Part shown: one piece after another, positions 1 to 64,000 of the stretch
Numbering within the stretch: position 1 is the first letter of the stretch
How the letters are laid out: each line of letters opens with the position of its first letter
IMG/VR virus record: IMGVR_UViG_3300013132_006127
DNA from: a virus
Direction: 5' to 3' (one strand)
Length of the DNA stretch: 64,000 nucleotides
Made by a program: the position numbers and the translations under genes
Notes under the pieces: generated by a model
Database searches by the model: none
The model's input: the letters and a program-made list of their open reading frames with translations, nothing else
Told to the model about the DNA's origin: nothing

Positions 1-3000
1 ATTAGTGCTACAAAGGTTAGAGATGCACTATTCAAAGGAGATGATGCTTTACTTCAAGAGTATCTAGACCCAAGCATTGCTTCTATCTTAATGGGTAATA
101 GAACACAGCTTCGTAATCGAAGTATGATGGTTCCTATGCTTTTGGAAAAAATAAAAGAAGTAGTAGAAGTAGAAAAAGCTAATTCTAATGCGGAAGTGCA
201 GAGATTATTGGAGTCAGCTCCCGGAGGTCCATACAAGAATGTTAGCGCTAAACTCAGAGAAAATGCTCCAGAGGTGGCGGAGCAGGTAAGGCAAATCAGG
301 TCTCAAAGAGATATGATGGCTCGCGGAGCTTTTGGATATAGAGCATACAATGTTATTCAAGCTTTATCTTCTCAATATCCTGAAATGTATGCTTTAGATC
401 CCAATAGGACAGCATCCGTATCCGCAGCAGCCCAGGATATAGATAGAGATATAATGATGGGGCAAGTTACGGAAAGTATGAGAGATTCTTTCCCGTCCAT
501 AGGTTCCGCTGAGACACTTTCTCCAATTCAAGAATCAATATTAGCTAGAGTTCAAAAAGAAACAGCTTCTAGAGGATCTGGATTATTACCAGCTTCTAAT
601 CAAGAAGTTCTAAAAGCTCTAGGGAATAGTGTTATTCCTAACGAGGATAGATTTGGTAAATTTGCTGGTAGATCGTTGTATGATCATCTTAAACTAGGAA
701 AGAAAGTAAAAACTAATCTTCCTTATTGGTTTAGCGACTATAAGACATTCATGAGAAGACCCGGCGAAATTACTGGTCTTACAGAAGAAGACGTATCCAC
801 ATATGCGGCTACTAGAGACTATGTTATAGATTTATTTAATAAACAAAAGAGTGGATCACAACAATCATTATTAGAAAGCACAGCTCAACAAATAGCCCAA
901 ACACAAATGTTAGCTATTGTTGGCCTTAGAGGTAAAAATGGTTTACAAGGCCCATTGACTTGGAACTTGGGTAATAACACAGCAGGAGAACCGGTCTCGG
1001 TATCTGCTACAATTATGGAAAGAGTGTTACCAGCTAAGTATAAAGCTGTAGCTGATTATATTAGTGAGCAAACCGGCAGTATAGTTCAGACAGCTGCTGG
1101 AATGATGGGAGAACCAGGATCATTAAAAAGTCTAGATCTTAAAAAGAGAGAAGTGCTTAATCAAGGAAATATAGAGGGTGGTATTTTTGAACAATTATTA
1201 GCTACTCTAGGAGCAGATGTGCTAGACGATGCTGTTAGAACACGAGCTATAGACTTTCCAAGTGGAATAGGAGAAGTAGCTGGTAAAGTTTTTGGTATAG
1301 ATGCCAATATACCAACAGAAGCTAAGAGAACGATTGACTCTACATCTAGAGCTAAGGCTATGGAGGAATTTCAAAGATACTTTAGAGGAGTTTATGGAGT
1401 ACCAGAACCGGAAGGGGATCTGGTACAACAGTTTGCTAAAGGTGGAAAAGTAGATGATTTATTAGTAAAATATAAAGACATTATTAAAAGTATAATGCCG
1501 GCTGAGTATATTGCTGATGATGGATTTTTAGTCGGTACAAATGTTGATATTAATAGAAATAATTCTATGTTTCTAAAAGCCTTAAAATTTATGATTCCTA
1601 ATGCTAATTTTGGATATACCAAAGGTACAAATTACTCAGTTTTGATAAATTCTTTGCGTAAAAATAAAAGTAAATTCACAGAATCAGAATATTCAGAGTT
1701 AGAAAAATTTGCTATAGAAAAGCTTAGTCAAACCAAAAATTCAATTACTCTCGGTCCTGGCGCCGAGAGTCTTTTACCGCATGAAGCTTTCCATACTATT
1801 CAGGGATTTTTAGCTTTAAATCATCCTCAAATCTTTGACAATCTACTACAACAGTCTTTAGCTAATAAAGATAGATACTTAGAAATATATACTAAATCTA
1901 AACTTAGTAAAAGTTTATTAGGAACATATCAGCCTGAAAAAATGTTTACTGATCCAAAAACAGGTAGTTCTTCTTTTAGAGGATTAACTACGATATTACC
2001 AGAAAAATATAAATCATCAGAAACAATAAAATCTTTAGATAAAGAAATATCATCTACATTAGGAGCTAATGAGATAATACCTTCTTTATTAGACATGATT
2101 GTTTTAGAAAAAAATACAGCAGCACAAAAATTACTTTCTGATATATTTTATTCATCAGGATTAAATGCTAATTTCGCTAGTACCATGCCACAAGGTTATT
2201 TCTGGGGAGGTAAAGTTGACCCTCTTGCTAAGAAGTATGGATTATCACAATCAGAATTTGAAGAACAGAAAAAAATAGCTAAATTTATGGGATTAAGCGA
2301 TAAAGATTTTGAGGAAAAGCTTAGACTGTTCGCTTCTCAAAAGAAACGCGTTAAAGGAGCTAAATTTGCCGCTTTAGATGCCGTGGCAGATTCTTCTGTG
2401 GCCAATCAAAGAGTTACAGCAGAACAACAAGCGTTATCTGAATTCTTACAAGCCACTAAATTTGCTGATGGAGGCACCGCTACTTTAGACAAGCCCTCTA
2501 AAAATTATGGTAAGATAAGCATCACTGAAGATGGAAATACTATTAGTGCAGGGTATCTTAAGAGTAATGATGATAGATCTGGATATGTCAATGCATATAA
2601 AATGAGAGATTATCTATATTACGTTGGTTTATCCAAAGCTACTAGTGGTTATGGGCCAAGATTATATGATGTTGTAATGGAAGCAGCTACTGAAAAAGGA
2701 GCTATGTTAACTTCAGATAGAAGTAGCGTTAGTGGCGATGCCAAAAGAGTATGGGAATATTATTTTAAAAATAGAGGAGATGTTAAAAAAACACCATTAA
2801 AACCAGATGATTGGACAAGAAATCAAGCAGATATTGATCCTAAACTATATGGAAGAGAAGAAACATGGCCCCCAGCCAATGATCCAGCATGGATATTACA
2901 AAGCGGTTATAGCAAATCTCCTTCTTTAATCAATGATCCAAGCGCTGTTATAAAAACAAACAGAAAACAAGATAGTAGAGCCATGGCTCTGCAATACTTT

Positions 3001-6000
3001 CAGAGAGCTGCCATGGGTGGTTCGATTAGAAGATTTGCAAATGGAGGCTCACCAGAAGATACTGTTCCAGCATTATTAACCCCGGGTGAGTTTGTTATCA
3101 ATAAGAAAGCTGCTCAAAGTATAGGATACGGTAAGCTTAACAGACTAAATCAAGCAGACAAATTACAAGGATATAATAAAGGTGGTCCTGTAGGAGGAAT
3201 ACAAAGATTTAATGTTGGTGGCAATGTTGCTTCTGAAGCTCAATTAAACGAGATTATAGCAGCTACATGGGAAGTCTTTCAAAAGATGCCAGAAGGTATT
3301 AAAAATATTATAGAGAAGTCCCTAGACTCCGCTTCTATATCTTTAAATACAGGTGATACTTTTGACGATATAAATTTAAAACTTAGACAACAACTAGTAT
3401 TTGCTCAAAAAAATATTGATAATTTAGGACCAGAAGTAGTAGAAGGAATTAGAAAAATTTTAGGAGCCGGAATTCGTAAGTTAGACGTTATAGAGTTAGA
3501 CACTATACGTTCTAGCTCAAGTTATAAAGGTCCGGGTAAAGAATATTATGAAGACGTTGAAAAAGCAAGAGCCGGTAGAAAAGTTTTCGAGTCAGGAGCC
3601 TCTGATGCTAAAGACGTAATGCAAGCTATGGCTAGGAGTGTAGGAGGTGTAGGAAGCGAAATATATCCAAAACCAGTCGTTAAACCAGAAGATTATTATA
3701 GTAGATTAGATTATAGCGATATTGGTCCATCCAGAGGGGTTAATGATAGAGGACAATTATACGCTAAAGCATTAGCTGGCGAAGACCCAATAAAAGTAAA
3801 TGCTCTAATTGAAAAGCTTAGAAAAGAAATGGAGGATGCGGCTAGAGCCGCTGGTATAGCTATCAGTAAATGGGGCAAGAGCGAATCTTGGGCAGCGTGG
3901 GATATTGGTAAACAATTGCATATGGAAAAAAATCCAAGAGAAAGCAGCGATAGATATCGTTTAGCTAATCCTTTAAATGATGCACAGCTTCAAAAAGAGA
4001 TAGTACAAAGACATTTAGCTTGGGAGGCTACTGGTGGCAGAAACGCTACTACGGGAGAAAGATTATCTTCTGCTGATCTTAAAGATTTGGGTGCTCGCAT
4101 TATGGAGCAAATAGAAGCCACTAAAGCCCAAACAGATGCCACCAAAGCCCAAACAGATGCAAATACTCAAACAACATTTCCTTTTATGGCTCCTCCAACA
4201 CCTTCTGGTCCTACAGGTCCGGGTGGTCAGAGAACATTTGCTTTTATGTCGGGTTCTGGTGCTCCTAATCCTTACTCAGCAACTTTACCATCTGGTATTG
4301 ATTATAATCCTGTTAGTAGAAGGATAAGAAGAAATACTAGAGAAAACGACCCCAATATACAAGAAAGATATCAAAGATTCTCTTCGTCTGTATTTAATAG
4401 ATCTATTGAGCAATTATCAACTAGAGCTAATATATTTGGTGGAGCTTTAGCTACAGCTATAGAAACAACATCAAGATTTGCTGGATCTACGACAGTAGCA
4501 GGAAAAACATTAAGTGGATTAGCTTTTTCTGTGGGTTCCGTAACAGGAAGTTTCTACCAAGCTGCTCAAGCTATAAGAGCTATTGGTAATTTTGCAGATT
4601 CTAGATTCGGACAGAGGATTCTTGGTCAATTTGCACAAAGTATAAATACAGTTAGCTTAAACAGATTTTTTAATCAGCAGATTAGAGGTATTTTTGGATC
4701 ATCTACAGTTGGAGGAATAGCAACAGCTTTTGGAGCCGGAACTGCGGCGGCTGTAGCCCTTACACAGACATTTATAGATTATAGTAATGCTCTTAAAGAA
4801 AGTAGAATAGAAGAAGCTCAAAAACAGCAAGAGAGAGCATTAACCAAGTCAGCAGAAGCTTTAGAAAAATATTCCAAGGTTCAAGATAGAGCAACTCTTG
4901 AACTAGCCAATACTTTTGCGACATCAGCTGGCATTGCAGCTATTAATGAAGCTAATGCTAGAAGTGCTGGAGATAGACGCTTTGGTATGGCAACAGGCAC
5001 TTCTTTGGGTGCCGGAGCCATAGCTGGTGGCGCAATAGGTACTTTTATTGCTCCCGGATTAGGAACAGCTATAGGGGCAGCTATAGGTGGAACAGTAGCA
5101 GCGGCTATTGCTCAATCGCTCGGTGCAGATAGAACATCTGGAACAACAGCCGAGGAAAGCTCATTGCTGCTTGGTAGAAGCAGAAGCTCTATATTAGAAG
5201 TTTTTAATCAAAGATTTACAACCGGCGAAACTAGCGAAGATATTATGAGAAGGCCGGAGTGGAATGCTCAAAGACAAGTTTTGGCTAGATCAAATGCTGA
5301 GGTGGAAGCAATTATCAGGGGCATTCAGTCTGATGCAACACTGACTGAGGATGTTAAGAAAGCAAGAATAGAAGAGGCTTTACAGATAGAAGCATCAGCA
5401 CAGTTAAGGCAACAAGAGCAGATATGGCTAAGACAAAAAGGATTAATAGATCTAGATAATGCTACAAAAGCTTATACCAGAAGTTTGAAAAATATGTTTG
5501 CAAATATGGATGAAGCTATCAATAGAAGTTCTGTAGCTCTAGAAAACTTTAACACTTCTGTAGAACTAGCCGAAGCCTCGGTTAAAGGTCAAGCTAGAAT
5601 AGGTGTTTTTAAGAGTGAAACATCTAATATTATCAGAAATCCCAGAGCTTCGACGAATGAAGAGAGAGCACAAGCTGCTAGTGTTGCCGGTTCTTTCTTT
5701 GGTTCAGAAAGTGGTACAATTAGAGAATTAATTAATATTGGACCAAAAATAGAATCTGCTGTGTTAGCATCTATACAAGCAGCACAAACGTTGCCCGGAT
5801 CAACAACGGATGAGGCAATAGCTGCTGCTATCAGAAAAAGCGTTAGAGCAGAACTCACGGAGTCGTCATTACCTCAAGATTTAAGTGATAAGCTTGGTCA
5901 ACAAATAGCCATAGAATTAGAAAAAAGAAGAAAGAGTGGAGATGACAAGGTAGATTTTAGAGATCTAGAAGAAGCTATTCCACAATTAAAAGATTCTATA

Positions 6001-9000
6001 GACGCTCTCAAGGGAGCACAAGATATTGCCATTAAGGCTTTGGAAGACTATGCTCAAAAAGTTGGTATTCTAGTTGATAAGACCAATACTTCAGTAGAAC
6101 TTTTAGTACAAGCCGGCGATTTACTAAGAAAAGCTAGTGAGATTAGATTCAATAGCGCCTCACAATTAAGCAGAACTTTTGGTTCCAGTATTGATGTAAA
6201 TGCTATACAAAGTTTTAGAGACACAACTATTCGTAACCAGACAGGGGGACCAGCATCGCCTGAAGGTATATTAGACAATATTAATAGATTAGAAAATAGA
6301 AGAGCATTTCAACAAAACCAATTACAATCAGCCCAAGACAGAGGAAGGTCAGGAGCTAGAGATGTATTAGGTTTTACTGATCAATTATCTAGAACCACAA
6401 GATCCTTAAGAGATAATCAAAAAGCATTAGAAGATCTAGCGGCCAATAGCGAACAAGCATCCGCAGCATTAGAAAAGATATCAGAGGTTCAAGCAAAAAC
6501 TCAAGCTGGACAAAATATAATAGAAAGATACTTAACGTCAACAAGAGAAGATAATTTTAAACTATCTTCTGCTTTTGAGAGACTAGATAATAATATGAGG
6601 GGTATGGTTAATGATCCTTTCGCTTCAAGAAATGTGTTTGAGGCAATGAGAGATAGCGATAATCCAGTTTTGGCTGCTGATCAAGCTATAGCTCAGGATA
6701 GAAGAGATACTCTCGAAGCATTTAATATGCTGGCTCCTTTCTTAGGAGATACAAGAGAGCAGAATACAATTAAGGCTAATGTTTTAGAGACTATGCTACA
6801 AGAGGCTGGCATAGGAATGACACCTATGTTTAATGAGGTTATTAAGTCTCTTAGAAATCCAGAAAATAATTCGGAGATGTCCCAATTAGTAGAGCAATAT
6901 AAAGAAGGAATAAAGATTCAGTCTAAGGCCAATGAGTTGCTCGCTGAATTGAACACAAATTTTGCTCAAAATCTTAAACAAAGTTCAGAAGAAGCATTTA
7001 AAAACGCCATAACAGATACTCTGGTTAAATTTGAAGAAGCCCAGGTATCTCATCTGCAAAAGATAGAAGAGATACTATCTAAACAGACCCCAGCCGCTGG
7101 TCTTTCTAGTGGTGGTGTGGTTTATAGAAATATCGGTGGCTCGATATTCCAGCCAAAAGGAACAGATACTGTTCCTGCTATGTTGACTCCTGGAGAATTT
7201 GTTGTCAATAAATCAGCAACACAAAAATATGGATCAGTATTAAATGCGATTAATACTAATACTTATGCTAGAGGAGGAAAGGTAAAATATTATGCTACTG
7301 GCGGTTATGTATCTAGTTTATTGAAAAATGAAACTGGTTTTACCTCTGCTAGTTCAGAAGCAGAAACAAAGAATTTTGGTTTATCGAGTGATTTTTATCA
7401 GAATCCACCAGATGCTGCTGGTAAAAGAAACAAAAATTTTAGTAAAAATAGACACTTTGATCCTGGACAGTTAACAGAAACTTTGAGAGACGCAAATACT
7501 GTAAGACTTATGAAATTAACAAATAATCCTAGTATAATACCATTAGGATTAAATGCTGTTGGTCCTGATGCATTCCCGTTAGGTGCTACATCTTCAGAAA
7601 ACTATAAAACATTTGAAAACTTTATTAATGATGGAGTTTCTGCAACTTCTGTTGGTATTGGTTTTTATCCAAGATATAAGATGGCTCTAAATGGTACTGT
7701 TTTAGCAGATAACGCACCAAACAATGTACAGGTTTCTCAGTTAGGACCAGCTATACCAGAAGCCCTATTCAAAAATATAGGAACTATTAAAGAAAGATTC
7801 TTAGAAGAGAGAGAAGCAGCGGAAGCCTTAAGATTAAAACCAGTGATAGATAGCGTTCTTCAGAATTTAGATCTTAACACATATCAAATATATAATCAAC
7901 AAAAATATACAGAAGCCTTGTCTAGTCAATTACCCATATGGTACAAGGAAGGTAAATCCGTTATCGATTTTGGTGGAGGTATAGATAATGCTATATTTAC
8001 TAAGGCTAAAGCTGATCTTAATAAGTTAGAATATACCAAAGGTTTTGGTGAAAAAGCTCTATTCTTGGTTCCTGGCACCAGTGATCCAGTAGTTAATCAA
8101 AAAATATCTGCTTTGAATAGATCTGGTATGCCAGTTGGATTTGATGTAAATAATCTGCAAATAACAACAGGGGATCCAGGATTACCTATTTATGGAGCGG
8201 GCGGCTTTACTGTCGATATAGCTAGTAGATCCTCAAGATCTGGACAAAAAAATCTATCAGTATTGCCACCATCTAAAATATATAGAACATCTAGAGATAG
8301 TATTAGTGAAAATTTAGAATTTTTACAACTAATTAGATCGGACTTCGAAGATTTAGAGAAGGATAGTTTTGGTCCAGAGACTATCTATTCCAATCAATAT
8401 GCTCTTTATCAGAATGCTCTTAGTGATATTTCTAAAGGTTTAATAGAAAAAGCTAAATTTAATAGAGATATTCTTGATCAAGACGAAGTAGCCAATTTAT
8501 CATCTGTAAAAGGAGATAGAATAGATCTCAGTAAGCTAACAGATCTTTATGTGTGGAGTAAGAGGTCTTTTGATGCTTCTAAAATCAAAACTAATCCTAG
8601 GTTTAAAAATGCCACAAATATTGGTTCTGATTTTCCAATTAAAAACATAGATACTAATAATATAGAAAATTTTGTTTGGTCTTTATCTGACAGTATCACC
8701 GGATCTGACTTTCTTAATAGTGTAAAACCATTTTTAGATCCTAAACAATATTTAATAAATGAAACATTTTCTGAAACATTTGATGCTCCATGGGCTATAG
8801 ATAAAAAAATCAATGTAGAGTTCCCATATAAGACCTTGAAAAAACTACCTATTTTTGATTTTAATAATGGTGGTTCTATTAGCAAAGAATACAATGGCTT
8901 TGGTTTATATGCCGATACATTTAATATGTTAGGTGATAATAAAACTATAAATCCATTCAAACTAGCCACTACAGATTATAATAACAATAAATTATTATTA

Positions 9001-12000
9001 ACTAAAACAGATGCATCATCTATATTATCTAATAAAATTAAACAATGGATCAATAGTAACGGTGGTCAAGTTCCGACAAAAGCTGTAGACTTACAATTAT
9101 TGTCCAAATTAGTACAGTTAGAACCTAGTGATTTGGATATTATTCCAGAAGATAACGATCTATCTAGAGAAACGGCGGCCGCTAGAAGAGATATTTTTGG
9201 AGCAAAAGGGAGCTTGTACCAACAATTAGCAGGCATTGGCGTTCTATATAGAGAAGGTGGCGAAGCTAATTTCGGTAATTTAGATCTAGATCCATCTATG
9301 GTTAATGATTTTAAAGATAAGGTGGATTTAAATAAAGCTTTTGCCACCAACGCTACCAATCAAAGGTTTCCTGCTTATGCAAATGGTCTACTAAATATAA
9401 AGAATGAATTAGTGAAGTCTAAAGAATCATTATTAGAAGATTTTATTAATCAATCTAGTATATCTAATTTGAATTTATCTGATTTAGCACCATGGGTTAA
9501 AAACTTACAAGATAGTAGAATAGGGGATTTATTTAGCGGAGGTCCGGAGGTCCCAGACAATCTAAGAAAGGTTTATTTGCAAACTTTGGGCTGGGATAAA
9601 ACACAAAAAACAGCAGACCTAATGAATGCCACCGAAGCTAAATATCCCGGAGCTTTCCAAGAATTGATGAGTCTGTTGCAGTTGGGTTTCTATGTTAATG
9701 GGGGTAAAACAGCAGCAGCATCAAATACACTATCGAGCGAGTTTAATGATCTGCAAAAAAGTTTCTTTGGCACGGAAGATTTAGATAAATTATCAGTTTT
9801 TGAAGATTCGAGAGTGGCTGGCAAGAGAGGCAAACAGTGGTGGAAAGCTGGAGGTCCAGATTGGGCAGGTTTTGCTAGATATAATCTTTCTATTATTTCC
9901 CGTAAAGGTATGATAGAAAATATTCAAAACATTCTTAATAAAGCTAGTCAGGCTTCATTTAATCAGCAAGACGCTAATGATCTAGCAGAAGATATACAGT
10001 CCTTATCCATAGGAGCAACGGGATCTGCTACTATTGGAGCAGAAACACCAGCTAATAATTTAACAGATTTATTAACTAAAGCTCTAGATACCACGAAAAT
10101 TTATACAGAAGGTTACAGACTGGATATAGCTGATGCTATTCAGAAATTTAATATGCCTGGAGGTGTTAAAGATCCTAATCTTGATAGAATCAAGTCTATG
10201 ATAGATCCATCGAGTGATCTATTGACATATTTAGCTTTTAAAGATGCTATTTTGTCACAGCCTATTAGTTCTGTTCAGGGTATCAAAGTACAAGGAGATG
10301 ATAGAGATATTAAAGCTCCTAGATTGTCAAACTATGCATTAAATACAGAAAGTATTAATGGAGTTAATCCTTGGTCAATATATGAAACATTTTTAGATAA
10401 TGCTGCATTTACCAACGTTTCTAATGCTTTTAATGAATTAGTCGATATGATAGGAGCAGCCGGGAAATTTACATTACAAGATCCAAGAACTATATATCAA
10501 GGACCGGTTAATACTTTTGATAGTAAATTATACGAAAACCCTGATCATAGATCGGCTGATCCTATTAAAGGTACCGGAGCTTATACAACATCTTATAAAG
10601 CTTTAGCTGGTACAATATATGCTACATTATTTGAAAAAGCTAAAAAAGAAGAAGCTCTCAGAGATAGCACAACAGAAGATTCAAATGTCATTTATAGATC
10701 AAAGGGTGGCTCCGTAGGATATTACAATAATGGTGGATCAATTATTAATTTTCAACCTAGGGGAACAGATACTATCCCAGCTATGTTGACTCCGGGTGAA
10801 TTTGTCATCAATAGACAGGCTACTCAAAAACATCTACCTTTATTACAAGCTATTAATAGTCAAAATTATCAAACCGGAGGAGTTGTCAAATATCTACAAA
10901 ACGGATCGCAAAACCCTGTATCGTCTGATTCTCCACAAGACTGGATCCGTCAATTTGTCAATGATATTAGATCAGCCTCTGATGAAGATATATTAGGTTA
11001 TGGTAATTCGAAACAAACAATGTCTTTGGATAGATTCAAACAATTTGTATGGGATTTAACAGCTGGCCGTTGGGCTGGTTTTGGAGGAGACATTCCTAGA
11101 GGTAGAGTCGTAAGAAAAGCTCAACCGGTGTCAGCCGATGTTTCTTTTGCTAGACCAAATCAAACATCTGTAAGCTTCAAGAGAGATGTGGCTGAAACAA
11201 CATGGACTCCATCATCTAGATCCATGGCTTCTCAGAGGAATAGACAAGAAAACCCATATATGCCACCAGCAGAAGATCCAACTGCGTATTCTCCATCTTC
11301 TAGAGCACAAGCTAGTAGAAGAGCTAGAGAATCATATAAACCTCAATATTCCGCTGAATCTTATATTAGCGATAGTGATGCTATTAATGCCTCGCAACAA
11401 TTTGAAAAAGAGTACAAAGAAAGAAAAGAGAGGATTCTTAAAAGAGAATTAATGCTAGAAGAAGGTCCAACTAGCAGTATTAATCTATCTACACCAACTA
11501 TGACATTTGAAAAATGGGATAGAAAAAATAGAACAGACGGTAGAATAGTAGCATATGACGCAGCTAGACAATTCTTGGCTATACTAAAGATCGCTGGTAC
11601 AGACATAATGGAACCCGAAAAGAAAACGGCGGGGGTTACTGCTTTCCCGATAAACCTATTGGGTCCATCGTCGCAAGAATCTGTATTTTCTTTACTATCT
11701 AATAGAGAATTATCAGTAGATGATCCTTATCCCTATCAAAAAATAGGTATTAATGAGGCATTAAATAGATTAGAGAAAGAATACGGATCAGATTTTGTTA
11801 AACAATATAGAAGCAGAGACAGGATTTCTAAAATAAGTACTAATGCTGGTTTGGTATACGATCCAAACCAAGGATATATCGCTTCTAAATTATCTGACTT
11901 TTTATTATCAAATGTACTAGAAAAACAAAAGAAGTTTGCTGTACCAACAGCAGAAGCAGTACCGGTGCCGGATGCAGAGGTAGCATATACTTCTACAAAA

Positions 12001-15000
12001 GCTGCTGAACCTGTATTTCCACAAAAACCAGAGAATAGATCCGTAACTAATGTTTCGGATGAAATATCTGTATTAGGTCAAGAGTTTAGAAAATGGATCG
12101 ATGTTTCTGGTAAATATAATACAATTGCAAAATTAATGTCCTTTGTTAATCAAAGTAGAGATGTTAAATTAAACAAAAATAATAATAAAAATATAGTCGT
12201 GCCTATAGATAAGCTAAGTTCAGGAGATAAAAATTATCTTAATAGAGTTAAGTCCTCTAGCAGTAGTATTCCTGCTCCTAAAACCTCGTCCACAAATAAA
12301 CCAGAAAGTCAACAAGTATTTAATAATGTAGATAGATTATGGTATGGAGGAAGATTATGGGATCTTAATAATGATGGAATAGAATCAGAAAAAATAGTTG
12401 GTAGAATTGATCGTATATTGGATGCCGAAAGAATTATGATAGATACCAATAGTGTTCCTGGAGGAAGTCTTATTCTCAGAAGAGAATTTATGAACCAAGA
12501 AGACTTAGACACTATTAAGGCTTGGGAAAATCAAAGAAGAATAACCGCAGTAAACAAACAAACCGGCGGGATGATTTATGCTTCTAATGGTCAATTGATT
12601 AATTTCCAGCCGAGAGGTACAGATACCGTACCAGCGATGCTTACTCCTGGTGAGTTTGTTGTAAATAGACAAGCTACACAAAAGAATTTACCATTATTAC
12701 AATCTATCAATAACTCCACAAGTAATAGTAAATCTTATATGAGAGGAGGAATAATTTATGCTGCTGATGGAGCATATGTAAGAGATAAGGCTGGTGGTCC
12801 AAGATCAATGCTTTTGTCACCAAGAGAAGCAAAAAAATTAAATGTTCCTTATCAAATAGGTAGAGGTTATGATGCTCAGTATTTTGACAGAAACGATAGA
12901 GGTATTGGTCCTATTGAATGGAGAATGATAGAAAAAGCTGATGAAGAATATGTTAAGAGTCAAGGTAGAAGTGGAATAAATTATTTTGATCATCCAGAAC
13001 TCAAAAGACAGAAAGCTTTTGCTACCGTTCCAGGAATGGTCGCATCTGGATTAGGGAAACTAGGAGAGTTAATAAATAATGCTATAGAATGGGAACCTTA
13101 CGGAAATGGATATAAGCCTGTTAAGATTTTCTCAAGCATGTTAGATATGATTAGTAATGTTGCTGTCGGAACAACAAGAGCTGCTGGTGCTTTAGCTGGT
13201 TTAACTGTGGGTTCTGTAGTTTCAATACCCGACATGCTTCTTTCTGGGACGGACTACCTCTTTCCTGGATCAAAAGATGCATTTACTAGAGCTATAGGTT
13301 TTGATACTTCAGAATTTGTTAATGTTATGAATGAGGGGGCGGCATTAGAGTTAGAAAGAGCGGTAATGAATTACGCTTCTTTATATAATAATGTATTAGG
13401 AGCTGTAGACTCTACTTTTGGTTCCAATTTAGAATCTACAGATTCTTGGGCTCAAGCAATTACCGGAAATCAAAAAAAACTATGGGAAGAAAAAATGGCT
13501 TTGGCTATTAGATCAGGTATGAAAGGAGGAACCAGTGGACGTGATCATGAACTTATGTTAGGAGCATTAGATGGTATAAGCGTAGCAGCTAGCACCATAG
13601 GTGGGGCGGCATTGGCGAGCAAGATAGGAAATATAAAGCTCGCTAAAGGTTTAACTACAATGATACCTGAAGAAACAGGAAGTGATGTTTTACGTGTATT
13701 GGCTGAAATCAATAATAGATTGGTTCAGGGACAAGGATATATTATGCAAGCGTCAGAGATCGCAGGAACGGTTGCTTTACCAAAAGATATAAAAGACGCT
13801 ATAGAGGCAAGTAAGCTTCAACCAGATACAGAAGATCCGCAAGAAAGAGCATCAAGAAGAGTTGCTGCTGTAAATTTTGCTAGAGGAGGTTTGGTTTCCG
13901 AGGTTTCTGGTTTATATCAAAGTAGATTAACGACTCAAAAAAATCTTTCACAAGCTAATGATCAGTGGTTTGTTGTACCATTAAAAGCTGGTAGAGGTAG
14001 AGGTTCACAGGCTGGTGATACGAGTAAGATTTTTGATGCTAATGGTAATATTTTACCATCAAATGAACTTTTGACATACGATATGAATAAATTAGCTACA
14101 ATATATGGTAATGATTCTAAGTTAGCCCAAAAAGCAGCATCGACAAAATATCCATGGTTTGATGCCAAACAACACAGACTCGTAATGGGTCAAGGAATAT
14201 ACAGAAACCAGAAAACATCTTTTAGTAAGCAAGATCCAGCATTAAAATTAATTGATGAATTAGCCTATGAATATAAAGCTATGCCAGATATTTTTGAAAT
14301 TAAGAATAAAGAAGCATATACCGATGAAAATATTGATTCGTCTAAATTTTTGAGTAGCTTGAAAGATTCAAAGGGTAATTATGTAAAGCAATCGGTAGAA
14401 CCAGCCGCTCAAATGCTTAAAGATAGAAGTAATTTTTTAACCACTCTATTTTTTAATCTAGAAGAAGCTTTAGATATAGTAGATGCATACATCAATAAAG
14501 AGGGAAGAGATAGTACTTTAAGATCAGCCTTTGCTGGCGAAGACCCAGACAATATTCTAAGTTTCCAAAAGACCGCGGTAGGATCAGAGATAAATAATAT
14601 AGATAATATTCTTAAAGAAGCAGAGATAAACCAGTATGCTCAAAAAGTAAAAAATAAATATAACCAAAGTAGAATATTAAATTTTGGAGAAACAAAGAAC
14701 TTAAAGTCTATCGTAGATTACTTTACTAGAAATAAAAAGCCAGAACCAAAAACACAGCCAACCGGTCCAGTTAATATGGCGGTGGGTGGTTTTGTGCCCA
14801 GTTATTATTCATCAGGGTCATTAGTAAATTTTGCTCCAAAAGGTACCGATACTGTACCAGCAATGTTAACTCCTGGCGAATTTGTAATTAATAAACGAGC
14901 CACACAAAAGAACCTACCTCTTCTAAAACAAATTAATAGTCAGAACTATCAAAGAGGAGGAGTTGTAAAATACTACCAGCAAGGAACCCAAACGCCTGTT

Positions 15001-15432
15001 CAACAAACTGGTGGATTGGGTAGTATGTATTCTTTATCATTAGATGATAAATCAATATCTTTAATTAGAGAATTTACATCAAGATTTAGTGAATTTAGTA
15101 ATAAATTGGCTAACTTAGCTATTCCATCTTTGAAGTTGGATGAAACAACATTAGCCTCATTGAATAACTTTACTCAAAGATTTGATAACTTTACCAAAGA
15201 GTTATTAAAGCTAAATATTCCGCCAGTTATAACTATAACCGGTAAACACGATGTAAATGTAAATATTAATGGCGCTAGTGTATTTAGTAATATGGATAAA
15301 TATGTCTCTAACATGATTAAAAACGAGATAAACAATGCTTTTGCCCAACTAGCAAGGGAAACGGATGGCGCTATCAGTATGAACTACAACCCGTCCGCAT
15401 ACAGCAATCAAAACAGTCAAAATATGGCTTAA
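1..15432 (+). CDS. Giant tape-measure-like polyprotein with embedded enzyme/effector domains (5'-truncated, >5140 aa)
   Basis: Frame is open from base 1 (ISATKVRDALFKGD...), so ATG 91 is probably internal. Ala/Gly-rich helical core with glycine zipper GAIAGGAIGTFIAPGLGTAIGAAIGG (~4981-5124). Five copies of DT[VI]PA[ML]LTPGEFV[IV]N flanked by F/YxxGG, as in the lambda gpH C-terminus. Ends with a TMP-like HDVNVNING strand followed by a helix. Confidence 0.88.
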   Translation: MSATKVRDALFKGDDALLQEYLDPSIASILMGNRTQLRNRSMMVPMLLEKIKEVVEVEKANSNAEVQRLLESAPGGPYKNVSAKLRENAPEVAEQVRQIRSQRDMMARGAFGYRAYNVIQALSSQYPEMYALDPNRTASVSAAAQDIDRDIMMGQVTESMRDSFPSIGSAETLSPIQESILARVQKETASRGSGLLPASNQEVLKALGNSVIPNEDRFGKFAGRSLYDHLKLGKKVKTNLPYWFSDYKTFMRRPGEITGLTEEDVSTYAATRDYVIDLFNKQKSGSQQSLLESTAQQIAQTQMLAIVGLRGKNGLQGPLTWNLGNNTAGEPVSVSATIMERVLPAKYKAVADYISEQTGSIVQTAAGMMGEPGSLKSLDLKKREVLNQGNIEGGIFEQLLATLGADVLDDAVRTRAIDFPSGIGEVAGKVFGIDANIPTEAKRTIDSTSRAKAMEEFQRYFRGVYGVPEPEGDLVQQFAKGGKVDDLLVKYKDIIKSIMPAEYIADDGFLVGTNVDINRNNSMFLKALKFMIPNANFGYTKGTNYSVLINSLRKNKSKFTESEYSELEKFAIEKLSQTKNSITLGPGAESLLPHEAFHTIQGFLALNHPQIFDNLLQQSLANKDRYLEIYTKSKLSKSLLGTYQPEKMFTDPKTGSSSFRGLTTILPEKYKSSETIKSLDKEISSTLGANEIIPSLLDMIVLEKNTAAQKLLSDIFYSSGLNANFASTMPQGYFWGGKVDPLAKKYGLSQSEFEEQKKIAKFMGLSDKDFEEKLRLFASQKKRVKGAKFAALDAVADSSVANQRVTAEQQALSEFLQATKFADGGTATLDKPSKNYGKISITEDGNTISAGYLKSNDDRSGYVNAYKMRDYLYYVGLSKATSGYGPRLYDVVMEAATEKGAMLTSDRSSVSGDAKRVWEYYFKNRGDVKKTPLKPDDWTRNQADIDPKLYGREETWPPANDPAWILQSGYSKSPSLINDPSAVIKTNRKQDSRAMALQYFQRAAMGGSIRRFANGGSPEDTVPALLTPGEFVINKKAAQSIGYGKLNRLNQADKLQGYNKGGPVGGIQRFNVGGNVASEAQLNEIIAATWEVFQKMPEGIKNIIEKSLDSASISLNTGDTFDDINLKLRQQLVFAQKNIDNLGPEVVEGIRKILGAGIRKLDVIELDTIRSSSSYKGPGKEYYEDVEKARAGRKVFESGASDAKDVMQAMARSVGGVGSEIYPKPVVKPEDYYSRLDYSDIGPSRGVNDRGQLYAKALAGEDPIKVNALIEKLRKEMEDAARAAGIAISKWGKSESWAAWDIGKQLHMEKNPRESSDRYRLANPLNDAQLQKEIVQRHLAWEATGGRNATTGERLSSADLKDLGARIMEQIEATKAQTDATKAQTDANTQTTFPFMAPPTPSGPTGPGGQRTFAFMSGSGAPNPYSATLPSGIDYNPVSRRIRRNTRENDPNIQERYQRFSSSVFNRSIEQLSTRANIFGGALATAIETTSRFAGSTTVAGKTLSGLAFSVGSVTGSFYQAAQAIRAIGNFADSRFGQRILGQFAQSINTVSLNRFFNQQIRGIFGSSTVGGIATAFGAGTAAAVALTQTFIDYSNALKESRIEEAQKQQERALTKSAEALEKYSKVQDRATLELANTFATSAGIAAINEANARSAGDRRFGMATGTSLGAGAIAGGAIGTFIAPGLGTAIGAAIGGTVAAAIAQSLGADRTSGTTAEESSLLLGRSRSSILEVFNQRFTTGETSEDIMRRPEWNAQRQVLARSNAEVEAIIRGIQSDATLTEDVKKARIEEALQIEASAQLRQQEQIWLRQKGLIDLDNATKAYTRSLKNMFANMDEAINRSSVALENFNTSVELAEASVKGQARIGVFKSETSNIIRNPRASTNEERAQAASVAGSFFGSESGTIRELINIGPKIESAVLASIQAAQTLPGSTTDEAIAAAIRKSVRAELTESSLPQDLSDKLGQQIAIELEKRRKSGDDKVDFRDLEEAIPQLKDSIDALKGAQDIAIKALEDYAQKVGILVDKTNTSVELLVQAGDLLRKASEIRFNSASQLSRTFGSSIDVNAIQSFRDTTIRNQTGGPASPEGILDNINRLENRRAFQQNQLQSAQDRGRSGARDVLGFTDQLSRTTRSLRDNQKALEDLAANSEQASAALEKISEVQAKTQAGQNIIERYLTSTREDNFKLSSAFERLDNNMRGMVNDPFASRNVFEAMRDSDNPVLAADQAIAQDRRDTLEAFNMLAPFLGDTREQNTIKANVLETMLQEAGIGMTPMFNEVIKSLRNPENNSEMSQLVEQYKEGIKIQSKANELLAELNTNFAQNLKQSSEEAFKNAITDTLVKFEEAQVSHLQKIEEILSKQTPAAGLSSGGVVYRNIGGSIFQPKGTDTVPAMLTPGEFVVNKSATQKYGSVLNAINTNTYARGGKVKYYATGGYVSSLLKNETGFTSASSEAETKNFGLSSDFYQNPPDAAGKRNKNFSKNRHFDPGQLTETLRDANTVRLMKLTNNPSIIPLGLNAVGPDAFPLGATSSENYKTFENFINDGVSATSVGIGFYPRYKMALNGTVLADNAPNNVQVSQLGPAIPEALFKNIGTIKERFLEEREAAEALRLKPVIDSVLQNLDLNTYQIYNQQKYTEALSSQLPIWYKEGKSVIDFGGGIDNAIFTKAKADLNKLEYTKGFGEKALFLVPGTSDPVVNQKISALNRSGMPVGFDVNNLQITTGDPGLPIYGAGGFTVDIASRSSRSGQKNLSVLPPSKIYRTSRDSISENLEFLQLIRSDFEDLEKDSFGPETIYSNQYALYQNALSDISKGLIEKAKFNRDILDQDEVANLSSVKGDRIDLSKLTDLYVWSKRSFDASKIKTNPRFKNATNIGSDFPIKNIDTNNIENFVWSLSDSITGSDFLNSVKPFLDPKQYLINETFSETFDAPWAIDKKINVEFPYKTLKKLPIFDFNNGGSISKEYNGFGLYADTFNMLGDNKTINPFKLATTDYNNNKLLLTKTDASSILSNKIKQWINSNGGQVPTKAVDLQLLSKLVQLEPSDLDIIPEDNDLSRETAAARRDIFGAKGSLYQQLAGIGVLYREGGEANFGNLDLDPSMVNDFKDKVDLNKAFATNATNQRFPAYANGLLNIKNELVKSKESLLEDFINQSSISNLNLSDLAPWVKNLQDSRIGDLFSGGPEVPDNLRKVYLQTLGWDKTQKTADLMNATEAKYPGAFQELMSLLQLGFYVNGGKTAAASNTLSSEFNDLQKSFFGTEDLDKLSVFEDSRVAGKRGKQWWKAGGPDWAGFARYNLSIISRKGMIENIQNILNKASQASFNQQDANDLAEDIQSLSIGATGSATIGAETPANNLTDLLTKALDTTKIYTEGYRLDIADAIQKFNMPGGVKDPNLDRIKSMIDPSSDLLTYLAFKDAILSQPISSVQGIKVQGDDRDIKAPRLSNYALNTESINGVNPWSIYETFLDNAAFTNVSNAFNELVDMIGAAGKFTLQDPRTIYQGPVNTFDSKLYENPDHRSADPIKGTGAYTTSYKALAGTIYATLFEKAKKEEALRDSTTEDSNVIYRSKGGSVGYYNNGGSIINFQPRGTDTIPAMLTPGEFVINRQATQKHLPLLQAINSQNYQTGGVVKYLQNGSQNPVSSDSPQDWIRQFVNDIRSASDEDILGYGNSKQTMSLDRFKQFVWDLTAGRWAGFGGDIPRGRVVRKAQPVSADVSFARPNQTSVSFKRDVAETTWTPSSRSMASQRNRQENPYMPPAEDPTAYSPSSRAQASRRARESYKPQYSAESYISDSDAINASQQFEKEYKERKERILKRELMLEEGPTSSINLSTPTMTFEKWDRKNRTDGRIVAYDAARQFLAILKIAGTDIMEPEKKTAGVTAFPINLLGPSSQESVFSLLSNRELSVDDPYPYQKIGINEALNRLEKEYGSDFVKQYRSRDRISKISTNAGLVYDPNQGYIASKLSDFLLSNVLEKQKKFAVPTAEAVPVPDAEVAYTSTKAAEPVFPQKPENRSVTNVSDEISVLGQEFRKWIDVSGKYNTIAKLMSFVNQSRDVKLNKNNNKNIVVPIDKLSSGDKNYLNRVKSSSSSIPAPKTSSTNKPESQQVFNNVDRLWYGGRLWDLNNDGIESEKIVGRIDRILDAERIMIDTNSVPGGSLILRREFMNQEDLDTIKAWENQRRITAVNKQTGGMIYASNGQLINFQPRGTDTVPAMLTPGEFVVNRQATQKNLPLLQSINNSTSNSKSYMRGGIIYAADGAYVRDKAGGPRSMLLSPREAKKLNVPYQIGRGYDAQYFDRNDRGIGPIEWRMIEKADEEYVKSQGRSGINYFDHPELKRQKAFATVPGMVASGLGKLGELINNAIEWEPYGNGYKPVKIFSSMLDMISNVAVGTTRAAGALAGLTVGSVVSIPDMLLSGTDYLFPGSKDAFTRAIGFDTSEFVNVMNEGAALELERAVMNYASLYNNVLGAVDSTFGSNLESTDSWAQAITGNQKKLWEEKMALAIRSGMKGGTSGRDHELMLGALDGISVAASTIGGAALASKIGNIKLAKGLTTMIPEETGSDVLRVLAEINNRLVQGQGYIMQASEIAGTVALPKDIKDAIEASKLQPDTEDPQERASRRVAAVNFARGGLVSEVSGLYQSRLTTQKNLSQANDQWFVVPLKAGRGRGSQAGDTSKIFDANGNILPSNELLTYDMNKLATIYGNDSKLAQKAASTKYPWFDAKQHRLVMGQGIYRNQKTSFSKQDPALKLIDELAYEYKAMPDIFEIKNKEAYTDENIDSSKFLSSLKDSKGNYVKQSVEPAAQMLKDRSNFLTTLFFNLEEALDIVDAYINKEGRDSTLRSAFAGEDPDNILSFQKTAVGSEINNIDNILKEAEINQYAQKVKNKYNQSRILNFGETKNLKSIVDYFTRNKKPEPKTQPTGPVNMAVGGFVPSYYSSGSLVNFAPKGTDTVPAMLTPGEFVINKRATQKNLPLLKQINSQNYQRGGVVKYYQQGTQTPVQQTGGLGSMYSLSLDDKSISLIREFTSRFSEFSNKLANLAIPSLKLDETTLASLNNFTQRFDNFTKELLKLNIPPVITITGKHDVNVNINGASVFSNMDKYVSNMIKNEINNAFAQLARETDGAISMNYNPSAYSNQNSQNMA
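3007..3222 (+). repeat. TMP GG/GEFV cassette, copy 1
   Basis: AAMGG..FANGGSPEDTVPALLTPGEFVINKKAA..YNKGG..FNVGG. Confidence 0.9.
4117..4158 (+). repeat. 21-bp tandem duplication (ATKAQTD x2)
   Basis: gccactaaagcccaaacagat / gccaccaaagcccaaacagat, one mismatch. Confidence 0.85.
7102..7305 (+). repeat. TMP GG/GEFV cassette, copy 2
   Basis: LSSGG..RNIGG..PKGTDTVPAMLTPGEFVVNKSAT..YARGG..YATGG. Confidence 0.9.
10693..10908 (+). repeat. TMP GG/GEFV cassette, copy 3
   Basis: YRSKGG..YNNGG..PRGTDTIPAMLTPGEFVINRQAT..YQTGG..LQNGS. Confidence 0.9.
12556..12774 (+). repeat. TMP GG/GEFV cassette, copy 4
   Basis: KQTGG..ASNGQ..PRGTDTVPAMLTPGEFVVNRQAT..YMRGG..AADGA. Confidence 0.9.
14776..14988 (+). repeat. 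TMP GG/GEFV cassette, copy 5 (canonical C-terminal position)
   Basis: MAVGG..YSSGS..PKGTDTVPAMLTPGEFVINKRAT..YQRGG..YQQGT, about 150 aa before the stop. Confidence 0.9.
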
Positions 15433-15445
15433 AGGGTAATTTATT

Positions 15446-18400
15446 ATGGCAGAAATTCAACCAAATCTATTCTGGAGTAGCGGCAATAATTCTTTGATAA
15501 TTGGTAATTCTGGTTCTTATACAAATCCTATAGACGCTAGTGTTGTATTGGGGGCCACACAAATAGCCTCATCAGGACTATACCCATTAAAAATTAGCCT
15601 TAATCAAGGAAACTTCTTCATTCTTACTAAAGATGGTAAAGTGGCCATCAATACTCCAAGTTTTCCTGTATATGAATCATCCCCAAATTTTCATATGGTT
15701 GGAAGATGTGCTGTTTTTGAAGGCAACTGCGGAGCAGGAGGAGTAGCACTAACGTTGTATAACAATCCAGATGTGGTACCACAAGTTGGAAGCATAGCTG
15801 GATCATTAAACCTATCCGCAAGAAATAATAATCGTAATGTTGTAAATTTCGCACAAGTACAATCCAAAATACTTAATCCGCTCAAAGGACAAACAAGAGG
15901 TCAGTTTGTTGTTAATGTTGAGTCATCTGGCGTCTCAAAGTCTATACTGAAACTAGATGATAGTGTTAATCAAATAGGTATTAATAATGTTGATAATGCT
16001 ACATACACAAGCGTTTTAGGTTCAGGTAATTCTTTATCTTATGTAAATAATTCTAAAGTTATTGGAGATGGAAATTTTGCTAATCGTAGTAATAATTTGT
16101 ATTTACTAGGATCAGATAATAGTATTGATTTAATTAAAAATAGTGTTGTATATGTATTAGGTTACGATGTTGGGGAAAGTCCACTTCTAGGAATGCCGTC
16201 TGATTTGAATTGGGGTCCAAATGATGACTTAGCACAAGGTGATATAGTAAAGATAGAAAATAATGCTCTTTTAAACGGATATTATGTCGCTAATACTGGT
16301 ATATGGACAAAGATAGATGATACAGTTGCTGTTGCGTATATAGGGACTTCTAATATTCTAATTGGTAGTGAAAATGCTCTATCTGGAAATAATGTTATTG
16401 CTATAGGTAATTCTTCTTCTGTTAGTGGCAATAATATTTTTATGTTTGGTAGTTATAATAATGTTAAAACACAAAAACTAACAGGTATTTTATCTTCTGG
16501 TAGTAGCGATATAGAAAACTCTTTTATACTTGGATCATATAACTCTATAGATGCTAGTGGGACTATTGTTTTTGGTAGTCATAATGCTTCTAGCGGCGTG
16601 TCGGCTATTGTTCTAAATGGTTCTCATAATACAATAGCCAGCGGATCCATAAGCAGTGTGGTATTAGGTGACAATAATATCGTAAACTCTGTTTCTGGAA
16701 TAGTTTTAGGTTCTAATAATTTAGGATCTATAGATTTAACATCTTTATTAGGATTTAATAACAATATAGTTTTATCCAGTGGTAATATTCTAGGATCATA
16801 CAATAGGGTTAGTGGCGTCAACAATAATATTATTGGTAATTCACTTAATGTAACCGGCTCACAAATATCTGCTATAGGATCTAATTTAAGTGCTAGTGGG
16901 AACAATAATTTAATTTTTGGTAACCAGCAAAATTTATTATCTAACTCAGGTATTTTTATTGGTAATCATGGATCTATAAGCGGTAATAATAATATAGATA
17001 TAGGTTCACATATACTTTCTAGCGGTTCTCATTCTATTATTACTGGTAATAATAATAAAACAGAAGATGTACTAAAAATTAATTTGTATGGTCATAATAA
17101 TATACTCAGATCTGGCACATATATTGATGCTAATGTCATTGGACAAAACAATATTATAAGTTCTGGTATACAAAATATCAATGTAGTAGGAGATAATAAT
17201 AAGCTAGATAATATATTTGATTTAACAGTACAGCCAGTAGAAGCTTTTTATGACTCTGAATATTCTGTTCTTACTGATTTAACTAATAGTAATCTATTCA
17301 GAGTTGGAGACAGGGTATCATTAAGAGATTCAGACGAGATCTTTGTTATAGAAAATAAGATTCCACCATCCAATGATCAATCCTCACAATTCACTATAGA
17401 GTTTCAAAATCCTATCCCTAGTAGTTTGTTGAATCAAACACTATATATTAAATCACAAACATTACAAGATGAAATTACATATAATTATAGTAATCCAAAT
17501 ACTATTATAGGTAATACTAATACTATTATTGGTATGTCTGGACTTATTATTGGTAATCTAAATAAAGCTTCTGGCAATATGATTACTAATATATCTTCTT
17601 CATCTAATATTACTGGTAATAATGTTATTAATATCGGCTCCAAACTAGTTTCTAGTAGTGGTAACAACATTATTAATATAGGACACAATTTTAAAGGAAT
17701 TACTAATGATTTAACTAATATTGGTTTTAATAATACTAATGAATATCAATTTAGTTCTATATTAGGGTCAGATAATTTTGTTATCAACGGAGATGTTATT
17801 GGCAGCGGGAATAGAGTCTATGATAGAAATACGTCTATCGTAGGAGATAGTAATACTATTATTGGTTATGGCAAATTTTTTAATACTAATGATAGTTTAA
17901 TTTTTTCTTCAGGTTCTTATGATTCTTCATTAGATGCTATAGTTCTTAGTCAAAACGCTGCTAGATTCTATCCTACCGACGGAAGAGTAGTTAATTCACA
18001 GAAATTAATTGTTCAACTTGCTATAAGCGGCACATATCTTCCTGCTTTTTCTGGTTACGCCACCTTTGTTAGAGGCGACCAGATGTATTTTGCAGAGAAG
18101 GGCCCTAATTACGGAACAACACTCAACCCATTATTTGATACATTTAATCCGGTACCACTACAAAATTTTGTAAAGGCCCTATTCCCAACCTCTGCTATAC
18201 CCGACAATATAGACGCTTTTGTTTATCCTATTACTGACGAGAATAAAGTGGTAATTGGCGATGAAAACTTTATTACAGAAGGTCGTTATTTAGGTGTTTT
18301 TGGTAATAATAATAAATACGGTACTGATGTTAATAGTAATAGATTTGAAATAGGTAGTACTACTTCATACTCTGGTATTGTTATCGGACATAATAATACT

Positions 18401-21400
18401 ATTGAAAGAAGTTGGTTTATTGATAGAAATGGATTTAATTGGAGATATCCTTCTTTTTCTGTTTTTCAAGGAGCAATCGGATTAGGAACAACAAATACTG
18501 ATCCTAACTCAATTTATTTCGGACACGTAGATCATGGATTTAAGTTATTTGATTTGGGAGGCCGTCAAGACACCATAGTGTCGGAAATTATAGATCCGTT
18601 CACCGTTCCTCCAACTAGAATCAATGTCAACAAAGAAATTGTAGGTAGGAATTCTTTTAGAAGAGGTATCTTATTTAATTCTAAATTCCAGTCTGATACT
18701 GCTGTTGGAGTAATGGGAACATCTGAGGTTAGCGAACCGGCTATTCTTATCATACCTAGTTCTGAAAATAGGGTAGGTATAAACACATCTACTCCTCAAA
18801 ATACTTTGGATGTCGTTGGCTCTACTAGAACCACAACATTATTAGCTACTTCAGGAACTATTAATTTTCTATCAATTCCTAATAATGCTTCCGCAGGATA
18901 CTTTTTAACTAGTAAAAATGAGAACGGAGAGGTTGAGTGGAAATCTGGACTAAAGATCGATTTTCAAGGATTGCCCGGAACATTAATGTATTGGAGCGGA
19001 TCAAATCTTACTGATGGTAAAATACAGCCGATGTCTCAGTTGGTTAGGTCGGTGGTAGATGCCTCCACTGTACCACTTAATCAAGTAATATACAATCCTT
19101 CTGGATGCGTTATAGCTAGAAGCGGCTTAGTATTTGATCAATATTTATGGTGTGACAAATATGCTGTAATGTCTTTGGATGGATTAAGAAGAAATGTTCT
19201 AGCTGAAGTTCTAACAGAATTAGAAAAAAGCGCGGATGTCAATCCTTATAAATTAGAATATGCAAATAAGTTATTAGCATTGGGAAGAGAAGAGAGACGT
19301 AACCCAGAAAGCTACTACGTTCCTTTCTCAGCAAATGTGCTTTACTTCGTTCCAGAATTGATTACTAAAGAATATAAAAGCATCGGAGGAACTGCTGATT
19401 CTACATACGACAGAATATTAGCTTCAGCTGGATATAATAAAGAAGGCGTATTTGCAATTGGTCGTAGAAAAAATTCTATGCCTTCTCCTCTTAACGATAA
19501 TATAGAGGAAACAGATATAGGAGGATCGTTTGCTGCCGCCTCACTACCAAATGGTATGGTAGCTCCACAGTATATGTTGTCCACTATTCCAAAGAAAAAT
19601 ACAAGACAAAAGAAAATTCATTATCGTTTTAATAAAGACGAAATGACATTCTATACCGAGCAGTTACATGCTTCTAGTGCTGTAATAGATACAGAATTGG
19701 CTACATATCTTAGGCCAATGGAAACTCAAAACGATATTAAGGGATGGTGGGATGAGAGAGGGGCTCCAGACGATGCTGCCAAAGTGCCCGGAGGAGACAC
19801 AGATTTAGATAGAGCAGTGCCAACAGCATTCAATATGGGTCTACAAGAAACAGACTTTATTATTTATGGTACAGGTTCAAAGTATAGGACAGCTGATAGT
19901 GTAGATGTGCCGAAATTCACAATAGGTTCTGAATCGGATTATAAAGTTTGGAAGCTAGACCCAGACGCTGTACCAATTGATATTCCGTGTGTAACAAAAG
20001 TTCCCGCATTTTACTATAATGCTTCTATAAACAGCTTTATGTTACATACTATGAAACCAAGCTGGATACCGGTTCCAATTCCAGGAGACGAGTGCCAACC
20101 CTGTAATCCAAAAGAGAGTGGTGTTTGGTTTGCGGATCTAACAGTTAGAGGCTGGATAGGTACTAGCGGCATTCGCATAGGTACTGGATTAACTAGACAA
20201 GTCGAAGTAGATCCACAAGACGCTACAAAAGTAAGAGAAATGGTTGATGAAAAAGGTAGACCTTTATTTAGATCTACTAGAGGTATGTATCTAAGGTCTG
20301 ATGCTTATGGTTTTGCTGTTTGGGATGAGGGTCCAGACGGCGTTAGTCGTTCATCTAATGATATCATTACTGTACCTAAGAGCGTTGATACAACACTTGT
20401 AGAGGGATCATTAGACCCATTAATCGATATAGCTAATTTCCCAGTCGAAACTAATGATATACTAACATCAGCTAGATTAATTAGGGATACCTTAAATGTT
20501 AGATCAGATGCCGAATCTATCTCCAATTCTTTTAGAATAAGAGGTATAACGAGAAACACCCTCCTATTTGCACAAAATCCCGCGCCCAACACATACTATA
20601 GAACTGGAAAAACTAACAAGTTTAATGAGCCTCCTTATCAAAATGATAACAATTCTATTAATGAATCAACTATAGACGGTACCGAAAATGTATTTTACTA
20701 TGGTTATAGTAATGCATTAGCTGGATTGTTATTATACAATAACTCTTTACAAAAAACAGAAGTTTGGATAGATGGAGATGCGACAAAAAGAGTTAGCATG
20801 GGAGATATTGTTAGAATAGTAATTTATTACAAACCTGATAATCATATCGAAGGACAGCCATATCCTCAGAAAATTGTTAAAGTTAGAGTATTGGGTGTTA
20901 ATGCTGTTTGGTTATCTGGTCAAAAAACCACAACAGAAAAAACATTACAGACTCAGATAGTATTAAGCGAAAAACTAGAAATAGATCAGTCTACATATTC
21001 TTTAGATGCTAGTAATCAGTTGAGACAAGTCGCTATTATGTCTGAGGGAGTAGGAGGTTATATTACCTTCAATTTCCCAGGAACAACGCCAGAATTAGTA
21101 TTGAGTAATAGAGACGGAGTACCTAATCTATTTAATACTTCTGGAAAGAGAATAGACTTCGCTGTTTATGGAGGTTTCAAAGTTAATAGACCAGATCCTT
21201 CGTTCTTAGTTGATAGTATAAATAGAACAGTGAGTATTAATACTTCTAAGTCTGCTATTTATGGAGCTTATAATAAAAATATTACTTTTAACAGTTCTTT
21301 ATTATCAGATTATAAATCAGACATTAATAGTCCTATTTATTACGATTATGGATGGCAAGAAAAGTATTTATTGGGTAAAGTAGAAGAAACATCGTCTCTA

Positions 21401-22168
21401 TTGAGATTAACAGGGTCGGCTATTCCATTATCAATAGATTTTATGGTTGGAGACGTAATTGAAATTATATATGATAACACTCAAAAAATTCTTGGACAGA
21501 TTGTTACTAAAACCATCCCCACCTCTACTCAGGGCGCACCAGTAGAGTGGGATATTAGAGTATCATTGACGGCTGTTAATCCGGGTCTTGTTGATGATAG
21601 AATCGGAAACATCCAGAGAGTCAAAGACAATAAAGGTATAGAAACCACAGGTATTGTGAATAACAATATTAAGGTTAAAGTTATCAAAAGACAGCTAGGT
21701 TTATCTACAGTTGATGGTCAAAATAATACAACGTTAACAAAAGCCGAAGGTAATATTCCTCTAGCAGCCTCACTTTCTGTAAAGGGTCTAACATATACCG
21801 ACGGATTGATGTTATCAAATATAGATAATCTTGGTAATGTTGTGATTCCTCATAATTCAGTTCTATATAATCGTCACGGTATGGTTTTTGGAAGTAATTT
21901 AAGATTCTTTACTTATGATGATTTATTGGTTGACAATAAAAAGAATCAACACTTACTATATAATACCGATACGCCTGCTGTAATTGGTTCAGGAGCGGTT
22001 TCGTCAAAAATCAATGGTAATGTACCAATTTTTGCAGATACAACTATTCAGGGCTCCACAAAAATTGAAAACTTGTATATTGATACATTAAATAGCTTTG
22101 ATACTATTGATGGAGGATTGGTTGTTTTTGGAGGTACTTGTAGTGGCGCGAATCTACAATGTTCGTAA
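15446..22168 (+). CDS. Large tail fibre/spike-like protein with beta-helical (IG-x-x-N) repeats, 2240 aa
   Basis: Long run of ~14-aa xIGxxN repeats resembling YadA-head/beta-roll repeats. Fibre motif RVGINTSTPQNTLDVVG. Lies directly downstream of the TMP. Confidence 0.7.
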   Translation: MAEIQPNLFWSSGNNSLIIGNSGSYTNPIDASVVLGATQIASSGLYPLKISLNQGNFFILTKDGKVAINTPSFPVYESSPNFHMVGRCAVFEGNCGAGGVALTLYNNPDVVPQVGSIAGSLNLSARNNNRNVVNFAQVQSKILNPLKGQTRGQFVVNVESSGVSKSILKLDDSVNQIGINNVDNATYTSVLGSGNSLSYVNNSKVIGDGNFANRSNNLYLLGSDNSIDLIKNSVVYVLGYDVGESPLLGMPSDLNWGPNDDLAQGDIVKIENNALLNGYYVANTGIWTKIDDTVAVAYIGTSNILIGSENALSGNNVIAIGNSSSVSGNNIFMFGSYNNVKTQKLTGILSSGSSDIENSFILGSYNSIDASGTIVFGSHNASSGVSAIVLNGSHNTIASGSISSVVLGDNNIVNSVSGIVLGSNNLGSIDLTSLLGFNNNIVLSSGNILGSYNRVSGVNNNIIGNSLNVTGSQISAIGSNLSASGNNNLIFGNQQNLLSNSGIFIGNHGSISGNNNIDIGSHILSSGSHSIITGNNNKTEDVLKINLYGHNNILRSGTYIDANVIGQNNIISSGIQNINVVGDNNKLDNIFDLTVQPVEAFYDSEYSVLTDLTNSNLFRVGDRVSLRDSDEIFVIENKIPPSNDQSSQFTIEFQNPIPSSLLNQTLYIKSQTLQDEITYNYSNPNTIIGNTNTIIGMSGLIIGNLNKASGNMITNISSSSNITGNNVINIGSKLVSSSGNNIINIGHNFKGITNDLTNIGFNNTNEYQFSSILGSDNFVINGDVIGSGNRVYDRNTSIVGDSNTIIGYGKFFNTNDSLIFSSGSYDSSLDAIVLSQNAARFYPTDGRVVNSQKLIVQLAISGTYLPAFSGYATFVRGDQMYFAEKGPNYGTTLNPLFDTFNPVPLQNFVKALFPTSAIPDNIDAFVYPITDENKVVIGDENFITEGRYLGVFGNNNKYGTDVNSNRFEIGSTTSYSGIVIGHNNTIERSWFIDRNGFNWRYPSFSVFQGAIGLGTTNTDPNSIYFGHVDHGFKLFDLGGRQDTIVSEIIDPFTVPPTRINVNKEIVGRNSFRRGILFNSKFQSDTAVGVMGTSEVSEPAILIIPSSENRVGINTSTPQNTLDVVGSTRTTTLLATSGTINFLSIPNNASAGYFLTSKNENGEVEWKSGLKIDFQGLPGTLMYWSGSNLTDGKIQPMSQLVRSVVDASTVPLNQVIYNPSGCVIARSGLVFDQYLWCDKYAVMSLDGLRRNVLAEVLTELEKSADVNPYKLEYANKLLALGREERRNPESYYVPFSANVLYFVPELITKEYKSIGGTADSTYDRILASAGYNKEGVFAIGRRKNSMPSPLNDNIEETDIGGSFAAASLPNGMVAPQYMLSTIPKKNTRQKKIHYRFNKDEMTFYTEQLHASSAVIDTELATYLRPMETQNDIKGWWDERGAPDDAAKVPGGDTDLDRAVPTAFNMGLQETDFIIYGTGSKYRTADSVDVPKFTIGSESDYKVWKLDPDAVPIDIPCVTKVPAFYYNASINSFMLHTMKPSWIPVPIPGDECQPCNPKESGVWFADLTVRGWIGTSGIRIGTGLTRQVEVDPQDATKVREMVDEKGRPLFRSTRGMYLRSDAYGFAVWDEGPDGVSRSSNDIITVPKSVDTTLVEGSLDPLIDIANFPVETNDILTSARLIRDTLNVRSDAESISNSFRIRGITRNTLLFAQNPAPNTYYRTGKTNKFNEPPYQNDNNSINESTIDGTENVFYYGYSNALAGLLLYNNSLQKTEVWIDGDATKRVSMGDIVRIVIYYKPDNHIEGQPYPQKIVKVRVLGVNAVWLSGQKTTTEKTLQTQIVLSEKLEIDQSTYSLDASNQLRQVAIMSEGVGGYITFNFPGTTPELVLSNRDGVPNLFNTSGKRIDFAVYGGFKVNRPDPSFLVDSINRTVSINTSKSAIYGAYNKNITFNSSLLSDYKSDINSPIYYDYGWQEKYLLGKVEETSSLLRLTGSAIPLSIDFMVGDVIEIIYDNTQKILGQIVTKTIPTSTQGAPVEWDIRVSLTAVNPGLVDDRIGNIQRVKDNKGIETTGIVNNNIKVKVIKRQLGLSTVDGQNNTTLTKAEGNIPLAASLSVKGLTYTDGLMLSNIDNLGNVVIPHNSVLYNRHGMVFGSNLRFFTYDDLLVDNKKNQHLLYNTDTPAVIGSGAVSSKINGNVPIFADTTIQGSTKIENLYIDTLNSFDTIDGGLVVFGGTCSGANLQCS

Positions 22169-22177
22169 TTGGCTAAT

Positions 22178-22189
22178 GGTGTAATTTAA
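22178..22189 (+). promoter_or_regulatory. Candidate phage (late) promoter motif GGTGTAWWTTAA
   Basis: ggtgtaatttaa, 10/12 identical to 35386-35397. The two copies lie in the two longest intergenic gaps of the + strand block, 32-36 nt before the ATG. Confidence 0.5.
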
Positions 22190-22225
22190 GTATATACTCA
22201 ATCAAAATTACTGGGAGTTCTGTAA

Positions 22226-22903
22226 ATGGGATGGCCATCTGACGAAAAACAACCTATATGGAGCAATCTGGATCCTGGAACAGTACACGTTTTAGGGCCT
22301 CAACCACCCATAGTAAATCCTGTACCAGACGAGAATGATACTAATTTTAAACAATTAGCTCAAAATTTCGTTAAAAAACCTAACAGGATACTACTTAAAA
22401 GAGATCAGACAACAACCAATCATCCGTGTCCCAACGATCTGGCTGTTGGAGAGATAGTTTTAAATGCTGTTACAGGAAATTTATATACTAAATTAGTTAC
22501 AGGAAGAATAGTTATGTATAAACCAAGTCCAGTTTGTGATCTAAACCAAGTTTCTATGGATTATTCCACCTCATTATCTATTCCAGAAACATGCGAAGAT
22601 ATATGCTCTGTATCTGGTCATGGAATATCTTTTACGTCCGGAGCCAGAAATTCTTTGAGATTTAATCCTGTTACTCCAAATGAGGGCTTACCAAAAGCAT
22701 TTAATATTTCTTATGTATCAGCAGGTAATGAGATTCTAATAGCCAGAATGTCCGCTATCAGTGATTATAAACCATCCATGTCCTTTGAATTGTTGTATTA
22801 TCAGAATCTCAATTCGACCAATTTCTTACCACTCACTGCTAAATTTGAATCAGGATTGTATCCAAATGGTAATTTAGGTTCTATTAAAGTAGAAGTATTA
22901 TAA
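22226..22903 (+). CDS. Small tail-fibre/adaptor protein with Mtd_N/hyaluronidase-N-like domain
   Basis: RILLKRDQTTTNHPCPNDLAVGEIVLNAVTGNLYTK matches the I-x-LKR..P..L..GE..N..G.L.xK fibre N-terminal motif. Confidence 0.6.
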   Translation: MGWPSDEKQPIWSNLDPGTVHVLGPQPPIVNPVPDENDTNFKQLAQNFVKKPNRILLKRDQTTTNHPCPNDLAVGEIVLNAVTGNLYTKLVTGRIVMYKPSPVCDLNQVSMDYSTSLSIPETCEDICSVSGHGISFTSGARNSLRFNPVTPNEGLPKAFNISYVSAGNEILIARMSAISDYKPSMSFELLYYQNLNSTNFLPLTAKFESGLYPNGNLGSIKVEVL

Positions 22904-22905
22904 TT

Positions 22906-25900
22906 ATGCTAACAGTAGAAAAAATAACAAAACCTATTCAGATTATTCAATACCACGGAGACGAAGATCTTTTGTTGGTGCCGGACTATGTATCATCGTC
23001 TAATTTAGATTTAGAGGATTTAACTCTATCTTTACATAATAATGCTGTTGTTCTACTAACAGCCCAAGACAATATAATAGAAAACGGAATGTATAAATAT
23101 ACAGGAACATCTTTAGTTCCATATTATTTTTCATTTTTTCAAAACGTTAAAAAAATATATAAGGTTACTGAAGAATCTACATATTTAATATATAATGGTC
23201 CTACAGATAATTTTAATCAATTCTATACTATTTCAAAAAACGATGTTATAATTATTATTAATAAAGCCGAAGCACCACTTCCTTATGAGTGGTACTCTTA
23301 TAATAAGATTTATGATCCTAAAGTAAGATTTAATCAAGAAATTATACTAAATAACTTTTGTGCTCTTGGAACATCTTATAATGACAAAACGGATGAAATA
23401 ATACTTAATTTAAATAATTTATCAAGTTATCCAATAGTTCTCACATCAGAAGTTTATAACACTTTATCAGAATCAACCTATCATGTTATTACAGACATTA
23501 TTCAGTCTCCTGATATCGACTATAGGAATATTTTTCAATATGACTTAGAAGAAGGCGGCGACTACACAATAGATAGCAAAGGTAATCTTGTTATAAATCA
23601 GCAACTAGTTAGCGACGGATTAAACGGTCAGGGCAAGCTAAATAATTGGAGAATTTTATCGGCTGCTGACCCTAATTTCCTAAGCAATAACTATTTTTTG
23701 ATTAAGAGCTTAAATAAAACTAAACTATATTTTTATAACGCTACACTCAATAATCCCTATATAGAACTTACCCAAGACGTTGTTAAATATCCTTTTTCTG
23801 TAGAGGTGGATTCTGACAATATTGTTTATGAAAAAAGAAATTTAATTCAAAATAATATTATATCTATACCAGGAATATCTAGCTCTACTTATATTAATAG
23901 TGCTTTTTATATTCAAAAAACTGGTCCATATGAAGTTAGAGTTAGACTGTATGACGATAATCTAGTTTTACTTAGTGAGGATAGGTTCAAGTTTAGTACA
24001 AAACAATTGTTAAACCTACCCACCCCAACTCCAACACCAACTCCTTCGAGTAAAAAACACACAGTAGTTTTTGATGCTGGTCCTAGATTGGTAATAGATA
24101 ACTGCGAAGACTGTTATAAAGACTTTTTATCAGCTACAGTAACTAATATGTCTGAAGAATCTAGGTATTATTATGAATTTGGAGTTCATGCCTATGGCAA
24201 TGCTAATCCTGACGAGCCTAGAGATACAACGAATACTGATGATATCTCTTTTGTTACTAATAATGGCATTATAAATAATGGTAATACAACAGAAAATATT
24301 AGAACATTGATGACTACGGGGATTGGTAAAATAAGAACTACTTTATATATTAAAGTTATTAATTTAGATAATTATGTAACCTCTACATCATATCTAACTC
24401 TAGAGAAATGTGATAGAGATTTTTGCGCTACTACACCAACTCCAACAGCTTCTAAATCTTTAAAGTCATATCCTCCTAGAACTCCTACGAAAACAAAAAC
24501 TCCAACTCCAACCCAAACATCCACTTCTACTCCCACCCCAACCCCAACTCCAACTACACCTCTTACCCCTCCGGGAGAACCAACAGATCTAGTAGCCGTG
24601 GCTGGCAATACTTTAGTAAATCTATCTTGGGTTGCTCCGGCCGCTTCTATTATTAGAGACTATACGATTCAATATAGTTCTGATTCAGGATCGTCTTGGA
24701 CCACTTTTAACGATGGTACTAGCATTAATACCAGCGTAGTGGTTACAGGGTTGGTTAATGGCACTCCGTATCTCTTTAGGGTTGCCGCAACAAACGGGGC
24801 CGGATCCGGTTCATATGCAACAACATTATCACCAGTATCCCCAATCGCATCCCCTCCTGCTGCACCAACTGTTACTTCGGTTACTGGAGGCGATGCTCAA
24901 GCTTCTATCTCATGGACTGTGCCAAATAATGGAGGAGCAGCTATAACAGATTATCTTATTCAATATTCGAATAATGTTGGAGCTTCTTGGACAAATGTTA
25001 CTAGAGCGCCTTCAACATTAACAACCGCAACAATTACAGGTTTAACAAATGGTGTTTCTTATATTTTTAGAGTAGCAGCTGTTAATTCTGCCGGAACCGG
25101 CCAGTATAGCATAAATAGTGCCAGTACCATTCCAGCAACACTACCCGCAGCGCCAACGAGTTTATTTGCAAATTTATCTGGATTAAATATTAATTTATCT
25201 TGGACTGCCCCTAGTAACAATGGAGGAGCAACTATTACTGATTATGCGGTTCAGTATGCTTCTAGCTCTAGCTCGTATGCTACCTGGGTACAAGTAAACG
25301 ATGGGGTCTCTTCAGCTACTTCAGCAACAATTACAGGTTTAACTTTTGGACAGTCTTATATTTTTAGAGTAGCAGCTATAAATAGAGTTGGAGGTGGAGC
25401 CATTAGTTCATCAACATCTCCATTATTATTTGCGGCAGTACCTTCGGCTCCGTCTGCTGTTTCTGGTACTATAACTAGTAATAGTATAGACCTTTCATGG
25501 AGCACACCGCAATCTAATGGAAGTAATATTATTGACTATACCATCCAAATATCTAATGATAATGGTGTGTCTTGGTCAAATGTAAGCACCAATACCGTAT
25601 CTAATAGTATTAATATTGCTTCGCCAACTGTTGCTATTGGACCATCATATGTGTTTAGAGTTGCTGCTCGTAATAGTATAGGTTTAGGAGCATATACTAA
25701 TAGTTCTAGCATAATAATATATCCACAAGGAAGTTTATTATCTTGGGGAGATAATAGTAATAGTAATTTAGGAGACGGTTTTCGTACCAACAGATCTTTA
25801 CCAGCTCCATTAGGAATATCTTGGAGTCAAATATTTTTAGGAGGGGGCTTGTCGGATGAAACAATTATTGCTTTAACTACTGATGGTAAACTATATGGTT

Positions 25901-27897
25901 GGGGTAACAATGCTAATGGTTTAACCGGAATAGGCTCCGTCTCCGGCACTACATTTTCACCGACGAGAATAGGGAGCGCAAGTAACTGGACACAAGTTTT
26001 TATCGGAGATAGTCATGCTTTAGCTATAAATAGTAATGGGGAGTTATGGGGATGGGGATCTAATTGGGCTGGTCAATTAGGTAACGGCTCCACCTCCACT
26101 AGTGCTACACCTATGAGAATAGGAACCGCAAGTAATTGGGTAAAAGCCTCTGTTGGAACTACAGTTAGTGCAGCGATAAATAGTATTGGTGAATTATGGG
26201 TTGCTGGTACTGGCTTTTTTGGCACTGGCGCCGACAACCCCGTTGTTATACCTACATTTACCAAAATAACACCACCAACGGGTATAACTGGGTGGTCGGA
26301 TGTAACTATAGGAGGTCTTTTGGGTGGTACCTCCAAATATTATGACAATTTTATTGTTGCCATCTCTACAGATGGGAAGCTATTCGCCGCGGGCGTTAAC
26401 TCTTATGGACAGACTGGACTAGGTCTCAATAATAACTTAGTTACTACTTCATTTACCAGAATTGGCTCTTCTTCGAACTGGGTTAGAGCTGTATCAAGAT
26501 CATATGCAAACCATGTATTAGCTGTAAATAGTGCTGGACAATTGTGGGCGTGGGGACGAAACGATAACCGTCAATTGGGAGATGGAACAACAAATGTAAG
26601 AGCTACACCTATACAAGTAGGCTCATCTTCGAATTGGTTACCAAATTTTATTGTCACATCAATATATAGTAGTATGGCTATTAATAGTTTAGGAGAATTA
26701 TATGGTTGGGGATACAATAGTACGGGTCTTTTAGGAGATGGCACCTCGGCTGCCAAACCGGTAACAACAAGAATAGAAACATCTCAAAATTATAATAGTT
26801 TATCGATGTCGCCTTTTAGATTCTCTATGACCATTAAAAATAATACAATATACTATTCTGGACAATCAACTATAGGTGCTAGTACAAATAGTTTTACTCA
26901 ATATGGCTCTAATGTTAGTACTGTTAATGCTAATAATTTTACACAAATAGATAGTGGTTCTAATTTTGCTATAGCTACTAACAGTTCGGGGCAGCAGTTT
27001 TCATGGGGGGCAAATTCTTCGAACGTAGCGAATCAAGGTCCAAGACTATCTAGTGTTAACGGTATAAAGAAGATCGCTGCTGGATTCACTCACTATCTGG
27101 TTTTAGACACAGGTTCTAATTTATTTGTAGGAGGATCTTCTGGTTATCATCCTGCTTCTAGCAATTATATAAATTTAACCTCAGTTAGAATTAATTCTTC
27201 CACCACCTCTAGCATAATTACAAATGTGAAGAAAATAGCCGCAGGCGCTAATTGCTCATTTTATATAGATGTTAACGATAGAGCATATGCTGCTGGTCTT
27301 AATACTAATGGAGTTTTAGGTGTGGGTACAAACACCACCGCCGCCGTAGGTTTTGCAGCCTTATCCTTGGTAGGAGGAGTAGCATTATCTTGTAGAGACA
27401 TTTTTACTAGCACTGAAGGAACTAGTGCTGCTGCTATTACCACAAACGGTGAACTCTATACATGGGGTAATAATAATTTTGGACAATTAGGATTGGGGGA
27501 TACTACAAATAGAAACGCTCCTCTTAGAGTTGGTGCTCAGAATAATTGGACTAAAATAGCTATAGGTAATGAATTTATGATTGGTTTAAATAGCTTAGGT
27601 CAACTATGGGCCTGGGGTAATAATCTAAATGGACAGTTAGGAACAGAAGTAGGAGCATACTCATTCGTACCAGTAAGAATCGGCTCTGCATCTAATTGGA
27701 CAGATATAGCAGCTGGAGTTAATCATGCTCTAGCTATCAATTCCACAGGTCAATTATGGGCTTGGGGTAGTAATAATATTGGTCAATTAGGTGATGATAC
27801 ATTCGTTACAAGATATGTTCCTGTTAGAATAGGAGCATCTTATACATGGTTATCTATATCTGCTGGTGGTAATTTTAGTATAGGTATTATAGATTGA
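22906..27897 (+). CDS. Modular virion adhesin: N-terminal domains, PT linker, 4x fibronectin type III, RCC1/BLIP-II propellers
   Basis: Four Fn3 repeats (LSW..P...DY.IQ...Y.FRVAA.N..G.G; ~24568-25725). Many RCC1 repeats (G.LW.WG.N..GQLG; ~25726-27894). TPTPT linker at ~24430-24570. Confidence 0.88.
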   Translation: MLTVEKITKPIQIIQYHGDEDLLLVPDYVSSSNLDLEDLTLSLHNNAVVLLTAQDNIIENGMYKYTGTSLVPYYFSFFQNVKKIYKVTEESTYLIYNGPTDNFNQFYTISKNDVIIIINKAEAPLPYEWYSYNKIYDPKVRFNQEIILNNFCALGTSYNDKTDEIILNLNNLSSYPIVLTSEVYNTLSESTYHVITDIIQSPDIDYRNIFQYDLEEGGDYTIDSKGNLVINQQLVSDGLNGQGKLNNWRILSAADPNFLSNNYFLIKSLNKTKLYFYNATLNNPYIELTQDVVKYPFSVEVDSDNIVYEKRNLIQNNIISIPGISSSTYINSAFYIQKTGPYEVRVRLYDDNLVLLSEDRFKFSTKQLLNLPTPTPTPTPSSKKHTVVFDAGPRLVIDNCEDCYKDFLSATVTNMSEESRYYYEFGVHAYGNANPDEPRDTTNTDDISFVTNNGIINNGNTTENIRTLMTTGIGKIRTTLYIKVINLDNYVTSTSYLTLEKCDRDFCATTPTPTASKSLKSYPPRTPTKTKTPTPTQTSTSTPTPTPTPTTPLTPPGEPTDLVAVAGNTLVNLSWVAPAASIIRDYTIQYSSDSGSSWTTFNDGTSINTSVVVTGLVNGTPYLFRVAATNGAGSGSYATTLSPVSPIASPPAAPTVTSVTGGDAQASISWTVPNNGGAAITDYLIQYSNNVGASWTNVTRAPSTLTTATITGLTNGVSYIFRVAAVNSAGTGQYSINSASTIPATLPAAPTSLFANLSGLNINLSWTAPSNNGGATITDYAVQYASSSSSYATWVQVNDGVSSATSATITGLTFGQSYIFRVAAINRVGGGAISSSTSPLLFAAVPSAPSAVSGTITSNSIDLSWSTPQSNGSNIIDYTIQISNDNGVSWSNVSTNTVSNSINIASPTVAIGPSYVFRVAARNSIGLGAYTNSSSIIIYPQGSLLSWGDNSNSNLGDGFRTNRSLPAPLGISWSQIFLGGGLSDETIIALTTDGKLYGWGNNANGLTGIGSVSGTTFSPTRIGSASNWTQVFIGDSHALAINSNGELWGWGSNWAGQLGNGSTSTSATPMRIGTASNWVKASVGTTVSAAINSIGELWVAGTGFFGTGADNPVVIPTFTKITPPTGITGWSDVTIGGLLGGTSKYYDNFIVAISTDGKLFAAGVNSYGQTGLGLNNNLVTTSFTRIGSSSNWVRAVSRSYANHVLAVNSAGQLWAWGRNDNRQLGDGTTNVRATPIQVGSSSNWLPNFIVTSIYSSMAINSLGELYGWGYNSTGLLGDGTSAAKPVTTRIETSQNYNSLSMSPFRFSMTIKNNTIYYSGQSTIGASTNSFTQYGSNVSTVNANNFTQIDSGSNFAIATNSSGQQFSWGANSSNVANQGPRLSSVNGIKKIAAGFTHYLVLDTGSNLFVGGSSGYHPASSNYINLTSVRINSSTTSSIITNVKKIAAGANCSFYIDVNDRAYAAGLNTNGVLGVGTNTTAAVGFAALSLVGGVALSCRDIFTSTEGTSAAAITTNGELYTWGNNNFGQLGLGDTTNRNAPLRVGAQNNWTKIAIGNEFMIGLNSLGQLWAWGNNLNGQLGTEVGAYSFVPVRIGSASNWTDIAAGVNHALAINSTGQLWAWGSNNIGQLGDDTFVTRYVPVRIGASYTWLSISAGGNFSIGIID

Positions 27898-27907
27898 GAA
27901 TTAAATT

Positions 27908-29104
27908 ATGAAACAAATTATAAATCAAAATATACAACCAATTATATATAGTAATAAAACTTTTCCGCTTACATTTGCATATGTAATTGAGCAATCATCT
28001 ATATTGAACGCTAATCAACCTATACCGGATCCTGAAGACGGTAATATTGTCTCTAATCCGGACTTTTGTTTACCAAGAGGTTTGTCTATCAAGGTTCCAG
28101 GACCCGTAGTATCCACTCCTAAAACAGTATCTTCTATGAGTAGAGCAGGTACGGTTGTTACGGTTACTAGTACTAATCACGGTTTATCTACTGGTAATAA
28201 TATTGTTGTTAGTGGGGCTTCGCCATCAGCATATAACGGCTCGTTCTCTATTACTGTAACAGGATCTAATACTTTCACATATAGTGTGAGTTCTAGTGGT
28301 AACGATACTGCTAGCGGTAATATCATATTAAATGTAATATCACAGACTACTAGCAATTTAGCTATAGATAAAGATAGATTAGTTTGGATCACTGGCAAAG
28401 GAGCTTATTTAACTCAGGAGGGAGCATGGGTTCCTGTTCCAGAAGTAACAAATTTATTAAATAATAGTACAAAAATTTATACTACAGATGATAAGGGATC
28501 TTATTTAGTGTTTGATCCTAGCGATATTTCTGATCCTTTTAACCAGATCAAAAGATTAACTACTAATGAGGGATATCTTATTATATCCAACAAGGCTGGG
28601 CAAATACCCGATTATTTGTGGTATGAAACTATAGATCAGGATTTAGACAACTTTGATAAACCATCAGTTATGTTTATTTATAAGCAATGTAATTCAAATA
28701 TCGATGTTAAAAATAATCAAAAGAGCATAAAACTAGAACATATAGACGGAGCTTGTGATACTCATAAAAAAGCAGGGACCACACTCAAGATTAGGTTACA
28801 CTCTTTAAGAAAAGGCTTCAATTATAGATTAAGATTTAGTAGTTCTTTGGAAGCGAAGATATTATTTGAGAATGAAGAATTATATTATGGAAATAATCAA
28901 CTTTTAGAGATAGATATTAATAACAATATAGACATACTGAATAATTTGAACAATAATGTTTTGACTATATATGTACATTTATATGAAAATGACGTATTAG
29001 CATCTAATGATACCTTAAGTATATACATTAATTGTCCAGCTGCACCGTTAACAATAAATCCTCCTCTTATAAGGCCAAGATTCTACTTAGTCGGGGAGGA
29101 TTAG
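27908..29104 (+). CDS. Virion protein paralogous to the N-terminus of 22906, with an FCCH-like beta insert
   Basis: Shares KIY..T...YL.(F/Y)...D.FNQ...II.NK...Y.WY with 22906. Insert VTVTSTNHGLSTGNNIVVSGASPSAYNGSFSITVTGSNTFTY is a common phage tail module. Confidence 0.7.
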   Translation: MKQIINQNIQPIIYSNKTFPLTFAYVIEQSSILNANQPIPDPEDGNIVSNPDFCLPRGLSIKVPGPVVSTPKTVSSMSRAGTVVTVTSTNHGLSTGNNIVVSGASPSAYNGSFSITVTGSNTFTYSVSSSGNDTASGNIILNVISQTTSNLAIDKDRLVWITGKGAYLTQEGAWVPVPEVTNLLNNSTKIYTTDDKGSYLVFDPSDISDPFNQIKRLTTNEGYLIISNKAGQIPDYLWYETIDQDLDNFDKPSVMFIYKQCNSNIDVKNNQKSIKLEHIDGACDTHKKAGTTLKIRLHSLRKGFNYRLRFSSSLEAKILFENEELYYGNNQLLEIDINNNIDILNNLNNNVLTIYVHLYENDVLASNDTLSIYINCPAAPLTINPPLIRPRFYLVGED

Positions 29105-29105
29105 G

Positions 29106-30668
29106 ATGTCGGATGAATGTCTATTTAAGACTATAAATACTAAAACAGACGCTAACTTTGCTGTTGATAAAGCTAGCGATAAGACTATATCTTTTGGTAA
29201 TTTGGAGAGTAATCCAGAGGTTTTACCAAAACCTACATTGTCAGTAACGCCTACGAATACTCCGACCCCTTCAAATACTCAAACTCCAACTCCATCGATC
29301 ACTAAAACACCAACAGCTACACCTACACAAACTACTACAAACACTAGAACTCCTACCACAACCAAAACTAAGGCGCCCACACCTACCGGGACATCAATAA
29401 AAGCACAAACACAAACCCCAACAAATACCAAAACTCCAACATCTAGTCAAACGGGTACCCCTCCAGCCACTGGAACGCCTACTAATACCATAACATCAAC
29501 ACGTACACAAACCGGAACTCCTAGATCAACACCAACTTCCAGTATAACAGCTACACCAACACAAACACCATCTACAACCAATACCGCTACAGTAACGCCT
29601 TCTAATACTATAACAAATACTCCTTCTAATTCTCCGGATACTTCTCCGACACCCAGTACTAGTAGAATACCACCAGAAACACCAACAAAAACACCAAGAC
29701 CATCAGATCCTCCTCCGCCTCCAGAACCTCCTCCAGAAGAACCCCCTCTCGACCCTTGTTCTACTGTTATAGAAGAATTGAATAACGGATCAGAAGTATT
29801 ACACGATGTAAATGAATTGGTTGGAGTTGGAGAAGTTTTATGTGGTGGTGGAGACGGTGGGGGCGATGGTGGTGGAGACGGTGGGGGCGATGGTGGTGGA
29901 GACGGTGGGGGCGATGGAGGAGGAGGTATAGGCGGTGGCGGAGGTGGTGGCGGCGGAGGTGGCGGAGGTGGTGGCGGAGGAGGTGGAGGAGGTGTTCCTG
30001 GCCAAGATTGTTCAGCTGGTTTTGATAGAAGAATTTCAACTCCAGGTAATATTAATATTCAAGACGAAATAAATATACCAATATTTAACACTAATACTGA
30101 TACTGGATGTTCTTTATATTGGAGATTTTTTAATGATATTTTAAGACAAAAAGCTATAGATGATTGGAACGCTAATCCTGTCTACAGATCCGCAGATGGA
30201 CAAAAAATACCAATATCTCAACATCCAACACAAAAAGATAAAAATTGTTGGAATCCAAACCCAGTTAAAAAGTTTACTAAAAAAGAAGGCTTTGTGTGTA
30301 ATGGCAAGTGTTATTATAACTATTGGTATGAAGCTAGACCGACTATTAAACAAATAGCTGGGTGTGTTACACCAACACCAACGCCAACTTTAAGCCTAAC
30401 CCCTACAACAACACCAACAGTAACGCCATCAACATCTTCGCCAGAGCAATGTACAGAATGGAGAATTATTGAAACAGGATACCCTCTGGAATATGCAGGC
30501 GGACCTATTGTTAGCGGTGTGCCTATAGATATGCCATCGACCTACGGCCCAAATACATATTCATATCCTGGCTATATGGAATTACAATTTTTGTGTAATG
30601 GTTCTTGGGTGACAAAAGACTCATGGATCTCTTTGATAGGCAATCCTGATCACAATATAAGTTATTAG
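29106..30668 (+). CDS. Thr/Pro-rich (mucin-like) and Gly-rich virion-associated protein
   Basis: ~170-aa TP stalk, PPPPEPPPEEPP, (GGGD)n plus poly-Gly, Cys-containing globular segments. Confidence 0.75.
   Translation: MSDECLFKTINTKTDANFAVDKASDKTISFGNLESNPEVLPKPTLSVTPTNTPTPSNTQTPTPSITKTPTATPTQTTTNTRTPTTTKTKAPTPTGTSIKAQTQTPTNTKTPTSSQTGTPPATGTPTNTITSTRTQTGTPRSTPTSSITATPTQTPSTTNTATVTPSNTITNTPSNSPDTSPTPSTSRIPPETPTKTPRPSDPPPPPEPPPEEPPLDPCSTVIEELNNGSEVLHDVNELVGVGEVLCGGGDGGGDGGGDGGGDGGGDGGGDGGGGIGGGGGGGGGGGGGGGGGGGGGVPGQDCSAGFDRRISTPGNINIQDEINIPIFNTNTDTGCSLYWRFFNDILRQKAIDDWNANPVYRSADGQKIPISQHPTQKDKNCWNPNPVKKFTKKEGFVCNGKCYYNYWYEARPTIKQIAGCVTPTPTPTLSLTPTTTPTVTPSTSSPEQCTEWRIIETGYPLEYAGGPIVSGVPIDMPSTYGPNTYSYPGYMELQFLCNGSWVTKDSWISLIGNPDHNISY
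29844..29993 (+). repeat. 3 exact 24-bp tandem repeats (GGGDGGGD) followed by poly-Gly codons
   Basis: ggtggtggagacggtgggggcgat x3 at 29844-29915, then almost only GGN codons to 29993. Confidence 0.95.
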
Positions 30669-30681
30669 CATCGGAATAATT

Positions 30682-31683
30682 ATGACATATATTATTAATA
30701 AAGATTGCATCATACTACCAGCAAAACCAGAAAGATCACCTACTCCTAGTTTCACTAGTAAGCCCACTAGCACACCAACTCTTACTCCATCAAATACAGC
30801 AACACCGCCAGTAACACCAACGGCTACTAATACTAGAACTCCTAGTCAAACATCAACAGTAAGCGCAACTCCAACAAAAACCGCCACACAAACACCCTCC
30901 AACACCCCTACTGTTACAAGAACTCCTACAGTAACTCCAACAAATTTTTGTTACTACCAGGATAGTTTGCCTGAGACTTGTTGTGGGGAATTTTTCTTAT
31001 ATGCTAGAAGCGGATTATGGTATAATACTAATGTTTATTTTAATCAAAATGATAGGTTGTATATCACAGCAAAAGGTTGTGCTTCCTACAATACCTCTTT
31101 AGCTCCTTCAACTAATTTTGGACCAGAAGGAACAGATACCGGGCTATTAACAGTCGAAGGAAGAATCAATGATAGCGGCACTTATAGTTCAATTTTAAAA
31201 ATTGGAAAATTATATGATAGTTACGCTCCTATAAAAGGATTATTAGAATTAAGAATATATGATATTAATTATAATGATAATGGTGGAGGTTTTTGTGTTT
31301 GTGTAAAAAAAGACCCAGGAGGAGATTGTTTAGCTAATAATTGTGTTCCTCCGGAAGCGTCTCCAACGCCAACGCCCACACAGACCCGAACACCATCTAA
31401 AACTCCGGGAACAACCCGAACTCCGACCCCAACACAAACACCGTCCAGCACCCCCTGCTTACATCCTATGGTAATATGCATAGGGTTATTTGATGACTTT
31501 ATGATAAATAATGGCATTATAGTAGAATTACAAGTAGAAAAAAATCCATTATGCTGTTGCCAAATACAATATTCGTTAGATAATACTAATATATGGACTC
31601 AAATGCCACAACAATATATAGATTGCGATCCTTCTTTTTACTACACTGTTAATACTGTTTGCTTCGGAGATATTATACCATGA
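30682..31683 (+). CDS. TP-stalk protein with LecA/PA-IL-like lectin domain
   Basis: WYNTNVYFNQNDRLYITAKG...VEGRIN...LKIG...GLLELRIYDINYNDNGGGFCVCV (~30991-31305) follows the PA-IL-like jelly-roll pattern W.xT.....D.L.I.A.G...GRI...G.L.L...D..Y.DN.G.F.V. Confidence 0.65.
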   Translation: MTYIINKDCIILPAKPERSPTPSFTSKPTSTPTLTPSNTATPPVTPTATNTRTPSQTSTVSATPTKTATQTPSNTPTVTRTPTVTPTNFCYYQDSLPETCCGEFFLYARSGLWYNTNVYFNQNDRLYITAKGCASYNTSLAPSTNFGPEGTDTGLLTVEGRINDSGTYSSILKIGKLYDSYAPIKGLLELRIYDINYNDNGGGFCVCVKKDPGGDCLANNCVPPEASPTPTPTQTRTPSKTPGTTRTPTPTQTPSSTPCLHPMVICIGLFDDFMINNGIIVELQVEKNPLCCCQIQYSLDNTNIWTQMPQQYIDCDPSFYYTVNTVCFGDIIP

Positions 31684-33224
31684 CATCAATACCAATATGG
31701 TTACCCGGAAGCAATACCGCCAACTTTAATTCATGTGCGGATTGGGATAATATGGATGGTCATGTAACAACCGTCGGTACTAACGGTGGTCCCTCACACT
31801 ATGGTACTTTTGATCAATCTGGCAACGTGTGGGAATGGAATGACTTAGACTCATCTTCTATATCCAGCCGTGGAGTACGAGGAGGCAGTTGGCTTAACGA
31901 AGCGAGTTTTTTATCATCATCGCACAGAGGAACATACACACCATCGGTTAGATTTAATGTTAGTGGTTTTAGAATAGCATCATATAATAATCCTTTAAAC
32001 TTAATATATTTTGTACAAGTATTAAATCCAGATAATATTAGCGACTCAACAGGGTACGGATCTGTTCCATACGAATACCAAATAGCCCAGTATGCTGTAA
32101 CTAATTGTGAATATGCTTCATTCTTAAATGCTATAGCATCAACAGATACTTACGGTGTTTATGATATTCTCTTAAGAAATAATATTAGAGGAGGTATTAT
32201 AAGAAATGGAGATAGTGGAAACTATACATATAGTATAAAAAACAACATGGAAAATAAACCAGTAGTATTTATTACTTGGTTTAATGCTGCCAGATATTGC
32301 AATTGGCTTCATAATGGCAAGCCTTTGGGATCACAAAATGCTAATACAACAGAAGACGGAGCTTATGCTCTTAATGGAGCTGTGGATGGTGTAGCTGTAG
32401 CTAAAAATTTGAATGCAAAATATCATATTCCTACCGAAAACGAATGGTATAAGGCAGCGTATTTTGATGGAAATAGTTATTGGGATTATGCAACCCAAAG
32501 CAATTCAGAACCAGAATGTATTAATGCTAGTAATACCGGCGATGGACTATCGGATTCTACATACTACGACTGCGCCCTTTCTGTACCAACCCCTACTCCT
32601 ACGCCTACTCCTAGCCCAACACCAATACCATGTGATAGAAAAATTATTAAGTTGTATTTACCTGGAACTCTTATAGAGCCGGGTGGTATTAGAGCGACAA
32701 ATATAAAACTAAAACTTAAAGGAGATGATCCAAAATGCTGCGGTGAATCAAATGAGGTAAATGTACCAATTCCTCCAGTACCTCCTCCTAATCCAACTAG
32801 TCCACCAGAGAAGTGTATTAGTGATGGACTGGACTTGTATGGATATACCGCTATAGTGTCTTATGATCCAGAAAAATGTTCGGCAGGCCATGTGTGTAAT
32901 CGTGCTATATTTGATTTTTATCTAGATAATTATTATATAGGGCAGGCCAATCTTAATAATTTAAATACAGACGGAGGCTCGCAGGGTGGGTATAGAGAAA
33001 GCGTTTTTACAATTAATGAACATATAATTGTAGGTAATAGCACAACATTTGAAATAAGATGCGCTCTTAGTAATTGCCATAAAGGTATAGGTAGATTAAC
33101 TATTATAAATGGTGATAATGAAGTAGTCTTTGCTGCTTGTATGCCGAACGATGTGGTGTTATTAGGAGAGAATTATATTTGTCCAACACCAACACCTTCG
33201 AATACTCCAACCAATGGATCTTAA
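31680..33224 (+). CDS. Protein with circularly permuted FGE-sulfatase (SUMF1/C-type-lectin fold) domain, TP linker and Cys-rich C-terminal domain
   Basis: YGTFDQSGNVWEW..RGVRGGSW..GFRIAS comes BEFORE GYGSVPYEYQI..VTN..FLN..PVVFITWFNAARYCNWLHNG..PTENEWYKAAY. Start moved to ATG 31680 (ATGA overlap with the upstream stop). Confidence 0.85.
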   Translation: MTSIPIWLPGSNTANFNSCADWDNMDGHVTTVGTNGGPSHYGTFDQSGNVWEWNDLDSSSISSRGVRGGSWLNEASFLSSSHRGTYTPSVRFNVSGFRIASYNNPLNLIYFVQVLNPDNISDSTGYGSVPYEYQIAQYAVTNCEYASFLNAIASTDTYGVYDILLRNNIRGGIIRNGDSGNYTYSIKNNMENKPVVFITWFNAARYCNWLHNGKPLGSQNANTTEDGAYALNGAVDGVAVAKNLNAKYHIPTENEWYKAAYFDGNSYWDYATQSNSEPECINASNTGDGLSDSTYYDCALSVPTPTPTPTPSPTPIPCDRKIIKLYLPGTLIEPGGIRATNIKLKLKGDDPKCCGESNEVNVPIPPVPPPNPTSPPEKCISDGLDLYGYTAIVSYDPEKCSAGHVCNRAIFDFYLDNYYIGQANLNNLNTDGGSQGGYRESVFTINEHIIVGNSTTFEIRCALSNCHKGIGRLTIINGDNEVVFAACMPNDVVLLGENYICPTPTPSNTPTNGS

Positions 33225-33226
33225 TT

Positions 33227-34564
33227 ATGATTTTAATTCCGACTAATAATAAAAATTGTATAATATTACAACCAGAGCCTAAACCATCGCCAACAGCTAC
33301 TCCTACGATTACTCGTACTGGTACTAAAACGCCTACACCTACCCCTACTCTAACAGCTCAACCAACTTCTACTCCAACAAAAACCCCTACCTCTACTACT
33401 ACCAACACAAAAACTTCGTCTCAAACCCCAACTACCACAAACACTAGAACAGCAACACACACCCCGTCAAAAACAGCAACAAATACTCCGACTACCACTA
33501 CTAGTATAACACCGACACCAAGTATAACCTCAACCACTACCACAACGGCGACTATTAGTAATACTCCTACAAAAACAGGAAGACCCACGCCAACCCCAAC
33601 CACAACATCTACTTTATCACCAACCCCAACAACTACAAATACCACCACGGCCACACACACCCCCACCTCCTCTGTAACTCCATCAACTTCTCCAACTCCT
33701 ACACCAACAACTACATTCGTTAACTGTGCTGAACCAGTATGTATCAACGAAGAAGCTATTACCTATGGAACTATTGGCCCAGGGGATTGTTCTCAGCCTA
33801 TAGAATATGGAACAAAAATTATTAATATACCAGAAGGAATGACACTTCCTGTATATGTTACCATGACAGGATTCGCTGATGATGTGTTGATGATTAATGG
33901 TCAAGTTGTTGATGCTGGACAAACAACTGATTATTTTGGTGGTTGTGCTGTAGGAGCTGGTAATTATAGTTTCGTTCTCTATGATCTTTCTTTTACTATA
34001 GGATCAGGAGATACCATTACCGGTAATAGCGGATATTCGTACAATATTTGTTTTTCTCAATGCATACCAGAAACTTCTCCAACACCAACTGCTACCAACA
34101 CACTTACTCCAACACCAACACTAACTCCTACGACAACTACCACACTTACTACAACACAAACTCCAACGACCACAACAACATCATCAGAAACACCAACACC
34201 CACTAAGAGCGCTACCCCTACTACCACGGCTAGCCTCACTGCAACTCCAACTGTTACTCCAACAATGACACCCACATCTCCAGTTGCACCAGGACCTGTT
34301 ACTATTTTAGCGGCTAATTCTGGACCAGAAACAGGAGAGATATTAATAACTTGGGCCGAACCAGATAATGGAGGATCGCCAATACTTCAGTATTCTATAG
34401 CTTATCAAAGACCCGGATCGTTATCGGTTAGAGCTGTATCTGGTTCGCTAACCTCTTTTACTTTAAGTAATTTACTGGAAGGTTATGAGTATACATTAAA
34501 CATAAGCGCTACAAATGCCGTTGGTACTGGTCCTTACGGACCATCTATAATAGTTATATTATAA
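33227..34564 (+). CDS. Thr-rich mucin-like stalk protein with central beta domain and C-terminal Fn3
   Basis: Start moved to ATG 33227 (taattATG just after the upstream stop). Two long T/P tracts. C-terminal ITWAEPDNGGSPILQY..YTLNISATNAVGTGPY. Confidence 0.82.
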   Translation: MILIPTNNKNCIILQPEPKPSPTATPTITRTGTKTPTPTPTLTAQPTSTPTKTPTSTTTNTKTSSQTPTTTNTRTATHTPSKTATNTPTTTTSITPTPSITSTTTTTATISNTPTKTGRPTPTPTTTSTLSPTPTTTNTTTATHTPTSSVTPSTSPTPTPTTTFVNCAEPVCINEEAITYGTIGPGDCSQPIEYGTKIINIPEGMTLPVYVTMTGFADDVLMINGQVVDAGQTTDYFGGCAVGAGNYSFVLYDLSFTIGSGDTITGNSGYSYNICFSQCIPETSPTPTATNTLTPTPTLTPTTTTTLTTTQTPTTTTTSSETPTPTKSATPTTTASLTATPTVTPTMTPTSPVAPGPVTILAANSGPETGEILITWAEPDNGGSPILQYSIAYQRPGSLSVRAVSGSLTSFTLSNLLEGYEYTLNISATNAVGTGPYGPSIIVIL

Positions 34565-34585
34565 AATTAAATAAAGAAAGAAACC

Positions 34586-35359
34586 ATGATCAATTTACTC
34601 AACAATAGCAGTCAGCCGTATCTATTTACTCATATAAATAATGATATTTGTATGCTATATTGTTTTTGCGAGCATCCTATCACCAGAAGTTTTGGTTCCA
34701 GTTCGTATTCTTTTAGACCTTGGAAAATTAAATATATCAATTTATCAAGCTCGGAGCCTTCACAAATAAATACTCCTAATTATCATCCTAATTTTGGCAC
34801 TGTTGTTATAGAGTGTAACCCTCATCTGAGTGTGGATAGTAATGGAAGCGGTAAAATTTATTATACCGCCGGATTCACAACAAGCGAAACATCCCATATT
34901 AAATACTATATTTGTTCGATGAATATACAAAATTTTGATTTTGGCAATTTATTAGATTTTCAAGTGCTATATCCTGCTTTTACAGGTATTAGAATAAGTG
35001 AAAATGAATTCGTTTACGCTAATAAAAAAGACTATATGCCAAAAGATAAATTAGTAAAAATAAACATTATAAATAATGAAACATTGGTATATGATATTGT
35101 TTTTGATGAAATATTGCGATTAGTTACTATATATGGTAGCGACCAGTTAATAGTTACAGGTAGAAACGGCAGCTTATATCAGTCTTATTTATTAAACAAT
35201 AATTTTACTATAAATAGTACAATTACTAACAATAATAATGAAGATATTTATAAGTGCAGTTTATTGAGTACAAATAATCAAAATTTGTTAGCATACACTC
35301 TGATGCAAACAAACGGATCCGAAGACAGATCGATTGTGATTGAAAATAGATCAATATAA
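34586..35359 (+). CDS. Hypothetical protein (predicted beta-rich)
   Basis: 257-aa ORF in the operon; no motif recognised. Confidence 0.7.
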   Translation: MINLLNNSSQPYLFTHINNDICMLYCFCEHPITRSFGSSSYSFRPWKIKYINLSSSEPSQINTPNYHPNFGTVVIECNPHLSVDSNGSGKIYYTAGFTTSETSHIKYYICSMNIQNFDFGNLLDFQVLYPAFTGIRISENEFVYANKKDYMPKDKLVKINIINNETLVYDIVFDEILRLVTIYGSDQLIVTGRNGSLYQSYLLNNNFTINSTITNNNNEDIYKCSLLSTNNQNLLAYTLMQTNGSEDRSIVIENRSI

Positions 35360-35385
35360 AACGTTATATACGTTATGATACTATC

Positions 35386-35397
35386 GGTGTATATTAA
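35386..35397 (+). promoter_or_regulatory. Candidate phage (late) promoter motif GGTGTAWWTTAA
   Basis: ggtgtatattaa; second copy of the 22178 motif. Confidence 0.5.
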
Positions 35398-35429
35398 TAA
35401 ATATGGATAATCTATAATAAGGCCAAAAC

Positions 35430-38400
35430 ATGCAAGAAATAGTTGTAGATAATTGTCAATGTCCAGCCGAAGTTACTCTAGGAATAGAAATTATTAATTT
35501 AACTCCCGGAGTTAAATATACATATACATTAAAAGCACTAAATAATCAATTAATTTCTTTTAGGCCAGAATCTGATGAATTTGTAGCAGAATCTAGTGTT
35601 TATAGATTTAATACCATAGCTTTTATACAAGAAGCCCCTGTTAGTGGTCTGTCTTACATTATAGCTGTAGAAGTATTTGATCCTTTTTATAACAAAGTTA
35701 GACAGGACACACTCTGCTTAAAAGTCTGTTCTTCTGTGCCTTTGTGTTCTCCTACTCCAACAGTTACTCCGAGTACTACCCCGTCTTATGATAGTAGTAT
35801 ACTTCTTTCGAATTATGGTGTTGTTGGAGATTTAGATAACAGTGCTGATTCAGATACCGGTAAAGGTCAAGTTAATTATTTTTATGCGCTTAGTAAAAGT
35901 CCTATTACTGTTAATCAATGGATAGAATTTCTAAATTCTGTAGCTTTTTATGATGATCCTCATGGGTTATGGAAAGAAGAGTGGGCGACGAATGATGTAG
36001 TTATTGTGCAAAAGTTTAATGGTGCTGAGTACTGTTACTCTCTTGCTTCTTGCTCCGATCCCAATAGTGCAGATGGCGGATGTTTACCCGAGGACGATCT
36101 ATTGGCTGGTAATTATGCTGTTACAGGACTAACATGGCAAGATACTGTTAGATATTGTAACTGGTTACATAATGGTAAACCAAAAGATTATCCTGGAGTT
36201 GGAGTCACAGAAACAGGTGCATATAACATATATTTAAAAACTAATGTTATAGAAAAAACTGAAAATGCAAAGTTTTGGCTTCCCACCGAAAACGAACTAT
36301 ACAAAGCAGCATATTATGAAAATTCCACAAAACAATATTACCAGTATGCAACCATATCTGACAATCCTCCCGGTCTTTCGTGTCTAGATTCTTCTAGGGT
36401 TTTGGATTTATTGTTAACAGAATTAGAATATAACGAATTAAAAGATCAATACAATTTTAGTACTCCTGTAAACGTTAATGCTGATTTGATGTATAAGCTT
36501 AGAGACTACGTTGAGAGAAGATTGGGTAGAACCTACGACGATTTTGATGAGGTATTTTCTGACGGTAAATACATCTTTAGACTTAGAAATGATTATTTCA
36601 TACTATTTACATCTGGAGATAATCCAACCCTATTACAAATAGATGGTAATAAGTCTATAACCAATGATGCTACATTACAAAATGTATATTGGGGTAATAT
36701 CAAAAATAGTCTAAAATCATACGTAGCTTGTGACACTAGGCCAAAAGCATATTCTCCCTATGGGTTATATCATTTAGCTGGCAATATACAAGAACTTACA
36801 GATACAAATACGGATAATAGTAAAACAGCTAAGGTTTTGTTTGGGTCTTCTTTTCAAACTCCGGTTAGCGAGTATAAAAAACTATCTAAACTATATAGTG
36901 ATAGTATACCATATACTTCTGGAGCTACAGATACCGGATTCCGTATTGGGGTTAATATCTATTCTCTGGTTAGATATCCATTGAGAGTATATTGTGTTGG
37001 AGGAGCAGCGTCATTAGAAAATGAAAACGGACAATCTAAAACACTATTCCCGGGTAAAGATAATCTAGGAGGTGTTCCATTTTTAGTTGGAGAGCTTAGT
37101 TATCCTAATTTATCGATTAATTATAGCTATGAGGATGATATAGAAACATTTAAAGATAATAATCCTGGTTATAATAATCTAAAGTATGCTAGTTTAGAAT
37201 TAGTAATGCTTGATAGTAACAATCAAGTTGTAGCTTATGTTACTACCAATAATAATGGTTTTGCGAGCCCTTGTGTAGTTGCTTGTGGATATTCTATAGG
37301 TTTATCATTTGGTTACTTACCGAGATTAAGAGGAAAAATTATTCCATCAACATGGATTATTGGTAATTCTGTATCTTGGTCATCTAGTATTTTTAGGAAT
37401 ATTCAACCATACTCTGTTGTAGAGCAGCAGTCTTTGGTTGCTCCTACTCCGACACCAACACCATCTATAACTAGTACTACTACTCAAACCCCAACTACAA
37501 CGGTCACTCTAACAAAAACTCCTACATCTACTCCAACAAGAACACCTAGGTCTACCAATACTCCCACAACAACACTGACTTTATCTGCAACTCCCACCAA
37601 AACAAAAACACCCACAAAGACATCAACACCAACAACAACTAAGACAGTAACGCCAACACAAACACCTACAACTACCACAACATTAACCAAGACGCCTACT
37701 CCCACAACCACAGAAACCGTTACAAGAACGCCAACCACAACCACAACCCTAACCTCTACACAAACACAAACTCCGACCAACACTCAAACACCAACAGTAA
37801 CACCAACGCACACCCCAACACAAACATCTACAAATACTCCGACACCTAGCGTAACGCCAACAATGGCTGGAATAAAATCAAATGTTTATGTTTGGGGATA
37901 TAACGGAGATAACCAGTTAAGTTTTGTAGATAATCTAAAATTCGTATTACCTATGGATCTAGAAAAAGATACCTCTGGTAAGTTTTTGAATTATGATAAT
38001 GTAATTAGATATACAAAAAATGGAAATGGACAATCTATTTATTTTGATTATGTTTCTACTGGTACAAATTTTAGTGCTGGCATAGACTCATTAGGTAAAA
38101 TTCATTCTGTTGGTAATAACGCTTGGGGCCAATTAGGTCTAGGTAACTATATTGGCAAGAAAAACTTTACTCCTGTGGTTATGCCCTCTGGATACGAATC
38201 AACAATCTTTAAGGAAATTAGTCTAGGTTCGTCTCACACACTAGCTTTAGACACATCAGGAAAGGTATGGTCTTGGGGTAGAAATTCTGATGGACAATTA
38301 GGACAGCACTACTTACTGAGACCTATATCCAGTATAACTCAAATCAGTCAAGATCTACAAACTTACGAATTAAAAGTATATGGTAATTGTATTAATGAAT

Positions 38401-40514
38401 ATATAGTACAAGATAATCTAGAAATAGAATATTATAATGGTATAGCAAATATTAAAGTTTATGCAAAACTATATGGTGAGCCGTCCTTAGAAGATGAAGA
38501 TGAACCGAATGTTAAGACTGTATTGAATGTGAGACTATTAGAAACAGATAATCCTGATATCTTAGATATAGATACTTTTGATCTGACTCAAGATATAAAT
38601 ACTACAGTGGTATCAACTGTTGTATCAGTTACTAGATTAAATACTGATCCGGGATTATTAGCTTCAGCATTCCCAAGACTTATAAATGTATATAAGGAGT
38701 ATCGCTATTGCCTATACAATAAACAGCTTTTCAACACTACACCAACACCTACTACAACCCAAACCTATACTGCTACAACAACAAATACCCTGTCGTCTAC
38801 TCCAACACCAACAACTACTACTACTTTAACCAGTACTCCGACAACATCTTTAACAGAATCTCCAACACCAACAACCACAAGTACTGGAACTCTACCCCCA
38901 GATACCACAAAAACACCGACACCAACTAATACTCCAACTAGAACTCAAACAGGAACTAGAACTCCTACTCCTAGCGTAACTAGAACCAATGATCCTACTG
39001 GCACACCAACACAAACTGTAACTTCAACACCAACACTATCTGGAACAAATACTCCTACTCCTAGTGTTACTCCTACTAAGGAAGCTTTTAATGTTTTATG
39101 GTTAGCTGGAGATATAACAGATGTTATTAATAATGACAACAAACATTTATGTGAAGTTAATGCTTTAGGCGCTCATAGTTATCCTTATCTATACAGAAGA
39201 TTAAAAGTTTTAAGTATAGTTTACGATGCCAATAAAGATGCGACAAAGATTACCATAGATCATGAAAATATTAAGAGTTCTAGCGATCCTATGGTTAATG
39301 ATATCAAGTTTGTTAGCGTTATACCTTTTGTTAATAGTTATGATGATAGTGACTATTCATATCGTTATCAATCGTTTAAACATGTATATGCTAGTGAAGC
39401 TCACTCGTATGCTTTAGATACAGACGATAGACTTTACGCTTGTGGTAGTGGTAAATTTGGTCAGTTAGGTCTAGGTAAAGTACAAGATGTAGACGCTTCC
39501 GGCAACCCAATACTGCCACCAATCATCACTCTTGCACCACGTTTCTTAATGATGAACATGCCCTATGTTGATAAAATTGATTGTAGAGCATTTGCATGGA
39601 AAAAGATATCTCTAGGCAGATTCCATGCAGCAGGCTTAGACAATTTTGGTAGAATATGGTGCTGGGGCCTTAATCAAGAGCAACAAGCCGGTCTAGCGAA
39701 TAATGCCGCAAACACTTTATCTGGTAAAATTTTAACACTAAATGTCACAGCTGACCCATATCCTGTTATTACAGATTTCTTAAAAGCAGATCTAAATATT
39801 AGAACAGGAAGATTTTCTTATGCCCCATTGCCTGTAATGTTATATCGTATATCTGACAATACTTCTAGCTCTTTATTGTTCGAACAAGATTTATGGATTG
39901 ACGTATCTTGTGGAGCGTATCATACATTGGCTATTAAGAAAGAATTCCAAGATAATAGCAATTATGGTTCTTTATGGGGTTGGGGTAACAATCAGTACGC
40001 CCAAGTAGCACCAATCTCTGGAGGAACAAGGGTTATTACTGGTCCAACAGATGCTATTGTTCAAGAGATACTTCTAGTAAGACAAGACAACACCAGAAAC
40101 TATTGGTCTAGAGTATTCGGAGGAAGAGTGAATTCCTTTGCTATACAATCATTAGATAATAGATTATATTCTTGGGGAAGTTTAGAATACGGACAAACAG
40201 GTAATGCTAGAAAGAGCGCCGGTGGTCAGCCTACTCTTAGTATACCAACGGCTATCATTAATGATAACTGGGGAGATACCAGCTCAATATACTATAGTTC
40301 TGATGTGTCGGATGTGTCGTTATTTGGTATGAGTGCCATATCTAATCATTCGTTATTCATCCCCATCCCGAGATCTGTTCAACCAGAACCAACATCTACC
40401 ACAACATCAACACCAGGATTCACTCAATCTATAACTCCTTCTCAAACCGTAACTTCCACACCGTCCACAACACCAACGCTAACATCAACACCAACGCCAA
40501 CTGAGTCTGAATGA
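35430..40514 (+). CDS. Modular adhesin: Ig-like N-domain, FGE-sulfatase/CLec domain (canonical order), TP stalks, interrupted RCC1 propeller
   Basis: TWQDTVRYCNWLHNG..LPTENELYKAAYY..YGLYHLAGNIQE..GFRIG (~35814-36950). RCC1 motifs (GKVWSWGRNSDGQLG, SCGAYHTLAI). Three T/P tracts. Confidence 0.85.
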   Translation: MQEIVVDNCQCPAEVTLGIEIINLTPGVKYTYTLKALNNQLISFRPESDEFVAESSVYRFNTIAFIQEAPVSGLSYIIAVEVFDPFYNKVRQDTLCLKVCSSVPLCSPTPTVTPSTTPSYDSSILLSNYGVVGDLDNSADSDTGKGQVNYFYALSKSPITVNQWIEFLNSVAFYDDPHGLWKEEWATNDVVIVQKFNGAEYCYSLASCSDPNSADGGCLPEDDLLAGNYAVTGLTWQDTVRYCNWLHNGKPKDYPGVGVTETGAYNIYLKTNVIEKTENAKFWLPTENELYKAAYYENSTKQYYQYATISDNPPGLSCLDSSRVLDLLLTELEYNELKDQYNFSTPVNVNADLMYKLRDYVERRLGRTYDDFDEVFSDGKYIFRLRNDYFILFTSGDNPTLLQIDGNKSITNDATLQNVYWGNIKNSLKSYVACDTRPKAYSPYGLYHLAGNIQELTDTNTDNSKTAKVLFGSSFQTPVSEYKKLSKLYSDSIPYTSGATDTGFRIGVNIYSLVRYPLRVYCVGGAASLENENGQSKTLFPGKDNLGGVPFLVGELSYPNLSINYSYEDDIETFKDNNPGYNNLKYASLELVMLDSNNQVVAYVTTNNNGFASPCVVACGYSIGLSFGYLPRLRGKIIPSTWIIGNSVSWSSSIFRNIQPYSVVEQQSLVAPTPTPTPSITSTTTQTPTTTVTLTKTPTSTPTRTPRSTNTPTTTLTLSATPTKTKTPTKTSTPTTTKTVTPTQTPTTTTTLTKTPTPTTTETVTRTPTTTTTLTSTQTQTPTNTQTPTVTPTHTPTQTSTNTPTPSVTPTMAGIKSNVYVWGYNGDNQLSFVDNLKFVLPMDLEKDTSGKFLNYDNVIRYTKNGNGQSIYFDYVSTGTNFSAGIDSLGKIHSVGNNAWGQLGLGNYIGKKNFTPVVMPSGYESTIFKEISLGSSHTLALDTSGKVWSWGRNSDGQLGQHYLLRPISSITQISQDLQTYELKVYGNCINEYIVQDNLEIEYYNGIANIKVYAKLYGEPSLEDEDEPNVKTVLNVRLLETDNPDILDIDTFDLTQDINTTVVSTVVSVTRLNTDPGLLASAFPRLINVYKEYRYCLYNKQLFNTTPTPTTTQTYTATTTNTLSSTPTPTTTTTLTSTPTTSLTESPTPTTTSTGTLPPDTTKTPTPTNTPTRTQTGTRTPTPSVTRTNDPTGTPTQTVTSTPTLSGTNTPTPSVTPTKEAFNVLWLAGDITDVINNDNKHLCEVNALGAHSYPYLYRRLKVLSIVYDANKDATKITIDHENIKSSSDPMVNDIKFVSVIPFVNSYDDSDYSYRYQSFKHVYASEAHSYALDTDDRLYACGSGKFGQLGLGKVQDVDASGNPILPPIITLAPRFLMMNMPYVDKIDCRAFAWKKISLGRFHAAGLDNFGRIWCWGLNQEQQAGLANNAANTLSGKILTLNVTADPYPVITDFLKADLNIRTGRFSYAPLPVMLYRISDNTSSSLLFEQDLWIDVSCGAYHTLAIKKEFQDNSNYGSLWGWGNNQYAQVAPISGGTRVITGPTDAIVQEILLVRQDNTRNYWSRVFGGRVNSFAIQSLDNRLYSWGSLEYGQTGNARKSAGGQPTLSIPTAIINDNWGDTSSIYYSSDVSDVSLFGMSAISNHSLFIPIPRSVQPEPTSTTTSTPGFTQSITPSQTVTSTPSTTPTLTSTPTPTESE

Positions 40515-40539
40515 ACATCGGAATAGGAAATAGGAAATT

Positions 40540-42441
40540 ATGGCCGTTAAGATACTTTTTAAAAATCAAGATCTAAATTATTTCGGTCCAACGCCACTGG
40601 TATCTATCAATTCCGGTACCGGAGAGAATAATAGCGTTATTAATACTATCACTTTAGAAGGTAAGATTTTTTTACCAAGAGTTGGTCAAAACGATACCAC
40701 AATAGGTATTAGTGTTTTAATACCCTTAGAAAATCAATTACGTACTTTATTTCAGCCAAATACTGGTGGACAATTAAAAATACAGTGCGATAATACAGAT
40801 CTTAAATTTTTAAGTTGTGATAATCAGCCTGTAGTTTGTAATGTTAAAAGTTACAATGCTAATAAAACAAGTGATAATTGGACTTTTAGTATAGATTATA
40901 GCGTAGAATTAGAATACATCAATACTCATGCCGACATAGGAAATCCTTGTCCAAATATTCCTATTAGAAGCTATTCTGATTCTTGGGAAATTATTCCAGA
41001 ACAGGATGAGTCATGGTATAACTTACAAATATTACCAACTCAGAATGCTGATCAAATTATAACAGCAGGAAATGGAGTTAATCAAGCAGGAGTTAAAAAT
41101 AATGCTCTTAAATATACAATAACACATAGAATAGGTGCCGTTAGTTATAATGCTGCTACCGGGGTAAAACCAGCAGGAAACGCTCCAGACAATAGACCAT
41201 TATCTGCCGCTTGGATGAACGCTAAATCTTTTGTGCATTGTTATTTATCTAAAGGGTCTTTATCCTCCTCGTATCCTTTCGCAAATACTAATACTAATAA
41301 TATGGGTGTTTTAGAAAGAGATACAGCAGGAACGTCCTTCAATTTTTATAACCACATTAGATCATTTAATATAGACAAAACAAATGGATCGTATGAAATT
41401 ACAGACACTTGGTTAGCTCTTACCAAAGACGTATCCTACTTGGAGGATTACACTGTTGAATATGCTAGTGAAAGTCAGTTTGATAGCACCATGGCTAATC
41501 CACCATGCACTGTAACTATAAATGGTTCTGTTCAGGGACTATCAATAGCAACAACAGGATCATTGGACTCCAACCCTTTTTCTGTTACTCCTCCTTCTGG
41601 TACTGGCGTAACAACAGAAAATGCTAGAAAAATAGATGGCAGTGGTTTATTACCAAACAAAGTAATAGCTATTACTAAAGCAGAAACAGCATTGCACGGG
41701 TGGTACAATTATGTTGAACCAGCATTACACACTAGAGCAATTGCGTTAGCTTCTGTGTTACGATCAGAGAATCTTAATCAGGCTAATCAATCTACAATCA
41801 GAAATCCTAATGTTATAACGGTAAGAAATCAGAACAGACTACCAAATACTGCTACACAAACTGGTCTTAACTCTATTAATCCTAGCGGAGTATATCTAAA
41901 TCGTAATCCTGTTAGTAAAACTTTCGGTTTTAATCCTAAAACTGGTCAAATAACATATTCATATAGATACGCTAGTCAACCTAATAATTCTATGCAGCGT
42001 ATTACTAGATTATCTATTAATGATGATGTTCCATCGTCTGTAGTTAATGAAATTTTTATTCTAGGAAGAAAAAGAGGACCATTATTACAAGATACGGGAG
42101 CTAGTACCGGTAAGTCTAGAACTTTAAGTATTGAAATGCAAACTGATATTCCTAGAAGAATTGATCAGTTGAGTCCTTTATTCACAGGATGTCCTGCGCA
42201 TAGTGGACATCCAGATTATAAGAGATTATTAGATTATGTTGATTTGATGAGACCAATATTACCAGCCAATTGGACACCAACATTGGTTTCAGAAGCTTTA
42301 CAAGACCCGGCAAATAGAGGACAAGGGATAAGTATGCCACGAGGACAATTAAACGGAGAATTGTATATTACATCCGATACTGATAGTTGGGATCCTTTGA
42401 CTGGTAGATTAGGGAAAACTGTAACGTGGAAATGGGATTAA
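40540..42441 (+). CDS. Putative tail-tip structural protein (distal-tail-like position)
   Basis: Beta-rich 633 aa with ITLEGK..IDYSVELE and TGQITYSYRY patterns, directly upstream of the hub-like gene. Function inferred from context only. Confidence 0.45.
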   Translation: MAVKILFKNQDLNYFGPTPLVSINSGTGENNSVINTITLEGKIFLPRVGQNDTTIGISVLIPLENQLRTLFQPNTGGQLKIQCDNTDLKFLSCDNQPVVCNVKSYNANKTSDNWTFSIDYSVELEYINTHADIGNPCPNIPIRSYSDSWEIIPEQDESWYNLQILPTQNADQIITAGNGVNQAGVKNNALKYTITHRIGAVSYNAATGVKPAGNAPDNRPLSAAWMNAKSFVHCYLSKGSLSSSYPFANTNTNNMGVLERDTAGTSFNFYNHIRSFNIDKTNGSYEITDTWLALTKDVSYLEDYTVEYASESQFDSTMANPPCTVTINGSVQGLSIATTGSLDSNPFSVTPPSGTGVTTENARKIDGSGLLPNKVIAITKAETALHGWYNYVEPALHTRAIALASVLRSENLNQANQSTIRNPNVITVRNQNRLPNTATQTGLNSINPSGVYLNRNPVSKTFGFNPKTGQITYSYRYASQPNNSMQRITRLSINDDVPSSVVNEIFILGRKRGPLLQDTGASTGKSRTLSIEMQTDIPRRIDQLSPLFTGCPAHSGHPDYKRLLDYVDLMRPILPANWTPTLVSEALQDPANRGQGISMPRGQLNGELYITSDTDSWDPLTGRLGKTVTWKWD

Positions 42442-42463
42442 TTTAAAACTATAAGGAAAAATT

Positions 42464-45400
42464 ATGTCAGGAATAAATTTTGATCCAGCAGATTTGCCAT
42501 CAGATAAAGATAATGTATGTACTCCTTTTCCCATGCCAACTATGAGTGGCCTTCATGTTGGAGCACGAATAGCTGTTATTAATGCTGTTCCTGATGCTTC
42601 GTGTCAACCAAAAACTGATCCTGCTCCTACTCCAGTACCACAAGCCACTCCGGCCACTATAATACCCACACCGCATCCTCAATTAACACAAACCCGTAGG
42701 GCTCCCAGTCCGAATAGAACAGTTGCTAAACTAGAAAGACCACCATTAGATTGGAGAGTTAGCGGTCCTTTTCCTCAGACATTATTTTTAGGATGTAGCG
42801 TAGTTGACTTTAATTTGAGTCTTGGGTGGGGTAGTGGTGACGGTTCTACTTTAACTGTTACTCTAGTTAGAGACCCCATGCCAACGTTCTCTGTATCGGC
42901 TGAGAGCATAGCAGACAAAAGCTCTAGATATGCTGGCATGAATTATGGTGCTTTAAAAGCAGCAGCAGAAGGAGTAAGAGATACCGCTAATCATTACTAC
43001 AACTCAATGAAGCCTCCAAAAGCATTAGTAGAAAGCTTACAACGAGCACTAGCAGCTTTACCAGTAAATTATACTGAAGCACAATACAGAGCTATTATGG
43101 AGGCTCATAGGTGGACAGCCCCAGCTGCTTTTACAGATGTTAATGGTGGACCTATTATTCCTGGTAAACTATATTACGAATTTAATACATCAACTAAGAG
43201 CTATGAGCAAAAGTACTGGCTTGGTCCAGATCCTGGTTTTATAGGAGACAAATTTAATAATAACTTTGATTATCAGCAATTAAATGGCTGGCCAATTAAT
43301 ATTATAGGAGCACCCGCAAGATTTGTTGTTGATGAATTTGTTTTTTGTGGAATTATTACTGATTGGAAAAAAAATATAAGCTCTGGAGGCACGCAATATA
43401 CTGTTACCTTACAAACACCTGTAAATCTACTAAGAAATTCTAAATTAATATTAGGTCATTATGCCGGTAGTGTTTTTACAAAAAATACGGCTGTGCCTGT
43501 TATAGCCCCTCCACCAAGAGTAGAATACGATAATAGCATACCTTTAACACCATGGGAAACATACTATCAACAAGCATATCCATCGGCGTTTGCTTCATTT
43601 ACAAAAACATACAAAGCATATATTTCTGGTCCAGTTAATATCACTGATACATATGTATCCAATCAAGCTGCTTATAACTACTTTGTTAATCAAAGCTGGA
43701 AAGGAGATATTAAGAATGACGGTAATTTACCTAATGTTATTAATATTTATGGATTTTTAGAAAGTTTAGGTCCAGGATTTTTCGGAGGCTCTAGACAAAA
43801 CGAATTAGGAATCAAATATAATGTAATTACTGGTACCTTGGGAGCAATGCTTGGTTCTCCAAATTCCAATAGTCCGTTTAATCCTTTTGGTGCTTTGGTT
43901 GGAGTTAGCGCAGAACCTCCTTTCAAAAGACCCGATGCTGCGGGTTCAAACCACGAATGGACAGAAGTATTTAGTCTTAACGACAAACCAACGGTTCAAG
44001 ATAAGATATCGGTACCAAATGCTAATGCTGCTCTTGGAAATGTTGCGGGAGCGGACACTCCCGCATTAAAGAACGCATCGGCCGTTTTTACTGAACAAAC
44101 TTATCCGGGCGTAAAAAGCATTTGGGATTTTGGATTAATAGTACCAAAACTTTCTGTTGCTTCTAATACTTTCAAGCAATTATATTATTTAGATCTAACA
44201 GAATTACCGGTTATGCCGGATTTATTAAGATATGATTCTCATAGTACTCCAACAATTAGTATATCAGAATTTGTTGATGATGTGTGTGACAAAGGAGGGT
44301 GTGAATATTTTTGGGAGATGTTACATGTTTCTGGAAACACGTTTGGTATAATAGGAGATACAACAACATACAATATTCTAAAGTTAAGAACAGTTTCTAG
44401 AAAAACTCAGCCTCCAGAAACTGCTGTTGAAGAGTATCTAAGAGGCTTTATTGGAGCCAAAACACAACTAGACTATGGTAAAGAGTTTAATGCTGATGCT
44501 AGAACAAGAGTAATGCATATCGGAGGGAAACAAAAACGATTAATTCAAGTTAAGAATTTTCGTTTAGGAAAAACTCAGTCTGTGCATATATATTCTCCTA
44601 TTACTCGACGTTTTATGATATTGGATGTAAAAGAAAAAAATAAGATTAGAATACCAAATGTTGGATCCACCAGACATCCTTTAAACTTAATTAGAGGAGC
44701 AGAAAATACTAATTTGAATGAAATTTCTACAGCTTTTTTTGCTAATGATATTAATTGGAATCAAACTGATTATGGATCAGGAGGGGGTGGTGGGGTAACA
44801 AATCCAACCGCGGCAACTAAACAAGCGGAAACTGATGATGAAAATCCTGGAGTTAGTAAACCTCAACCATCAAGAGGTAATCTAAAATTAAAATCTGCTA
44901 GAGAAAGAGGAAACAAGTTTCAAGTTACAGAATCTCCAATAACATTTTTAGGTAGCTATTTGCCAAGTGCAACTCTAGTTTTTAATAGATATAGAGATAT
45001 CGTTGTTTATAAAACTAGAATGAATGCCAACGAAACAGCGGCACCAACCAAAAAAACATTTTCCTATACAATGCAAAAAACCATCGATAGTGCTTATAAC
45101 AAAGTTGCAGGCTTCGCCGTCTCCGCTGCTCAATTGGGTCTTAATTCTGTTGCAAAATGGTTCGGTATGAAGACCGTCAACCTCACCTGGAAAAATAAAA
45201 CGACAACACCGCAACAAACAAATGTCTATGGTCAAGGTGATACTTCAAATATAGGTGTTAATTCGGAAAAAAATAAAGACAATGTTAAATTAAAAATTAC
45301 AACTATAAATAGATTTTTCCCATTAATGCATGATGTTATATGTCCATATTTTGGATCCTACAAATACCTACCTATTGATGGTTTTGCAAATTCTGCTAAT

Positions 45401-46537
45401 AGTGCAGAATATATAAAAACACCAAGACCGGTATGGTATGATATGTGGACAAATCAAGTTTTAGTTGTTTTTGGCATAAATGATCTTCCAAGAACACGTA
45501 TGACTTTACGAGGTACTTATGCTAATGGAACATCGTTTGTTGTTACAGAATCAGAAATACGAGCAGCCTTAAGAGGATTCGATGCATGGATAGCGTATCT
45601 TAGTGCAAGACTATATAAACCCGATATAGTACACATGATTAAAAAATTTTTATGTCCATCTGCTAGTACGGTACCAGTACCACCAACTGACCCACCGACA
45701 CAAAGAGGTAGTGCCGCAGCAGATCCTAATAGAAGGGGAGACCCAGCTGCTGCTGATCAAGCAGCACAAGTGGATAACGATGGAGGATCAGGATCATCAG
45801 TACCATCTAGTACATCTATTTTTGATTTGGATAATCTTAATGAGTGTGATTTTTGTAAAATTTTTATGGCAATATTTAAGATGCCAAAAATTAATTTGAT
45901 GAACGGTTCCGTTTTACAAGCCAACAATCCTATTAATCTTAAGGCTGGTTTGGCTGGGGCCCTTTATGATGACATGAGAATATTACATAGTTTTTTTGAA
46001 AATATTGGTAAAGAGTTTTATGGTAAACAATTTATGGTTAAATTACCAATGATTAGAACATATATAGATAGAAGCGTATATATTATAGATGATGGATTTA
46101 ATGATTCTTTATTGTATAATACCGATATGAGAATCATGGAAGGAGACGGTAAAGTTTATTCTAACTATAAGATTAGTCCTCAAGGAGCCTGGGAAGAGGC
46201 CGGAAACATGATTGATGATCAGATGGTAATTGGAGGTTGGTATGCTAATATATTTCAGAATGAACAAGGATTACTTGGTCCTATTTTAGGGTTCTGGTCT
46301 AGTATGGGTTTTGATTATGAATCTTATTTTATTTGTAAATTACTAAAAGAAGGAAATGGTCAAAGAGTTGATCCAGAAAAGACAAAGGGTTCTTTATTTA
46401 AGATTGGAGACATGATTCATTCTCCAAGAGTATGTTTAGATAATGTTGCTGGTACAACTAACAATGATACTACGGATAACAGCTCCGTACAACCTGTTCC
46501 GGATCCAAGAACCCAACCATTAAGACATGGAACATAA
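42464..46537 (+). CDS. Putative baseplate hub/Tal-like protein, N-terminal part
   Basis: FLGCSVVDFNLSLGWG..STLTVTLV and FCGIITDWKKNISSGGTQYTVTLQTPVNLL resemble the first barrel of gp27/Tal-type hubs; ISISEFVDDVCDKGGCEYF helix-strand. Confidence 0.55.
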   Translation: MSGINFDPADLPSDKDNVCTPFPMPTMSGLHVGARIAVINAVPDASCQPKTDPAPTPVPQATPATIIPTPHPQLTQTRRAPSPNRTVAKLERPPLDWRVSGPFPQTLFLGCSVVDFNLSLGWGSGDGSTLTVTLVRDPMPTFSVSAESIADKSSRYAGMNYGALKAAAEGVRDTANHYYNSMKPPKALVESLQRALAALPVNYTEAQYRAIMEAHRWTAPAAFTDVNGGPIIPGKLYYEFNTSTKSYEQKYWLGPDPGFIGDKFNNNFDYQQLNGWPINIIGAPARFVVDEFVFCGIITDWKKNISSGGTQYTVTLQTPVNLLRNSKLILGHYAGSVFTKNTAVPVIAPPPRVEYDNSIPLTPWETYYQQAYPSAFASFTKTYKAYISGPVNITDTYVSNQAAYNYFVNQSWKGDIKNDGNLPNVINIYGFLESLGPGFFGGSRQNELGIKYNVITGTLGAMLGSPNSNSPFNPFGALVGVSAEPPFKRPDAAGSNHEWTEVFSLNDKPTVQDKISVPNANAALGNVAGADTPALKNASAVFTEQTYPGVKSIWDFGLIVPKLSVASNTFKQLYYLDLTELPVMPDLLRYDSHSTPTISISEFVDDVCDKGGCEYFWEMLHVSGNTFGIIGDTTTYNILKLRTVSRKTQPPETAVEEYLRGFIGAKTQLDYGKEFNADARTRVMHIGGKQKRLIQVKNFRLGKTQSVHIYSPITRRFMILDVKEKNKIRIPNVGSTRHPLNLIRGAENTNLNEISTAFFANDINWNQTDYGSGGGGGVTNPTAATKQAETDDENPGVSKPQPSRGNLKLKSARERGNKFQVTESPITFLGSYLPSATLVFNRYRDIVVYKTRMNANETAAPTKKTFSYTMQKTIDSAYNKVAGFAVSAAQLGLNSVAKWFGMKTVNLTWKNKTTTPQQTNVYGQGDTSNIGVNSEKNKDNVKLKITTINRFFPLMHDVICPYFGSYKYLPIDGFANSANSAEYIKTPRPVWYDMWTNQVLVVFGINDLPRTRMTLRGTYANGTSFVVTESEIRAALRGFDAWIAYLSARLYKPDIVHMIKKFLCPSASTVPVPPTDPPTQRGSAAADPNRRGDPAAADQAAQVDNDGGSGSSVPSSTSIFDLDNLNECDFCKIFMAIFKMPKINLMNGSVLQANNPINLKAGLAGALYDDMRILHSFFENIGKEFYGKQFMVKLPMIRTYIDRSVYIIDDGFNDSLLYNTDMRIMEGDGKVYSNYKISPQGAWEEAGNMIDDQMVIGGWYANIFQNEQGLLGPILGFWSSMGFDYESYFICKLLKEGNGQRVDPEKTKGSLFKIGDMIHSPRVCLDNVAGTTNNDTTDNSSVQPVPDPRTQPLRHGT

Positions 46538-46564
46538 GATCATGCAAAATAATGGAGAAATTAA

Positions 46565-49500
46565 ATGACTAGAAGATTTGTATTCGAAGGTAATAGGTCA
46601 ACACAGGCTCCAAATGCTAAAGATCCTCAACAAGCAGTAAATAGGAGTTGGAATTGTAGTGCTGAAGATTTCTTTTTTCCTATTCTGGATATGTCAAGCT
46701 ATGATAATGGTACTGATAGAAATTATATTCAAATGCATGCGGCTAATTATGATCATGTGGACCCTCTTCATTCTGATGGTTATAGAATAGGAATAACAGA
46801 ACTATCTTCAATAACAAATAATATTTATATCAAAAAAACATATGTTAAAGCAGGAATAGAGGAAGAGCTTGTTTATGATGATCCGGAAAATGTATTTTGT
46901 GGATTCGGTTTCCCTAGAGCTATTCTTAATATAGCTTCACCTATACCAATCAATGCTTCCACCTACTTAGGAACAGGCGATGCAAAGTCTCCATACAATA
47001 AAGTTTCAGCCGTATCTGCCGCAGAAGACTTTTCTATATTAGCATATATTAATAATGGTAATCTAAACACAGAATTACACGATGCGTTAGTCCAGCTTTT
47101 TTCTCATTATTATGGATTATGGTTAAAGAATGGTAACTTATCATTTATAGGAGCTAATGGAACAGCTGCCCCGGTTAATGGACCGGCTCAACCCACGTCT
47201 GCTACACAAGTTACTCCAGATGGAGGAGGTTTAACTCCAGACTCTACTACTTTTGGCAGTTTTGCTGATTTAAGAAAAAGCCCATTCAATAAAGAAATGG
47301 CTCCAAAAGCAGCCATGGCAGGATTCGCTGGTGTACCTGTTGAATCACAACAATTTGTATATGGTCCGTGGGTAAACTATCCGGATCTACAAAGACATAA
47401 AATTTTCCCACACTTAAATAATAATCAAAGAATATCAGCTATAGAAAATATGATAGGCGGTAGTCATGTGGAGGTGCAAAATGATTTTGTGCCAGAAAAC
47501 TATGGTGGGATGTATTTATTGGATCAAGCAGCTTCGGAGCTTATCGAATCTGAGACTAGCTATCAACAAAGATTTGAAACAGGAAGTCTTAGCATACCTG
47601 GATTGCCCCTATTCTCTTTAGGAGACGAATTATCTATTCATGGATCATCTATAAATTATTATGTCCCATTAGATGCTCAATATATTGGTTATGGAGTTAT
47701 GAGAAGAAAAGCCACGGTTAATACCGGGCCAAATATCACAAACATATCTGTTCAATTAAATAGATCTCCTGAAACAAGATATACTTTTAAAACATATTCT
47801 TCTAGACTAAATATTTTTAACAAGAAAAATGCCGATAATATGAGGCTTGCGGCGCAAAAACAACAAAAAGCCAGAAGAGATTTATTTACTCAGCTAAATA
47901 ATGTTGAACACAAATTTAGTAAAAAACTTAGTATGTACTCTACTTTTAGAGACAAGTTTTATGCCAATATGAATGGGGAACAGAGCGCCACCAGTTCCGC
48001 TAGTCCTGTAGAAGTTTTGGTAGGCAATGTCTATGATTATGCTGGTAGAATTACCGGGTCTACAACAGGCGTTTATATTACTAAAAGGTCTAACGTAGGT
48101 TTATTTGATGCCAAAGAAGTACCTAGAGAAATGACCTCTAGTTATAGCTTAAAATCATTTATGAGTTTGGATGGTTTTTATTCTCCTGTGTCTTTCTTTC
48201 CGACAAAATGGGGTCATACAGTACCGTACTCTAAATTTGAAAAAAATAAATGTCCAATTTGTAACGGTACTAAGAAATATAAAGAAATACGCTTCCATCC
48301 CGGTGGAGCGACTCAAGGTGAAGTAGAATTATATTGTGATTATTGTGAAGAAACGCCTTTCTATAAAGCATCAAATAAAAAGTTAAAACCACCCAAGATA
48401 CCCCCATTCATATTAGCCTCTGGTTTGAATGTAACTGTAAGAGAATCATCCGATGGCGCTGCACAGAATGCTGTTGTGTATGAATATGTTACCGATAAAA
48501 ATTTAATTCAAAACCCCAAGAATTTTCTTAAAACATTAACTGGTGGAGATGGTTCTGGCATAGATTTAATAACACTAAATCCTATAATCGCAGTTAGTGG
48601 TACTTTTAGAAATAAAAATGCCAACCCTGATGATTTTTGTGGTCATTCGATAGAGGTTGTAGGAAGAGGATATGTTGCTCCCCAAAATTCGCTAAGGATA
48701 GTGGAAGATATAGTAGATGGAGCAGTAGTAGGAACAAATTTAACAGGTAATTCTAGAGTCCCTAGATTAGATACTGCTGCGAGTCAAGTTCTAAATAAGA
48801 TAGTTCCCAAAGCATTTTTAGATATAGATTATGTATCTTACGATTTTAGAAATTTGATGGGCAATACTCCTATTAATAAAATACATGAATTAAATCAAAG
48901 ATTTTTTAGTTTCAAAGGCCCTATGGTAATGCATGGTTGGGGTTATGATATCGATGGGTTTCCGGTGCCTAATGCTTCTGGCAATCCTATCAACAGCGGT
49001 CAATTTAAGCCACATCCGACTACCGGTGCTCTTTGGAGAACAAGAGCGTTGGATGTTATGGGTGCTAACGACATCAATAGTCCAGATTATGGAGATATTA
49101 TTGTTGGACAAAATATGGAGTGGAAGGATGGTTTATGGTCTGAGCCTTATAGAGAAAAAGAATTTTTAGACGGTTGGGGACTAAAACAGAGCAATTGGCC
49201 TGTTGGACCGATAGATCTAAGGTGGGATGAATCCAGAAGAGTTTGGGTGGCACATTCTGATAAAACGTATGATAATGTTTATGTAACACTAGAAGAAGAT
49301 CTAATATTAGAAAGAAATTCTAGACATACTTATCCAGCTAGAGGTTTCTTAGATGAAATAGATTTTGATAAAGAACCAATACCTCGCGGAACAAGAAGAG
49401 TTGTTTTCGTTAAAGATAGATCCGGATACACAGCACCAAGAGGAGCTAAACTATATTGTTCTTATGATACTAACAGTGGATTTTATCAACCTATAAGTAA

Positions 49501-49714
49501 ACCCAATATAATTTGTTCTGGTATTATTAAACAAGGATTAAATGCTGATATTTTTGCTAATTACGCTGAACCAACAACGGGTATGATACAAGATGTTTCT
49601 AGAATTAGTGTTAAATTTACTAATAATTTAAATTTGGAATTAAAGCCCAACCATAGGGCCATGTTTATATACATGGACGGCGTGTGGAATTTAATGAATA
49701 TAGGAAGACCATAA
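46565..49714 (+). CDS. Putative baseplate hub/tail-tip protein, C-terminal part, with CxxC-x24-CxxC
   Basis: ETGSLSIPGLPLFSLGDEL..GPNITNISVQL..TRYTF resembles the closing hub barrel. CPIC..CDYC at 48251-48346. Own ggag RBS upstream. Confidence 0.5.
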   Translation: MTRRFVFEGNRSTQAPNAKDPQQAVNRSWNCSAEDFFFPILDMSSYDNGTDRNYIQMHAANYDHVDPLHSDGYRIGITELSSITNNIYIKKTYVKAGIEEELVYDDPENVFCGFGFPRAILNIASPIPINASTYLGTGDAKSPYNKVSAVSAAEDFSILAYINNGNLNTELHDALVQLFSHYYGLWLKNGNLSFIGANGTAAPVNGPAQPTSATQVTPDGGGLTPDSTTFGSFADLRKSPFNKEMAPKAAMAGFAGVPVESQQFVYGPWVNYPDLQRHKIFPHLNNNQRISAIENMIGGSHVEVQNDFVPENYGGMYLLDQAASELIESETSYQQRFETGSLSIPGLPLFSLGDELSIHGSSINYYVPLDAQYIGYGVMRRKATVNTGPNITNISVQLNRSPETRYTFKTYSSRLNIFNKKNADNMRLAAQKQQKARRDLFTQLNNVEHKFSKKLSMYSTFRDKFYANMNGEQSATSSASPVEVLVGNVYDYAGRITGSTTGVYITKRSNVGLFDAKEVPREMTSSYSLKSFMSLDGFYSPVSFFPTKWGHTVPYSKFEKNKCPICNGTKKYKEIRFHPGGATQGEVELYCDYCEETPFYKASNKKLKPPKIPPFILASGLNVTVRESSDGAAQNAVVYEYVTDKNLIQNPKNFLKTLTGGDGSGIDLITLNPIIAVSGTFRNKNANPDDFCGHSIEVVGRGYVAPQNSLRIVEDIVDGAVVGTNLTGNSRVPRLDTAASQVLNKIVPKAFLDIDYVSYDFRNLMGNTPINKIHELNQRFFSFKGPMVMHGWGYDIDGFPVPNASGNPINSGQFKPHPTTGALWRTRALDVMGANDINSPDYGDIIVGQNMEWKDGLWSEPYREKEFLDGWGLKQSNWPVGPIDLRWDESRRVWVAHSDKTYDNVYVTLEEDLILERNSRHTYPARGFLDEIDFDKEPIPRGTRRVVFVKDRSGYTAPRGAKLYCSYDTNSGFYQPISKPNIICSGIIKQGLNADIFANYAEPTTGMIQDVSRISVKFTNNLNLELKPNHRAMFIYMDGVWNLMNIGRP

Positions 49715-50151
49715 TGAATAATCAAGAAAGAGAAGTTCTTAGTCCAGACTATTATGAGATTCTCACCAACCCAAACTCTAATGTGGTAGTAAATGATATT
49801 AGATTTATAAATAGTGTTTTATTGGTGATAGATTCAAAATATGAAGAATATAAAACTTCTCTTAAAAGAGCAATAGTTAATGAACAGGCTTATAGAGGTC
49901 TAGACCCTAAAATAGGCACAGAATTGTATAATGAACTATTATCTTTAATGGAAGAAAAAAAAGAAATTTTGAAAAAAGATATTATTGTATCTGGGCACTT
50001 GTCTAATATAAGTAATAAAACCAATATTAGAACAGCCGTATTTTTCTATAACAATCTCAAGTCTTCGGTTGCTCAACAGTTGGATTTGGCTTATTCATTA
50101 ATTGTTAGTAGACTAAGGAACTTTTATTTAAGAGATATTAACGATGGATAG
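49714..50151 (+). CDS. Hypothetical helical protein
   Basis: ATG 49714 overlaps the upstream stop (TAATG); preferred over the GTG at 49684. Confidence 0.65.
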   Translation: MNNQEREVLSPDYYEILTNPNSNVVVNDIRFINSVLLVIDSKYEEYKTSLKRAIVNEQAYRGLDPKIGTELYNELLSLMEEKKEILKKDIIVSGHLSNISNKTNIRTAVFFYNNLKSSVAQQLDLAYSLIVSRLRNFYLRDINDG

Positions 50152-53100
50152 ATTTGATACCGTTAGCGCATTTACAAATAATGCGGCAGGAGTTATAGAT
50201 AGCGCTAATAATAATATTATTAGATCTTTTCCACCTTATGATACGGATATATATAACTCTTTAGAAATTCTAACCGCCCAAGTTCCACCTACTAGGATCA
50301 ATGTTCCTCCACCAGTAGCTACTGTCGAACCTATAAGTTTTCTCAACAAAAAAACCAACACCAACGTAACAGAGTCTACGGTTTTATCAACAGAAAGCTC
50401 TAATTTTTGGTTTAAAGGTTTAAAAGCTGATCTAGACTGGGACAGGATAAGAGAAGATGATATAACATTAAACTATGATCTAAATAATTATATTACTCCT
50501 TTTAATCCTACTATTAGTGGTGTGTGGCGCCCATGTATTATGTATGTCGATCCTATAACTGGTGCCAAAAATACAAATATAGAGTTTTCTGATACTGGTA
50601 GCGATGAAGATTGTGAGGCCGGTTTAGGCTTAGAAAATTTCATCACCATATCTACTCCATTTTTTAAAAGCTGGACCATTGATCCGGGATTACAAGCTAA
50701 AATAGACTGGAAAATACCTAAAACACTAGGAACATGTAGTGTTATGGGTGTTCTATTTTGGTATAGACATTACGACATAGGAAGAGAAACGACAATCAAG
50801 CAAACTTTTAATATGCCGATGGGAGGATTTAACGAAACAAGAAATACTGCTATTTTACCAAAACAATTAGTAAGAATTGATGGTAAACTAATAGAGTTAA
50901 GGGAACAACACGAAGATCATACATATATTTCTCAAGCAAATAATACTAATATAATACCATTATATGGTTTGCATTCTGGTTTAAAAGAAGGAGACTATGT
51001 TCTTGTAATTCGCAACAATGCTTCTGGAAAAGTTTCTGAGGATGTATATAAGGTTACAGAGGGTTTATGGGTTTGTATGGGGCCAAAGAGATTTTTACCA
51101 GGAGTAGATATATATCTATCTGATGGTTTTTGTACTATTGAATATGATTCATATTATTTAATACAATCTATAAAGAGAGAGCCCAATACAGAAGAACCCG
51201 AGTCTATTTTTGAGTATTATCCAAAAACCCATCTTATAACCAACGATCTATCAAAATACAGAGGCTGTTTAACCAGTCTATTGAACTTAAGTAATAATAC
51301 AACCCTAGAAAAGCTTATAGAAGCTGATGGATTAGGTACTACAGAAGAGAATTTACCTATTCATATTTATATGAACAAAGAAAAGAGAAACAAGTATGTC
51401 GGTTTAAAAAATTTAGCAAGAATTTTATCCACAGGGCCTTTGGTGGATATGGCTGCTATATACGCATACAATAAATTTTTAGACACTATAGATTTAAATG
51501 TATATAAAACTGGTAATTTTATTACTTTAAAAAATCAAATAGAAGATGTTTATGGTAGATTAACATTAAAGACCTTACCACCAATTATCAGTCCTATCAA
51601 TAGTAGAATATACGATTTACCCGCAGGGGTTTTTGCTGATGATGATATTACAATCTCTATTAATAATGTAAATATTGCTAAAACACAATGGAAAAAAATA
51701 ACTAATGTTCGAATAGAAATAGATAACGGTGTTATTTTTCAACCAGATAATAATACCATTTCTATTGTTAAAAACATATATGTTAATGATGATATAACAT
51801 CAGCTATTTTTGATAAAGTATCTAGATCTTTATACAATAACATAGAACATAACGATGTTCAGTCTATACAAGATAATTTAAGAATTATTAAAACTAAAAA
51901 AGATTTAGCTTTAGCTTTAACTGTATTTGATAATGTTTCAAAAAACTTTTATTTACAGTTTAATTCTGGACAATCATTAAAAATGATGTCTTCTAAGACT
52001 ATCTCGGTACCTCAAGTTTATCTTAAAATGGATTTTGAACATAAAAGAAGACTAGGTATTCAAACAGAGGAATTTTGGTATAAACAAAGAATTAATGTCG
52101 GAGGAACAGAAGTTTATACTAAATTAAAAGTACCAGACGATACCGAATTTGATCCTGGAGAAAATGAATCATTGGTTCTTTCTATTACCGATGATACTTT
52201 TACAACAGCAGCAGCTCCTGGGGGTGGATTAGCACAAGAAAAAATTATGATCTATGATTTTTTAGGTTTTGATGCTAATAAATCTGAATTGTACAATAGT
52301 ACTCTTACTTCGATGTATGATGCTTTTGGGGTAAATCAGCAATTTTATAAGGTGATAGAATTACAAAAAACACTTAATAATTCTTTAAGAGACCCCTCAG
52401 AAACTTATAATTTGGGATTAATTAATGGAGAACCATACAGATTAACCAAAAGATTGAATAATTGGACATGGGATTTCGATAAAGCCTTACGAAGTAAACA
52501 GGAACTGATAGAGGATTTAAATAAAGATAATCCAGTATTTAAAAATAGTTTAAATTTATTAGATGATAGATTTTTAGAAGCTAACACTAATAATAAAACT
52601 ATCTATCCAGATATTAAAGAAGTATATTTTCATCGTTTAGGGGGCGTGGTATTTCCAAATTTATTCCTATTTACAATAGGCAAGAGTCTTTATTGGAATT
52701 ATAGAACTGGTCCAGTGCCAATTCAAAATGCTCAATACTTTGTTGAAAAATTGCCAGGCCCCAATATTACAAGACCAAACAAGGTGCTCATTGAGTTTGA
52801 ATGTAATGAATTTTTGCATGTTAGGCTGTATGATATAGAGATAGAAAATTTACGTATAGACACGTATGAATCCTCCGGCTTTAGACCCTTTCCAAATAAA
52901 GTACCAATAAGGTCGGATGAAACCAGGGTATACGACCAGGTTATAGGATACGAATTTAATGAGGAAATACATCTGCTAACTACTCAATTCTCTCCACCGA
53001 TTGTGGCCTACGGAGCCCACAGAAAAGAAGATGTAGAAAGCCTAGGAGTAACAATATTAAACCATCCCAAACCTATTCAAAAAAACCCAATAACACAACT

Positions 53101-56100
53101 TTACGAAGTTCTACCAGAAAACACCCTACCATTTACTGCAAAAAACTCCAAATACTTGACAGAAAATACTGTTCAAAGAACTCTGGCTTTTCAAGAAGCA
53201 GGAGCAGGATCTTTAAGGGATAAGTCTTCGGTTAAATGTTTCTTATCTCCACAATATTTTTACAATGAAGTGGTATTCCGTAAAGGATTTTTTCATCCAA
53301 ATCAAGGCTGGATAGATAATAAATTTTTGATTGGCAGTAATGCTTCATTAAAAAATAAAACCCCTGTTATAGGTAGTGGAATTTCTAATTGTCTAACATA
53401 TGGTTCATATGGAAAAAGGTTCTACCCCGAGTTGGTTACAGGTGCTACAGCAGACGCTATGAAAGAGTGTAAACCTAAACCATTAAAAGGTAAAGACTAT
53501 CTAGTAATACTAGATCCTATGAAAGAATACGACGCTGATCAGTTAAAAAGATTCAGAGTATTTCCTAATATTATAACAACTAATATTAATAATGATGTAT
53601 CTTTTATATCATTAATATCAGCTAAATTATCGTTTTTAAATCATCCTTTTCCTAAAGATTTAAGAATAGCGTTATTTGATCCTAGAGAATATAGATTTAT
53701 AGCAGGAAATATAGTCGATAAAACTATAGCTTATGATCTTCATACCAGACAATGCCAAGAGCCGCCTCCACCAGAAGCTGAAATTAAAAAACTATTGGAA
53801 TTGCGAATTAAAGAGAATAACAGCTGGATGGGTCCATTATCTATGCAGGCAAGAACATCACCAAGAAATTTATTATTTAATAATAGCTTATTAAACTATC
53901 AAAAAAACTTTCATTTAACATTTAATAATTATGGAAGAGATTTAAAGTATGCCGTAAGTAATGATATTGTATTACCAGAAGACAGTTTGGATTATTATAT
54001 AGGTTCTAGCGGTATTATAAGAGGATTTGGAGAATTTAGCACAGACAGCGAGGCTGTATCTCCTGATTCAGACAATACTTGGGGTTTGCAAATATCTGAT
54101 ATGGGCGGACTAGATACCGGTTCAACCTGTTTTCAACTTCAGGTTTGTACGGGTTGTCCTGTTCCTAATTATGATACTATGGGTGGCACCACAGGTACCG
54201 CTATTACTCCTTATAATTTATTAGCTTATAATGCTAGAGCTTTTGATTTTCCTCAAAATCCGGAAGCATATCCAAGTGGTTATTGTTTTATAGCGGACTT
54301 TACTAATAAAAAACACCTAATCCCTCCTATTAATATAGATGCTCCATATAATTCTCAGGTAACTGAATTTGGAGATTTTCCTTGTCAAGAGCAACCAGAT
54401 CCACCCGGTCCTAGAGAGTTTATCAAACCCATAATACCTCCAGAACCAGTATTTATACCTCCTATACATTTTCCATTAGTAGGTTTACTTACTCATATTA
54501 GTATTATGAATCAGATGATGGCCATGGGTTATGATATGCCGTACGGGGCTTTTGGAGGCGTATGGACACCAAATCCATTTACTGATAACGTGTCTATCAA
54601 AGCTAAAAATAGAGCATATTTAGCTAATAAGGGCTATCTTCAAGTAGAAGGCACCACAGCCTCATTTCTAAGAGGTTATGGTTATATGAAGGGCTTGTCT
54701 TTGTCTAAAGATTATAAATATGGAATACCCAATAAAGTAGAAGTAGATGTAAAATATAGAAATTGTTTATGGTATACTATTGAAGCTGATATTTTTAAGT
54801 ATACAGAACAGTGCTCACCAGTATTAGAAAATACTAAGTTTAAATATTTAGTGTACAAAGGCTACGAAAATTATCCCAGTTTTGATTTTCAATTCAGACT
54901 ATCTAAAGATAGGTTTGGAGTAGAATATGCTGCTATAGATGGGGCAAGAGCTTTTTATTCATTTACAAGAAATGAGCCTGTTAGATTAGTATATACTGTT
55001 CTAAGAGCCCAGAATCAGAATGGAACGACTGTATATTCTCCAATTAAATTAAGCGGAGTGTTTAATATAGGAAATATTATTGTTCCTCCTCTAAAAAATC
55101 CTCAATATGTTCCTAGTGTTATAGATAATAGTTTTTTTAATGAGATAAACGATAGAGCTAGTAATGCCCCATTGGTTTTAACAGACGGGGATTTGGATAG
55201 ACAGTTATTACCTGGCACTACCACTCATTTATATTTAGGAACAAATCTATTGTCAGGACAAGATAAATTTGTAAGTGGTCATATTGAAAAAATAAATAAT
55301 AATACGGTGATGTTATACAACTCAACATATACAGAAAATGATCCACTTGTGGCTTTCGGAAAATGGCGAAATACCGATAGTTTAAACATGGGTAATTTGA
55401 TATCTACATACATAAAAGACCAATTGTTCTCGGAGGGTTCATATGGCTGGGGATCTGACAAAAATAATCCTCAAATACACCCAATAGTAAAAACGCCAGA
55501 CCTACTAGGACTACATAATTTTGATTATCATTTTGGTAAAGCTGATTATTGTGGTAGAATTAAAATAATTAACAATAATAATATTAATAAAATTGTTAGA
55601 TTCAAATATGATCCTAGAATTAAATATTCTAACATGCCACCAAATCCATATGCTCAGTCTGTTAATAATGAATATATTAGATATACTGGCTATCCAACAG
55701 ATATTAGGGATATTAAAAATAGAATTTATGCTCATAATATCTTTAGTATTACAGACGCAAATAGAAAGTTATTTGATTTTGAGCTCGGTTCTTCTAAATA
55801 TGAAAAGTATTATTTAGATAAAAATATAGCAAAATATTATTTGCCATATTATGATTTAACTTTAGATCCAGCATTATTGTCTGGGGTCTGGAATAATGAT
55901 AATCCGTCTGGAGATATTGTTGTAGTACCAAGCGGTCAGGTTTTACCAAAAGTAGGAACAGCAGGAAGATATTATAAACAAGAAATTATACCTAATGAAA
56001 CATATATAATATATAGATGGAATAATAAAGAAAGAATTTATGAAGATGTTAACAATCTAAGAACTGCCGATAAGGACTTTTTATTAGAGTCTACTACATT

Positions 56101-57010
56101 ATCTAGTGGAGTGATACAATTTGAGAATATTTTTTCAAAAGTAAAACTTGGACCAAGCAATATTTTCTCTAGAGCGACAGGATCAAATGCTCCGACATCA
56201 ACAGAAGAAGCATCAGAAGGAGGCGCTGTAGCCAGAAATAATATTCTGAATTATAACGATAATTATTATTGGATTTCTATACCTATGGATGCTAGTGGAG
56301 CACTAGCTTCTAGTTCTAAGATACCATATTCTATTAAGCAGGGGTGTGATTATCTTGGCGCTAATTGGGCTTCTTTAGCTTGTCAAAACGTATGTAATAC
56401 TCAGATGGTCGGGCCGTTAACCCCAGAAGATGCTGCTGCTGGAACAACATCCTCGTCACAAAATTTATCTGTTTTCTATTTGGAGTCTGGTAATCAAAAA
56501 TGTCCACAAGTAAATTATGAATTAAGAGAGACTACTCAAAATTTTTATATGGGCTGTGGGGAGTTTAAGAATGATTCTATTGTCAGACTTGATTTGGCTT
56601 TTAGATATTATGTTCCCGAAGCCGCACACGGTTTTATATCAGCAAGGGAGCTTTTAGGAAATAGCGAAGAGATTAGAGTAAGATTTAAATATATACCTAG
56701 AAAAATACAAACAGATTTTACAATAACGCTTGGTCAAAATGCTGTCAATCAAAGTCAATTATATTTCTGGGAATGCCATGAAACAAATCCTAAAAATCTT
56801 TATAATGAAAGAACTAGAATTAATAAGACTCCTCCATTTTATCAAGTGCTTAATGAGATGATATTTAGAGCTTGGTTTGGAGAGAGACAGAAGATATCAA
56901 CTCAAGATACCTTTGGAGTTGACACATTTGTAACACAAAATCATTATAAGTGGGTGCCGTATGAGTATGATAATTCTGGATTCTTTGATAGAGAAAGATC
57001 TGCCCTATGA
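50144..57010 (+). CDS. Large virion protein (2288 aa) with proprotein-convertase P-domain-like module
   Basis: SAKLSFLNHPFPKDLRIALF...NTWGLQISD (~53600-54148) fits the P-domain pattern H....DL.I.L / W.L.I.D. Also carries the LKEGDYVLV..Y.V..G.W tail motif. Confidence 0.6.
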   Translation: MDRFDTVSAFTNNAAGVIDSANNNIIRSFPPYDTDIYNSLEILTAQVPPTRINVPPPVATVEPISFLNKKTNTNVTESTVLSTESSNFWFKGLKADLDWDRIREDDITLNYDLNNYITPFNPTISGVWRPCIMYVDPITGAKNTNIEFSDTGSDEDCEAGLGLENFITISTPFFKSWTIDPGLQAKIDWKIPKTLGTCSVMGVLFWYRHYDIGRETTIKQTFNMPMGGFNETRNTAILPKQLVRIDGKLIELREQHEDHTYISQANNTNIIPLYGLHSGLKEGDYVLVIRNNASGKVSEDVYKVTEGLWVCMGPKRFLPGVDIYLSDGFCTIEYDSYYLIQSIKREPNTEEPESIFEYYPKTHLITNDLSKYRGCLTSLLNLSNNTTLEKLIEADGLGTTEENLPIHIYMNKEKRNKYVGLKNLARILSTGPLVDMAAIYAYNKFLDTIDLNVYKTGNFITLKNQIEDVYGRLTLKTLPPIISPINSRIYDLPAGVFADDDITISINNVNIAKTQWKKITNVRIEIDNGVIFQPDNNTISIVKNIYVNDDITSAIFDKVSRSLYNNIEHNDVQSIQDNLRIIKTKKDLALALTVFDNVSKNFYLQFNSGQSLKMMSSKTISVPQVYLKMDFEHKRRLGIQTEEFWYKQRINVGGTEVYTKLKVPDDTEFDPGENESLVLSITDDTFTTAAAPGGGLAQEKIMIYDFLGFDANKSELYNSTLTSMYDAFGVNQQFYKVIELQKTLNNSLRDPSETYNLGLINGEPYRLTKRLNNWTWDFDKALRSKQELIEDLNKDNPVFKNSLNLLDDRFLEANTNNKTIYPDIKEVYFHRLGGVVFPNLFLFTIGKSLYWNYRTGPVPIQNAQYFVEKLPGPNITRPNKVLIEFECNEFLHVRLYDIEIENLRIDTYESSGFRPFPNKVPIRSDETRVYDQVIGYEFNEEIHLLTTQFSPPIVAYGAHRKEDVESLGVTILNHPKPIQKNPITQLYEVLPENTLPFTAKNSKYLTENTVQRTLAFQEAGAGSLRDKSSVKCFLSPQYFYNEVVFRKGFFHPNQGWIDNKFLIGSNASLKNKTPVIGSGISNCLTYGSYGKRFYPELVTGATADAMKECKPKPLKGKDYLVILDPMKEYDADQLKRFRVFPNIITTNINNDVSFISLISAKLSFLNHPFPKDLRIALFDPREYRFIAGNIVDKTIAYDLHTRQCQEPPPPEAEIKKLLELRIKENNSWMGPLSMQARTSPRNLLFNNSLLNYQKNFHLTFNNYGRDLKYAVSNDIVLPEDSLDYYIGSSGIIRGFGEFSTDSEAVSPDSDNTWGLQISDMGGLDTGSTCFQLQVCTGCPVPNYDTMGGTTGTAITPYNLLAYNARAFDFPQNPEAYPSGYCFIADFTNKKHLIPPINIDAPYNSQVTEFGDFPCQEQPDPPGPREFIKPIIPPEPVFIPPIHFPLVGLLTHISIMNQMMAMGYDMPYGAFGGVWTPNPFTDNVSIKAKNRAYLANKGYLQVEGTTASFLRGYGYMKGLSLSKDYKYGIPNKVEVDVKYRNCLWYTIEADIFKYTEQCSPVLENTKFKYLVYKGYENYPSFDFQFRLSKDRFGVEYAAIDGARAFYSFTRNEPVRLVYTVLRAQNQNGTTVYSPIKLSGVFNIGNIIVPPLKNPQYVPSVIDNSFFNEINDRASNAPLVLTDGDLDRQLLPGTTTHLYLGTNLLSGQDKFVSGHIEKINNNTVMLYNSTYTENDPLVAFGKWRNTDSLNMGNLISTYIKDQLFSEGSYGWGSDKNNPQIHPIVKTPDLLGLHNFDYHFGKADYCGRIKIINNNNINKIVRFKYDPRIKYSNMPPNPYAQSVNNEYIRYTGYPTDIRDIKNRIYAHNIFSITDANRKLFDFELGSSKYEKYYLDKNIAKYYLPYYDLTLDPALLSGVWNNDNPSGDIVVVPSGQVLPKVGTAGRYYKQEIIPNETYIIYRWNNKERIYEDVNNLRTADKDFLLESTTLSSGVIQFENIFSKVKLGPSNIFSRATGSNAPTSTEEASEGGAVARNNILNYNDNYYWISIPMDASGALASSSKIPYSIKQGCDYLGANWASLACQNVCNTQMVGPLTPEDAAAGTTSSSQNLSVFYLESGNQKCPQVNYELRETTQNFYMGCGEFKNDSIVRLDLAFRYYVPEAAHGFISARELLGNSEEIRVRFKYIPRKIQTDFTITLGQNAVNQSQLYFWECHETNPKNLYNERTRINKTPPFYQVLNEMIFRAWFGERQKISTQDTFGVDTFVTQNHYKWVPYEYDNSGFFDRERSAL

Positions 57011-57474
57011 ATATTTATGATTTTACGTGTGACTTTGTTAGAGTCGATCACAATGAATATAGATGCAATACGTGCGGAATACTTATATCTTATAGTGGAT
57101 TAGAGAAACCCATAATGATATGTCCTAAAAAAATGAGTTTAAATAATCCAGAAAATTATGGTATTAGAGTCTCTGAAGTCGAGGTACAAGATAAAAAAGT
57201 AGAAACACCACTACAACCTCCTTCTCTAATGGAAAAAGTTCTTAACTTTACTAAATCTGCCACTAAACACGCTTTGGCTGGTAGTCCCAAATGTACAGAT
57301 GAACAAATACATTATAGATACAATATATGTACTCAGTGTGAGTTTTTCAAAAATAATACATGCACTAAATGTGGATGTAATCTAGTTAGAGAAAAAATCT
57401 ATATGAATAAACTAGCTTGGGCAGATCAATCTTGTCCTGTTGGGAAATGGGGGCCGGTAGACCCAACTAGCTAA
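57007..57474 (+). CDS. Cys-rich metal-binding protein (DUF6171-like C-terminus)
   Basis: RYNICTQCEFFKNNTCTKCGCNL..K.AWADQSCPVGKW plus an N-terminal CNTCG. Confidence 0.65.
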   Translation: MNIYDFTCDFVRVDHNEYRCNTCGILISYSGLEKPIMICPKKMSLNNPENYGIRVSEVEVQDKKVETPLQPPSLMEKVLNFTKSATKHALAGSPKCTDEQIHYRYNICTQCEFFKNNTCTKCGCNLVREKIYMNKLAWADQSCPVGKWGPVDPTS

Positions 57475-58178
57475 TTGAGAAACTTAGGATTCTGCCTAAT
57501 AATAGCGGGTTGTAGCCAATACGAATTAATTTGTGGATTATTTTTTAACCAAAAATTATATTCCCAATCTATCGGATAAGATATTTTATATATTTCTGCT
57601 TCTTTTAAAAATTTTTCTGCTACGGAATTCTTTAATAGAACACAGTCAGCATATCGAGATTCTGACACTTTGAAAAATCTAGTATCACACTTATAATTTA
57701 ATGAACTACTAGGATCCTCTCCCGTAATGTTTCTATATGTGCAGTTTAGATCTCTCTTTCCGGATGAAACCCATAATATGTCCGAGTCTTGAGGTTTATC
57801 GTTAAATATCAGTTCTAAATTATTAGCAAAATTATTTTTATCATCTATAAGTATATCATCTTCACAAATCATAGACCAGTTGTTTGGATCTTTTTTTGAT
57901 ACTATCTTAAAAGATTCTAAATGATTTAAGACAACAGCAAAAGCCCTAGTAGAAAAGTATTCTTTATATGATAGCTTATATACTGGGTTTCTATTAAATG
58001 GAGGTAAACCATAATAACTATAGAAAAGATTATTATCTATATTGGATTCATTATATTTGTAAGTATAGCAAATACTCCCACAAATACCTTGTATAATAGA
58101 TATTTGTTCCAAAAGGTCCTGAAATCTCACAGAACCCTTATCTGCTATGAAACAAACATGATCCAACAAAAAAGACAT
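57471..58178 (-). CDS. Glycosyltransferase family 25-like protein
   Basis: MICEDDIL, YADCVLLKNSVAEKFL, PIDWEYN and YWLQPAIIRQ match the GT25 pattern. Start moved to ATG 58178, right after the upstream stop at 58180. Confidence 0.75.
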   Translation of the reverse strand: MSFLLDHVCFIADKGSVRFQDLLEQISIIQGICGSICYTYKYNESNIDNNLFYSYYGLPPFNRNPVYKLSYKEYFSTRAFAVVLNHLESFKIVSKKDPNNWSMICEDDILIDDKNNFANNLELIFNDKPQDSDILWVSSGKRDLNCTYRNITGEDPSSSLNYKCDTRFFKVSESRYADCVLLKNSVAEKFLKEAEIYKISYPIDWEYNFWLKNNPQINSYWLQPAIIRQNPKFLN

Positions 58179-58179
58179 T

Positions 58180-58509
58180 TTACTTAGCGTCTTTTTCTTT
58201 ACTCCATTTGTGCCATCCTCTATTCGGTAGATAATTACCTTCATCATCTTTGCGCTTAGGAAATAATGTGCCGCCTTTTTTGTGTTGACCGAAAGCCAAT
58301 ACAGCACCACAATCTGCGCATCTTAGTTCGAAGTAATCATTACCATCAACATTTCTCACAACGAATCTCAGATTATGGCTTTTACATAATCCACAAGATT
58401 CTTCACCGAAGATTTCTTGTATCGCTGCTAATTCCTTAAATACTTCTTTTTGTCCAGCTCCTTCAAGCTCGAACTCTAATCTATCACCAACTTTATACCT
58501 TAATTTCAT
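58180..58509 (-). CDS. Zinc-ribbon phage protein
   Basis: CGLC...CADCGA.LAFGQHKKGGTLFPKR. Confidence 0.7.
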   Translation of the reverse strand: MKLRYKVGDRLEFELEGAGQKEVFKELAAIQEIFGEESCGLCKSHNLRFVVRNVDGNDYFELRCADCGAVLAFGQHKKGGTLFPKRKDDEGNYLPNRGWHKWSKEKDAK

Positions 58510-58511
58510 AG

Positions 58512-59261
58512 TTATCTCCAGTTTGCGTCATAGCCCATAATATCAGTAGGTATATCATTCAAATTTTGTTGTAATTTTGATAGTTCTCTCAATACCACAA
58601 CAGCGTTTTCATGAGATATTTCATAAATATTCGAATGTTCTATGCCAAGATTTGACAATAGACCCTTCACATTTATATTAACTCTTTTTGAGATAACGTC
58701 AATGAAATTAATTTGATTAGGACTAATTTTACTAACATTTAACCCATCCGGATGATCCTCTATTTCTTTTGCTACCTCTTCCGCTGCTACAACCTTTCTT
58801 AATCTTAACCCTCTGCGTAAAGCCCTACCCTCCGCTCGGGTTTCTGCAACAGCGACCGGATGGTTACGGTATATCTTGTCACAGTTACCCCAATAAACGT
58901 CCGCAGCGCCCTCTACAACCAATGTATTTAAATTATTGGGGTCCGAGGACTCAGGATTTAAACGATAGGTTATGGAGTGTACCACGGTAGCTCTTTTTTC
59001 GTTTTCTGGTGAAGGAGATTGGGCCACTTGGGTAGTAGAAGCCAAAACTCTACAATTAAGAGCAATTTCAAATACTCTTCTTAATCCGTCTGTTGTGGGA
59101 TTCCCACTAATCTTTTCGTCATCGGTCAAAAGACTAAGAACATGGTCCGTCCATTCAATATCATGAATAGTAACGGGTCTTTTTACTACCACATCCCCGC
59201 TCTCCGTCGATGCCGCCTGTACAACCTCTTCTTTACTAACACTGTCCTTTTTCTTACTCAT
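58512..59261 (-). CDS. Rad52/Rad22-like single-strand annealing protein
   Basis: RATV..I..EGAADV..HPVAVAETRAEGRALRRGL..AAEE annealase motif, plus a C-terminal IS.NQINFI helical module. Confidence 0.65.
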   Translation of the reverse strand: MSKKKDSVSKEEVVQAASTESGDVVVKRPVTIHDIEWTDHVLSLLTDDEKISGNPTTDGLRRVFEIALNCRVLASTTQVAQSPSPENEKRATVVHSITYRLNPESSDPNNLNTLVVEGAADVYWGNCDKIYRNHPVAVAETRAEGRALRRGLRLRKVVAAEEVAKEIEDHPDGLNVSKISPNQINFIDVISKRVNINVKGLLSNLGIEHSNIYEISHENAVVVLRELSKLQQNLNDIPTDIMGYDANWR

Positions 59262-60058
59262 TATTCATCCTCTATATTAATTGATCTTTTACTAGGGTCC
59301 GGAAAATTTTTCTTTATGTTCTTAAGGGTTTCTTCTAATTTAGTATAGATTAATTCAGCTCTAGTTGGAGAAAAATCCTTGAGCTGTTTTATTCTAATCA
59401 AGGCCAAACCTTTACCTAATATTAGTCCTGTTTTTTTATTATCATACTTGATATTCTTTTTTAGAGATTCATCACCCCATACAGGAACAAAATGAGAAGG
59501 TCCATCAACCTCTATTGCTGTATTTATGGTAGGTAGAAACAGGTCTATTTGCAACTTGGTATTTAGTAGCATTTGCTCCTTATGAAAATCCACCTTCCAA
59601 CCATTCTCCAAGAGTTTATTCAGTAGATACTTCTCTAGCTTTGATCCTGTTTTACTAGATTGTCTTACTGCTTCTTGGGCGCTGTGTTTCATATTTTCTT
59701 TTTCATCTTCCGACAGTTTGTTCCAATTGTCTTTTGCTTTTTGTTTTATTTGGGCTAACTCGTTTTCTGATAAATTTTGCCAATGGTTCATTATGGACAT
59801 GCCTATTTTTGTTTTAACTGAGGCATCTCTGGTTTTACCTTTGGTTGGATGTTTATGCTTTCCTTTTTGTAAAGCGTTCTTTTGAGCAGAGCTTTTATCT
59901 CTTATTGGTATTTTAAATTTTTGTGCGTCTCTTCTAATTTTATTAGCATAAGTACCACAGTTTTGAGCAATGTCTGCAAAGCTTAATTGTTTGGTCACAT
60001 AAAGATCTTGAATTATCTTTTTTTTATCGGTATCTGTTAATTTGTTATAGTTTTGCAT
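59261..60058 (-). CDS. Free-standing Vsr/DUF559-type (EDxHD-like) putative homing endonuclease
   Basis: N-terminal HTH (LSFADIAQNCGT..IRR), NUMOD3-like basic segment (KGKTRDASVKTKI), C-terminal SKLE..QIDLFL..AIEVDGPSH..YDNKK..G..LIRI. Confidence 0.75.
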   Translation of the reverse strand: MQNYNKLTDTDKKKIIQDLYVTKQLSFADIAQNCGTYANKIRRDAQKFKIPIRDKSSAQKNALQKGKHKHPTKGKTRDASVKTKIGMSIMNHWQNLSENELAQIKQKAKDNWNKLSEDEKENMKHSAQEAVRQSSKTGSKLEKYLLNKLLENGWKVDFHKEQMLLNTKLQIDLFLPTINTAIEVDGPSHFVPVWGDESLKKNIKYDNKKTGLILGKGLALIRIKQLKDFSPTRAELIYTKLEETLKNIKKNFPDPSKRSINIEDE

Positions 60059-60509
60059 ATTCCATTACTTTCTGATAATTTGATGGCTCGACAACCTCCG
60101 GTTTCTTCCAACACAAAGAATATAATTCTTGATCCTCTTGGTTAGGAATCATTAAAACATCGCAAGATTCTTCGTATAAAGCCTTCAGGTCTGTATAGTT
60201 AATACTTTTGTTCATTACTAACCACTCGGGCCTTAAGGCGTAGAAAATTTTCTTACAAATACAATGTTTTAGAAAAAGCATATTTTTTAGATTAAAAGCA
60301 ATAATTGGGGATGTAAAAAACTTTGCTTCATTAATGTGTAATGTCGAGAATTTGTTTAATGATTCATCTTGTCTGTTGTATACGGAATTAAATAGTATCA
60401 TATCAGTATATGGATATTTTGTTGCTAAACTATTTATATAGTTAACAATAAAATTAGATTCTGTACTATTATCAATTTCTATAGATAGAAAACCAATCGA
60501 TTGTTTCAT
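60045..60509 (-). CDS. Hypothetical protein (possible glycosyltransferase N-lobe-like fold)
   Basis: Rossmann-like beta/alpha pattern and glycosylation-cluster context; fold call is weak. Confidence 0.55.
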   Translation of the reverse strand: MKQSIGFLSIEIDNSTESNFIVNYINSLATKYPYTDMILFNSVYNRQDESLNKFSTLHINEAKFFTSPIIAFNLKNMLFLKHCICKKIFYALRPEWLVMNKSINYTDLKALYEESCDVLMIPNQEDQELYSLCWKKPEVVEPSNYQKVMEYAKL

Positions 60510-61291
60510 AATATATGCTTTTGTATAAAATTTTTATAAGAGTTTTTGACTATATCATTAATTTGTAATTTAGATTTATCCACAGACGATATGACATCCT
60601 CTGTTATTTCTTTTGTTTTTTTCAAAAAGCTATTATTTTCTAAAGCTATTGTTTGTTTATCTAGTATAAGAGCATATAAAAGATAATTTAAATTAGTATC
60701 AATATATAGTTTGCAACTATCTATCATCCTTACCATCGTCTCATCATCCACAAAACCTAAGTTTTGAGAGACATTAATAGTAGAACTATTAAAAAGTTTA
60801 ATTTTAAGTTTACTATTAGGATATAAGATCTTTTCTAAAGATTCCTGTAGTTTCTCTATATCAGATATATCTGCTAAAATATCTTCTGTCTCTATTCTAT
60901 TATCTGGTAATTTTACACTATTAATTAGTTGTTCGCTATACATAGCATTAGCCTTGATAGTGTTTTTCTGTTTGATTTGAGATTGTTTGGATGTTGCCAA
61001 ATCTTCTCTAATTATACATCTGATCATAGAAGAGGCATCATTGTATAGTTGTAAGTTAAATTTATCGAAGTATAAATAAATTTTGGTATATTTGTTAAAT
61101 TTTTGAATAAAGTCTATAATTTCTTTATTGATCATTGAAGACTGAAATAAATAACCCGATATATCTTTTTTATGCATATGATACTGATCGAATAATTTTC
61201 CTGGAACTATAGCCATTGGCTGTTCGATCAAGGACATATCATATATAAAATGCTTAGTAAAAATATTGCTTGTTGACTGTAATAAGAACAT
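60506..61291 (-). CDS. Hypothetical protein, degenerate GT-B-like
   Basis: QNLGFVDDETMVRMIDSCKLYID..YALILDKQTI resembles the GT-B C-lobe. Confidence 0.5.
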   Translation of the reverse strand: MFLLQSTSNIFTKHFIYDMSLIEQPMAIVPGKLFDQYHMHKKDISGYLFQSSMINKEIIDFIQKFNKYTKIYLYFDKFNLQLYNDASSMIRCIIREDLATSKQSQIKQKNTIKANAMYSEQLINSVKLPDNRIETEDILADISDIEKLQESLEKILYPNSKLKIKLFNSSTINVSQNLGFVDDETMVRMIDSCKLYIDTNLNYLLYALILDKQTIALENNSFLKKTKEITEDVISSVDKSKLQINDIVKNSYKNFIQKHIL

Positions 61292-61292
61292 A

Positions 61293-61970
61293 TTATTTAA
61301 CTAATTTGTGTTTTTGGTTTTTAATATAGTAGACTTTACTATCAATTGGTATGAATTTGGTATTGCATTCTTTTAAGGAATAGTTGATAATTTCGAATAT
61401 ATTTGAATTCTTATGTAATTTTGAAAGGGTCTGTATTTTTGTTTTATATTTTGGACAAATCGATAGCATATTAATCCATTTAGGATTTAGATCATAAAAC
61501 ATATACTCTACATTTGTATCATGTACAGTACATCCTATATCAAATTCTTTGTTAGACTTGTTGGTAAATATAATGTTATTATCTAAACTTAAGTTCTCTG
61601 CAAATGAAAATGGTTTTTGTAACAAAACACCAGAATCCATTATAAGAGTTGGCAGATCATTGTCTATTTGTTGTAATCCTAGCATCATAGCGTATGACTG
61701 ATTCCATTTTTTATATTCTGTATTATCTACTATAATAGTGTTTTTATGCTTTTTAGAAATGTCCAATTTTTTTATTAGTCTTTCTTTATCAAAACCAACA
61801 ACGATAACTATTCTTGATTCTTTGTCAATATTAGAGCTTGTTTGTTCTAATTGATGATTAATAACTATGTCTGTTTTATTATGCAGTTTGATTTTAAGAA
61901 GGGCTTTGGGCCCAAAAGATTTCATGCCTTTGGTTTGTTCATGATGTAATAAAACCAAATTATACTTCAT
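61293..61970 (-). CDS. Sugar/choline-phosphate nucleotidyltransferase-like protein (degenerate)
   Basis: KGMKSFGPKALLKI..HQL..IVIVVGFDKE..VDNTEYKKWNQSYAM.LGL..LIMDSG follows the NTP_transferase/LicC layout, but the AAGxGxR motif is replaced by HHEQTKG. Confidence 0.65.
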   Translation of the reverse strand: MKYNLVLLHHEQTKGMKSFGPKALLKIKLHNKTDIVINHQLEQTSSNIDKESRIVIVVGFDKERLIKKLDISKKHKNTIIVDNTEYKKWNQSYAMMLGLQQIDNDLPTLIMDSGVLLQKPFSFAENLSLDNNIIFTNKSNKEFDIGCTVHDTNVEYMFYDLNPKWINMLSICPKYKTKIQTLSKLHKNSNIFEIINYSLKECNTKFIPIDSKVYYIKNQKHKLVK

Positions 61971-62466
61971 ATATTTTTCGGTCTAAAGCTTTGATTTTAC
62001 TCAATATATCACAATCTCTATTTTTTTCATTAGAATTATAAATAGATACTGCTGTACAGAAAATATCATATGGATTATTAGAGCTGATAGCTCCGAATAG
62101 ATCTGATGAATATTTAGAATTTGTAATGATTTCATTAGCTTGATTAATAAAGTTATTATTTAGTAGCTTAGGAGATTTGGAAATAATTAAATGAGATGTG
62201 TGACTTTGATTATAGTTTGTATCTAAAATTGTGTCTACAATTTCGCCGTCGCTTATTTCGGACCTAACAATACTATGCACTTTCCATCTATATGGCGTTT
62301 TTTTAGGTTCTAAATATTTGACTAAATTATTGAGCCCATAAAGATAGTTAGGTTTATAAACTATAGATAAATAATTTACATCTTGTAATGACAATAACTG
62401 TTCTAGTATATTTTCATTAAAGAATTCTAGAAAAACTATACAATAATAAGATATCTTGTTATTCAT
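61960..62466 (-). CDS. Hypothetical protein
   Basis: ATG 62466 (MNNKISYY) preferred as start; lies in the operon. Confidence 0.6.
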   Translation of the reverse strand: MNNKISYYCIVFLEFFNENILEQLLSLQDVNYLSIVYKPNYLYGLNNLVKYLEPKKTPYRWKVHSIVRSEISDGEIVDTILDTNYNQSHTSHLIISKSPKLLNNNFINQANEIITNSKYSSDLFGAISSNNPYDIFCTAVSIYNSNEKNRDCDILSKIKALDRKIYEV

Positions 62467-62875
62467 TACTGACGCTCTTAACAATTTCTAGTTTAATTAA
62501 ATATTCATCATATACTAAATGCTTAATATAAAAACCCACATTAGTTATGATTGATATCATTGATGTTTCGTTCAAAAGGTTCCTTCTACCTTTAAATATT
62601 AATTCATTTAGTTTCTGTTCATTAATTTTATTGAAATTATAGTCATTGATAATAGACTCTAAATGATTAAACTGTATAAAGCATGAGCCCCCATAGGCGG
62701 TTTTATCAAAAAGCAGAGACAATAAGCTAGAGACATCCTCAAAATCAATATAATTAATCTCTTGAAAAATTATACTTTCACATGTACCATTGGTTAATTC
62801 CTGAGCCTCTTGTATAGATAACTGATATTCCTCTTTATTACTAGGTTCTGCTATATAAATATGTATGTTGCTCAT
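62459..62875 (-). CDS. Truncated class I methyltransferase-like protein
   Basis: LTNGTCESII..INYI..LL..K..YGG.C.I resembles Methyltransf_11 motifs downstream of motif I; no Gly-rich SAM loop. Confidence 0.4.
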   Translation of the reverse strand: MSNIHIYIAEPSNKEEYQLSIQEAQELTNGTCESIIFQEINYIDFEDVSSLLSLLFDKTAYGGSCFIQFNHLESIINDYNFNKINEQKLNELIFKGRRNLLNETSMISIITNVGFYIKHLVYDEYLIKLEIVKSVSNE

Positions 62876-63777
62876 AATGCTAGTCCTCTATTATTAATAT
62901 TTTCTAGTATACTGTCTATATCCGAAGCCCCTTCTTCTGCAAAACCTATTTTAGGTAAACTCGTTGTGTTATTAGTGAAATGTGTAATTTTTGATACCAT
63001 TTCATCAAAATCACGATAAACATAATCTTGTTTGCCTTGATGGTCTTTGTTATAAATTAATGCTGGGGTTCCACAATTAATTGAGTAAATAATATTGTAT
63101 ATATTAGTTGGATTTAATTCAATAATAATCTTAGACGTTTCGAATATATTTATTAATGTATTAGATGAAAAATTATTACGACAAATATTTACTTTTAGAT
63201 TCAAATTTTTAAGTCTATTTACTATAGATGTTGTTTGCTTAATATCTTGACCACCTAAAAAGATAGATACATCTACTGTTTTTCCCTTATTTTGTATCCT
63301 GTTTTCTAAATCGTCTTGAACAGTGAAGGGTAGGTAGAAGATTCGATTAATATCTAAATCTAAAGATAATGCTATATCATATAATGCTTTATTAGCTATT
63401 AGCATAATATATGGATAATTACCCAAAATATTGCTTTCTAAATCTATCAGATCCTCCTTGGTGTGGATAAGATATATTAGCGGTATATGTGACGTTAGCG
63501 TTGCTTCTATGTTTTTATTAACATTGCTACACATCTGAAAATTATATGGCACAACCAATCTTGTATTTAGTAATTCTTCAAGACTATAACTATCAATTAG
63601 ATTGATGGCTTTATCTACTATTACTTTGTTAGATATGAAAAACTTTTCTGTTTTTTGGGCAACACTGTGTCTGATAAAATGATCAAAACAGCTACCATGA
63701 GGTCTATAAAGAATACGATATAAACTAGTGTTTGTTAATCTTTGTATAGTATTGCCTACATTATCTCCAAAGAACAT
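62872..63777 (-). CDS. GT4/GT-B glycosyltransferase-like protein (degenerate)
   Basis: LINIFETSKIII..YNIIYSINCGTPALI aligns with the GT4 L..S..(E)..EAM.CG.P.I region, without the acidic residues. Confidence 0.55.
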   Translation of the reverse strand: MFFGDNVGNTIQRLTNTSLYRILYRPHGSCFDHFIRHSVAQKTEKFFISNKVIVDKAINLIDSYSLEELLNTRLVVPYNFQMCSNVNKNIEATLTSHIPLIYLIHTKEDLIDLESNILGNYPYIMLIANKALYDIALSLDLDINRIFYLPFTVQDDLENRIQNKGKTVDVSIFLGGQDIKQTTSIVNRLKNLNLKVNICRNNFSSNTLINIFETSKIIIELNPTNIYNIIYSINCGTPALIYNKDHQGKQDYVYRDFDEMVSKITHFTNNTTSLPKIGFAEEGASDIDSILENINNRGLAL

Positions 63778-64000
63778 ATCTTCTCTCCTATAGCTTGATA
63801 AGTAAAAGCCTCAGTTGTTTCTCTGGCTTTTTGTTTCTTAGATAGCATTAGATCTCGATTGCTTAGTAGATCAAGTCTAGCTTTTCTAAGAACTTGTACT
63901 ATATCGTATATTGTTGGATGCATCCACGTCTCATTACTGCTATATGTATCAAGAGTAGCGGAACCATCATCACTTAAACAGATTTCTGGTTTTGCAGGAA
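63756..64000 (-). CDS. C-terminal fragment of a GT4-type glycosyltransferase (start beyond the window; not in the ORF track)
   Basis: Manual translation: ..SNETWMHPTIYDIVQVLRKA..KKQKARETTEAFTYQAIGEKICSLEIM*, matching the W..P....L...R.A...A......F.Y..IG end of phage GT4 proteins. Confidence 0.6.
   Translation of the reverse strand, partial: PAKPEICLSDDGSATLDTYSSNETWMHPTIYDIVQVLRKARLDLLSNRDLMLSKKQKARETTEAFTYQAIGEKICSLEIM

Follow-up and report, generated by a model that had tools for sequence, protein, structure and literature searches.

Tape measure proteins (TMPs) are commonly regarded as plain rulers in which no more than one cell-wall enzyme is embedded. The gene analysed here, from an uncultured jumbo phage, encodes a TMP that a preliminary description had read as a candidate polyprotein of injected enzymes separated by Gly-Gly motifs. 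The stretch under study, hereafter the window, is 64,000 nt long, and the gene occupies positions 1-15432 (plus strand, frame 1). Its open reading frame has no 5′ end, the gene being truncated by the window edge. The full product, P0002, is 6543 aa long and has 1400 N-terminal residues upstream of the window; window residue n is P0002 residue n+1400.

On its sequence signatures, P0002 is a TP901-type TMP. In an NCBIfam scan the N-terminal TMP model alone was found (TIGR01760, P0002 151-458, 94.4 bits for a cut-off of 28.8), and PF10145 is precomputed on P0002 and most relatives. The tape measure identity proposed earlier is thus borne out by the N-terminus, outside the window. Pfam searches with five overlapping pieces found SHD1 as the sole family. 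In a PHROG scan, TMP families matched every cassette (see below) near the C-termini of these families and no other part of the protein. Downstream genes contain FN3, RCC1 and FGE-sulfatase domains and match tail-fibre PHROGs, while the upstream genes of one relative showed no recognisable family and no PHROG match. P0002 has no Cys among its 6543 aa, compared to 1.13% in neighbouring genes; Cys is likewise absent from lambda gpH, T5 pb2 and P23-45 gp96.

Each of the 19 xxxGG pentamers listed in the preliminary description was recovered in frame 1 at its nucleotide position. Their number is not that of a random sequence: GG dipeptides occur 47 times (28 expected), [FYW]xxGG 18 times (2.3 expected, ~8-fold enriched) and [FY][AN]xGG 10 times (0.3 expected), counts reached by none of 2000 shuffles. 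Two classes can be distinguished (Table 1). Fifteen of the 19 motifs fall within five copies of one cassette of ~70 aa, with the pattern GG-x-V-Y..GTDTVPAMLTPGEFVxN..Y-x-x-GG. The four others (FAKGG, YFWGG, FADGG and FARGG) are stand-alone mini-joints, of which the short-form pattern is GG-x-[VI]-Q-[KR]-F-A-x-GG. A sixth cassette and further mini-joints of P0002 are located upstream of the window. Reuse of the lambda gpH cassette many times, as had been suggested, is therefore observed: the window contains five copies and P0002 six. Five more [FYW]xxGG sites, absent from the earlier list, are present in what had been called a ~1130-aa unknown region (P0002 4131, 4354, 4483, 4631 and 4681).

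Table 1. Features of the tape measure gene in the window (nucleotide positions)
Feature	Position	Strand	Basis
Tape measure gene, 3′ part: 5143 codons and stop	1..15432	+	TIGR01760 and PF10145 in upstream part
C-terminal 477 aa of mostly helical module d (P0002 1265-1877), no assigned function	1..1431	+	structure model
Mini-joint FAKGG	1432..1446	+	pLDDT minimum; homology with G001/L009 stops there
Zincin-like HExxH module (HEAFH at 1780-1794; invariant downstream Glu)	1447..2196	+	pLDDT 86.6, pTM 0.87; 14/92 relatives
Mini-joint YFWGG	2197..2211	+	stand-alone; pLDDT minimum
Small helical module, ~83 aa	2212..2460	+	helices, pLDDT 69-77; 16 relatives
Mini-joint FADGG	2461..2475	+	stand-alone; pLDDT minimum; module indel
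GNAT-like module	2476..3015	+	fold match aa 834-975 (nt 2500-2925); 37 relatives
Cassette 2 of P0002 (first in window); core DTVPALLTPGEFVIN	3016..3231	+	motif and DNA comparison
Conserved core with Gly/Ala-rich hydrophobic stretches (4705-4764 and 5005-5127)	3232..7101	+	homology, hydrophobicity
Cassette 3	7102..7317	+	copy of same element
Variable module, ~1125 aa, no assigned function	7318..10692	+	closest relatives only; two at >=60% coverage
Cassette 4	10693..10917	+	copy of same element
Variable module with SHD1 domain (12082-12258)	10918..12549	+	one significant SHD1
Cassette 5	12550..12783	+	copy of same element
Variable module containing a single hydrophobic stretch (aa 4395-4416)	12784..13875	+	homology, hydrophobicity
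Mini-joint FARGG	13876..13890	+	stand-alone
Variable module, no assigned function	13891..14769	+	6 relatives
Cassette 6 (last)	14770..14997	+	copy of same element
Conserved C-terminal module, ~144 aa, and stop	14998..15432	+	58 relatives

The motifs coincide with module borders. Among long homology blocks, 41% have their C-terminal end and 18% their N-terminal end no more than 10 aa from a motif, compared to 5.4% at random for both. In the predicted structure, six motif sites are pLDDT minima (28-45) between confident domains. The location of GG motifs at domain borders thus holds where examined. Exchange of cargo exactly at these motifs, anticipated in the preliminary description, was also found when relatives were compared: exact module indels leave one single joint, and module order is shuffled. 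Mini-joints number 3.08 per 1000 aa between cassettes 1 and 2, but only 0.09 per 1000 aa across the N-terminal region. A gene naturally split at a joint was sought without success: the one candidate, P0006, owes its apparent split to a 100-N scaffold gap.

Indels that fall exactly at the joints could also be produced if the motifs were recombination linkers, i.e. patches of DNA homology with no role in the protein. However, DNA identity between cassette copies is only 74-77%, whereas the five window cassettes have 23 invariant residues (ten across 91 family cassettes), and identical residues share identical codons at only about half of the positions. Divergence of codons under invariant residues indicates that selection acts on the peptide and not on the DNA. 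The recombination-linker reading was rejected on this codon comparison, which largely refutes it, and we give it almost no credence.

What lies between the joints was only in part as first described. Folded domains were predicted between the tested motifs, in agreement with the idea that the segments fold independently, whereas the NTase and nuclease assignments obtained no family or fold support. In particular, the 'NTase tail plus nuclease-like' region at the start of the window is supported by neither Pfam, NCBIfam nor fold comparison. Likewise, the SHD1 'array' is reduced to a single significant copy (PF03983, 36.3 bits for a cut-off of 23.7, window aa 4028-4086). An ESM Atlas feature search with the ~1125-aa variable module gave no usable match.

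The GNAT and HExxH peptidase assignments fared better at the level of fold than of sequence. Of the 50 best structural matches to the GNAT-like module, more than 40 are GNATs (Z 5.6-7.5, 83-104 residues aligned), the first three with rmsd of 2.8-3.2 Å. It carries a motif-A-like SGYGPRLY (nt 2644-2667) within an invariant loop G-Y-G-P-x-L-Y-D, and profile searches gave no match in Pfam, NCBIfam or PDB sequences. In the HExxH module, H-E-x-F-H and a Glu farther downstream do not vary among 10 relatives. Matches to PPEP/M34-type, M48, M13 and thermolysin folds reach only Z<=5, the Atlas yielded a viral ATLF-domain cluster as its best match (TM 0.40/0.55), and no sequence family was matched (Pfam, NCBIfam, PDB sequences). 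Foldseek with the 1198-residue model or with the HExxH domain returned no match at E<=0.001. Fold matches of both modules are middling (Z 5-7.5). Nevertheless, the structure models support the view that these two inserts look like enzymes, one with a GNAT-like fold and the other a zincin-like HExxH domain.

P0002 belongs to a family of giant TMPs of at least 93 members (2.9-7.9 kaa), found on jumbo-phage contigs and containing 1-9 cassettes each. No description of multi-cassette giant TMPs was found in the literature searched. Of the 19,134 representatives matched by the cassette profile, 936 reach E<=1e-30, and the best 150 contain 3-12 stretches each. In 220 proteins, the median distance from the end of the last cassette to the C-terminus is 142 aa. 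The lambda-type cassette is single and near the C-terminus, whereas family proteins hold 4-9 copies, mostly internal; in 113 cultured-phage records searched by tblastn, each record showed one cassette place. Cassettes matched no Pfam family even at E<=10, and none of five related phage records matched Pfam Tape_meas_lam_C (PF09718).

Could such a protein be a ruler only, in a tail of ~1 micrometre, its inserts being length filler with no enzymatic or effector role? Giant TMPs do accompany very long tails: that of Thermus phage P23-45, with a TMP of 5002 aa, is extremely long, that of Nodularia phage 2AV2 measures 795 nm, and one relative from the match list has a TMP of 3312 aa. Protein length tracks cassette number (r 0.59), and a tail sheath model had no match in the relatives. 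The phage tail is probably very long and non-contractile, which would be an additional, simpler reason for the size of the TMP. Filler, however, would not be expected to keep HExxH plus Glu and the GNAT motif-A-like loop invariant among relatives at 30-70% identity. Moreover, the inserts are confidently globular in models, and they are swapped and shuffled, not simply lengthened. We consider a ruler-only role improbable.

Our reading, which we hold somewhat probable as a whole, is that P0002 is a TMP built from a conserved backbone and variable, partly enzyme-like modules, with joints that are perhaps break or hinge points. The backbone comprises the N-terminal TP901-type region, the Gly-rich hydrophobic core and the ~144-aa C-terminal tip-binding module. 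The latter is likely the tail-tip end of the ruler, by analogy with lambda gpH, in which residues 818-849 bind gpI. Variable modules, several of them enzyme-like, are spliced into this backbone with a cassette or a mini-joint at every border. The Cys-free chain may be stretched out in the lumen of the tube and be ejected C-terminus first, before the DNA. Its hydrophobic core might then help to build an envelope channel, and the GNAT-like and zincin-like inserts, located between cassettes 1 and 2, might refold and act in the host.

Lambda gpH carries the same element, F-A-T-GG..PAGIVHRGEFVFTKEAT..Y-A-T-GG (732-785), after a Gly-rich hydrophobic stretch. It lies in gpHC, just past the unmapped cut, and is followed by a C-terminal module, as in P0002. 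The cassette profile aligns to gpH 746-785 weakly (E 0.45 vs PDB), the order of elements being the same by eye. gpH contains one cassette near the C-terminus of its 853 aa, in contrast to P0002 which combines six cassettes, mini-joints and enzyme-like inserts in 6543 aa. T5 pb2 is cut after R1127 (R1127/AEGGMMYPG), two residues before GG. There, a hydrophobic stretch precedes R/AEGGMMYPG..GTEVVTPM, which is reminiscent of the cassette's first half; this likeness is visual only, with an HMM score that is not significant, no PGEFV core and one site. The T5 cut separates the channel-forming from the enzyme-like portion, and both remain in the tail and get ejected. By analogy with the maturation of gpH into gpH* and gpHC, and of pb2 into pb2* and pb2C, the joints of P0002 could be assembly-dependent break or hinge points, for which we see about even chances. 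If they are cut, the position would probably be just before A-x-G-G, as in T5, and not after G-G.

Gly-Gly-containing junctions between functional units are also known outside TMPs. Adenovirus and ASFV polyproteins are cut after Gly-Gly, and lactococcal phage Tal proteins undergo Gly-rich self-cleavage. P0002 resembles these systems in its junctions; however, cuts in adenovirus and ASFV follow GG, whereas the sole mapped TMP cut, that of T5 pb2, precedes it.

Lambda gpK carries a JAB domain. JAB models were therefore searched, together with M23 and C39 as Gly-Gly peptidases. A candidate protease, which the preliminary description suggested looking for in the rest of the genome, was not recovered: JAB, M23 and C39 had no match in five related records (two complete), which are too divergent for absence to count. 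The HExxH module, present in only 14/92 relatives, cannot be the processing enzyme of the family.

Alternatively, the joints may never be cut. Gly-bounded strands would then staple the parallel TMP chains, three or six of them, in register, or would anchor the chain at every module border to the tube wall, the hub or assembly chaperones. With its length of ~11-13 residues and its frequent tandem arrangement with a 9-residue period, the conserved stretch looks more like a repeated strand than a protease site. The cassette as a monomer gave a low-confidence structure prediction, as expected of an element that folds only in the assembly. The protease search just described points the same way, as does gp96 of P23-45, a TMP of 5002 aa that includes a virion RNA polymerase active in the host and that is full-size in virions. 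However, no cassette or mini-joint was found when gp96 was checked, so that its intactness is uninformative on the cassette. Furthermore, lambda and T5, the two TMPs with known maturation, are cut at or beside the element. Uncut staples or docking strands are thus a serious possibility, though not the outcome we would expect.

A precedent for the module content is that of polyvalent proteins. These are large shuffled arrays of enzymatic domains, zincin-like peptidases and GNATs among them, that accompany DNA on delivery, and their processing by an embedded metallopeptidase was proposed (Iyer et al. 2017, PMC5512222). That paper makes no mention of tape measures or of a junction motif. P0002 differs in that the carrier is a TMP, a conserved peptide stands at the borders and the peptidase module occurs in a minority of relatives; none of the Pfam domains of polyvalent proteins (PMC5512222) was found in the P0002 pieces.

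The initial proposal of a polyprotein of injected enzymes thus stands for the TMP, the reused cassette, the module borders and the enzyme-like inserts. A further reading is that the cassette acts as a self-contained, assembly-triggered breaker, in which the invariant Asp/Glu by GG would perhaps be catalytic, making the TMP a true polyprotein; we regard this as unlikely. If it were true, cutting within the closed tail tube would turn the TMP into a train of at least 10 proteins, fired into the host one after another in set order before the DNA, and the same chemistry would explain the 50-year-old puzzle of the conversion of gpH to gpH*.

Taken together, these results describe one peptide joint that has been multiplied to give a shuffling family of giant rulers that carry enzyme-like inserts, with at least 93 relatives and ~900 clusters scoring above a single copy. 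The invariant cassette residues would offer a concrete entry point into how lambda gpH matures, and the question can be tested at the bench in a Nodularia phage that is in culture and has internal cassettes. Should the joints be cut, or work as hinges, the tail tube would be a protein-delivery magazine, and a new route for counter-defence or takeover factors.

The 19 xxxGG pentamers that the preliminary description had placed along the tape measure protein (TMP) are all in place. Within the part of the protein encoded in the window, the aromatic-x-x-G-G pattern occurs 18 times against 2.3 expected, a count reached in 0 of 2000 shuffles. Fifteen of the 19 pentamers fall within five copies of a cassette of about 70 residues, with the family consensus A-x-GG-x-V-Y-A..G....F-x-P-x-GTDTVPAMLTPGEFVVNR-x-ATQ-x-NLPLL..IN...Y-S-x-GG-x-V-x-Y. 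The other four (FAKGG, YFWGG, FADGG and FARGG) are stand-alone short forms, which among 93 relatives read GG-x-[VI]-Q-[KR]-F-A-x-GG-x-[VA] and are frequently in tandem with a 9-residue period. Since DNA identity between the cassette copies is only 74-77% and roughly half of the codons for identical residues are different, the conserved entity is the peptide.

P0002, a database protein identical to the product of the window ORF, has 6543 residues; the window therefore begins at its residue 1401. TIGR01760, the TP901-type tape measure model, recognises the N-terminus outside the window (94 bits), as does PF10145, and the genes downstream encode proteins of very large size with FN3, RCC1 and FGE-sulfatase domains that match tail-fibre PHROGs. 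The gene therefore belongs to a phage tail block and encodes its tape measure. A relative (L016) has the same FGE-sulfatase-like/FN3/RCC1 combination after its tape measure. The protein immediately following the TMP had no Pfam match and a marginal PHROG match only, and Pfam hints in the minus-strand block were faint (Glyco_transf_25, DUF3106). IMG/VR contigs of relatives reach 248 kb, two of them being complete with terminal repeats (238 and 244 kb).

Features of the window (positions in nt)
Feature	Position	Strand or frame	Remark
Tape measure ORF	1-15432	frame 1	open past 5′ edge; reading-frame analysis
2240-aa protein	15446-22168		position of hub or tip protein
Huge tail proteins	22906-27897, 31659-33224, 35430-40514		mix FGE-sulfatase-like, FN3 and RCC1 beta-propeller domains
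Small-gene block	57471-64000	minus	G+C 27-28%, against ~35% in tail block

That the motifs mark module borders was borne out by homology breaks, block-end statistics and predicted structure. When relatives were aligned, modules were seen to be lost or replaced at the joints. Window residues 483-819 are missing from one relative genome, where the flanks meet at one joint; a second genome has unrelated sequence in their place. Explicit cases of a missing module have one joint remaining where it would lie. Module order also varies among relatives, and the modules at window residues 2443-3553, 3640-4183 and 4262-4920 are cassette-bounded and private to the closest relatives. In an all-against-all comparison (blocks of at least 150 aa; pairs not independent), 41% of C-terminal and 18% of N-terminal block ends lay within 10 residues of a motif, compared to 5.4% of random points. 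AlphaFold modelling of P0002 1280-2477 likewise predicted confident separate domains, with pLDDT minima of 28-45 exactly at FAKGG, YFWGG, FADGG and the cassette. A tape measure built of modules, loaded with cargo and jointed at conserved motifs is a well-supported reading. P0006, a relative resembling a tape measure without its N-terminus, was rejected as a natural gene split because of a 100-N scaffold gap (L022 9853-9952).

The segment after FADGG, taken for a GNAT domain in the preliminary description, is GNAT-like in its predicted fold: of the 50 best structural rows, over 40 are GNAT acetyltransferases (Z 5.6-7.5), and a motif-A-like loop is invariant. For the presumed HExxH peptidase, the module modelled alone is confident (pLDDT 86.6, pTM 0.87) and the predicted fold appears zincin-like, with invariant HExxH and downstream Glu; the peptidase matches themselves were weak, being consistent in two of three structure libraries and limited to isolated peptidase-named rows in the third. 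As only 14 of 92 relatives have this module, it is not a family-wide processing enzyme. The SHD1 array reduces to a single significant copy, and no support was found for an NTase/nuclease reading of the first 477 window residues. The core module contains Gly/Ala-rich hydrophobic stretches like those before the cassette in lambda and T5.

We found 93 giants of 2.9-7.9 kaa, all with cassettes (four to six most often). Among 220 proteins, a median of 142 residues separates the last cassette from the C-terminus. Against 1.84 billion representative proteins, the cassette profile retrieved 19,134 matches with E<=0.001, of which 936 reach E<=1e-30; each of the top 150 has 3-12 matched stretches. Stand-alone joints crowd between cassettes 1 and 2, at 3.08 per 1000 aa versus 0.49 expected from composition, and are nearly missing from the N-terminal TMP region (0.09), with 0.68 beyond cassette 2; in P0002 the two contrasted regions lie within residues 1-2477. 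Multiplied cassettes were not described in the papers found by a literature search on tape-measure polyproteins or the lambda C-terminal family, and the paper on polyvalent proteins (PMC5512222) contains no mention of them.

PHROG tape-measure families match the cassettes only, mostly close to their own C-termini, and all of 113 cultured-phage records have the cassette inside the annotated tape measure gene, at one place each. Reuse of a lambda element was supported: gpH, the lambda TMP, carries it at 732-785 (FHFATGG..PAGIVHRGEFVFTKEAT..YATGGYVG), directly behind a Gly-rich hydrophobic stretch. Cleavage of gpH falls in its glycine-rich part and yields gpH* and gpHC, the latter spanning about residues 690-853; of these, 818-849 alone have been observed in contact with gpI (PMC12617516). 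The cassette therefore makes up the unresolved head of gpHC. The T5 TMP, pb2 (L017 17122-20781), is cut after R1127 (PMC10038345). The sequence at this site (FVPR before, AEGGMMYPGVSYQMGEHGTEVVTPM after; AEGGMMYPG..GTEVVTPM past the cut) is similar to the cassette's first half, with a non-significant profile score; should this similarity be genuine, T5 would be cut two residues before GG.

A giant protein processed by a protease at its joints is plausible, with chances that we judge about even. In favour of cutting, the two tape measures whose maturation is known are both cut at the cassette element or next to it. Against it, the conserved part is long and has a periodic pattern, strand-like rather than like a protease site, the cassette monomer has no confident predicted fold, and the RNA-polymerase-bearing tape measure of Thermus phage P23-45 (5002 residues) is full-size in virions (PMC10770324), although, unlike the giants, it has no cassette. 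JAB, M23 and C39 peptidase models had no match in five related records, nor did any gene turn out to be split at a joint.

P0002 contains 0 cysteines in 6543 residues, versus 1.13% in neighbouring genes; 80 of 93 relatives lack cysteine, as do gpH, pb2 and P23-45 gp96, and histidine is only 0.3%. Since cysteine is absent across P0002, the enzyme-like inserts follow the tape measures' compositional rule, which is consistent with their passing through the tube together with the remaining chain. Very long tape measures do accompany very long tails: Nodularia phage 2AV2, likewise among the cassette hits, has a tail of 795 nm (PMC6293099), and the Nodularia cyanophage vB_NspS-kac65v162 a 3312-aa tape measure (L019 6310-16248). 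In the latter, two tandem cassette cores (aa 915-1029) lie one third along, not C-terminally. Phage vB_NspS-kac65v162 is cultured and gives an experimental way into the question of cleavage.

What the first reader, a model, noticed from the sequence alone, without database searches (positions are those of the whole stretch)
3007..14988. Five-fold repetition of the normally single TMP C-terminal cassette
The DT[VI]PA[ML]LTPGEFV[IV]N core recurs at ~3058, 7165, 10768, 12622 and 14848, each wrapped by two G-motifs on either side. The protein sequence is conserved while third codon positions differ, which points to selection on the peptide rather than a recent DNA duplication. At the lambda rule of ~0.15 nm/residue, >5140 aa would mean a tail >750 nm, but the recognisable helical TMP core (~4330-7080) is only ~900 aa. 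Much of the protein therefore probably does not measure the tail. The cassettes may also serve as recombination points for cargo exchange.
Basis: partly seen in the sequence, partly recalled or inferred. Interest (0 to 1): 0.75.

Follow-up and report, generated by a model that had tools for sequence, protein, structure and literature searches.

The report
Repeated junction cassette in giant tape measure
The tail "ruler" protein of this uncultured large phage is 6,543 residues long and carries six copies of a short conserved peptide that phage lambda has once, next to the place where its own ruler is cut; such repeats turn out to be the rule in long rulers of this lineage, and the peptide's job is still unknown.

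Summary
Observation confirmed. The DT[VI]PA[ML]LTPGEFV core occurs at exactly the five stated positions (0 expected by chance). Synonymous sites are saturated while the peptide is conserved. The window holds only the last 5,143 aa of a 6,543-aa TP901-family tape measure protein (TMP), and a sixth cassette lies upstream.

The cassette (~80 aa) is homologous to lambda gpH 729-793. That is the unresolved start of gpHC, just downstream of the Gly-rich region where gpH is cleaved. It also occurs twice in mycobacteriophage Douge's TMP.

"Normally single" holds only for short TMPs. All 118 giant relatives carry 2-9 copies, 758 protein clusters score too high for a single copy, and copy number rises with length.

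Homology between relatives ends at a cassette's end 12 times more often than chance, so the exchange-joint idea has support. The idea that most of the protein does not measure the tail has none: Douge (two cassettes) gives 0.159 nm/aa over the whole ORF. That ratio predicts a tail of about 1 µm here.

Cleavage at each cassette is my preferred mechanism, but it is only inferred.

This scan has already found the same architecture in at least 10 other genomes, with the same reading.

The parts
1..15432 (+). C-terminal 5,143 codons (plus stop) of a 6,543-aa tape measure protein; the first 1,400 aa lie upstream of the window
   Evidence: One open frame. It is 100% identical to P0002, 6,543 aa, on an 84.7-kb contig. 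PF10145 scores 79.9 bits and TIGR01760 92 bits at P0002 151-458, both above their curated cut-offs. Tail-tip genes follow it.
2992..3243 (+). Cassette 1 in the window (second in the protein); core at 3058-3105; the most divergent of the five
   Evidence: Profile A3 HMM: 74 bits at P0002 2398-2481; regex and DNA pattern
7084..7320 (+). Cassette 2; ends the family-conserved helical scaffold
   Evidence: HMM 101 bits at P0002 3762-3840; conservation map
10675..10926 (+). Cassette 3
   Evidence: HMM 105.6 bits at P0002 4959-5042
12541..12792 (+). Cassette 4; homology with relative P0004 stops at its end
   Evidence: HMM 100.7 bits at P0002 5581-5664; the P0004 HSP ends at residue 5657
14749..15006 (+). 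Cassette 5, the terminal copy and positional equivalent of lambda gpH 729-793
   Evidence: HMM 105.3 bits at P0002 6317-6402; lambda match. The last cassette ends a median 145 aa before the C-terminus in 245 relatives.
15007..15429 (+). Terminal ~141-aa helical module, found once only; presumed tip-docking end
   Evidence: The family HMM gives 178 terminal hits and 0 internal hits. AF2 predicts three main helices at pLDDT 72-85. No significant similarity to the lambda gpH C-terminus.
5098..7083 (+). Family-conserved, helix-rich scaffold (P0002 ~3100-3761), shared by 88-212 of 244 relatives
   Evidence: Coverage map; composition close to lambda gpH in several 100-aa windows (crude)
7498..10500 (+). 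Lineage-specific insert between cassettes 2 and 3 (P0002 ~3900-4900), shared with only 2-4 relatives; function unknown
   Evidence: Coverage map; no Pfam or PHROG hit; no usable Atlas lead
12793..13875 (+). Hypervariable slot between cassette 4 and an orphan G-motif; replaced in all three closest relatives
   Evidence: HSPs with P0003, P0004 and P0005 resume at P0002 6026, 6012 and 6023. The orphan motif FARGG is at P0002 6026, nt 13876.
13876..13890 (+). Orphan G-motif (FARGG) where homology with the close relatives resumes
1432..2475 (+). Three further orphan G-motifs without a core, starting at 1432 (FAKGG), 2197 (YFWGG) and 2461 (FADGG)
   Evidence: Regex listing

Best explanation
The ORF is a genuine, single-gene giant tape measure protein (6,543 aa) of an uncultured large phage that probably has a non-contractile tail.

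The repeated element is an ~80-aa junction cassette. It consists of Gly-Gly motifs, an extended GTDTVPAMLTPGEFV stretch, a short helix (ATQKxLPLLxxIN), and more Gly-Gly motifs. It is homologous to the conserved core of lambda gpHC (gpH 729-793). It is not an autonomous folded domain.

In this TMP lineage the cassette is reiterated in proportion to protein length. It closes each conserved module, and variable inserts begin right after it. Only the last copy is followed by the terminal helical module that presumably docks in the tail tip.

Shown: homology, copy numbers, purifying selection, coincidence with breakpoints, and identical constraints on internal and terminal copies.

Inferred:
(a) The whole ORF sets tail length, giving a tail of about 1 µm.
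(b) Each cassette does what the single lambda copy does, namely mark a post-assembly maturation or hand-off site beside which the TMP is cleaved. The ruler would then enter the host as a train of separate segments.

I put identity and architecture at 0.9 or higher, (a) at about 0.6 and (b) at about 0.35. Reading (b) is the most likely single mechanism but does not have a majority of the probability.
For: - TMP identity: PF10145 and TIGR01760 score above their cut-offs. The gene sits directly upstream of FN3/RCC1 J-like tail-tip genes. Colinear relatives come from independent samples.
- Lambda link: profile A3 hits lambda gpH 729-793 (E 5e-6) and Douge gp16 twice (E 1e-14).
- Lambda biology: gpH is cut in the Gly-rich region just upstream, giving gpH* (~1-710) and gpHC (~690-853). 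The site, the protease and the function of gpHC are unknown, and residues 690-817 are unresolved (PMC12617516).
- Fold: AF2 gives only the core and its helix at pLDDT 67-86; the flanks are disordered.
- Abundance: 2-9 copies in all 118 giant relatives. 13,370 clusters hit at E<=1e-3 and 758 at E<=1e-30. One 7,794-aa protein has 10 copies.
- Scaling: copies are about 2.3 + 0.53 per 1,000 aa.
- Breakpoints: 44% of long-HSP C-ends fall within 15 aa of a cassette end, against 3.6% for random positions.
- Internal and terminal copies share one consensus.
- Selection: dN/dS is 0.04-0.24 with saturated dS.
- Tail length: Douge 0.159 nm/aa, P23-45 0.16, Nodularia 2AV2 0.23.
- P23-45 gp96 has no cassette and is full-size in virions.
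Against: - Cleavage has never been shown to depend on the cassette, even in lambda.
- No protease was found. No JAB/gpK-like or other peptidase family appeared in the nine ORFs downstream.
- The Douge authors model the TMP as a continuous trimer and report no processing.
- A nearly invariant 17-residue core is more than a protease site usually needs. It fits a binding interface better.
- The cassette is inherited with the segment upstream of it (44% of C-ends against 12% of N-ends). Lambda-type cleavage upstream of the cassette would instead place it on the downstream fragment.
- No relative has the gene split at a cassette. The two candidates I checked were contig-edge truncations.
- Composition suggests that only some windows are canonical helical ruler. 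A length-per-residue extrapolation may therefore overestimate the tail.
Confidence: 0.45

Rival explanations
1. The cassettes are uncleaved, transiently used docking sites. Each copy would bind a conserved assembly partner, such as the tail assembly chaperone, the tube or distal-tail ring, or other TMP chains. This would keep a very long TMP soluble and in register while the tube polymerises. Longer rulers would need more such sites.
For: The 17-residue core is nearly invariant and the cassette is not an autonomous fold, as expected for a fold-on-binding motif. Copy number scales with length, and spacing has a mode at 1,000-1,200 aa. Internal and terminal copies are under the same constraints. 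Douge's TMP is modelled as continuous.
Against: The cassette region is unresolved in high-resolution maps of lambda and Douge, so it is not a stable symmetric contact in the mature virion. Spacing is very irregular, from 187 to about 2,000 aa for the 5th-95th percentiles. This reading does not explain why variable inserts start exactly after cassettes.
Confidence: 0.3
2. The cassettes act after ejection. They would help the expelled TMP insert into or cross the host envelope, for example as hinge or membrane/periplasm-interacting elements of the trans-envelope conduit.
For: Lambda gpH* forms the periplasmic channel, and gpHC is thought to be released at the tip when the tail opens. In lambda a hydrophobic Gly-rich segment (691-725) directly precedes the cassette.
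Against: The cassettes here have no adjacent hydrophobic segment. Six to ten copies spread along about 1 µm of protein are hard to reconcile with an envelope about 30 nm thick. There is no direct evidence.
Confidence: 0.12
3. The repeats are functionless scars of module accretion, or an assembly artefact.
For: Modules are clearly exchanged between relatives.
Against: There is strong purifying selection with saturated synonymous sites. The same layout appears in hundreds of independent clusters and samples. The frame is uninterrupted for 15.4 kb.
Confidence: 0.02

Closest known systems
Phage lambda tape measure gpH and its maturation to gpH* plus gpHC
   Same: The cassette aligns to gpH 729-793 (FATGG...HRGEFVFTKEATSRIG...YATGGYVG), E 5e-6 with a 107-sequence profile. 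In both proteins the last copy lies shortly before a helical C-terminal end.
   Different: Lambda has one copy in 853 aa; this protein has six in 6,543 aa. The N-terminal ruler belongs to the TP901 family (PF10145), not the lambda family. The terminal modules show no detectable similarity. Cleavage is known only for lambda, and its dependence on the cassette is unknown.
Mycobacteriophage Douge TMP gp16 (PDB 8ZDO/8ZDQ)
   Same: It carries two internal cassettes, at 964-1038 and 1412-1473, so multi-copy occurs in a cultured, structurally solved phage. Only the extreme C-terminus (1658-1699) is ordered.
   Different: It has 1,699 aa and two copies. The last copy lies about 225 aa from the end. 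The paper, as far as I read it, does not mention the repeat.
Thermus phage P23-45 gp96
   Same: A giant TMP (5,002 aa) with non-ruler cargo, a virion RNA polymerase, and an 800-nm tail.
   Different: It has no cassette at all and is present full-size in virions. It belongs to a different TMP lineage.
Nodularia phage vB_NpeS-2AV2 TMP
   Same: A cultured aquatic siphovirus with a 3,404-aa TMP that has internal cassettes at about 1006 and 1079, plus a weak one at 553, and a 795-nm tail.
   Different: No cassette was detected near its C-terminus. There is no similarity outside the cassette.
Polyvalent proteins of phages and conjugative elements
   Same: One giant virion-associated protein built from exchangeable modules.
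   Different: Those are defined by recognisable enzymatic domains and a processing peptidase. Here only an SHD1 domain is recognisable, and no peptidase was found.

Membership tests
TP901-family tail tape measure protein (PF10145 / TIGR01760) | Match to the family core model above the curated cut-off | tested here: met
   PF10145 scores 79.9 bits (cut-off 33.2) at P0002 191-384. TIGR01760 scores 92.1 bits (cut-off 28.8) at 151-458. This region lies upstream of the window.
TP901-family tail tape measure protein (PF10145 / TIGR01760) | Gene position directly upstream of distal-tail and tail-tip genes | tested here: met
   It is followed by a 2,240-aa ORF and a 1,663-aa FN3 + RCC1 protein that matches the PHROG 'central tail fiber J'. 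A relative has the same order.
TP901-family tail tape measure protein (PF10145 / TIGR01760) | Protein length determines tail length | not testable with these tools
   No virion images exist for this lineage. Analogues give 0.159-0.23 nm/aa over the whole ORF.
Lambda gpH C-terminal (gpHC-core) cassette | Sequence homology to gpH 729-793 | tested here: met
   Profile A3 against PDB sequences: E 5e-6, 29.4 bits for the whole sequence (27.9 for the aligned stretch). The narrow 5-sequence profile A2 did not reach it.
Lambda gpH C-terminal (gpHC-core) cassette | Single copy placed just before the tip-docking C-terminal helix | tested here: not met
   There are six copies. Only the last is followed by the terminal module, which gives 0 internal hits.
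Lambda gpH C-terminal (gpHC-core) cassette | Proteolytic cleavage beside the cassette after tail assembly | not testable with these tools
   Known for lambda only. It needs virion proteomics.
Cargo-carrying or polyvalent TMP (P23-45 gp96 type) | Recognisable enzymatic or other non-ruler domains embedded in the TMP | tested here: inconclusive
   Pfam finds only SHD1, at aa 4028-4086 of the window's ORF (E 2e-8). PHROGs and the Atlas gave nothing for the inserts. Composition is non-helical over much of the length (crude).
Myovirus (contractile tail) | Tail sheath gene | tested here: not met
   PF04984 is absent from five relatives' genomes of 159-244 kb (CheckV completeness 100%), while the control genomes were positive. 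The window's own genome could not be searched.

The most novel reading that the evidence does not exclude
Each cassette is a self-sufficient maturation module. After the tube is built, the 6,543-aa ruler would be cut beside every copy, and the tail lumen would then hold a train of about six or seven separate proteins. These would be injected ahead of the DNA, with the slots between cassettes freely exchangeable among phages. The same module would explain the unexplained gpH to gpH* + gpHC cleavage of lambda.
Probability: 0.3. Interest if true: 0.8.

Novelty: new variant of a known kind. Interest (0 to 1): 0.55.

Why it matters
The cassette is widespread (13,370 protein clusters at 50% identity) and strongly conserved. 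Yet no Pfam or NCBIfam model covers it, and among PHROGs it only falls inside whole-TMP families. I found no paper that mentions it.

It sits in the part of lambda gpH whose cleavage site, protease and function are all stated to be unknown. Natural proteins with 2-10 copies, including cultured phages with two or three, give a direct way to test what it does.

If the whole ORF measures the tail, this lineage would have tails of about 1.0-1.2 µm. That exceeds the 20-875 nm range quoted for siphophages. The inter-cassette slots would also be a natural scaffold for exchangeable virion-delivered proteins.

Tried and rejected
- The narrow five-copy profile A2 found nothing in PDB sequences. A 107-sequence profile was needed.
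- An exact 47-nt search for the window in IMG/VR found nothing. No whole genome is held for the window.
- P0002 is too long for the contig look-up, so the window's own upstream genes were not seen.
- PHROG scans of genes upstream of a relative's TMP did not identify tube or chaperone genes.
- I looked for a lambda gpK-like JAB/NlpC peptidase downstream and found none.
- I looked for genes split at cassettes. The two candidates, P0197 and P0185, start at contig edges.
- An eye-level resemblance of the last 45 aa to lambda gpH 805-849 was not supported by an HMM.
- An Asn-autocleavage idea (the invariant N after GEFVV) was dropped because lambda and Douge have Thr at that position.
- I could not confirm the claim in earlier notes that T5 pb2 has the cassette. 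There was no T5 hit at E<=1.
- A full all-against-all BLAST timed out. I used a subset of 49 queries instead.
- The Atlas search of the 1,121-aa insert gave no usable hit.
- The AF2 models were too low in confidence for a fold search, so I ran none.
Full report
**What is in the sequence.** Window 1..15432 (+) is one open frame that runs off the 5' end. Its 5,143 residues (P0001) contain the core D-T-[VI]-P-A-[ML]-L-T-P-G-E-F-V five times, starting at nt 3058, 7165, 10768, 12622 and 14848. A degenerate DNA pattern finds exactly these five sites, against none in 100 shuffles.

Aligning the copies defines a cassette of about 80 aa. It has one or two aromatic-x-x-G-G-x-V motifs, then xFQPxGTDTVPAMLTPGEFV(I/V)N(K/R)xATQKxLPLLxxIN, then Y-x-x-G-G-x-V and a second, often degenerate, G-motif.

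Between copies 2-5, pN is 0.07-0.18 while pS is 0.51-0.79, which is saturated. No two copies share more than 14 identical bases in a row. The observation, and the inference of selection on the peptide, are therefore correct.

**The whole protein.** The window's protein is the C-terminal part of P0002, which has 6,543 aa and is 100% identical. Its N-terminus matches PF10145 and TIGR01760 (TP901-family TMP core) above the curated cut-offs. A sixth full cassette lies at aa 573-663 (83.6 bits with the broad profile).

Downstream come a 2,240-aa ORF and a 1,663-aa FN3 + RCC1 protein matching 'central tail fiber J'. This is the canonical TMP position.

Five relatives' genomes of 159-244 kb, rated 100% complete by CheckV, contain no tail sheath family, while the control genomes do. 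The lineage is therefore probably made of large siphovirus-type phages. The window's own genome is not held. Notes from other windows place it at more than 139 kb (unchecked).

**How common the repeat is.** All 118 relatives of 2,900-7,700 aa carry 2-9 cassettes.

A profile search of 1.84 billion representatives found 13,370 proteins at E<=1e-3 and 758 at E<=1e-30. Scores of that size generally need more than one copy. One protein of 7,794 aa has 10 stretches.

Over 245 fetched proteins, copy number is about 2.3 + 0.53 per 1,000 aa. The first copy starts at a median of aa 514 and the last ends a median 145 aa before the C-terminus. Spacing is broad, with a mode at 1,000-1,200 aa.

In an IMG/VR sample, complete TMP ORFs of 1,256-1,476 aa have one copy. 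Those of 2,000-2,900 aa have one to four, mostly two or three, and longer ones have three to seven.

Among cultured phages:
- Pan1 (876 aa) and JustBecause (1,740 aa) have one copy near the C-terminus.
- Nodularia phage vB_NpeS-2AV2 (3,404 aa) has internal copies at about 1006 and 1079, plus a weak one at 553.

So 'normally single' holds only for short TMPs. In long TMPs of this kind, reiteration is routine.

**What the cassette is.** The five-copy profile hit nothing in PDB sequences. A 107-sequence profile (A3) hit two TMPs:
- lambda gpH 729-793 (E 5e-6);
- mycobacteriophage Douge gp16, twice, at 964-1038 and 1412-1473 (E 1e-14).

In lambda this stretch is the unresolved N-terminal part of gpHC. 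gpHC is the ~14-kDa fragment released when gpH is cut in the Gly-rich region just upstream. The exact site, the protease and the function of gpHC are stated to be unknown, and only residues 818-849 are ordered, docked on gpI (PMC12617516; PMC10721106). In Douge only 1658-1699 is ordered (PMC13033339).

AF2 with deep alignments predicts only the core and its short helix at pLDDT 67-86. The glycine flanks come out disordered. The cassette is thus a linear, partner-dependent motif and not a domain.

The ~141 aa after the last copy form three main predicted helices. They occur only at true C-termini, with 178 terminal and 0 internal hits. Internal and terminal cassettes have the same consensus and about the same mutual identity, 0.57-0.59. 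The first copy is a slightly divergent subtype. Internal copies are therefore constrained to do whatever the terminal, lambda-equivalent copy does.

**Modules and exchange.** A coverage map of P0002 against 244 relatives shows four conserved elements: residues 1-700, the helix-rich 3100-3840, the cassettes themselves and 6300-6543. The rest is variable, and 3900-4900 is shared with only 2-4 relatives. Within P0002, only the cassettes are paralogous.

Across 49 queries, 44% of the C-terminal ends of long HSPs fall within 15 aa of a cassette end, against 3.6% for random positions. For N-terminal ends at a cassette start the figures are 12% and 3.3%. Conserved modules thus end with a cassette, and variable sequence begins right after it.

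Against the three closest relatives, the slot after cassette 4 is replaced. Homology resumes at P0002 6012-6026, which is exactly an orphan G-motif (FARGG, nt 13876). Other breakpoints, such as 2767 in P0003, are not at any G-motif.

The 'exchange joint' idea is therefore supported statistically but is not exclusive. Copies within one gene are too diverged for ordinary homologous recombination. Exchange would have to occur between corresponding copies of related phages, or be illegitimate and then filtered by selection. This last step is inference.

**Does the whole ORF measure the tail?** No image exists for this lineage. The analogues point one way:
- Douge has two cassettes, 1,699 aa and 64 tube rings spanning 269.6 nm, or 0.159 nm/aa.
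- P23-45 has 5,002 aa including a folded RNA polymerase and an 800-nm tail, or 0.16 nm/aa.
- Nodularia 2AV2 has 3,404 aa and a 795-nm tail, or 0.23 nm/aa.

By the same ratio this phage would have a tail of about 1.0 µm, and relatives with 7,800-aa TMPs about 1.2 µm. That is beyond the 20-875 nm range quoted for siphophages.

However, the same measure cannot separate the folded cargo of P23-45 from its ruler, so I give it little weight.

**Mechanism.** The cassette is unresolved in two high-resolution virion maps, which argues against a stable symmetric anchor in the mature tail. That leaves a transient assembly role, a maturation role or a post-ejection role.

I favour a lambda-type maturation or hand-off site at every copy, at about 0.35. 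The reasons are:
- the one characterised homologue lies beside the one known cleavage;
- cassettes and orphan G-motifs delimit exchangeable segments, as cleavage sites do in polyproteins;
- internal copies are constrained like the terminal one;
- the cassette-free P23-45 TMP is full-size in virions.

Several points count against it:
- No protease was found.
- A 17-residue invariant core looks more like a binding interface.
- The cassette is inherited with the upstream module.
- No relative has the gene split at a cassette.

A non-cleaved docking role (about 0.3) and a post-ejection role (about 0.12) remain open.

**Earlier findings of this scan.** After I had reached the lambda link, look-ups showed the same architecture in at least 10 other genomes. 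It had been followed up with the same closest-known system and the same open question about cleavage. My tests reproduce those readings independently. I could not confirm two details from those notes, namely a T5 homologue and a TIGR01541 match.

Noticed in passing
window 12082-12258 (P0001 aa 4028-4086): An SHD1 (SLA1 homology domain 1, PF03983) match, E 2e-8 and above the cut-off, lies inside the TMP between cassettes 3 and 4. Several giant relatives carry the same family.
   Followed up: partly
window 22906-27897: A 1,663-aa protein with four FN3 domains and seven RCC1 repeats matches the PHROGs 'central tail fiber J' and 'minor tail protein'. It is probably the central fibre or hub. A second RCC1-bearing giant lies at 35430-40514.
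   Followed up: partly
window 13876-13890; also upstream of the window at P0002 1028-1041: Orphan (K/R)-F-x-x-G-G motifs without the DTVPA core coincide exactly with the points where homology to the closest relatives resumes. They seem to be half-cassettes used as joints.
   Followed up: partly
L012, L014, L019, L026, L008 (relatives' genomes): Genomes of 159-244 kb (CheckV completeness 100%; two with direct terminal repeats) carry such TMPs and have no detectable sheath gene. These would be jumbo-sized siphovirus-type phages.
   Followed up: partly
L002 (Nodularia phage vB_NpeS-2AV2, TMP at 6034-16248): The annotated 3,404-aa TMP predicts about 510-545 nm at 0.15-0.16 nm/aa, but the published tail is 795 nm. 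The cassettes lie in the first third of the protein and none is near the C-terminus. The ruler gene model or the ruler rule may not hold here.
   Followed up: no
window ~4680-5400 (P0001 aa ~1560-1800): Gly/Ala-rich hydrophobic stretches (e.g. GAGAIAGGAIGTFIAPGLGTAIGAAIGG) resemble the membrane-like segments of other TMPs and lambda gpH 697-725. They lie about 600 aa upstream of cassette 2, not next to it.
   Followed up: no
window 31659-33224: A 521-aa tail-module protein has an FGE-sulfatase / C-type-lectin-like domain (PF03781, E 1.5e-20).
   Followed up: no

Follow-up and report, generated by a model that had tools for sequence, protein, structure and literature searches.

The DNA analysed here (the window, a stretch of 64,000 nucleotides) belongs to an uncultured phage whose genome is at least about 150 kb long; no tRNA genes were found within this 64-kb window. 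The window opens inside the gene of P0004, a protein of 6,543 residues, of which residue 1401 is the first to be encoded in the window. An exact match to the full-length protein was retrieved, whose precomputed annotation lists PF10145 and PF03983. PhageMin_Tail (PF10145) covers residues 191–384, upstream of the window (79.7 bits, for a cut-off of 33.2), and tape-measure families of PHROG match cassettes that are repeated along the protein. These matches identify P0004 as a phage tail tape measure protein, in agreement with the original prediction, which was made from the letters of the window. P0004 is roughly three times as long as ordinary long tape measures. Among the downstream open reading frames, some code for fn3 and RCC1 propeller domains, and there are PHROG tail-fibre and minor-tail matches; no family was matched by the gene directly 3' of P0004 (2,240 aa).

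The array of interest lies about 960–1,300 residues before the C-terminus of P0004, in a module bounded by two cassettes. The features are as follows.

1..15432, plus strand: tail tape measure protein P0004, C-terminal 5,143 of 6,543 residues (single open frame).
10690..10908, plus strand: repeated tape-measure cassette, core GTDT[VI]PAMLTPGEFV[VI]N, N-terminal bound of the module (internal BLAST repeats).
11482..11706, plus strand: copy 1, P0004 5228–5302, probable diverged SHD1-like SH3-fold barrel with a C-terminal helix (hhalign, predicted model).
11707..11955, plus strand: conserved segment of about 83 residues with the motif PYPYQ, immediately after copy 1 (conservation).
11956..12072, plus strand: linker A, Pro/Ala/Val-rich (26–43% identity to relatives, against 47–82% for the flanking domains).
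12082..12258, plus strand: genuine SHD1 domain, core 12085–12240, P0004 5429–5480 (Pfam PF03983).
12259..12333, plus strand: linker B, Ser/Pro/Thr-rich (38–42% identity in P0005 and P0006).
12334..12546, plus strand: copy 3, P0004 5512–5582, separate conserved module, predicted SH3/chromo-like barrel plus helix (conservation, model).
12550..12780, plus strand: next tape-measure cassette, C-terminal bound of the module (cassette repeat).

The original prediction described three SHD1 domains at this place, a well-formed central copy and two degenerate flanking ones. The peptide that it quoted is found in frame 1 at 12085–12240, exactly as written, inside the open frame 1–15432. The Pfam SHD1 profile (PF03983) scores 37.8 bits on 12082–12258 (gathering cut-off 23.7, E 1.7e-9, profile positions 9–65 of 67), hhalign gives a probability of 99.4% against a profile of 96 SHD1 domains, and a four-sequence profile of the domain matches 2HBP, the structure of the SHD1 of yeast Sla1, in the PDB (E 8e-4). 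The copy has the signature R-x-W-x-D, G-K, A-K-L, V-x-L, V-P-x-x-K-L-S-x-x-D-x-x-Y, whose residues (R, W, D, K-L, P, K-x-S, D, Y) do not vary in any of the four relatives, at an overall identity of 43–64%. On the basis of these matches, the central copy (12082–12258) is a bona fide SHD1 domain, and the assignment of 12085–12240 was right. BLASTP aligns it with neither of the flanking copies.

Copy 1 had been placed at 11506–11685; better bounds are 11482–11706. It has no Pfam match at E ≤ 10, and the HMM built from the 96 SHD1 domains gives no match on copy 1 of P0004 and a noise-level score (−3.0) on the equivalent region of P0009. Profile–profile comparison of a six-sequence alignment of copy 1 with a diverse SHD1 profile by hhalign gives a probability of 70% (P 4e-5), the 48 aligned columns being in the register that SHD1 would have; the range is 62–70%, for a usual confidence level of 90%, with P from 4e-5 to 7.5e-5, 43–48 of 54 columns aligned and an insertion of 11 residues. 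When the alignment of the whole protein is scanned in 243 windows, copy 1 scores 24.8 and 22.6, where noise reaches 16.3 at most, and is the sole region above noise apart from the SHD1 core, a signal that needs P0008 and P0009 and is within noise with the four close relatives alone. A shallow, phage-only SHD1 alignment reaches a probability of only 13.5% with copy 1. When the AlphaFold model of copy 1 (pLDDT 65) is compared with 48,161 PDB chains, 2HBP comes first (Z 5.3, rmsd 2.8 Å over 58 of 66 residues) and is alone at Z ≥ 5, the next chain being at Z 4.3; values in the range 5–6 can reflect a common arrangement of small barrels, and confidence is low to moderate in the models of both flanking copies. 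We conclude that copy 1 is probably a strongly diverged SHD1, as suggested by the profile–profile signal and by a model of low to moderate confidence.

Copy 3, previously delimited as 12352–12525, is better described by 12334–12546. Its motif is R-x-W-Y-x-G-x-x-W-D-x-N-x-D-G ... ED ... W, and the module occurs in ten copies, in P0004, P0005, P0006, P0008 (three), P0009 and P0010 (three complete, plus one that is cut off), that is one to four per protein among the relatives that carry it. None of the ten members matches SHD1 or any other family in Pfam; the hhalign probability of copy 3 against SHD1 is 0.1–3.7%, it does not rise above noise in the protein-wide scan, and the shallow phage-only SHD1 alignment does not match it. 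Copy 3 is a conserved module of its own, which has no sequence link to SHD1. Its model (pLDDT 57, the N-terminal 29 residues being outside it) is an SH3-type barrel with a C-terminal helix; searched against the same 48,161 chains, it matches chromodomains at Z 5.8 and 2HBP, in second place, at Z 5.7, which is a tie. This low-confidence model suggests a chromo/SHD1-like barrel of a lineage-specific family. Feature and shape searches of the ESM Atlas with copy 3 gave no usable lead, Foldseek found no PDB match at E ≤ 0.001 for the models of either flanking copy (the weak rows are mainly small SH3-like barrels), and profiles of the two copies match no PDB sequence. The reading of two degenerate SHD1 copies, which had been made without tools, is thus probably correct for copy 1 and unproven for copy 3, which has no SHD1 sequence signal, so that the array of three SHD1 domains holds for the centre and probably for the upstream flank.

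The cassette recurs in P0004 at residues 4964–5036, 5584–5660, 6324–6389, 3765–3837 and 2404–2439, as found by internal BLAST, and the one at 10690..10908 is 81–82% identical in relatives. The segment 11707..11955 has 63–72% identity in close relatives and is recognisable in P0008 and P0009; it has no sequence match in Pfam or the PDB. Among close relatives, the domains (47–82% identity) are better kept than the linkers (26–43%), which points to folded modules that are under selection. The tape measure can be described, from its sequence, as a mosaic of inserts bounded by cassettes.

The five relatives of P0004 are 6,093–6,682 residues long. The central SHD1 is common to four diverged phage relatives and absent in P0008 and P0009, linker B and copy 3 are both missing from P0007, and a second related phage clade lacks all three copies. 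The array, of which parts or all are missing in related phages, is therefore dispensable for the basic function of the tape measure, and by this distribution it is restricted to a single sub-lineage of the group. Searches of 50,697 phage records, with DNA and with protein, matched neither the module nor a bacterial SHD1 protein, and the PHROG families matched by P0004 at E ≤ 0.001 and the literature searched gave no match to SHD1. Pattern scans of IMG/VR found no relatives, and a word-based search for longer proteins containing the domain found none. The novelty lies in the combination of domains; the tape measure itself is a known kind of protein.

The SHD1 of yeast is cytosolic and binds the endocytic signal NPFx(1,2)D (PMC2199253). 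The phage array resembles the domain of Sla1p (PF03983, 2HBP) in its central copy, by Pfam, signature and profile match, and in the model of copy 1, which has the yeast structure as its best match among PDB representatives. It differs in that it is part of a virion protein and that copies 1 and 3 fail Pfam; besides, NPFx(1,2)D is not enriched, with a single occurrence in 19,106 residues of structural genes, which gives no lead to a ligand.

In bacteria, SHD1 is enriched in PVC phyla, as had been anticipated: it is present in 44 of 151 Verrucomicrobiota and 3 of 151 Planctomycetota genomes, against 0 of 151 Pseudomonadota, 0 of 151 Bacillota and 0 of 14 controls. The exported character that had been ascribed to these proteins is borne out for about half of them, signal-peptide-like N-termini being detected by a crude test in 27 of the 50 nearest. 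These relatives often have two to four copies per protein, in tandem with linkers as in the phage, and tandem SHD1 with signal-peptide-like N-termini fits a binding role outside the cytoplasm. They belong to the same family as the phage domain, but with 27–45% identity to it, and none is in a tape measure. To our knowledge, bacterial SHD1 has no known ligand and no known function. According to the survey of Kaur et al. 2018, bacterial SHD1 occurs in extracellular proteins with secreted chromo-like and SH3 domains (PMC5906684). The pairing of SHD1 with copy 3, whose low-confidence model matches chromodomains, is reminiscent of this association; unlike the secreted chromo-like domains, copy 3 has no Pfam match and has an extra conserved N-terminal stretch, rich in Trp, Gly and Asp, that is not confidently modelled.

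When a siphophage infects its host, the tape measure is expelled first; the tape measures of several phages have accessory domains that are active on the envelope, and some siphophage tape measures carry peptidoglycan-active motifs. P0004 is similar in that a PF10145-type protein has received a folded domain, upstream of putative tail-tip/fibre genes; unlike tape measures with wall-hydrolase accessories, it would carry a non-catalytic array of SH3-fold adaptors.

The reading that we favor, with a probability of roughly 0.5, is that the module is a beads-on-a-string array of ligand-binding SH3-fold adaptors which act at the host envelope after the tape measure has been expelled. The inter-cassette module would consist of three SH3-fold barrels of 60–75 residues, each with a terminal helix, and of the segment of about 83 residues, the barrels being joined by fast-evolving Pro/Ser/Ala-rich linkers. 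As the tape measure leaves the tail for the host envelope, the modules, acting as ligand-binding adaptors, would fold or become exposed, and would bind an envelope component, for instance a wall polymer, or a peptide motif in a protein of the periplasm or outer membrane. Once bound, this stretch would stay fixed, and the Gly/Ala-rich hydrophobic segments next to it would help to build the DNA conduit. The SHD1 would have been acquired from bacteria long ago, not recently. The engagement or mimicry of host envelope proteins during ejection, which the original prediction put forward, is a plausible but speculative hypothesis; mimicry in particular is not supported.

It may be that the SH3-fold modules act within the phage instead, by binding the tail assembly chaperone, tail-tip or hub proteins or the tape measure itself, and that they organise or anchor the long tape measure during assembly. 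SH3-fold domains are general protein–protein adaptors, on either side of the module stand conserved cassettes of the kind repeated along P0004, a tape measure of this size plausibly needs extra organising contacts, and no host ligand is known. We consider this unlikely, since parts of the array are missing from P0007, P0008 and P0009, which are tape measures of about the same length, and all of it from the second clade, since the bacterial SHD1 relatives are mostly exported by the crude test above, and since the NPFx(1,2)D scan found no repeated motif of a candidate partner.

Another hypothesis is that the modules have no specific ligand and are mere passengers, small domains able to fold that a highly modular protein picked up and kept as spacers. 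The patchy presence of the modules among relatives, the variable number of copy 3 and the mosaic construction of the tape measure would all fit. On the contrary, conservation is clearly higher in the domains than in the linkers next to them, and the SHD1 signature is invariant in relatives whose sequences have otherwise diverged, an argument for selection that acts on the fold, and probably on a surface. We consider the passenger hypothesis less likely still.

The original prediction also had the domain derived from the host, and a Planctomycetota or Verrucomicrobiota host could have supplied it, the phage then mimicking or engaging the SHD1 envelope proteins of the host itself. The PVC enrichment supports this idea, as does the fact that the sole match in a named genome is in Novipirellula rosea (38% identity), whose genome has 16 SHD1 matches. 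Verrucomicrobiota and Planctomycetota also make up most of the nearest ESM Atlas clusters, which is again in its favour; against it, one of the top ten non-phage matches is a fungal protein. Past the cassette, the C-terminal part of the tape measure has matches in contigs that were binned to Planctomycetaceae, Verrucomicrobiales and Gemmata, but SAR202 is among the bins as well, and phage contigs in binned genomes are weak evidence for a host; a Verrucomicrobiales contig (L006) was ruled out as a close relative, as it has no downstream gene in common with this phage. There is no close donor: the best non-phage matches among 1.84 billion representative proteins are those at 27–45% identity, none with an E below 2.8e-7, and in 401 Verrucomicrobiota genomes there was a single match, at 32%. 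The composition of the domain is fully adapted to the phage gene (GC3 of 0.167, resembling the 0.207 of the whole gene). The presence of the domain in four diverged phage relatives means that any acquisition is old and that no donor can be named. The claim of a host-derived domain is thus not supported, and we regard this scenario as the most doubtful of the three alternatives.

Last, it is next to inconceivable that SHD1 was matched by chance, or through low complexity, in a very long protein: the domain is indeed short and Lys/Asn-rich (GC 0.25), but the Pfam match persists when 3,143 residues are scanned together (34.1 bits, E 2.4e-8), the reciprocal profile search hits 2HBP, phmmer recovers 54 SHD1 proteins that all align to one stretch of 60 residues, the central copy, and the domain is conserved in relatives.

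The tape measure has a defined job, which is to cross the host envelope, and the presence of an SHD1 inside it therefore narrows the search for the ligand of this domain. The adaptor array that we propose would add a non-catalytic type to the accessory domains of tape measures, and it may help host assignment for a group of large uncultured phages. A more specific proposal, which we put forward as speculation and consider improbable, is that a large uncultured siphophage-like lineage, with tape measures of about 6,000–6,700 residues, uses an SHD1/chromo-like array, while its DNA is delivered, to dock on one particular envelope protein of its host, a member of the Verrucomicrobiota or of another PVC phylum. 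If this were true, the array would give the first experimental handle on the ligands of bacterial SHD1, and the module would be a marker of the host phylum for phages that are otherwise unassignable.

The region originally predicted to carry three SHD1 units (11506-12525) is in frame 1, within a single open frame (1-15432) which is open at the 5' end of the window. A database search retrieved its exact full-length product, P0004, a protein of 6,543 residues whose residue 1401 is the first one encoded in the window; the gene reaches 4.2 kb upstream, outside the window. Residues 191-384 match PhageMin_Tail (PF10145) with 79.7 bits (cut-off 33.2), and several PHROG families of tail length tape measure proteins match a short cassette of P0004, which by the usual sequence criteria is a tape measure protein, as had been proposed. 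Its homologues have 6,093-6,682 residues and come from five independent assemblies, so that its length is no assembly artefact. In a second clade, of more distant related phages, the tape measures have 4,648 residues or more, and their contigs reach 238 kb. In an all-helical tape measure each residue spans about 0.15 nm, and for one of the size of P0004 the tail should be close to 1 micrometre long. Unless these tails are extraordinary, a large part of P0004 does not measure length.

Features of the tape measure gene (window positions, frame 1)
3010-3117, 7093-7311, 10690-10908, 12550-12780 and 14770-14967: cassettes, repeated along P0004 and bounding inserts
11482-11706 (originally 11506-11685): copy 1, probable diverged SHD1
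11707-11955: PYPYQ segment, about 83 conserved residues, present after copy 1 in each of the six giant proteins
12082-12258: central SHD1, matching the Pfam SHD1 family (PF03983) with 37.8 bits (cut-off 23.7), E 1.7e-9, over profile positions 9-65 of 67
12334-12546 (originally 12352-12525): copy 3, a conserved module of its own

The peptide on which the prediction was based is found letter for letter at 12085-12240, and its assignment to SHD1 is borne out by the Pfam search; scanning 3,143 residues at once lowers the score only to 34.1 bits. Among the relatives of P0004 from other phages, P0005 and P0007 score 28.9 and 39.1 bits, and P0006 is under the threshold (19.7 bits). The signature residues of SHD1 are invariant across these four proteins, for an overall identity of 43-64%, and a profile of the four phage domains finds the solved SHD1 structure of yeast Sla1 (2HBP) by sequence (E 8e-4). 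A phmmer search of 1.84 billion representatives returned 54 other proteins, every alignment falling on the same 60 residues, and a 96-domain profile made from the recovered proteins matches the central copy back with 99.4% probability (hhalign). It is beyond reasonable doubt that the central copy is an SHD1 domain.

The central copy was also thought to be flanked by two degenerate SHD1 copies, which probably holds for copy 1 and is no more than possible for copy 3. Copy 1 matches nothing in Pfam and has no similarity to the central copy by BLAST. In hhalign, however, an alignment of six copy 1 sequences matches a diverse SHD1 profile with 70% probability (P 4e-5), over 48 of 54 columns; the register is the expected one, and 11 residues are inserted ahead of the "I-x-V-P" strand. 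As a control, the alignment of the six giant proteins was cut into 243 windows, each of which was run against the SHD1 profile: besides windows overlapping the central domain or its edges, only copy 1 stands out (24.8 and 22.6 for the windows centred on it and 20.5 for one over its second half, where noise reaches at most 16.3). If the alignment is limited to the four close relatives, the signal does not rise above noise, and so it depends on the diversity brought by P0008 and P0009. The AlphaFold model of copy 1 (pLDDT 65) has four strands followed by a helix; when it is compared with 48,161 representative PDB chains, 2HBP ranks first (Z 5.3, rmsd 2.8 Å, 58 of 66 residues) and is the only chain with Z of at least 5, the next one being at 4.3. 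These three independent lines, profile match, protein-wide scan and predicted structure, make it likely that copy 1 is a diverged SHD1.

Copy 3 has an invariant start, R-x-W-Y-x-G-x-x-W-D-x-N-x-D-G, and an ED...W end. Its sequence shows no relationship with SHD1: hhalign gives 0.1-3.7% probability, the scan of the 243 windows does not rise above noise there, and no Pfam family is consistently matched by any of ten members. Its model, a weak one (pLDDT 57) that lacks the first 29 residues, has five strands and a C-terminal helix. Compared with the same 48,161 chains, this low-confidence model matches a chromodomain first (7VRF, Z 5.8), 2HBP second (Z 5.7), and then more chromodomains. Copy 3 thus probably folds as an SH3-type barrel like those of chromodomains and SHD1, and it may or may not belong to SHD1 itself. 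A published survey (PMC5906684) describes extracellular proteins in which secreted bacterial chromo-like domains stand together with SHD1, the pairing also suggested for this phage module.

Copy 3 is single in P0004, P0005, P0006 and P0009, missing from P0007, and repeated in P0008 (three units) and in the fragment P0010 (three complete units and a truncated one), which suggests that its number varies between related phages. In P0008 (5588-6046) and P0010 (98-625), the three or four units are in tandem, with Pro/Gly/Thr-rich linkers between them.

The cassette is a unit of about 70 residues with the core GTDT[VI]PAMLTPGEFV[VI]N; P0004 has five of them within the window, and two more, weaker matches fall in or close to the part that is encoded upstream. 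Clavibacter phage CN1A also has the cassette in its tape measure, and it is present at 253 places in a bacterial collection of one genome per species, the best 80 of the 253 being mostly from Nostoc and other cyanobacteria. The single interval between cassettes 10690-10908 and 12550-12780 is filled by copy 1, the PYPYQ segment, the central SHD1 and copy 3; the PYPYQ segment has no match in Pfam or PDB sequences. All are joined by Pro/Ser/Ala-rich linkers. Compared to close relatives, the domains are 47-82% identical and the linkers 26-43%, as expected if the modules are folded and under selection and the linkers are flexible tethers. A second-clade tape measure has none of the three modules in its last 3,330 residues, and the central SHD1 is absent from P0008 and P0009; judging from these comparisons, the array is a lineage-specific, variable insert.

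The claim that bacterial SHD1 is enriched in the Planctomycetota/Verrucomicrobiota (PVC) group was measured by PF03983 searches in genome samples.

Genomes with a PF03983 match
Verrucomicrobiota: 44 of 151 (12 matches in some)
Planctomycetota: 3 of 151
Pseudomonadota: 0 of 151
Bacillota: 0 of 151
Control genomes: 0 of 14

The enrichment is thus real but uneven; the genome of Novipirellula rosea has 16 matches. Regarding the homologues of the phage domain itself, the expected taxonomy is only partly recovered: the outcome that was to refute it, closest homologues outside PVC, neither came about nor was clearly avoided. Most of the nearest atlas clusters are from Verrucomicrobiota and Planctomycetota, and the only match in a named genome is N. 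rosea (38% identity), but the nearest non-phage matches anywhere are just 27-45% identical (best E 2.8e-7), and one of the top ten is fungal. A search of 401 Verrucomicrobiota genomes (E cut-off 1e-4) gave a single match, at 32% identity, and the GC3 of the domain (0.167) is similar to that of the gene (0.207). It is not possible to name a donor, and a transfer, if there was one, is old. Clues to the host are thin: the contigs that the C-terminus of the tape measure matches past the cassette were binned to Planctomycetaceae, Verrucomicrobiales and Gemmata, and also to SAR202; the Verrucomicrobiales-binned contig has no downstream gene in common with this phage.

Genes downstream of the tape measure (window positions)
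15446-22165: ORF of 2,240 residues directly after the tape measure, no significant family match
22906-27894 and 35430-40511: large ORFs with several fn3 domains and RCC1-type beta-propellers (RCC1-like domain, 336 and 181 bits)
31659-33221 and 35430-40511: tail-fibre-like ORFs with FGE-sulfatase-like domains of C-type-lectin fold (74.4 and 35.2 bits)
57471-63777, minus strand, opposite: ten consecutive small ORFs (137-300 residues), no Pfam match in any

The 2,240-residue ORF has one marginal match to a PHROG without assigned function (E 4.9e-4). It is kept in 21 relatives (37-79% identity), follows the tape measure in all of their loci that were retrieved, and may be a tail-tip or hub protein of the group. 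This phage's copy is recorded on a 149 kb contig, and the contigs with relatives reach 238 kb, so these appear to be large phages; there is no cultured relative among 50,697 phage records. The large ORFs that follow have PHROG tail-fibre or minor-tail matches, and those with fn3 and RCC1 domains are probably receptor-binding fibres. The C-type-lectin fold is the variable ligand-binding domain in targets of diversity-generating retroelements. Over 60001-64000, the last 4 kb of the small-ORF block, GC falls to 0.27-0.28.

Among the 50 nearest bacterial SHD1 proteins, 27 have signal-peptide-like N-termini by a crude hydrophobicity test, the domain often standing directly behind the signal peptide, and many bacterial relatives have 2-4 copies. 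The motif bound by yeast SHD1 is not enriched in the phage structural proteins. We propose that the array consists of ligand-binding adaptors that would act in the host envelope once the tape measure is expelled. Rival explanations are that the modules work in assembly within the virion, that they are passive passengers, or that they mimic host proteins, the version originally put forward. We give the domain identities and the envelope-adaptor mechanism, taken together, a probability of about 50%; our confidence in the identities alone is high, while the mechanism alone is a tentative proposal.

SHD1 has no match in the 50,697 cultured-phage records or in pattern scans of IMG/VR, is not among the PHROG families matched by P0004 at E ≤ 0.001, and was not found in tape measures in the literature searched. 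Tape measures are already known to carry accessory domains, and the presence of an SHD1 domain is a new variation on this theme.
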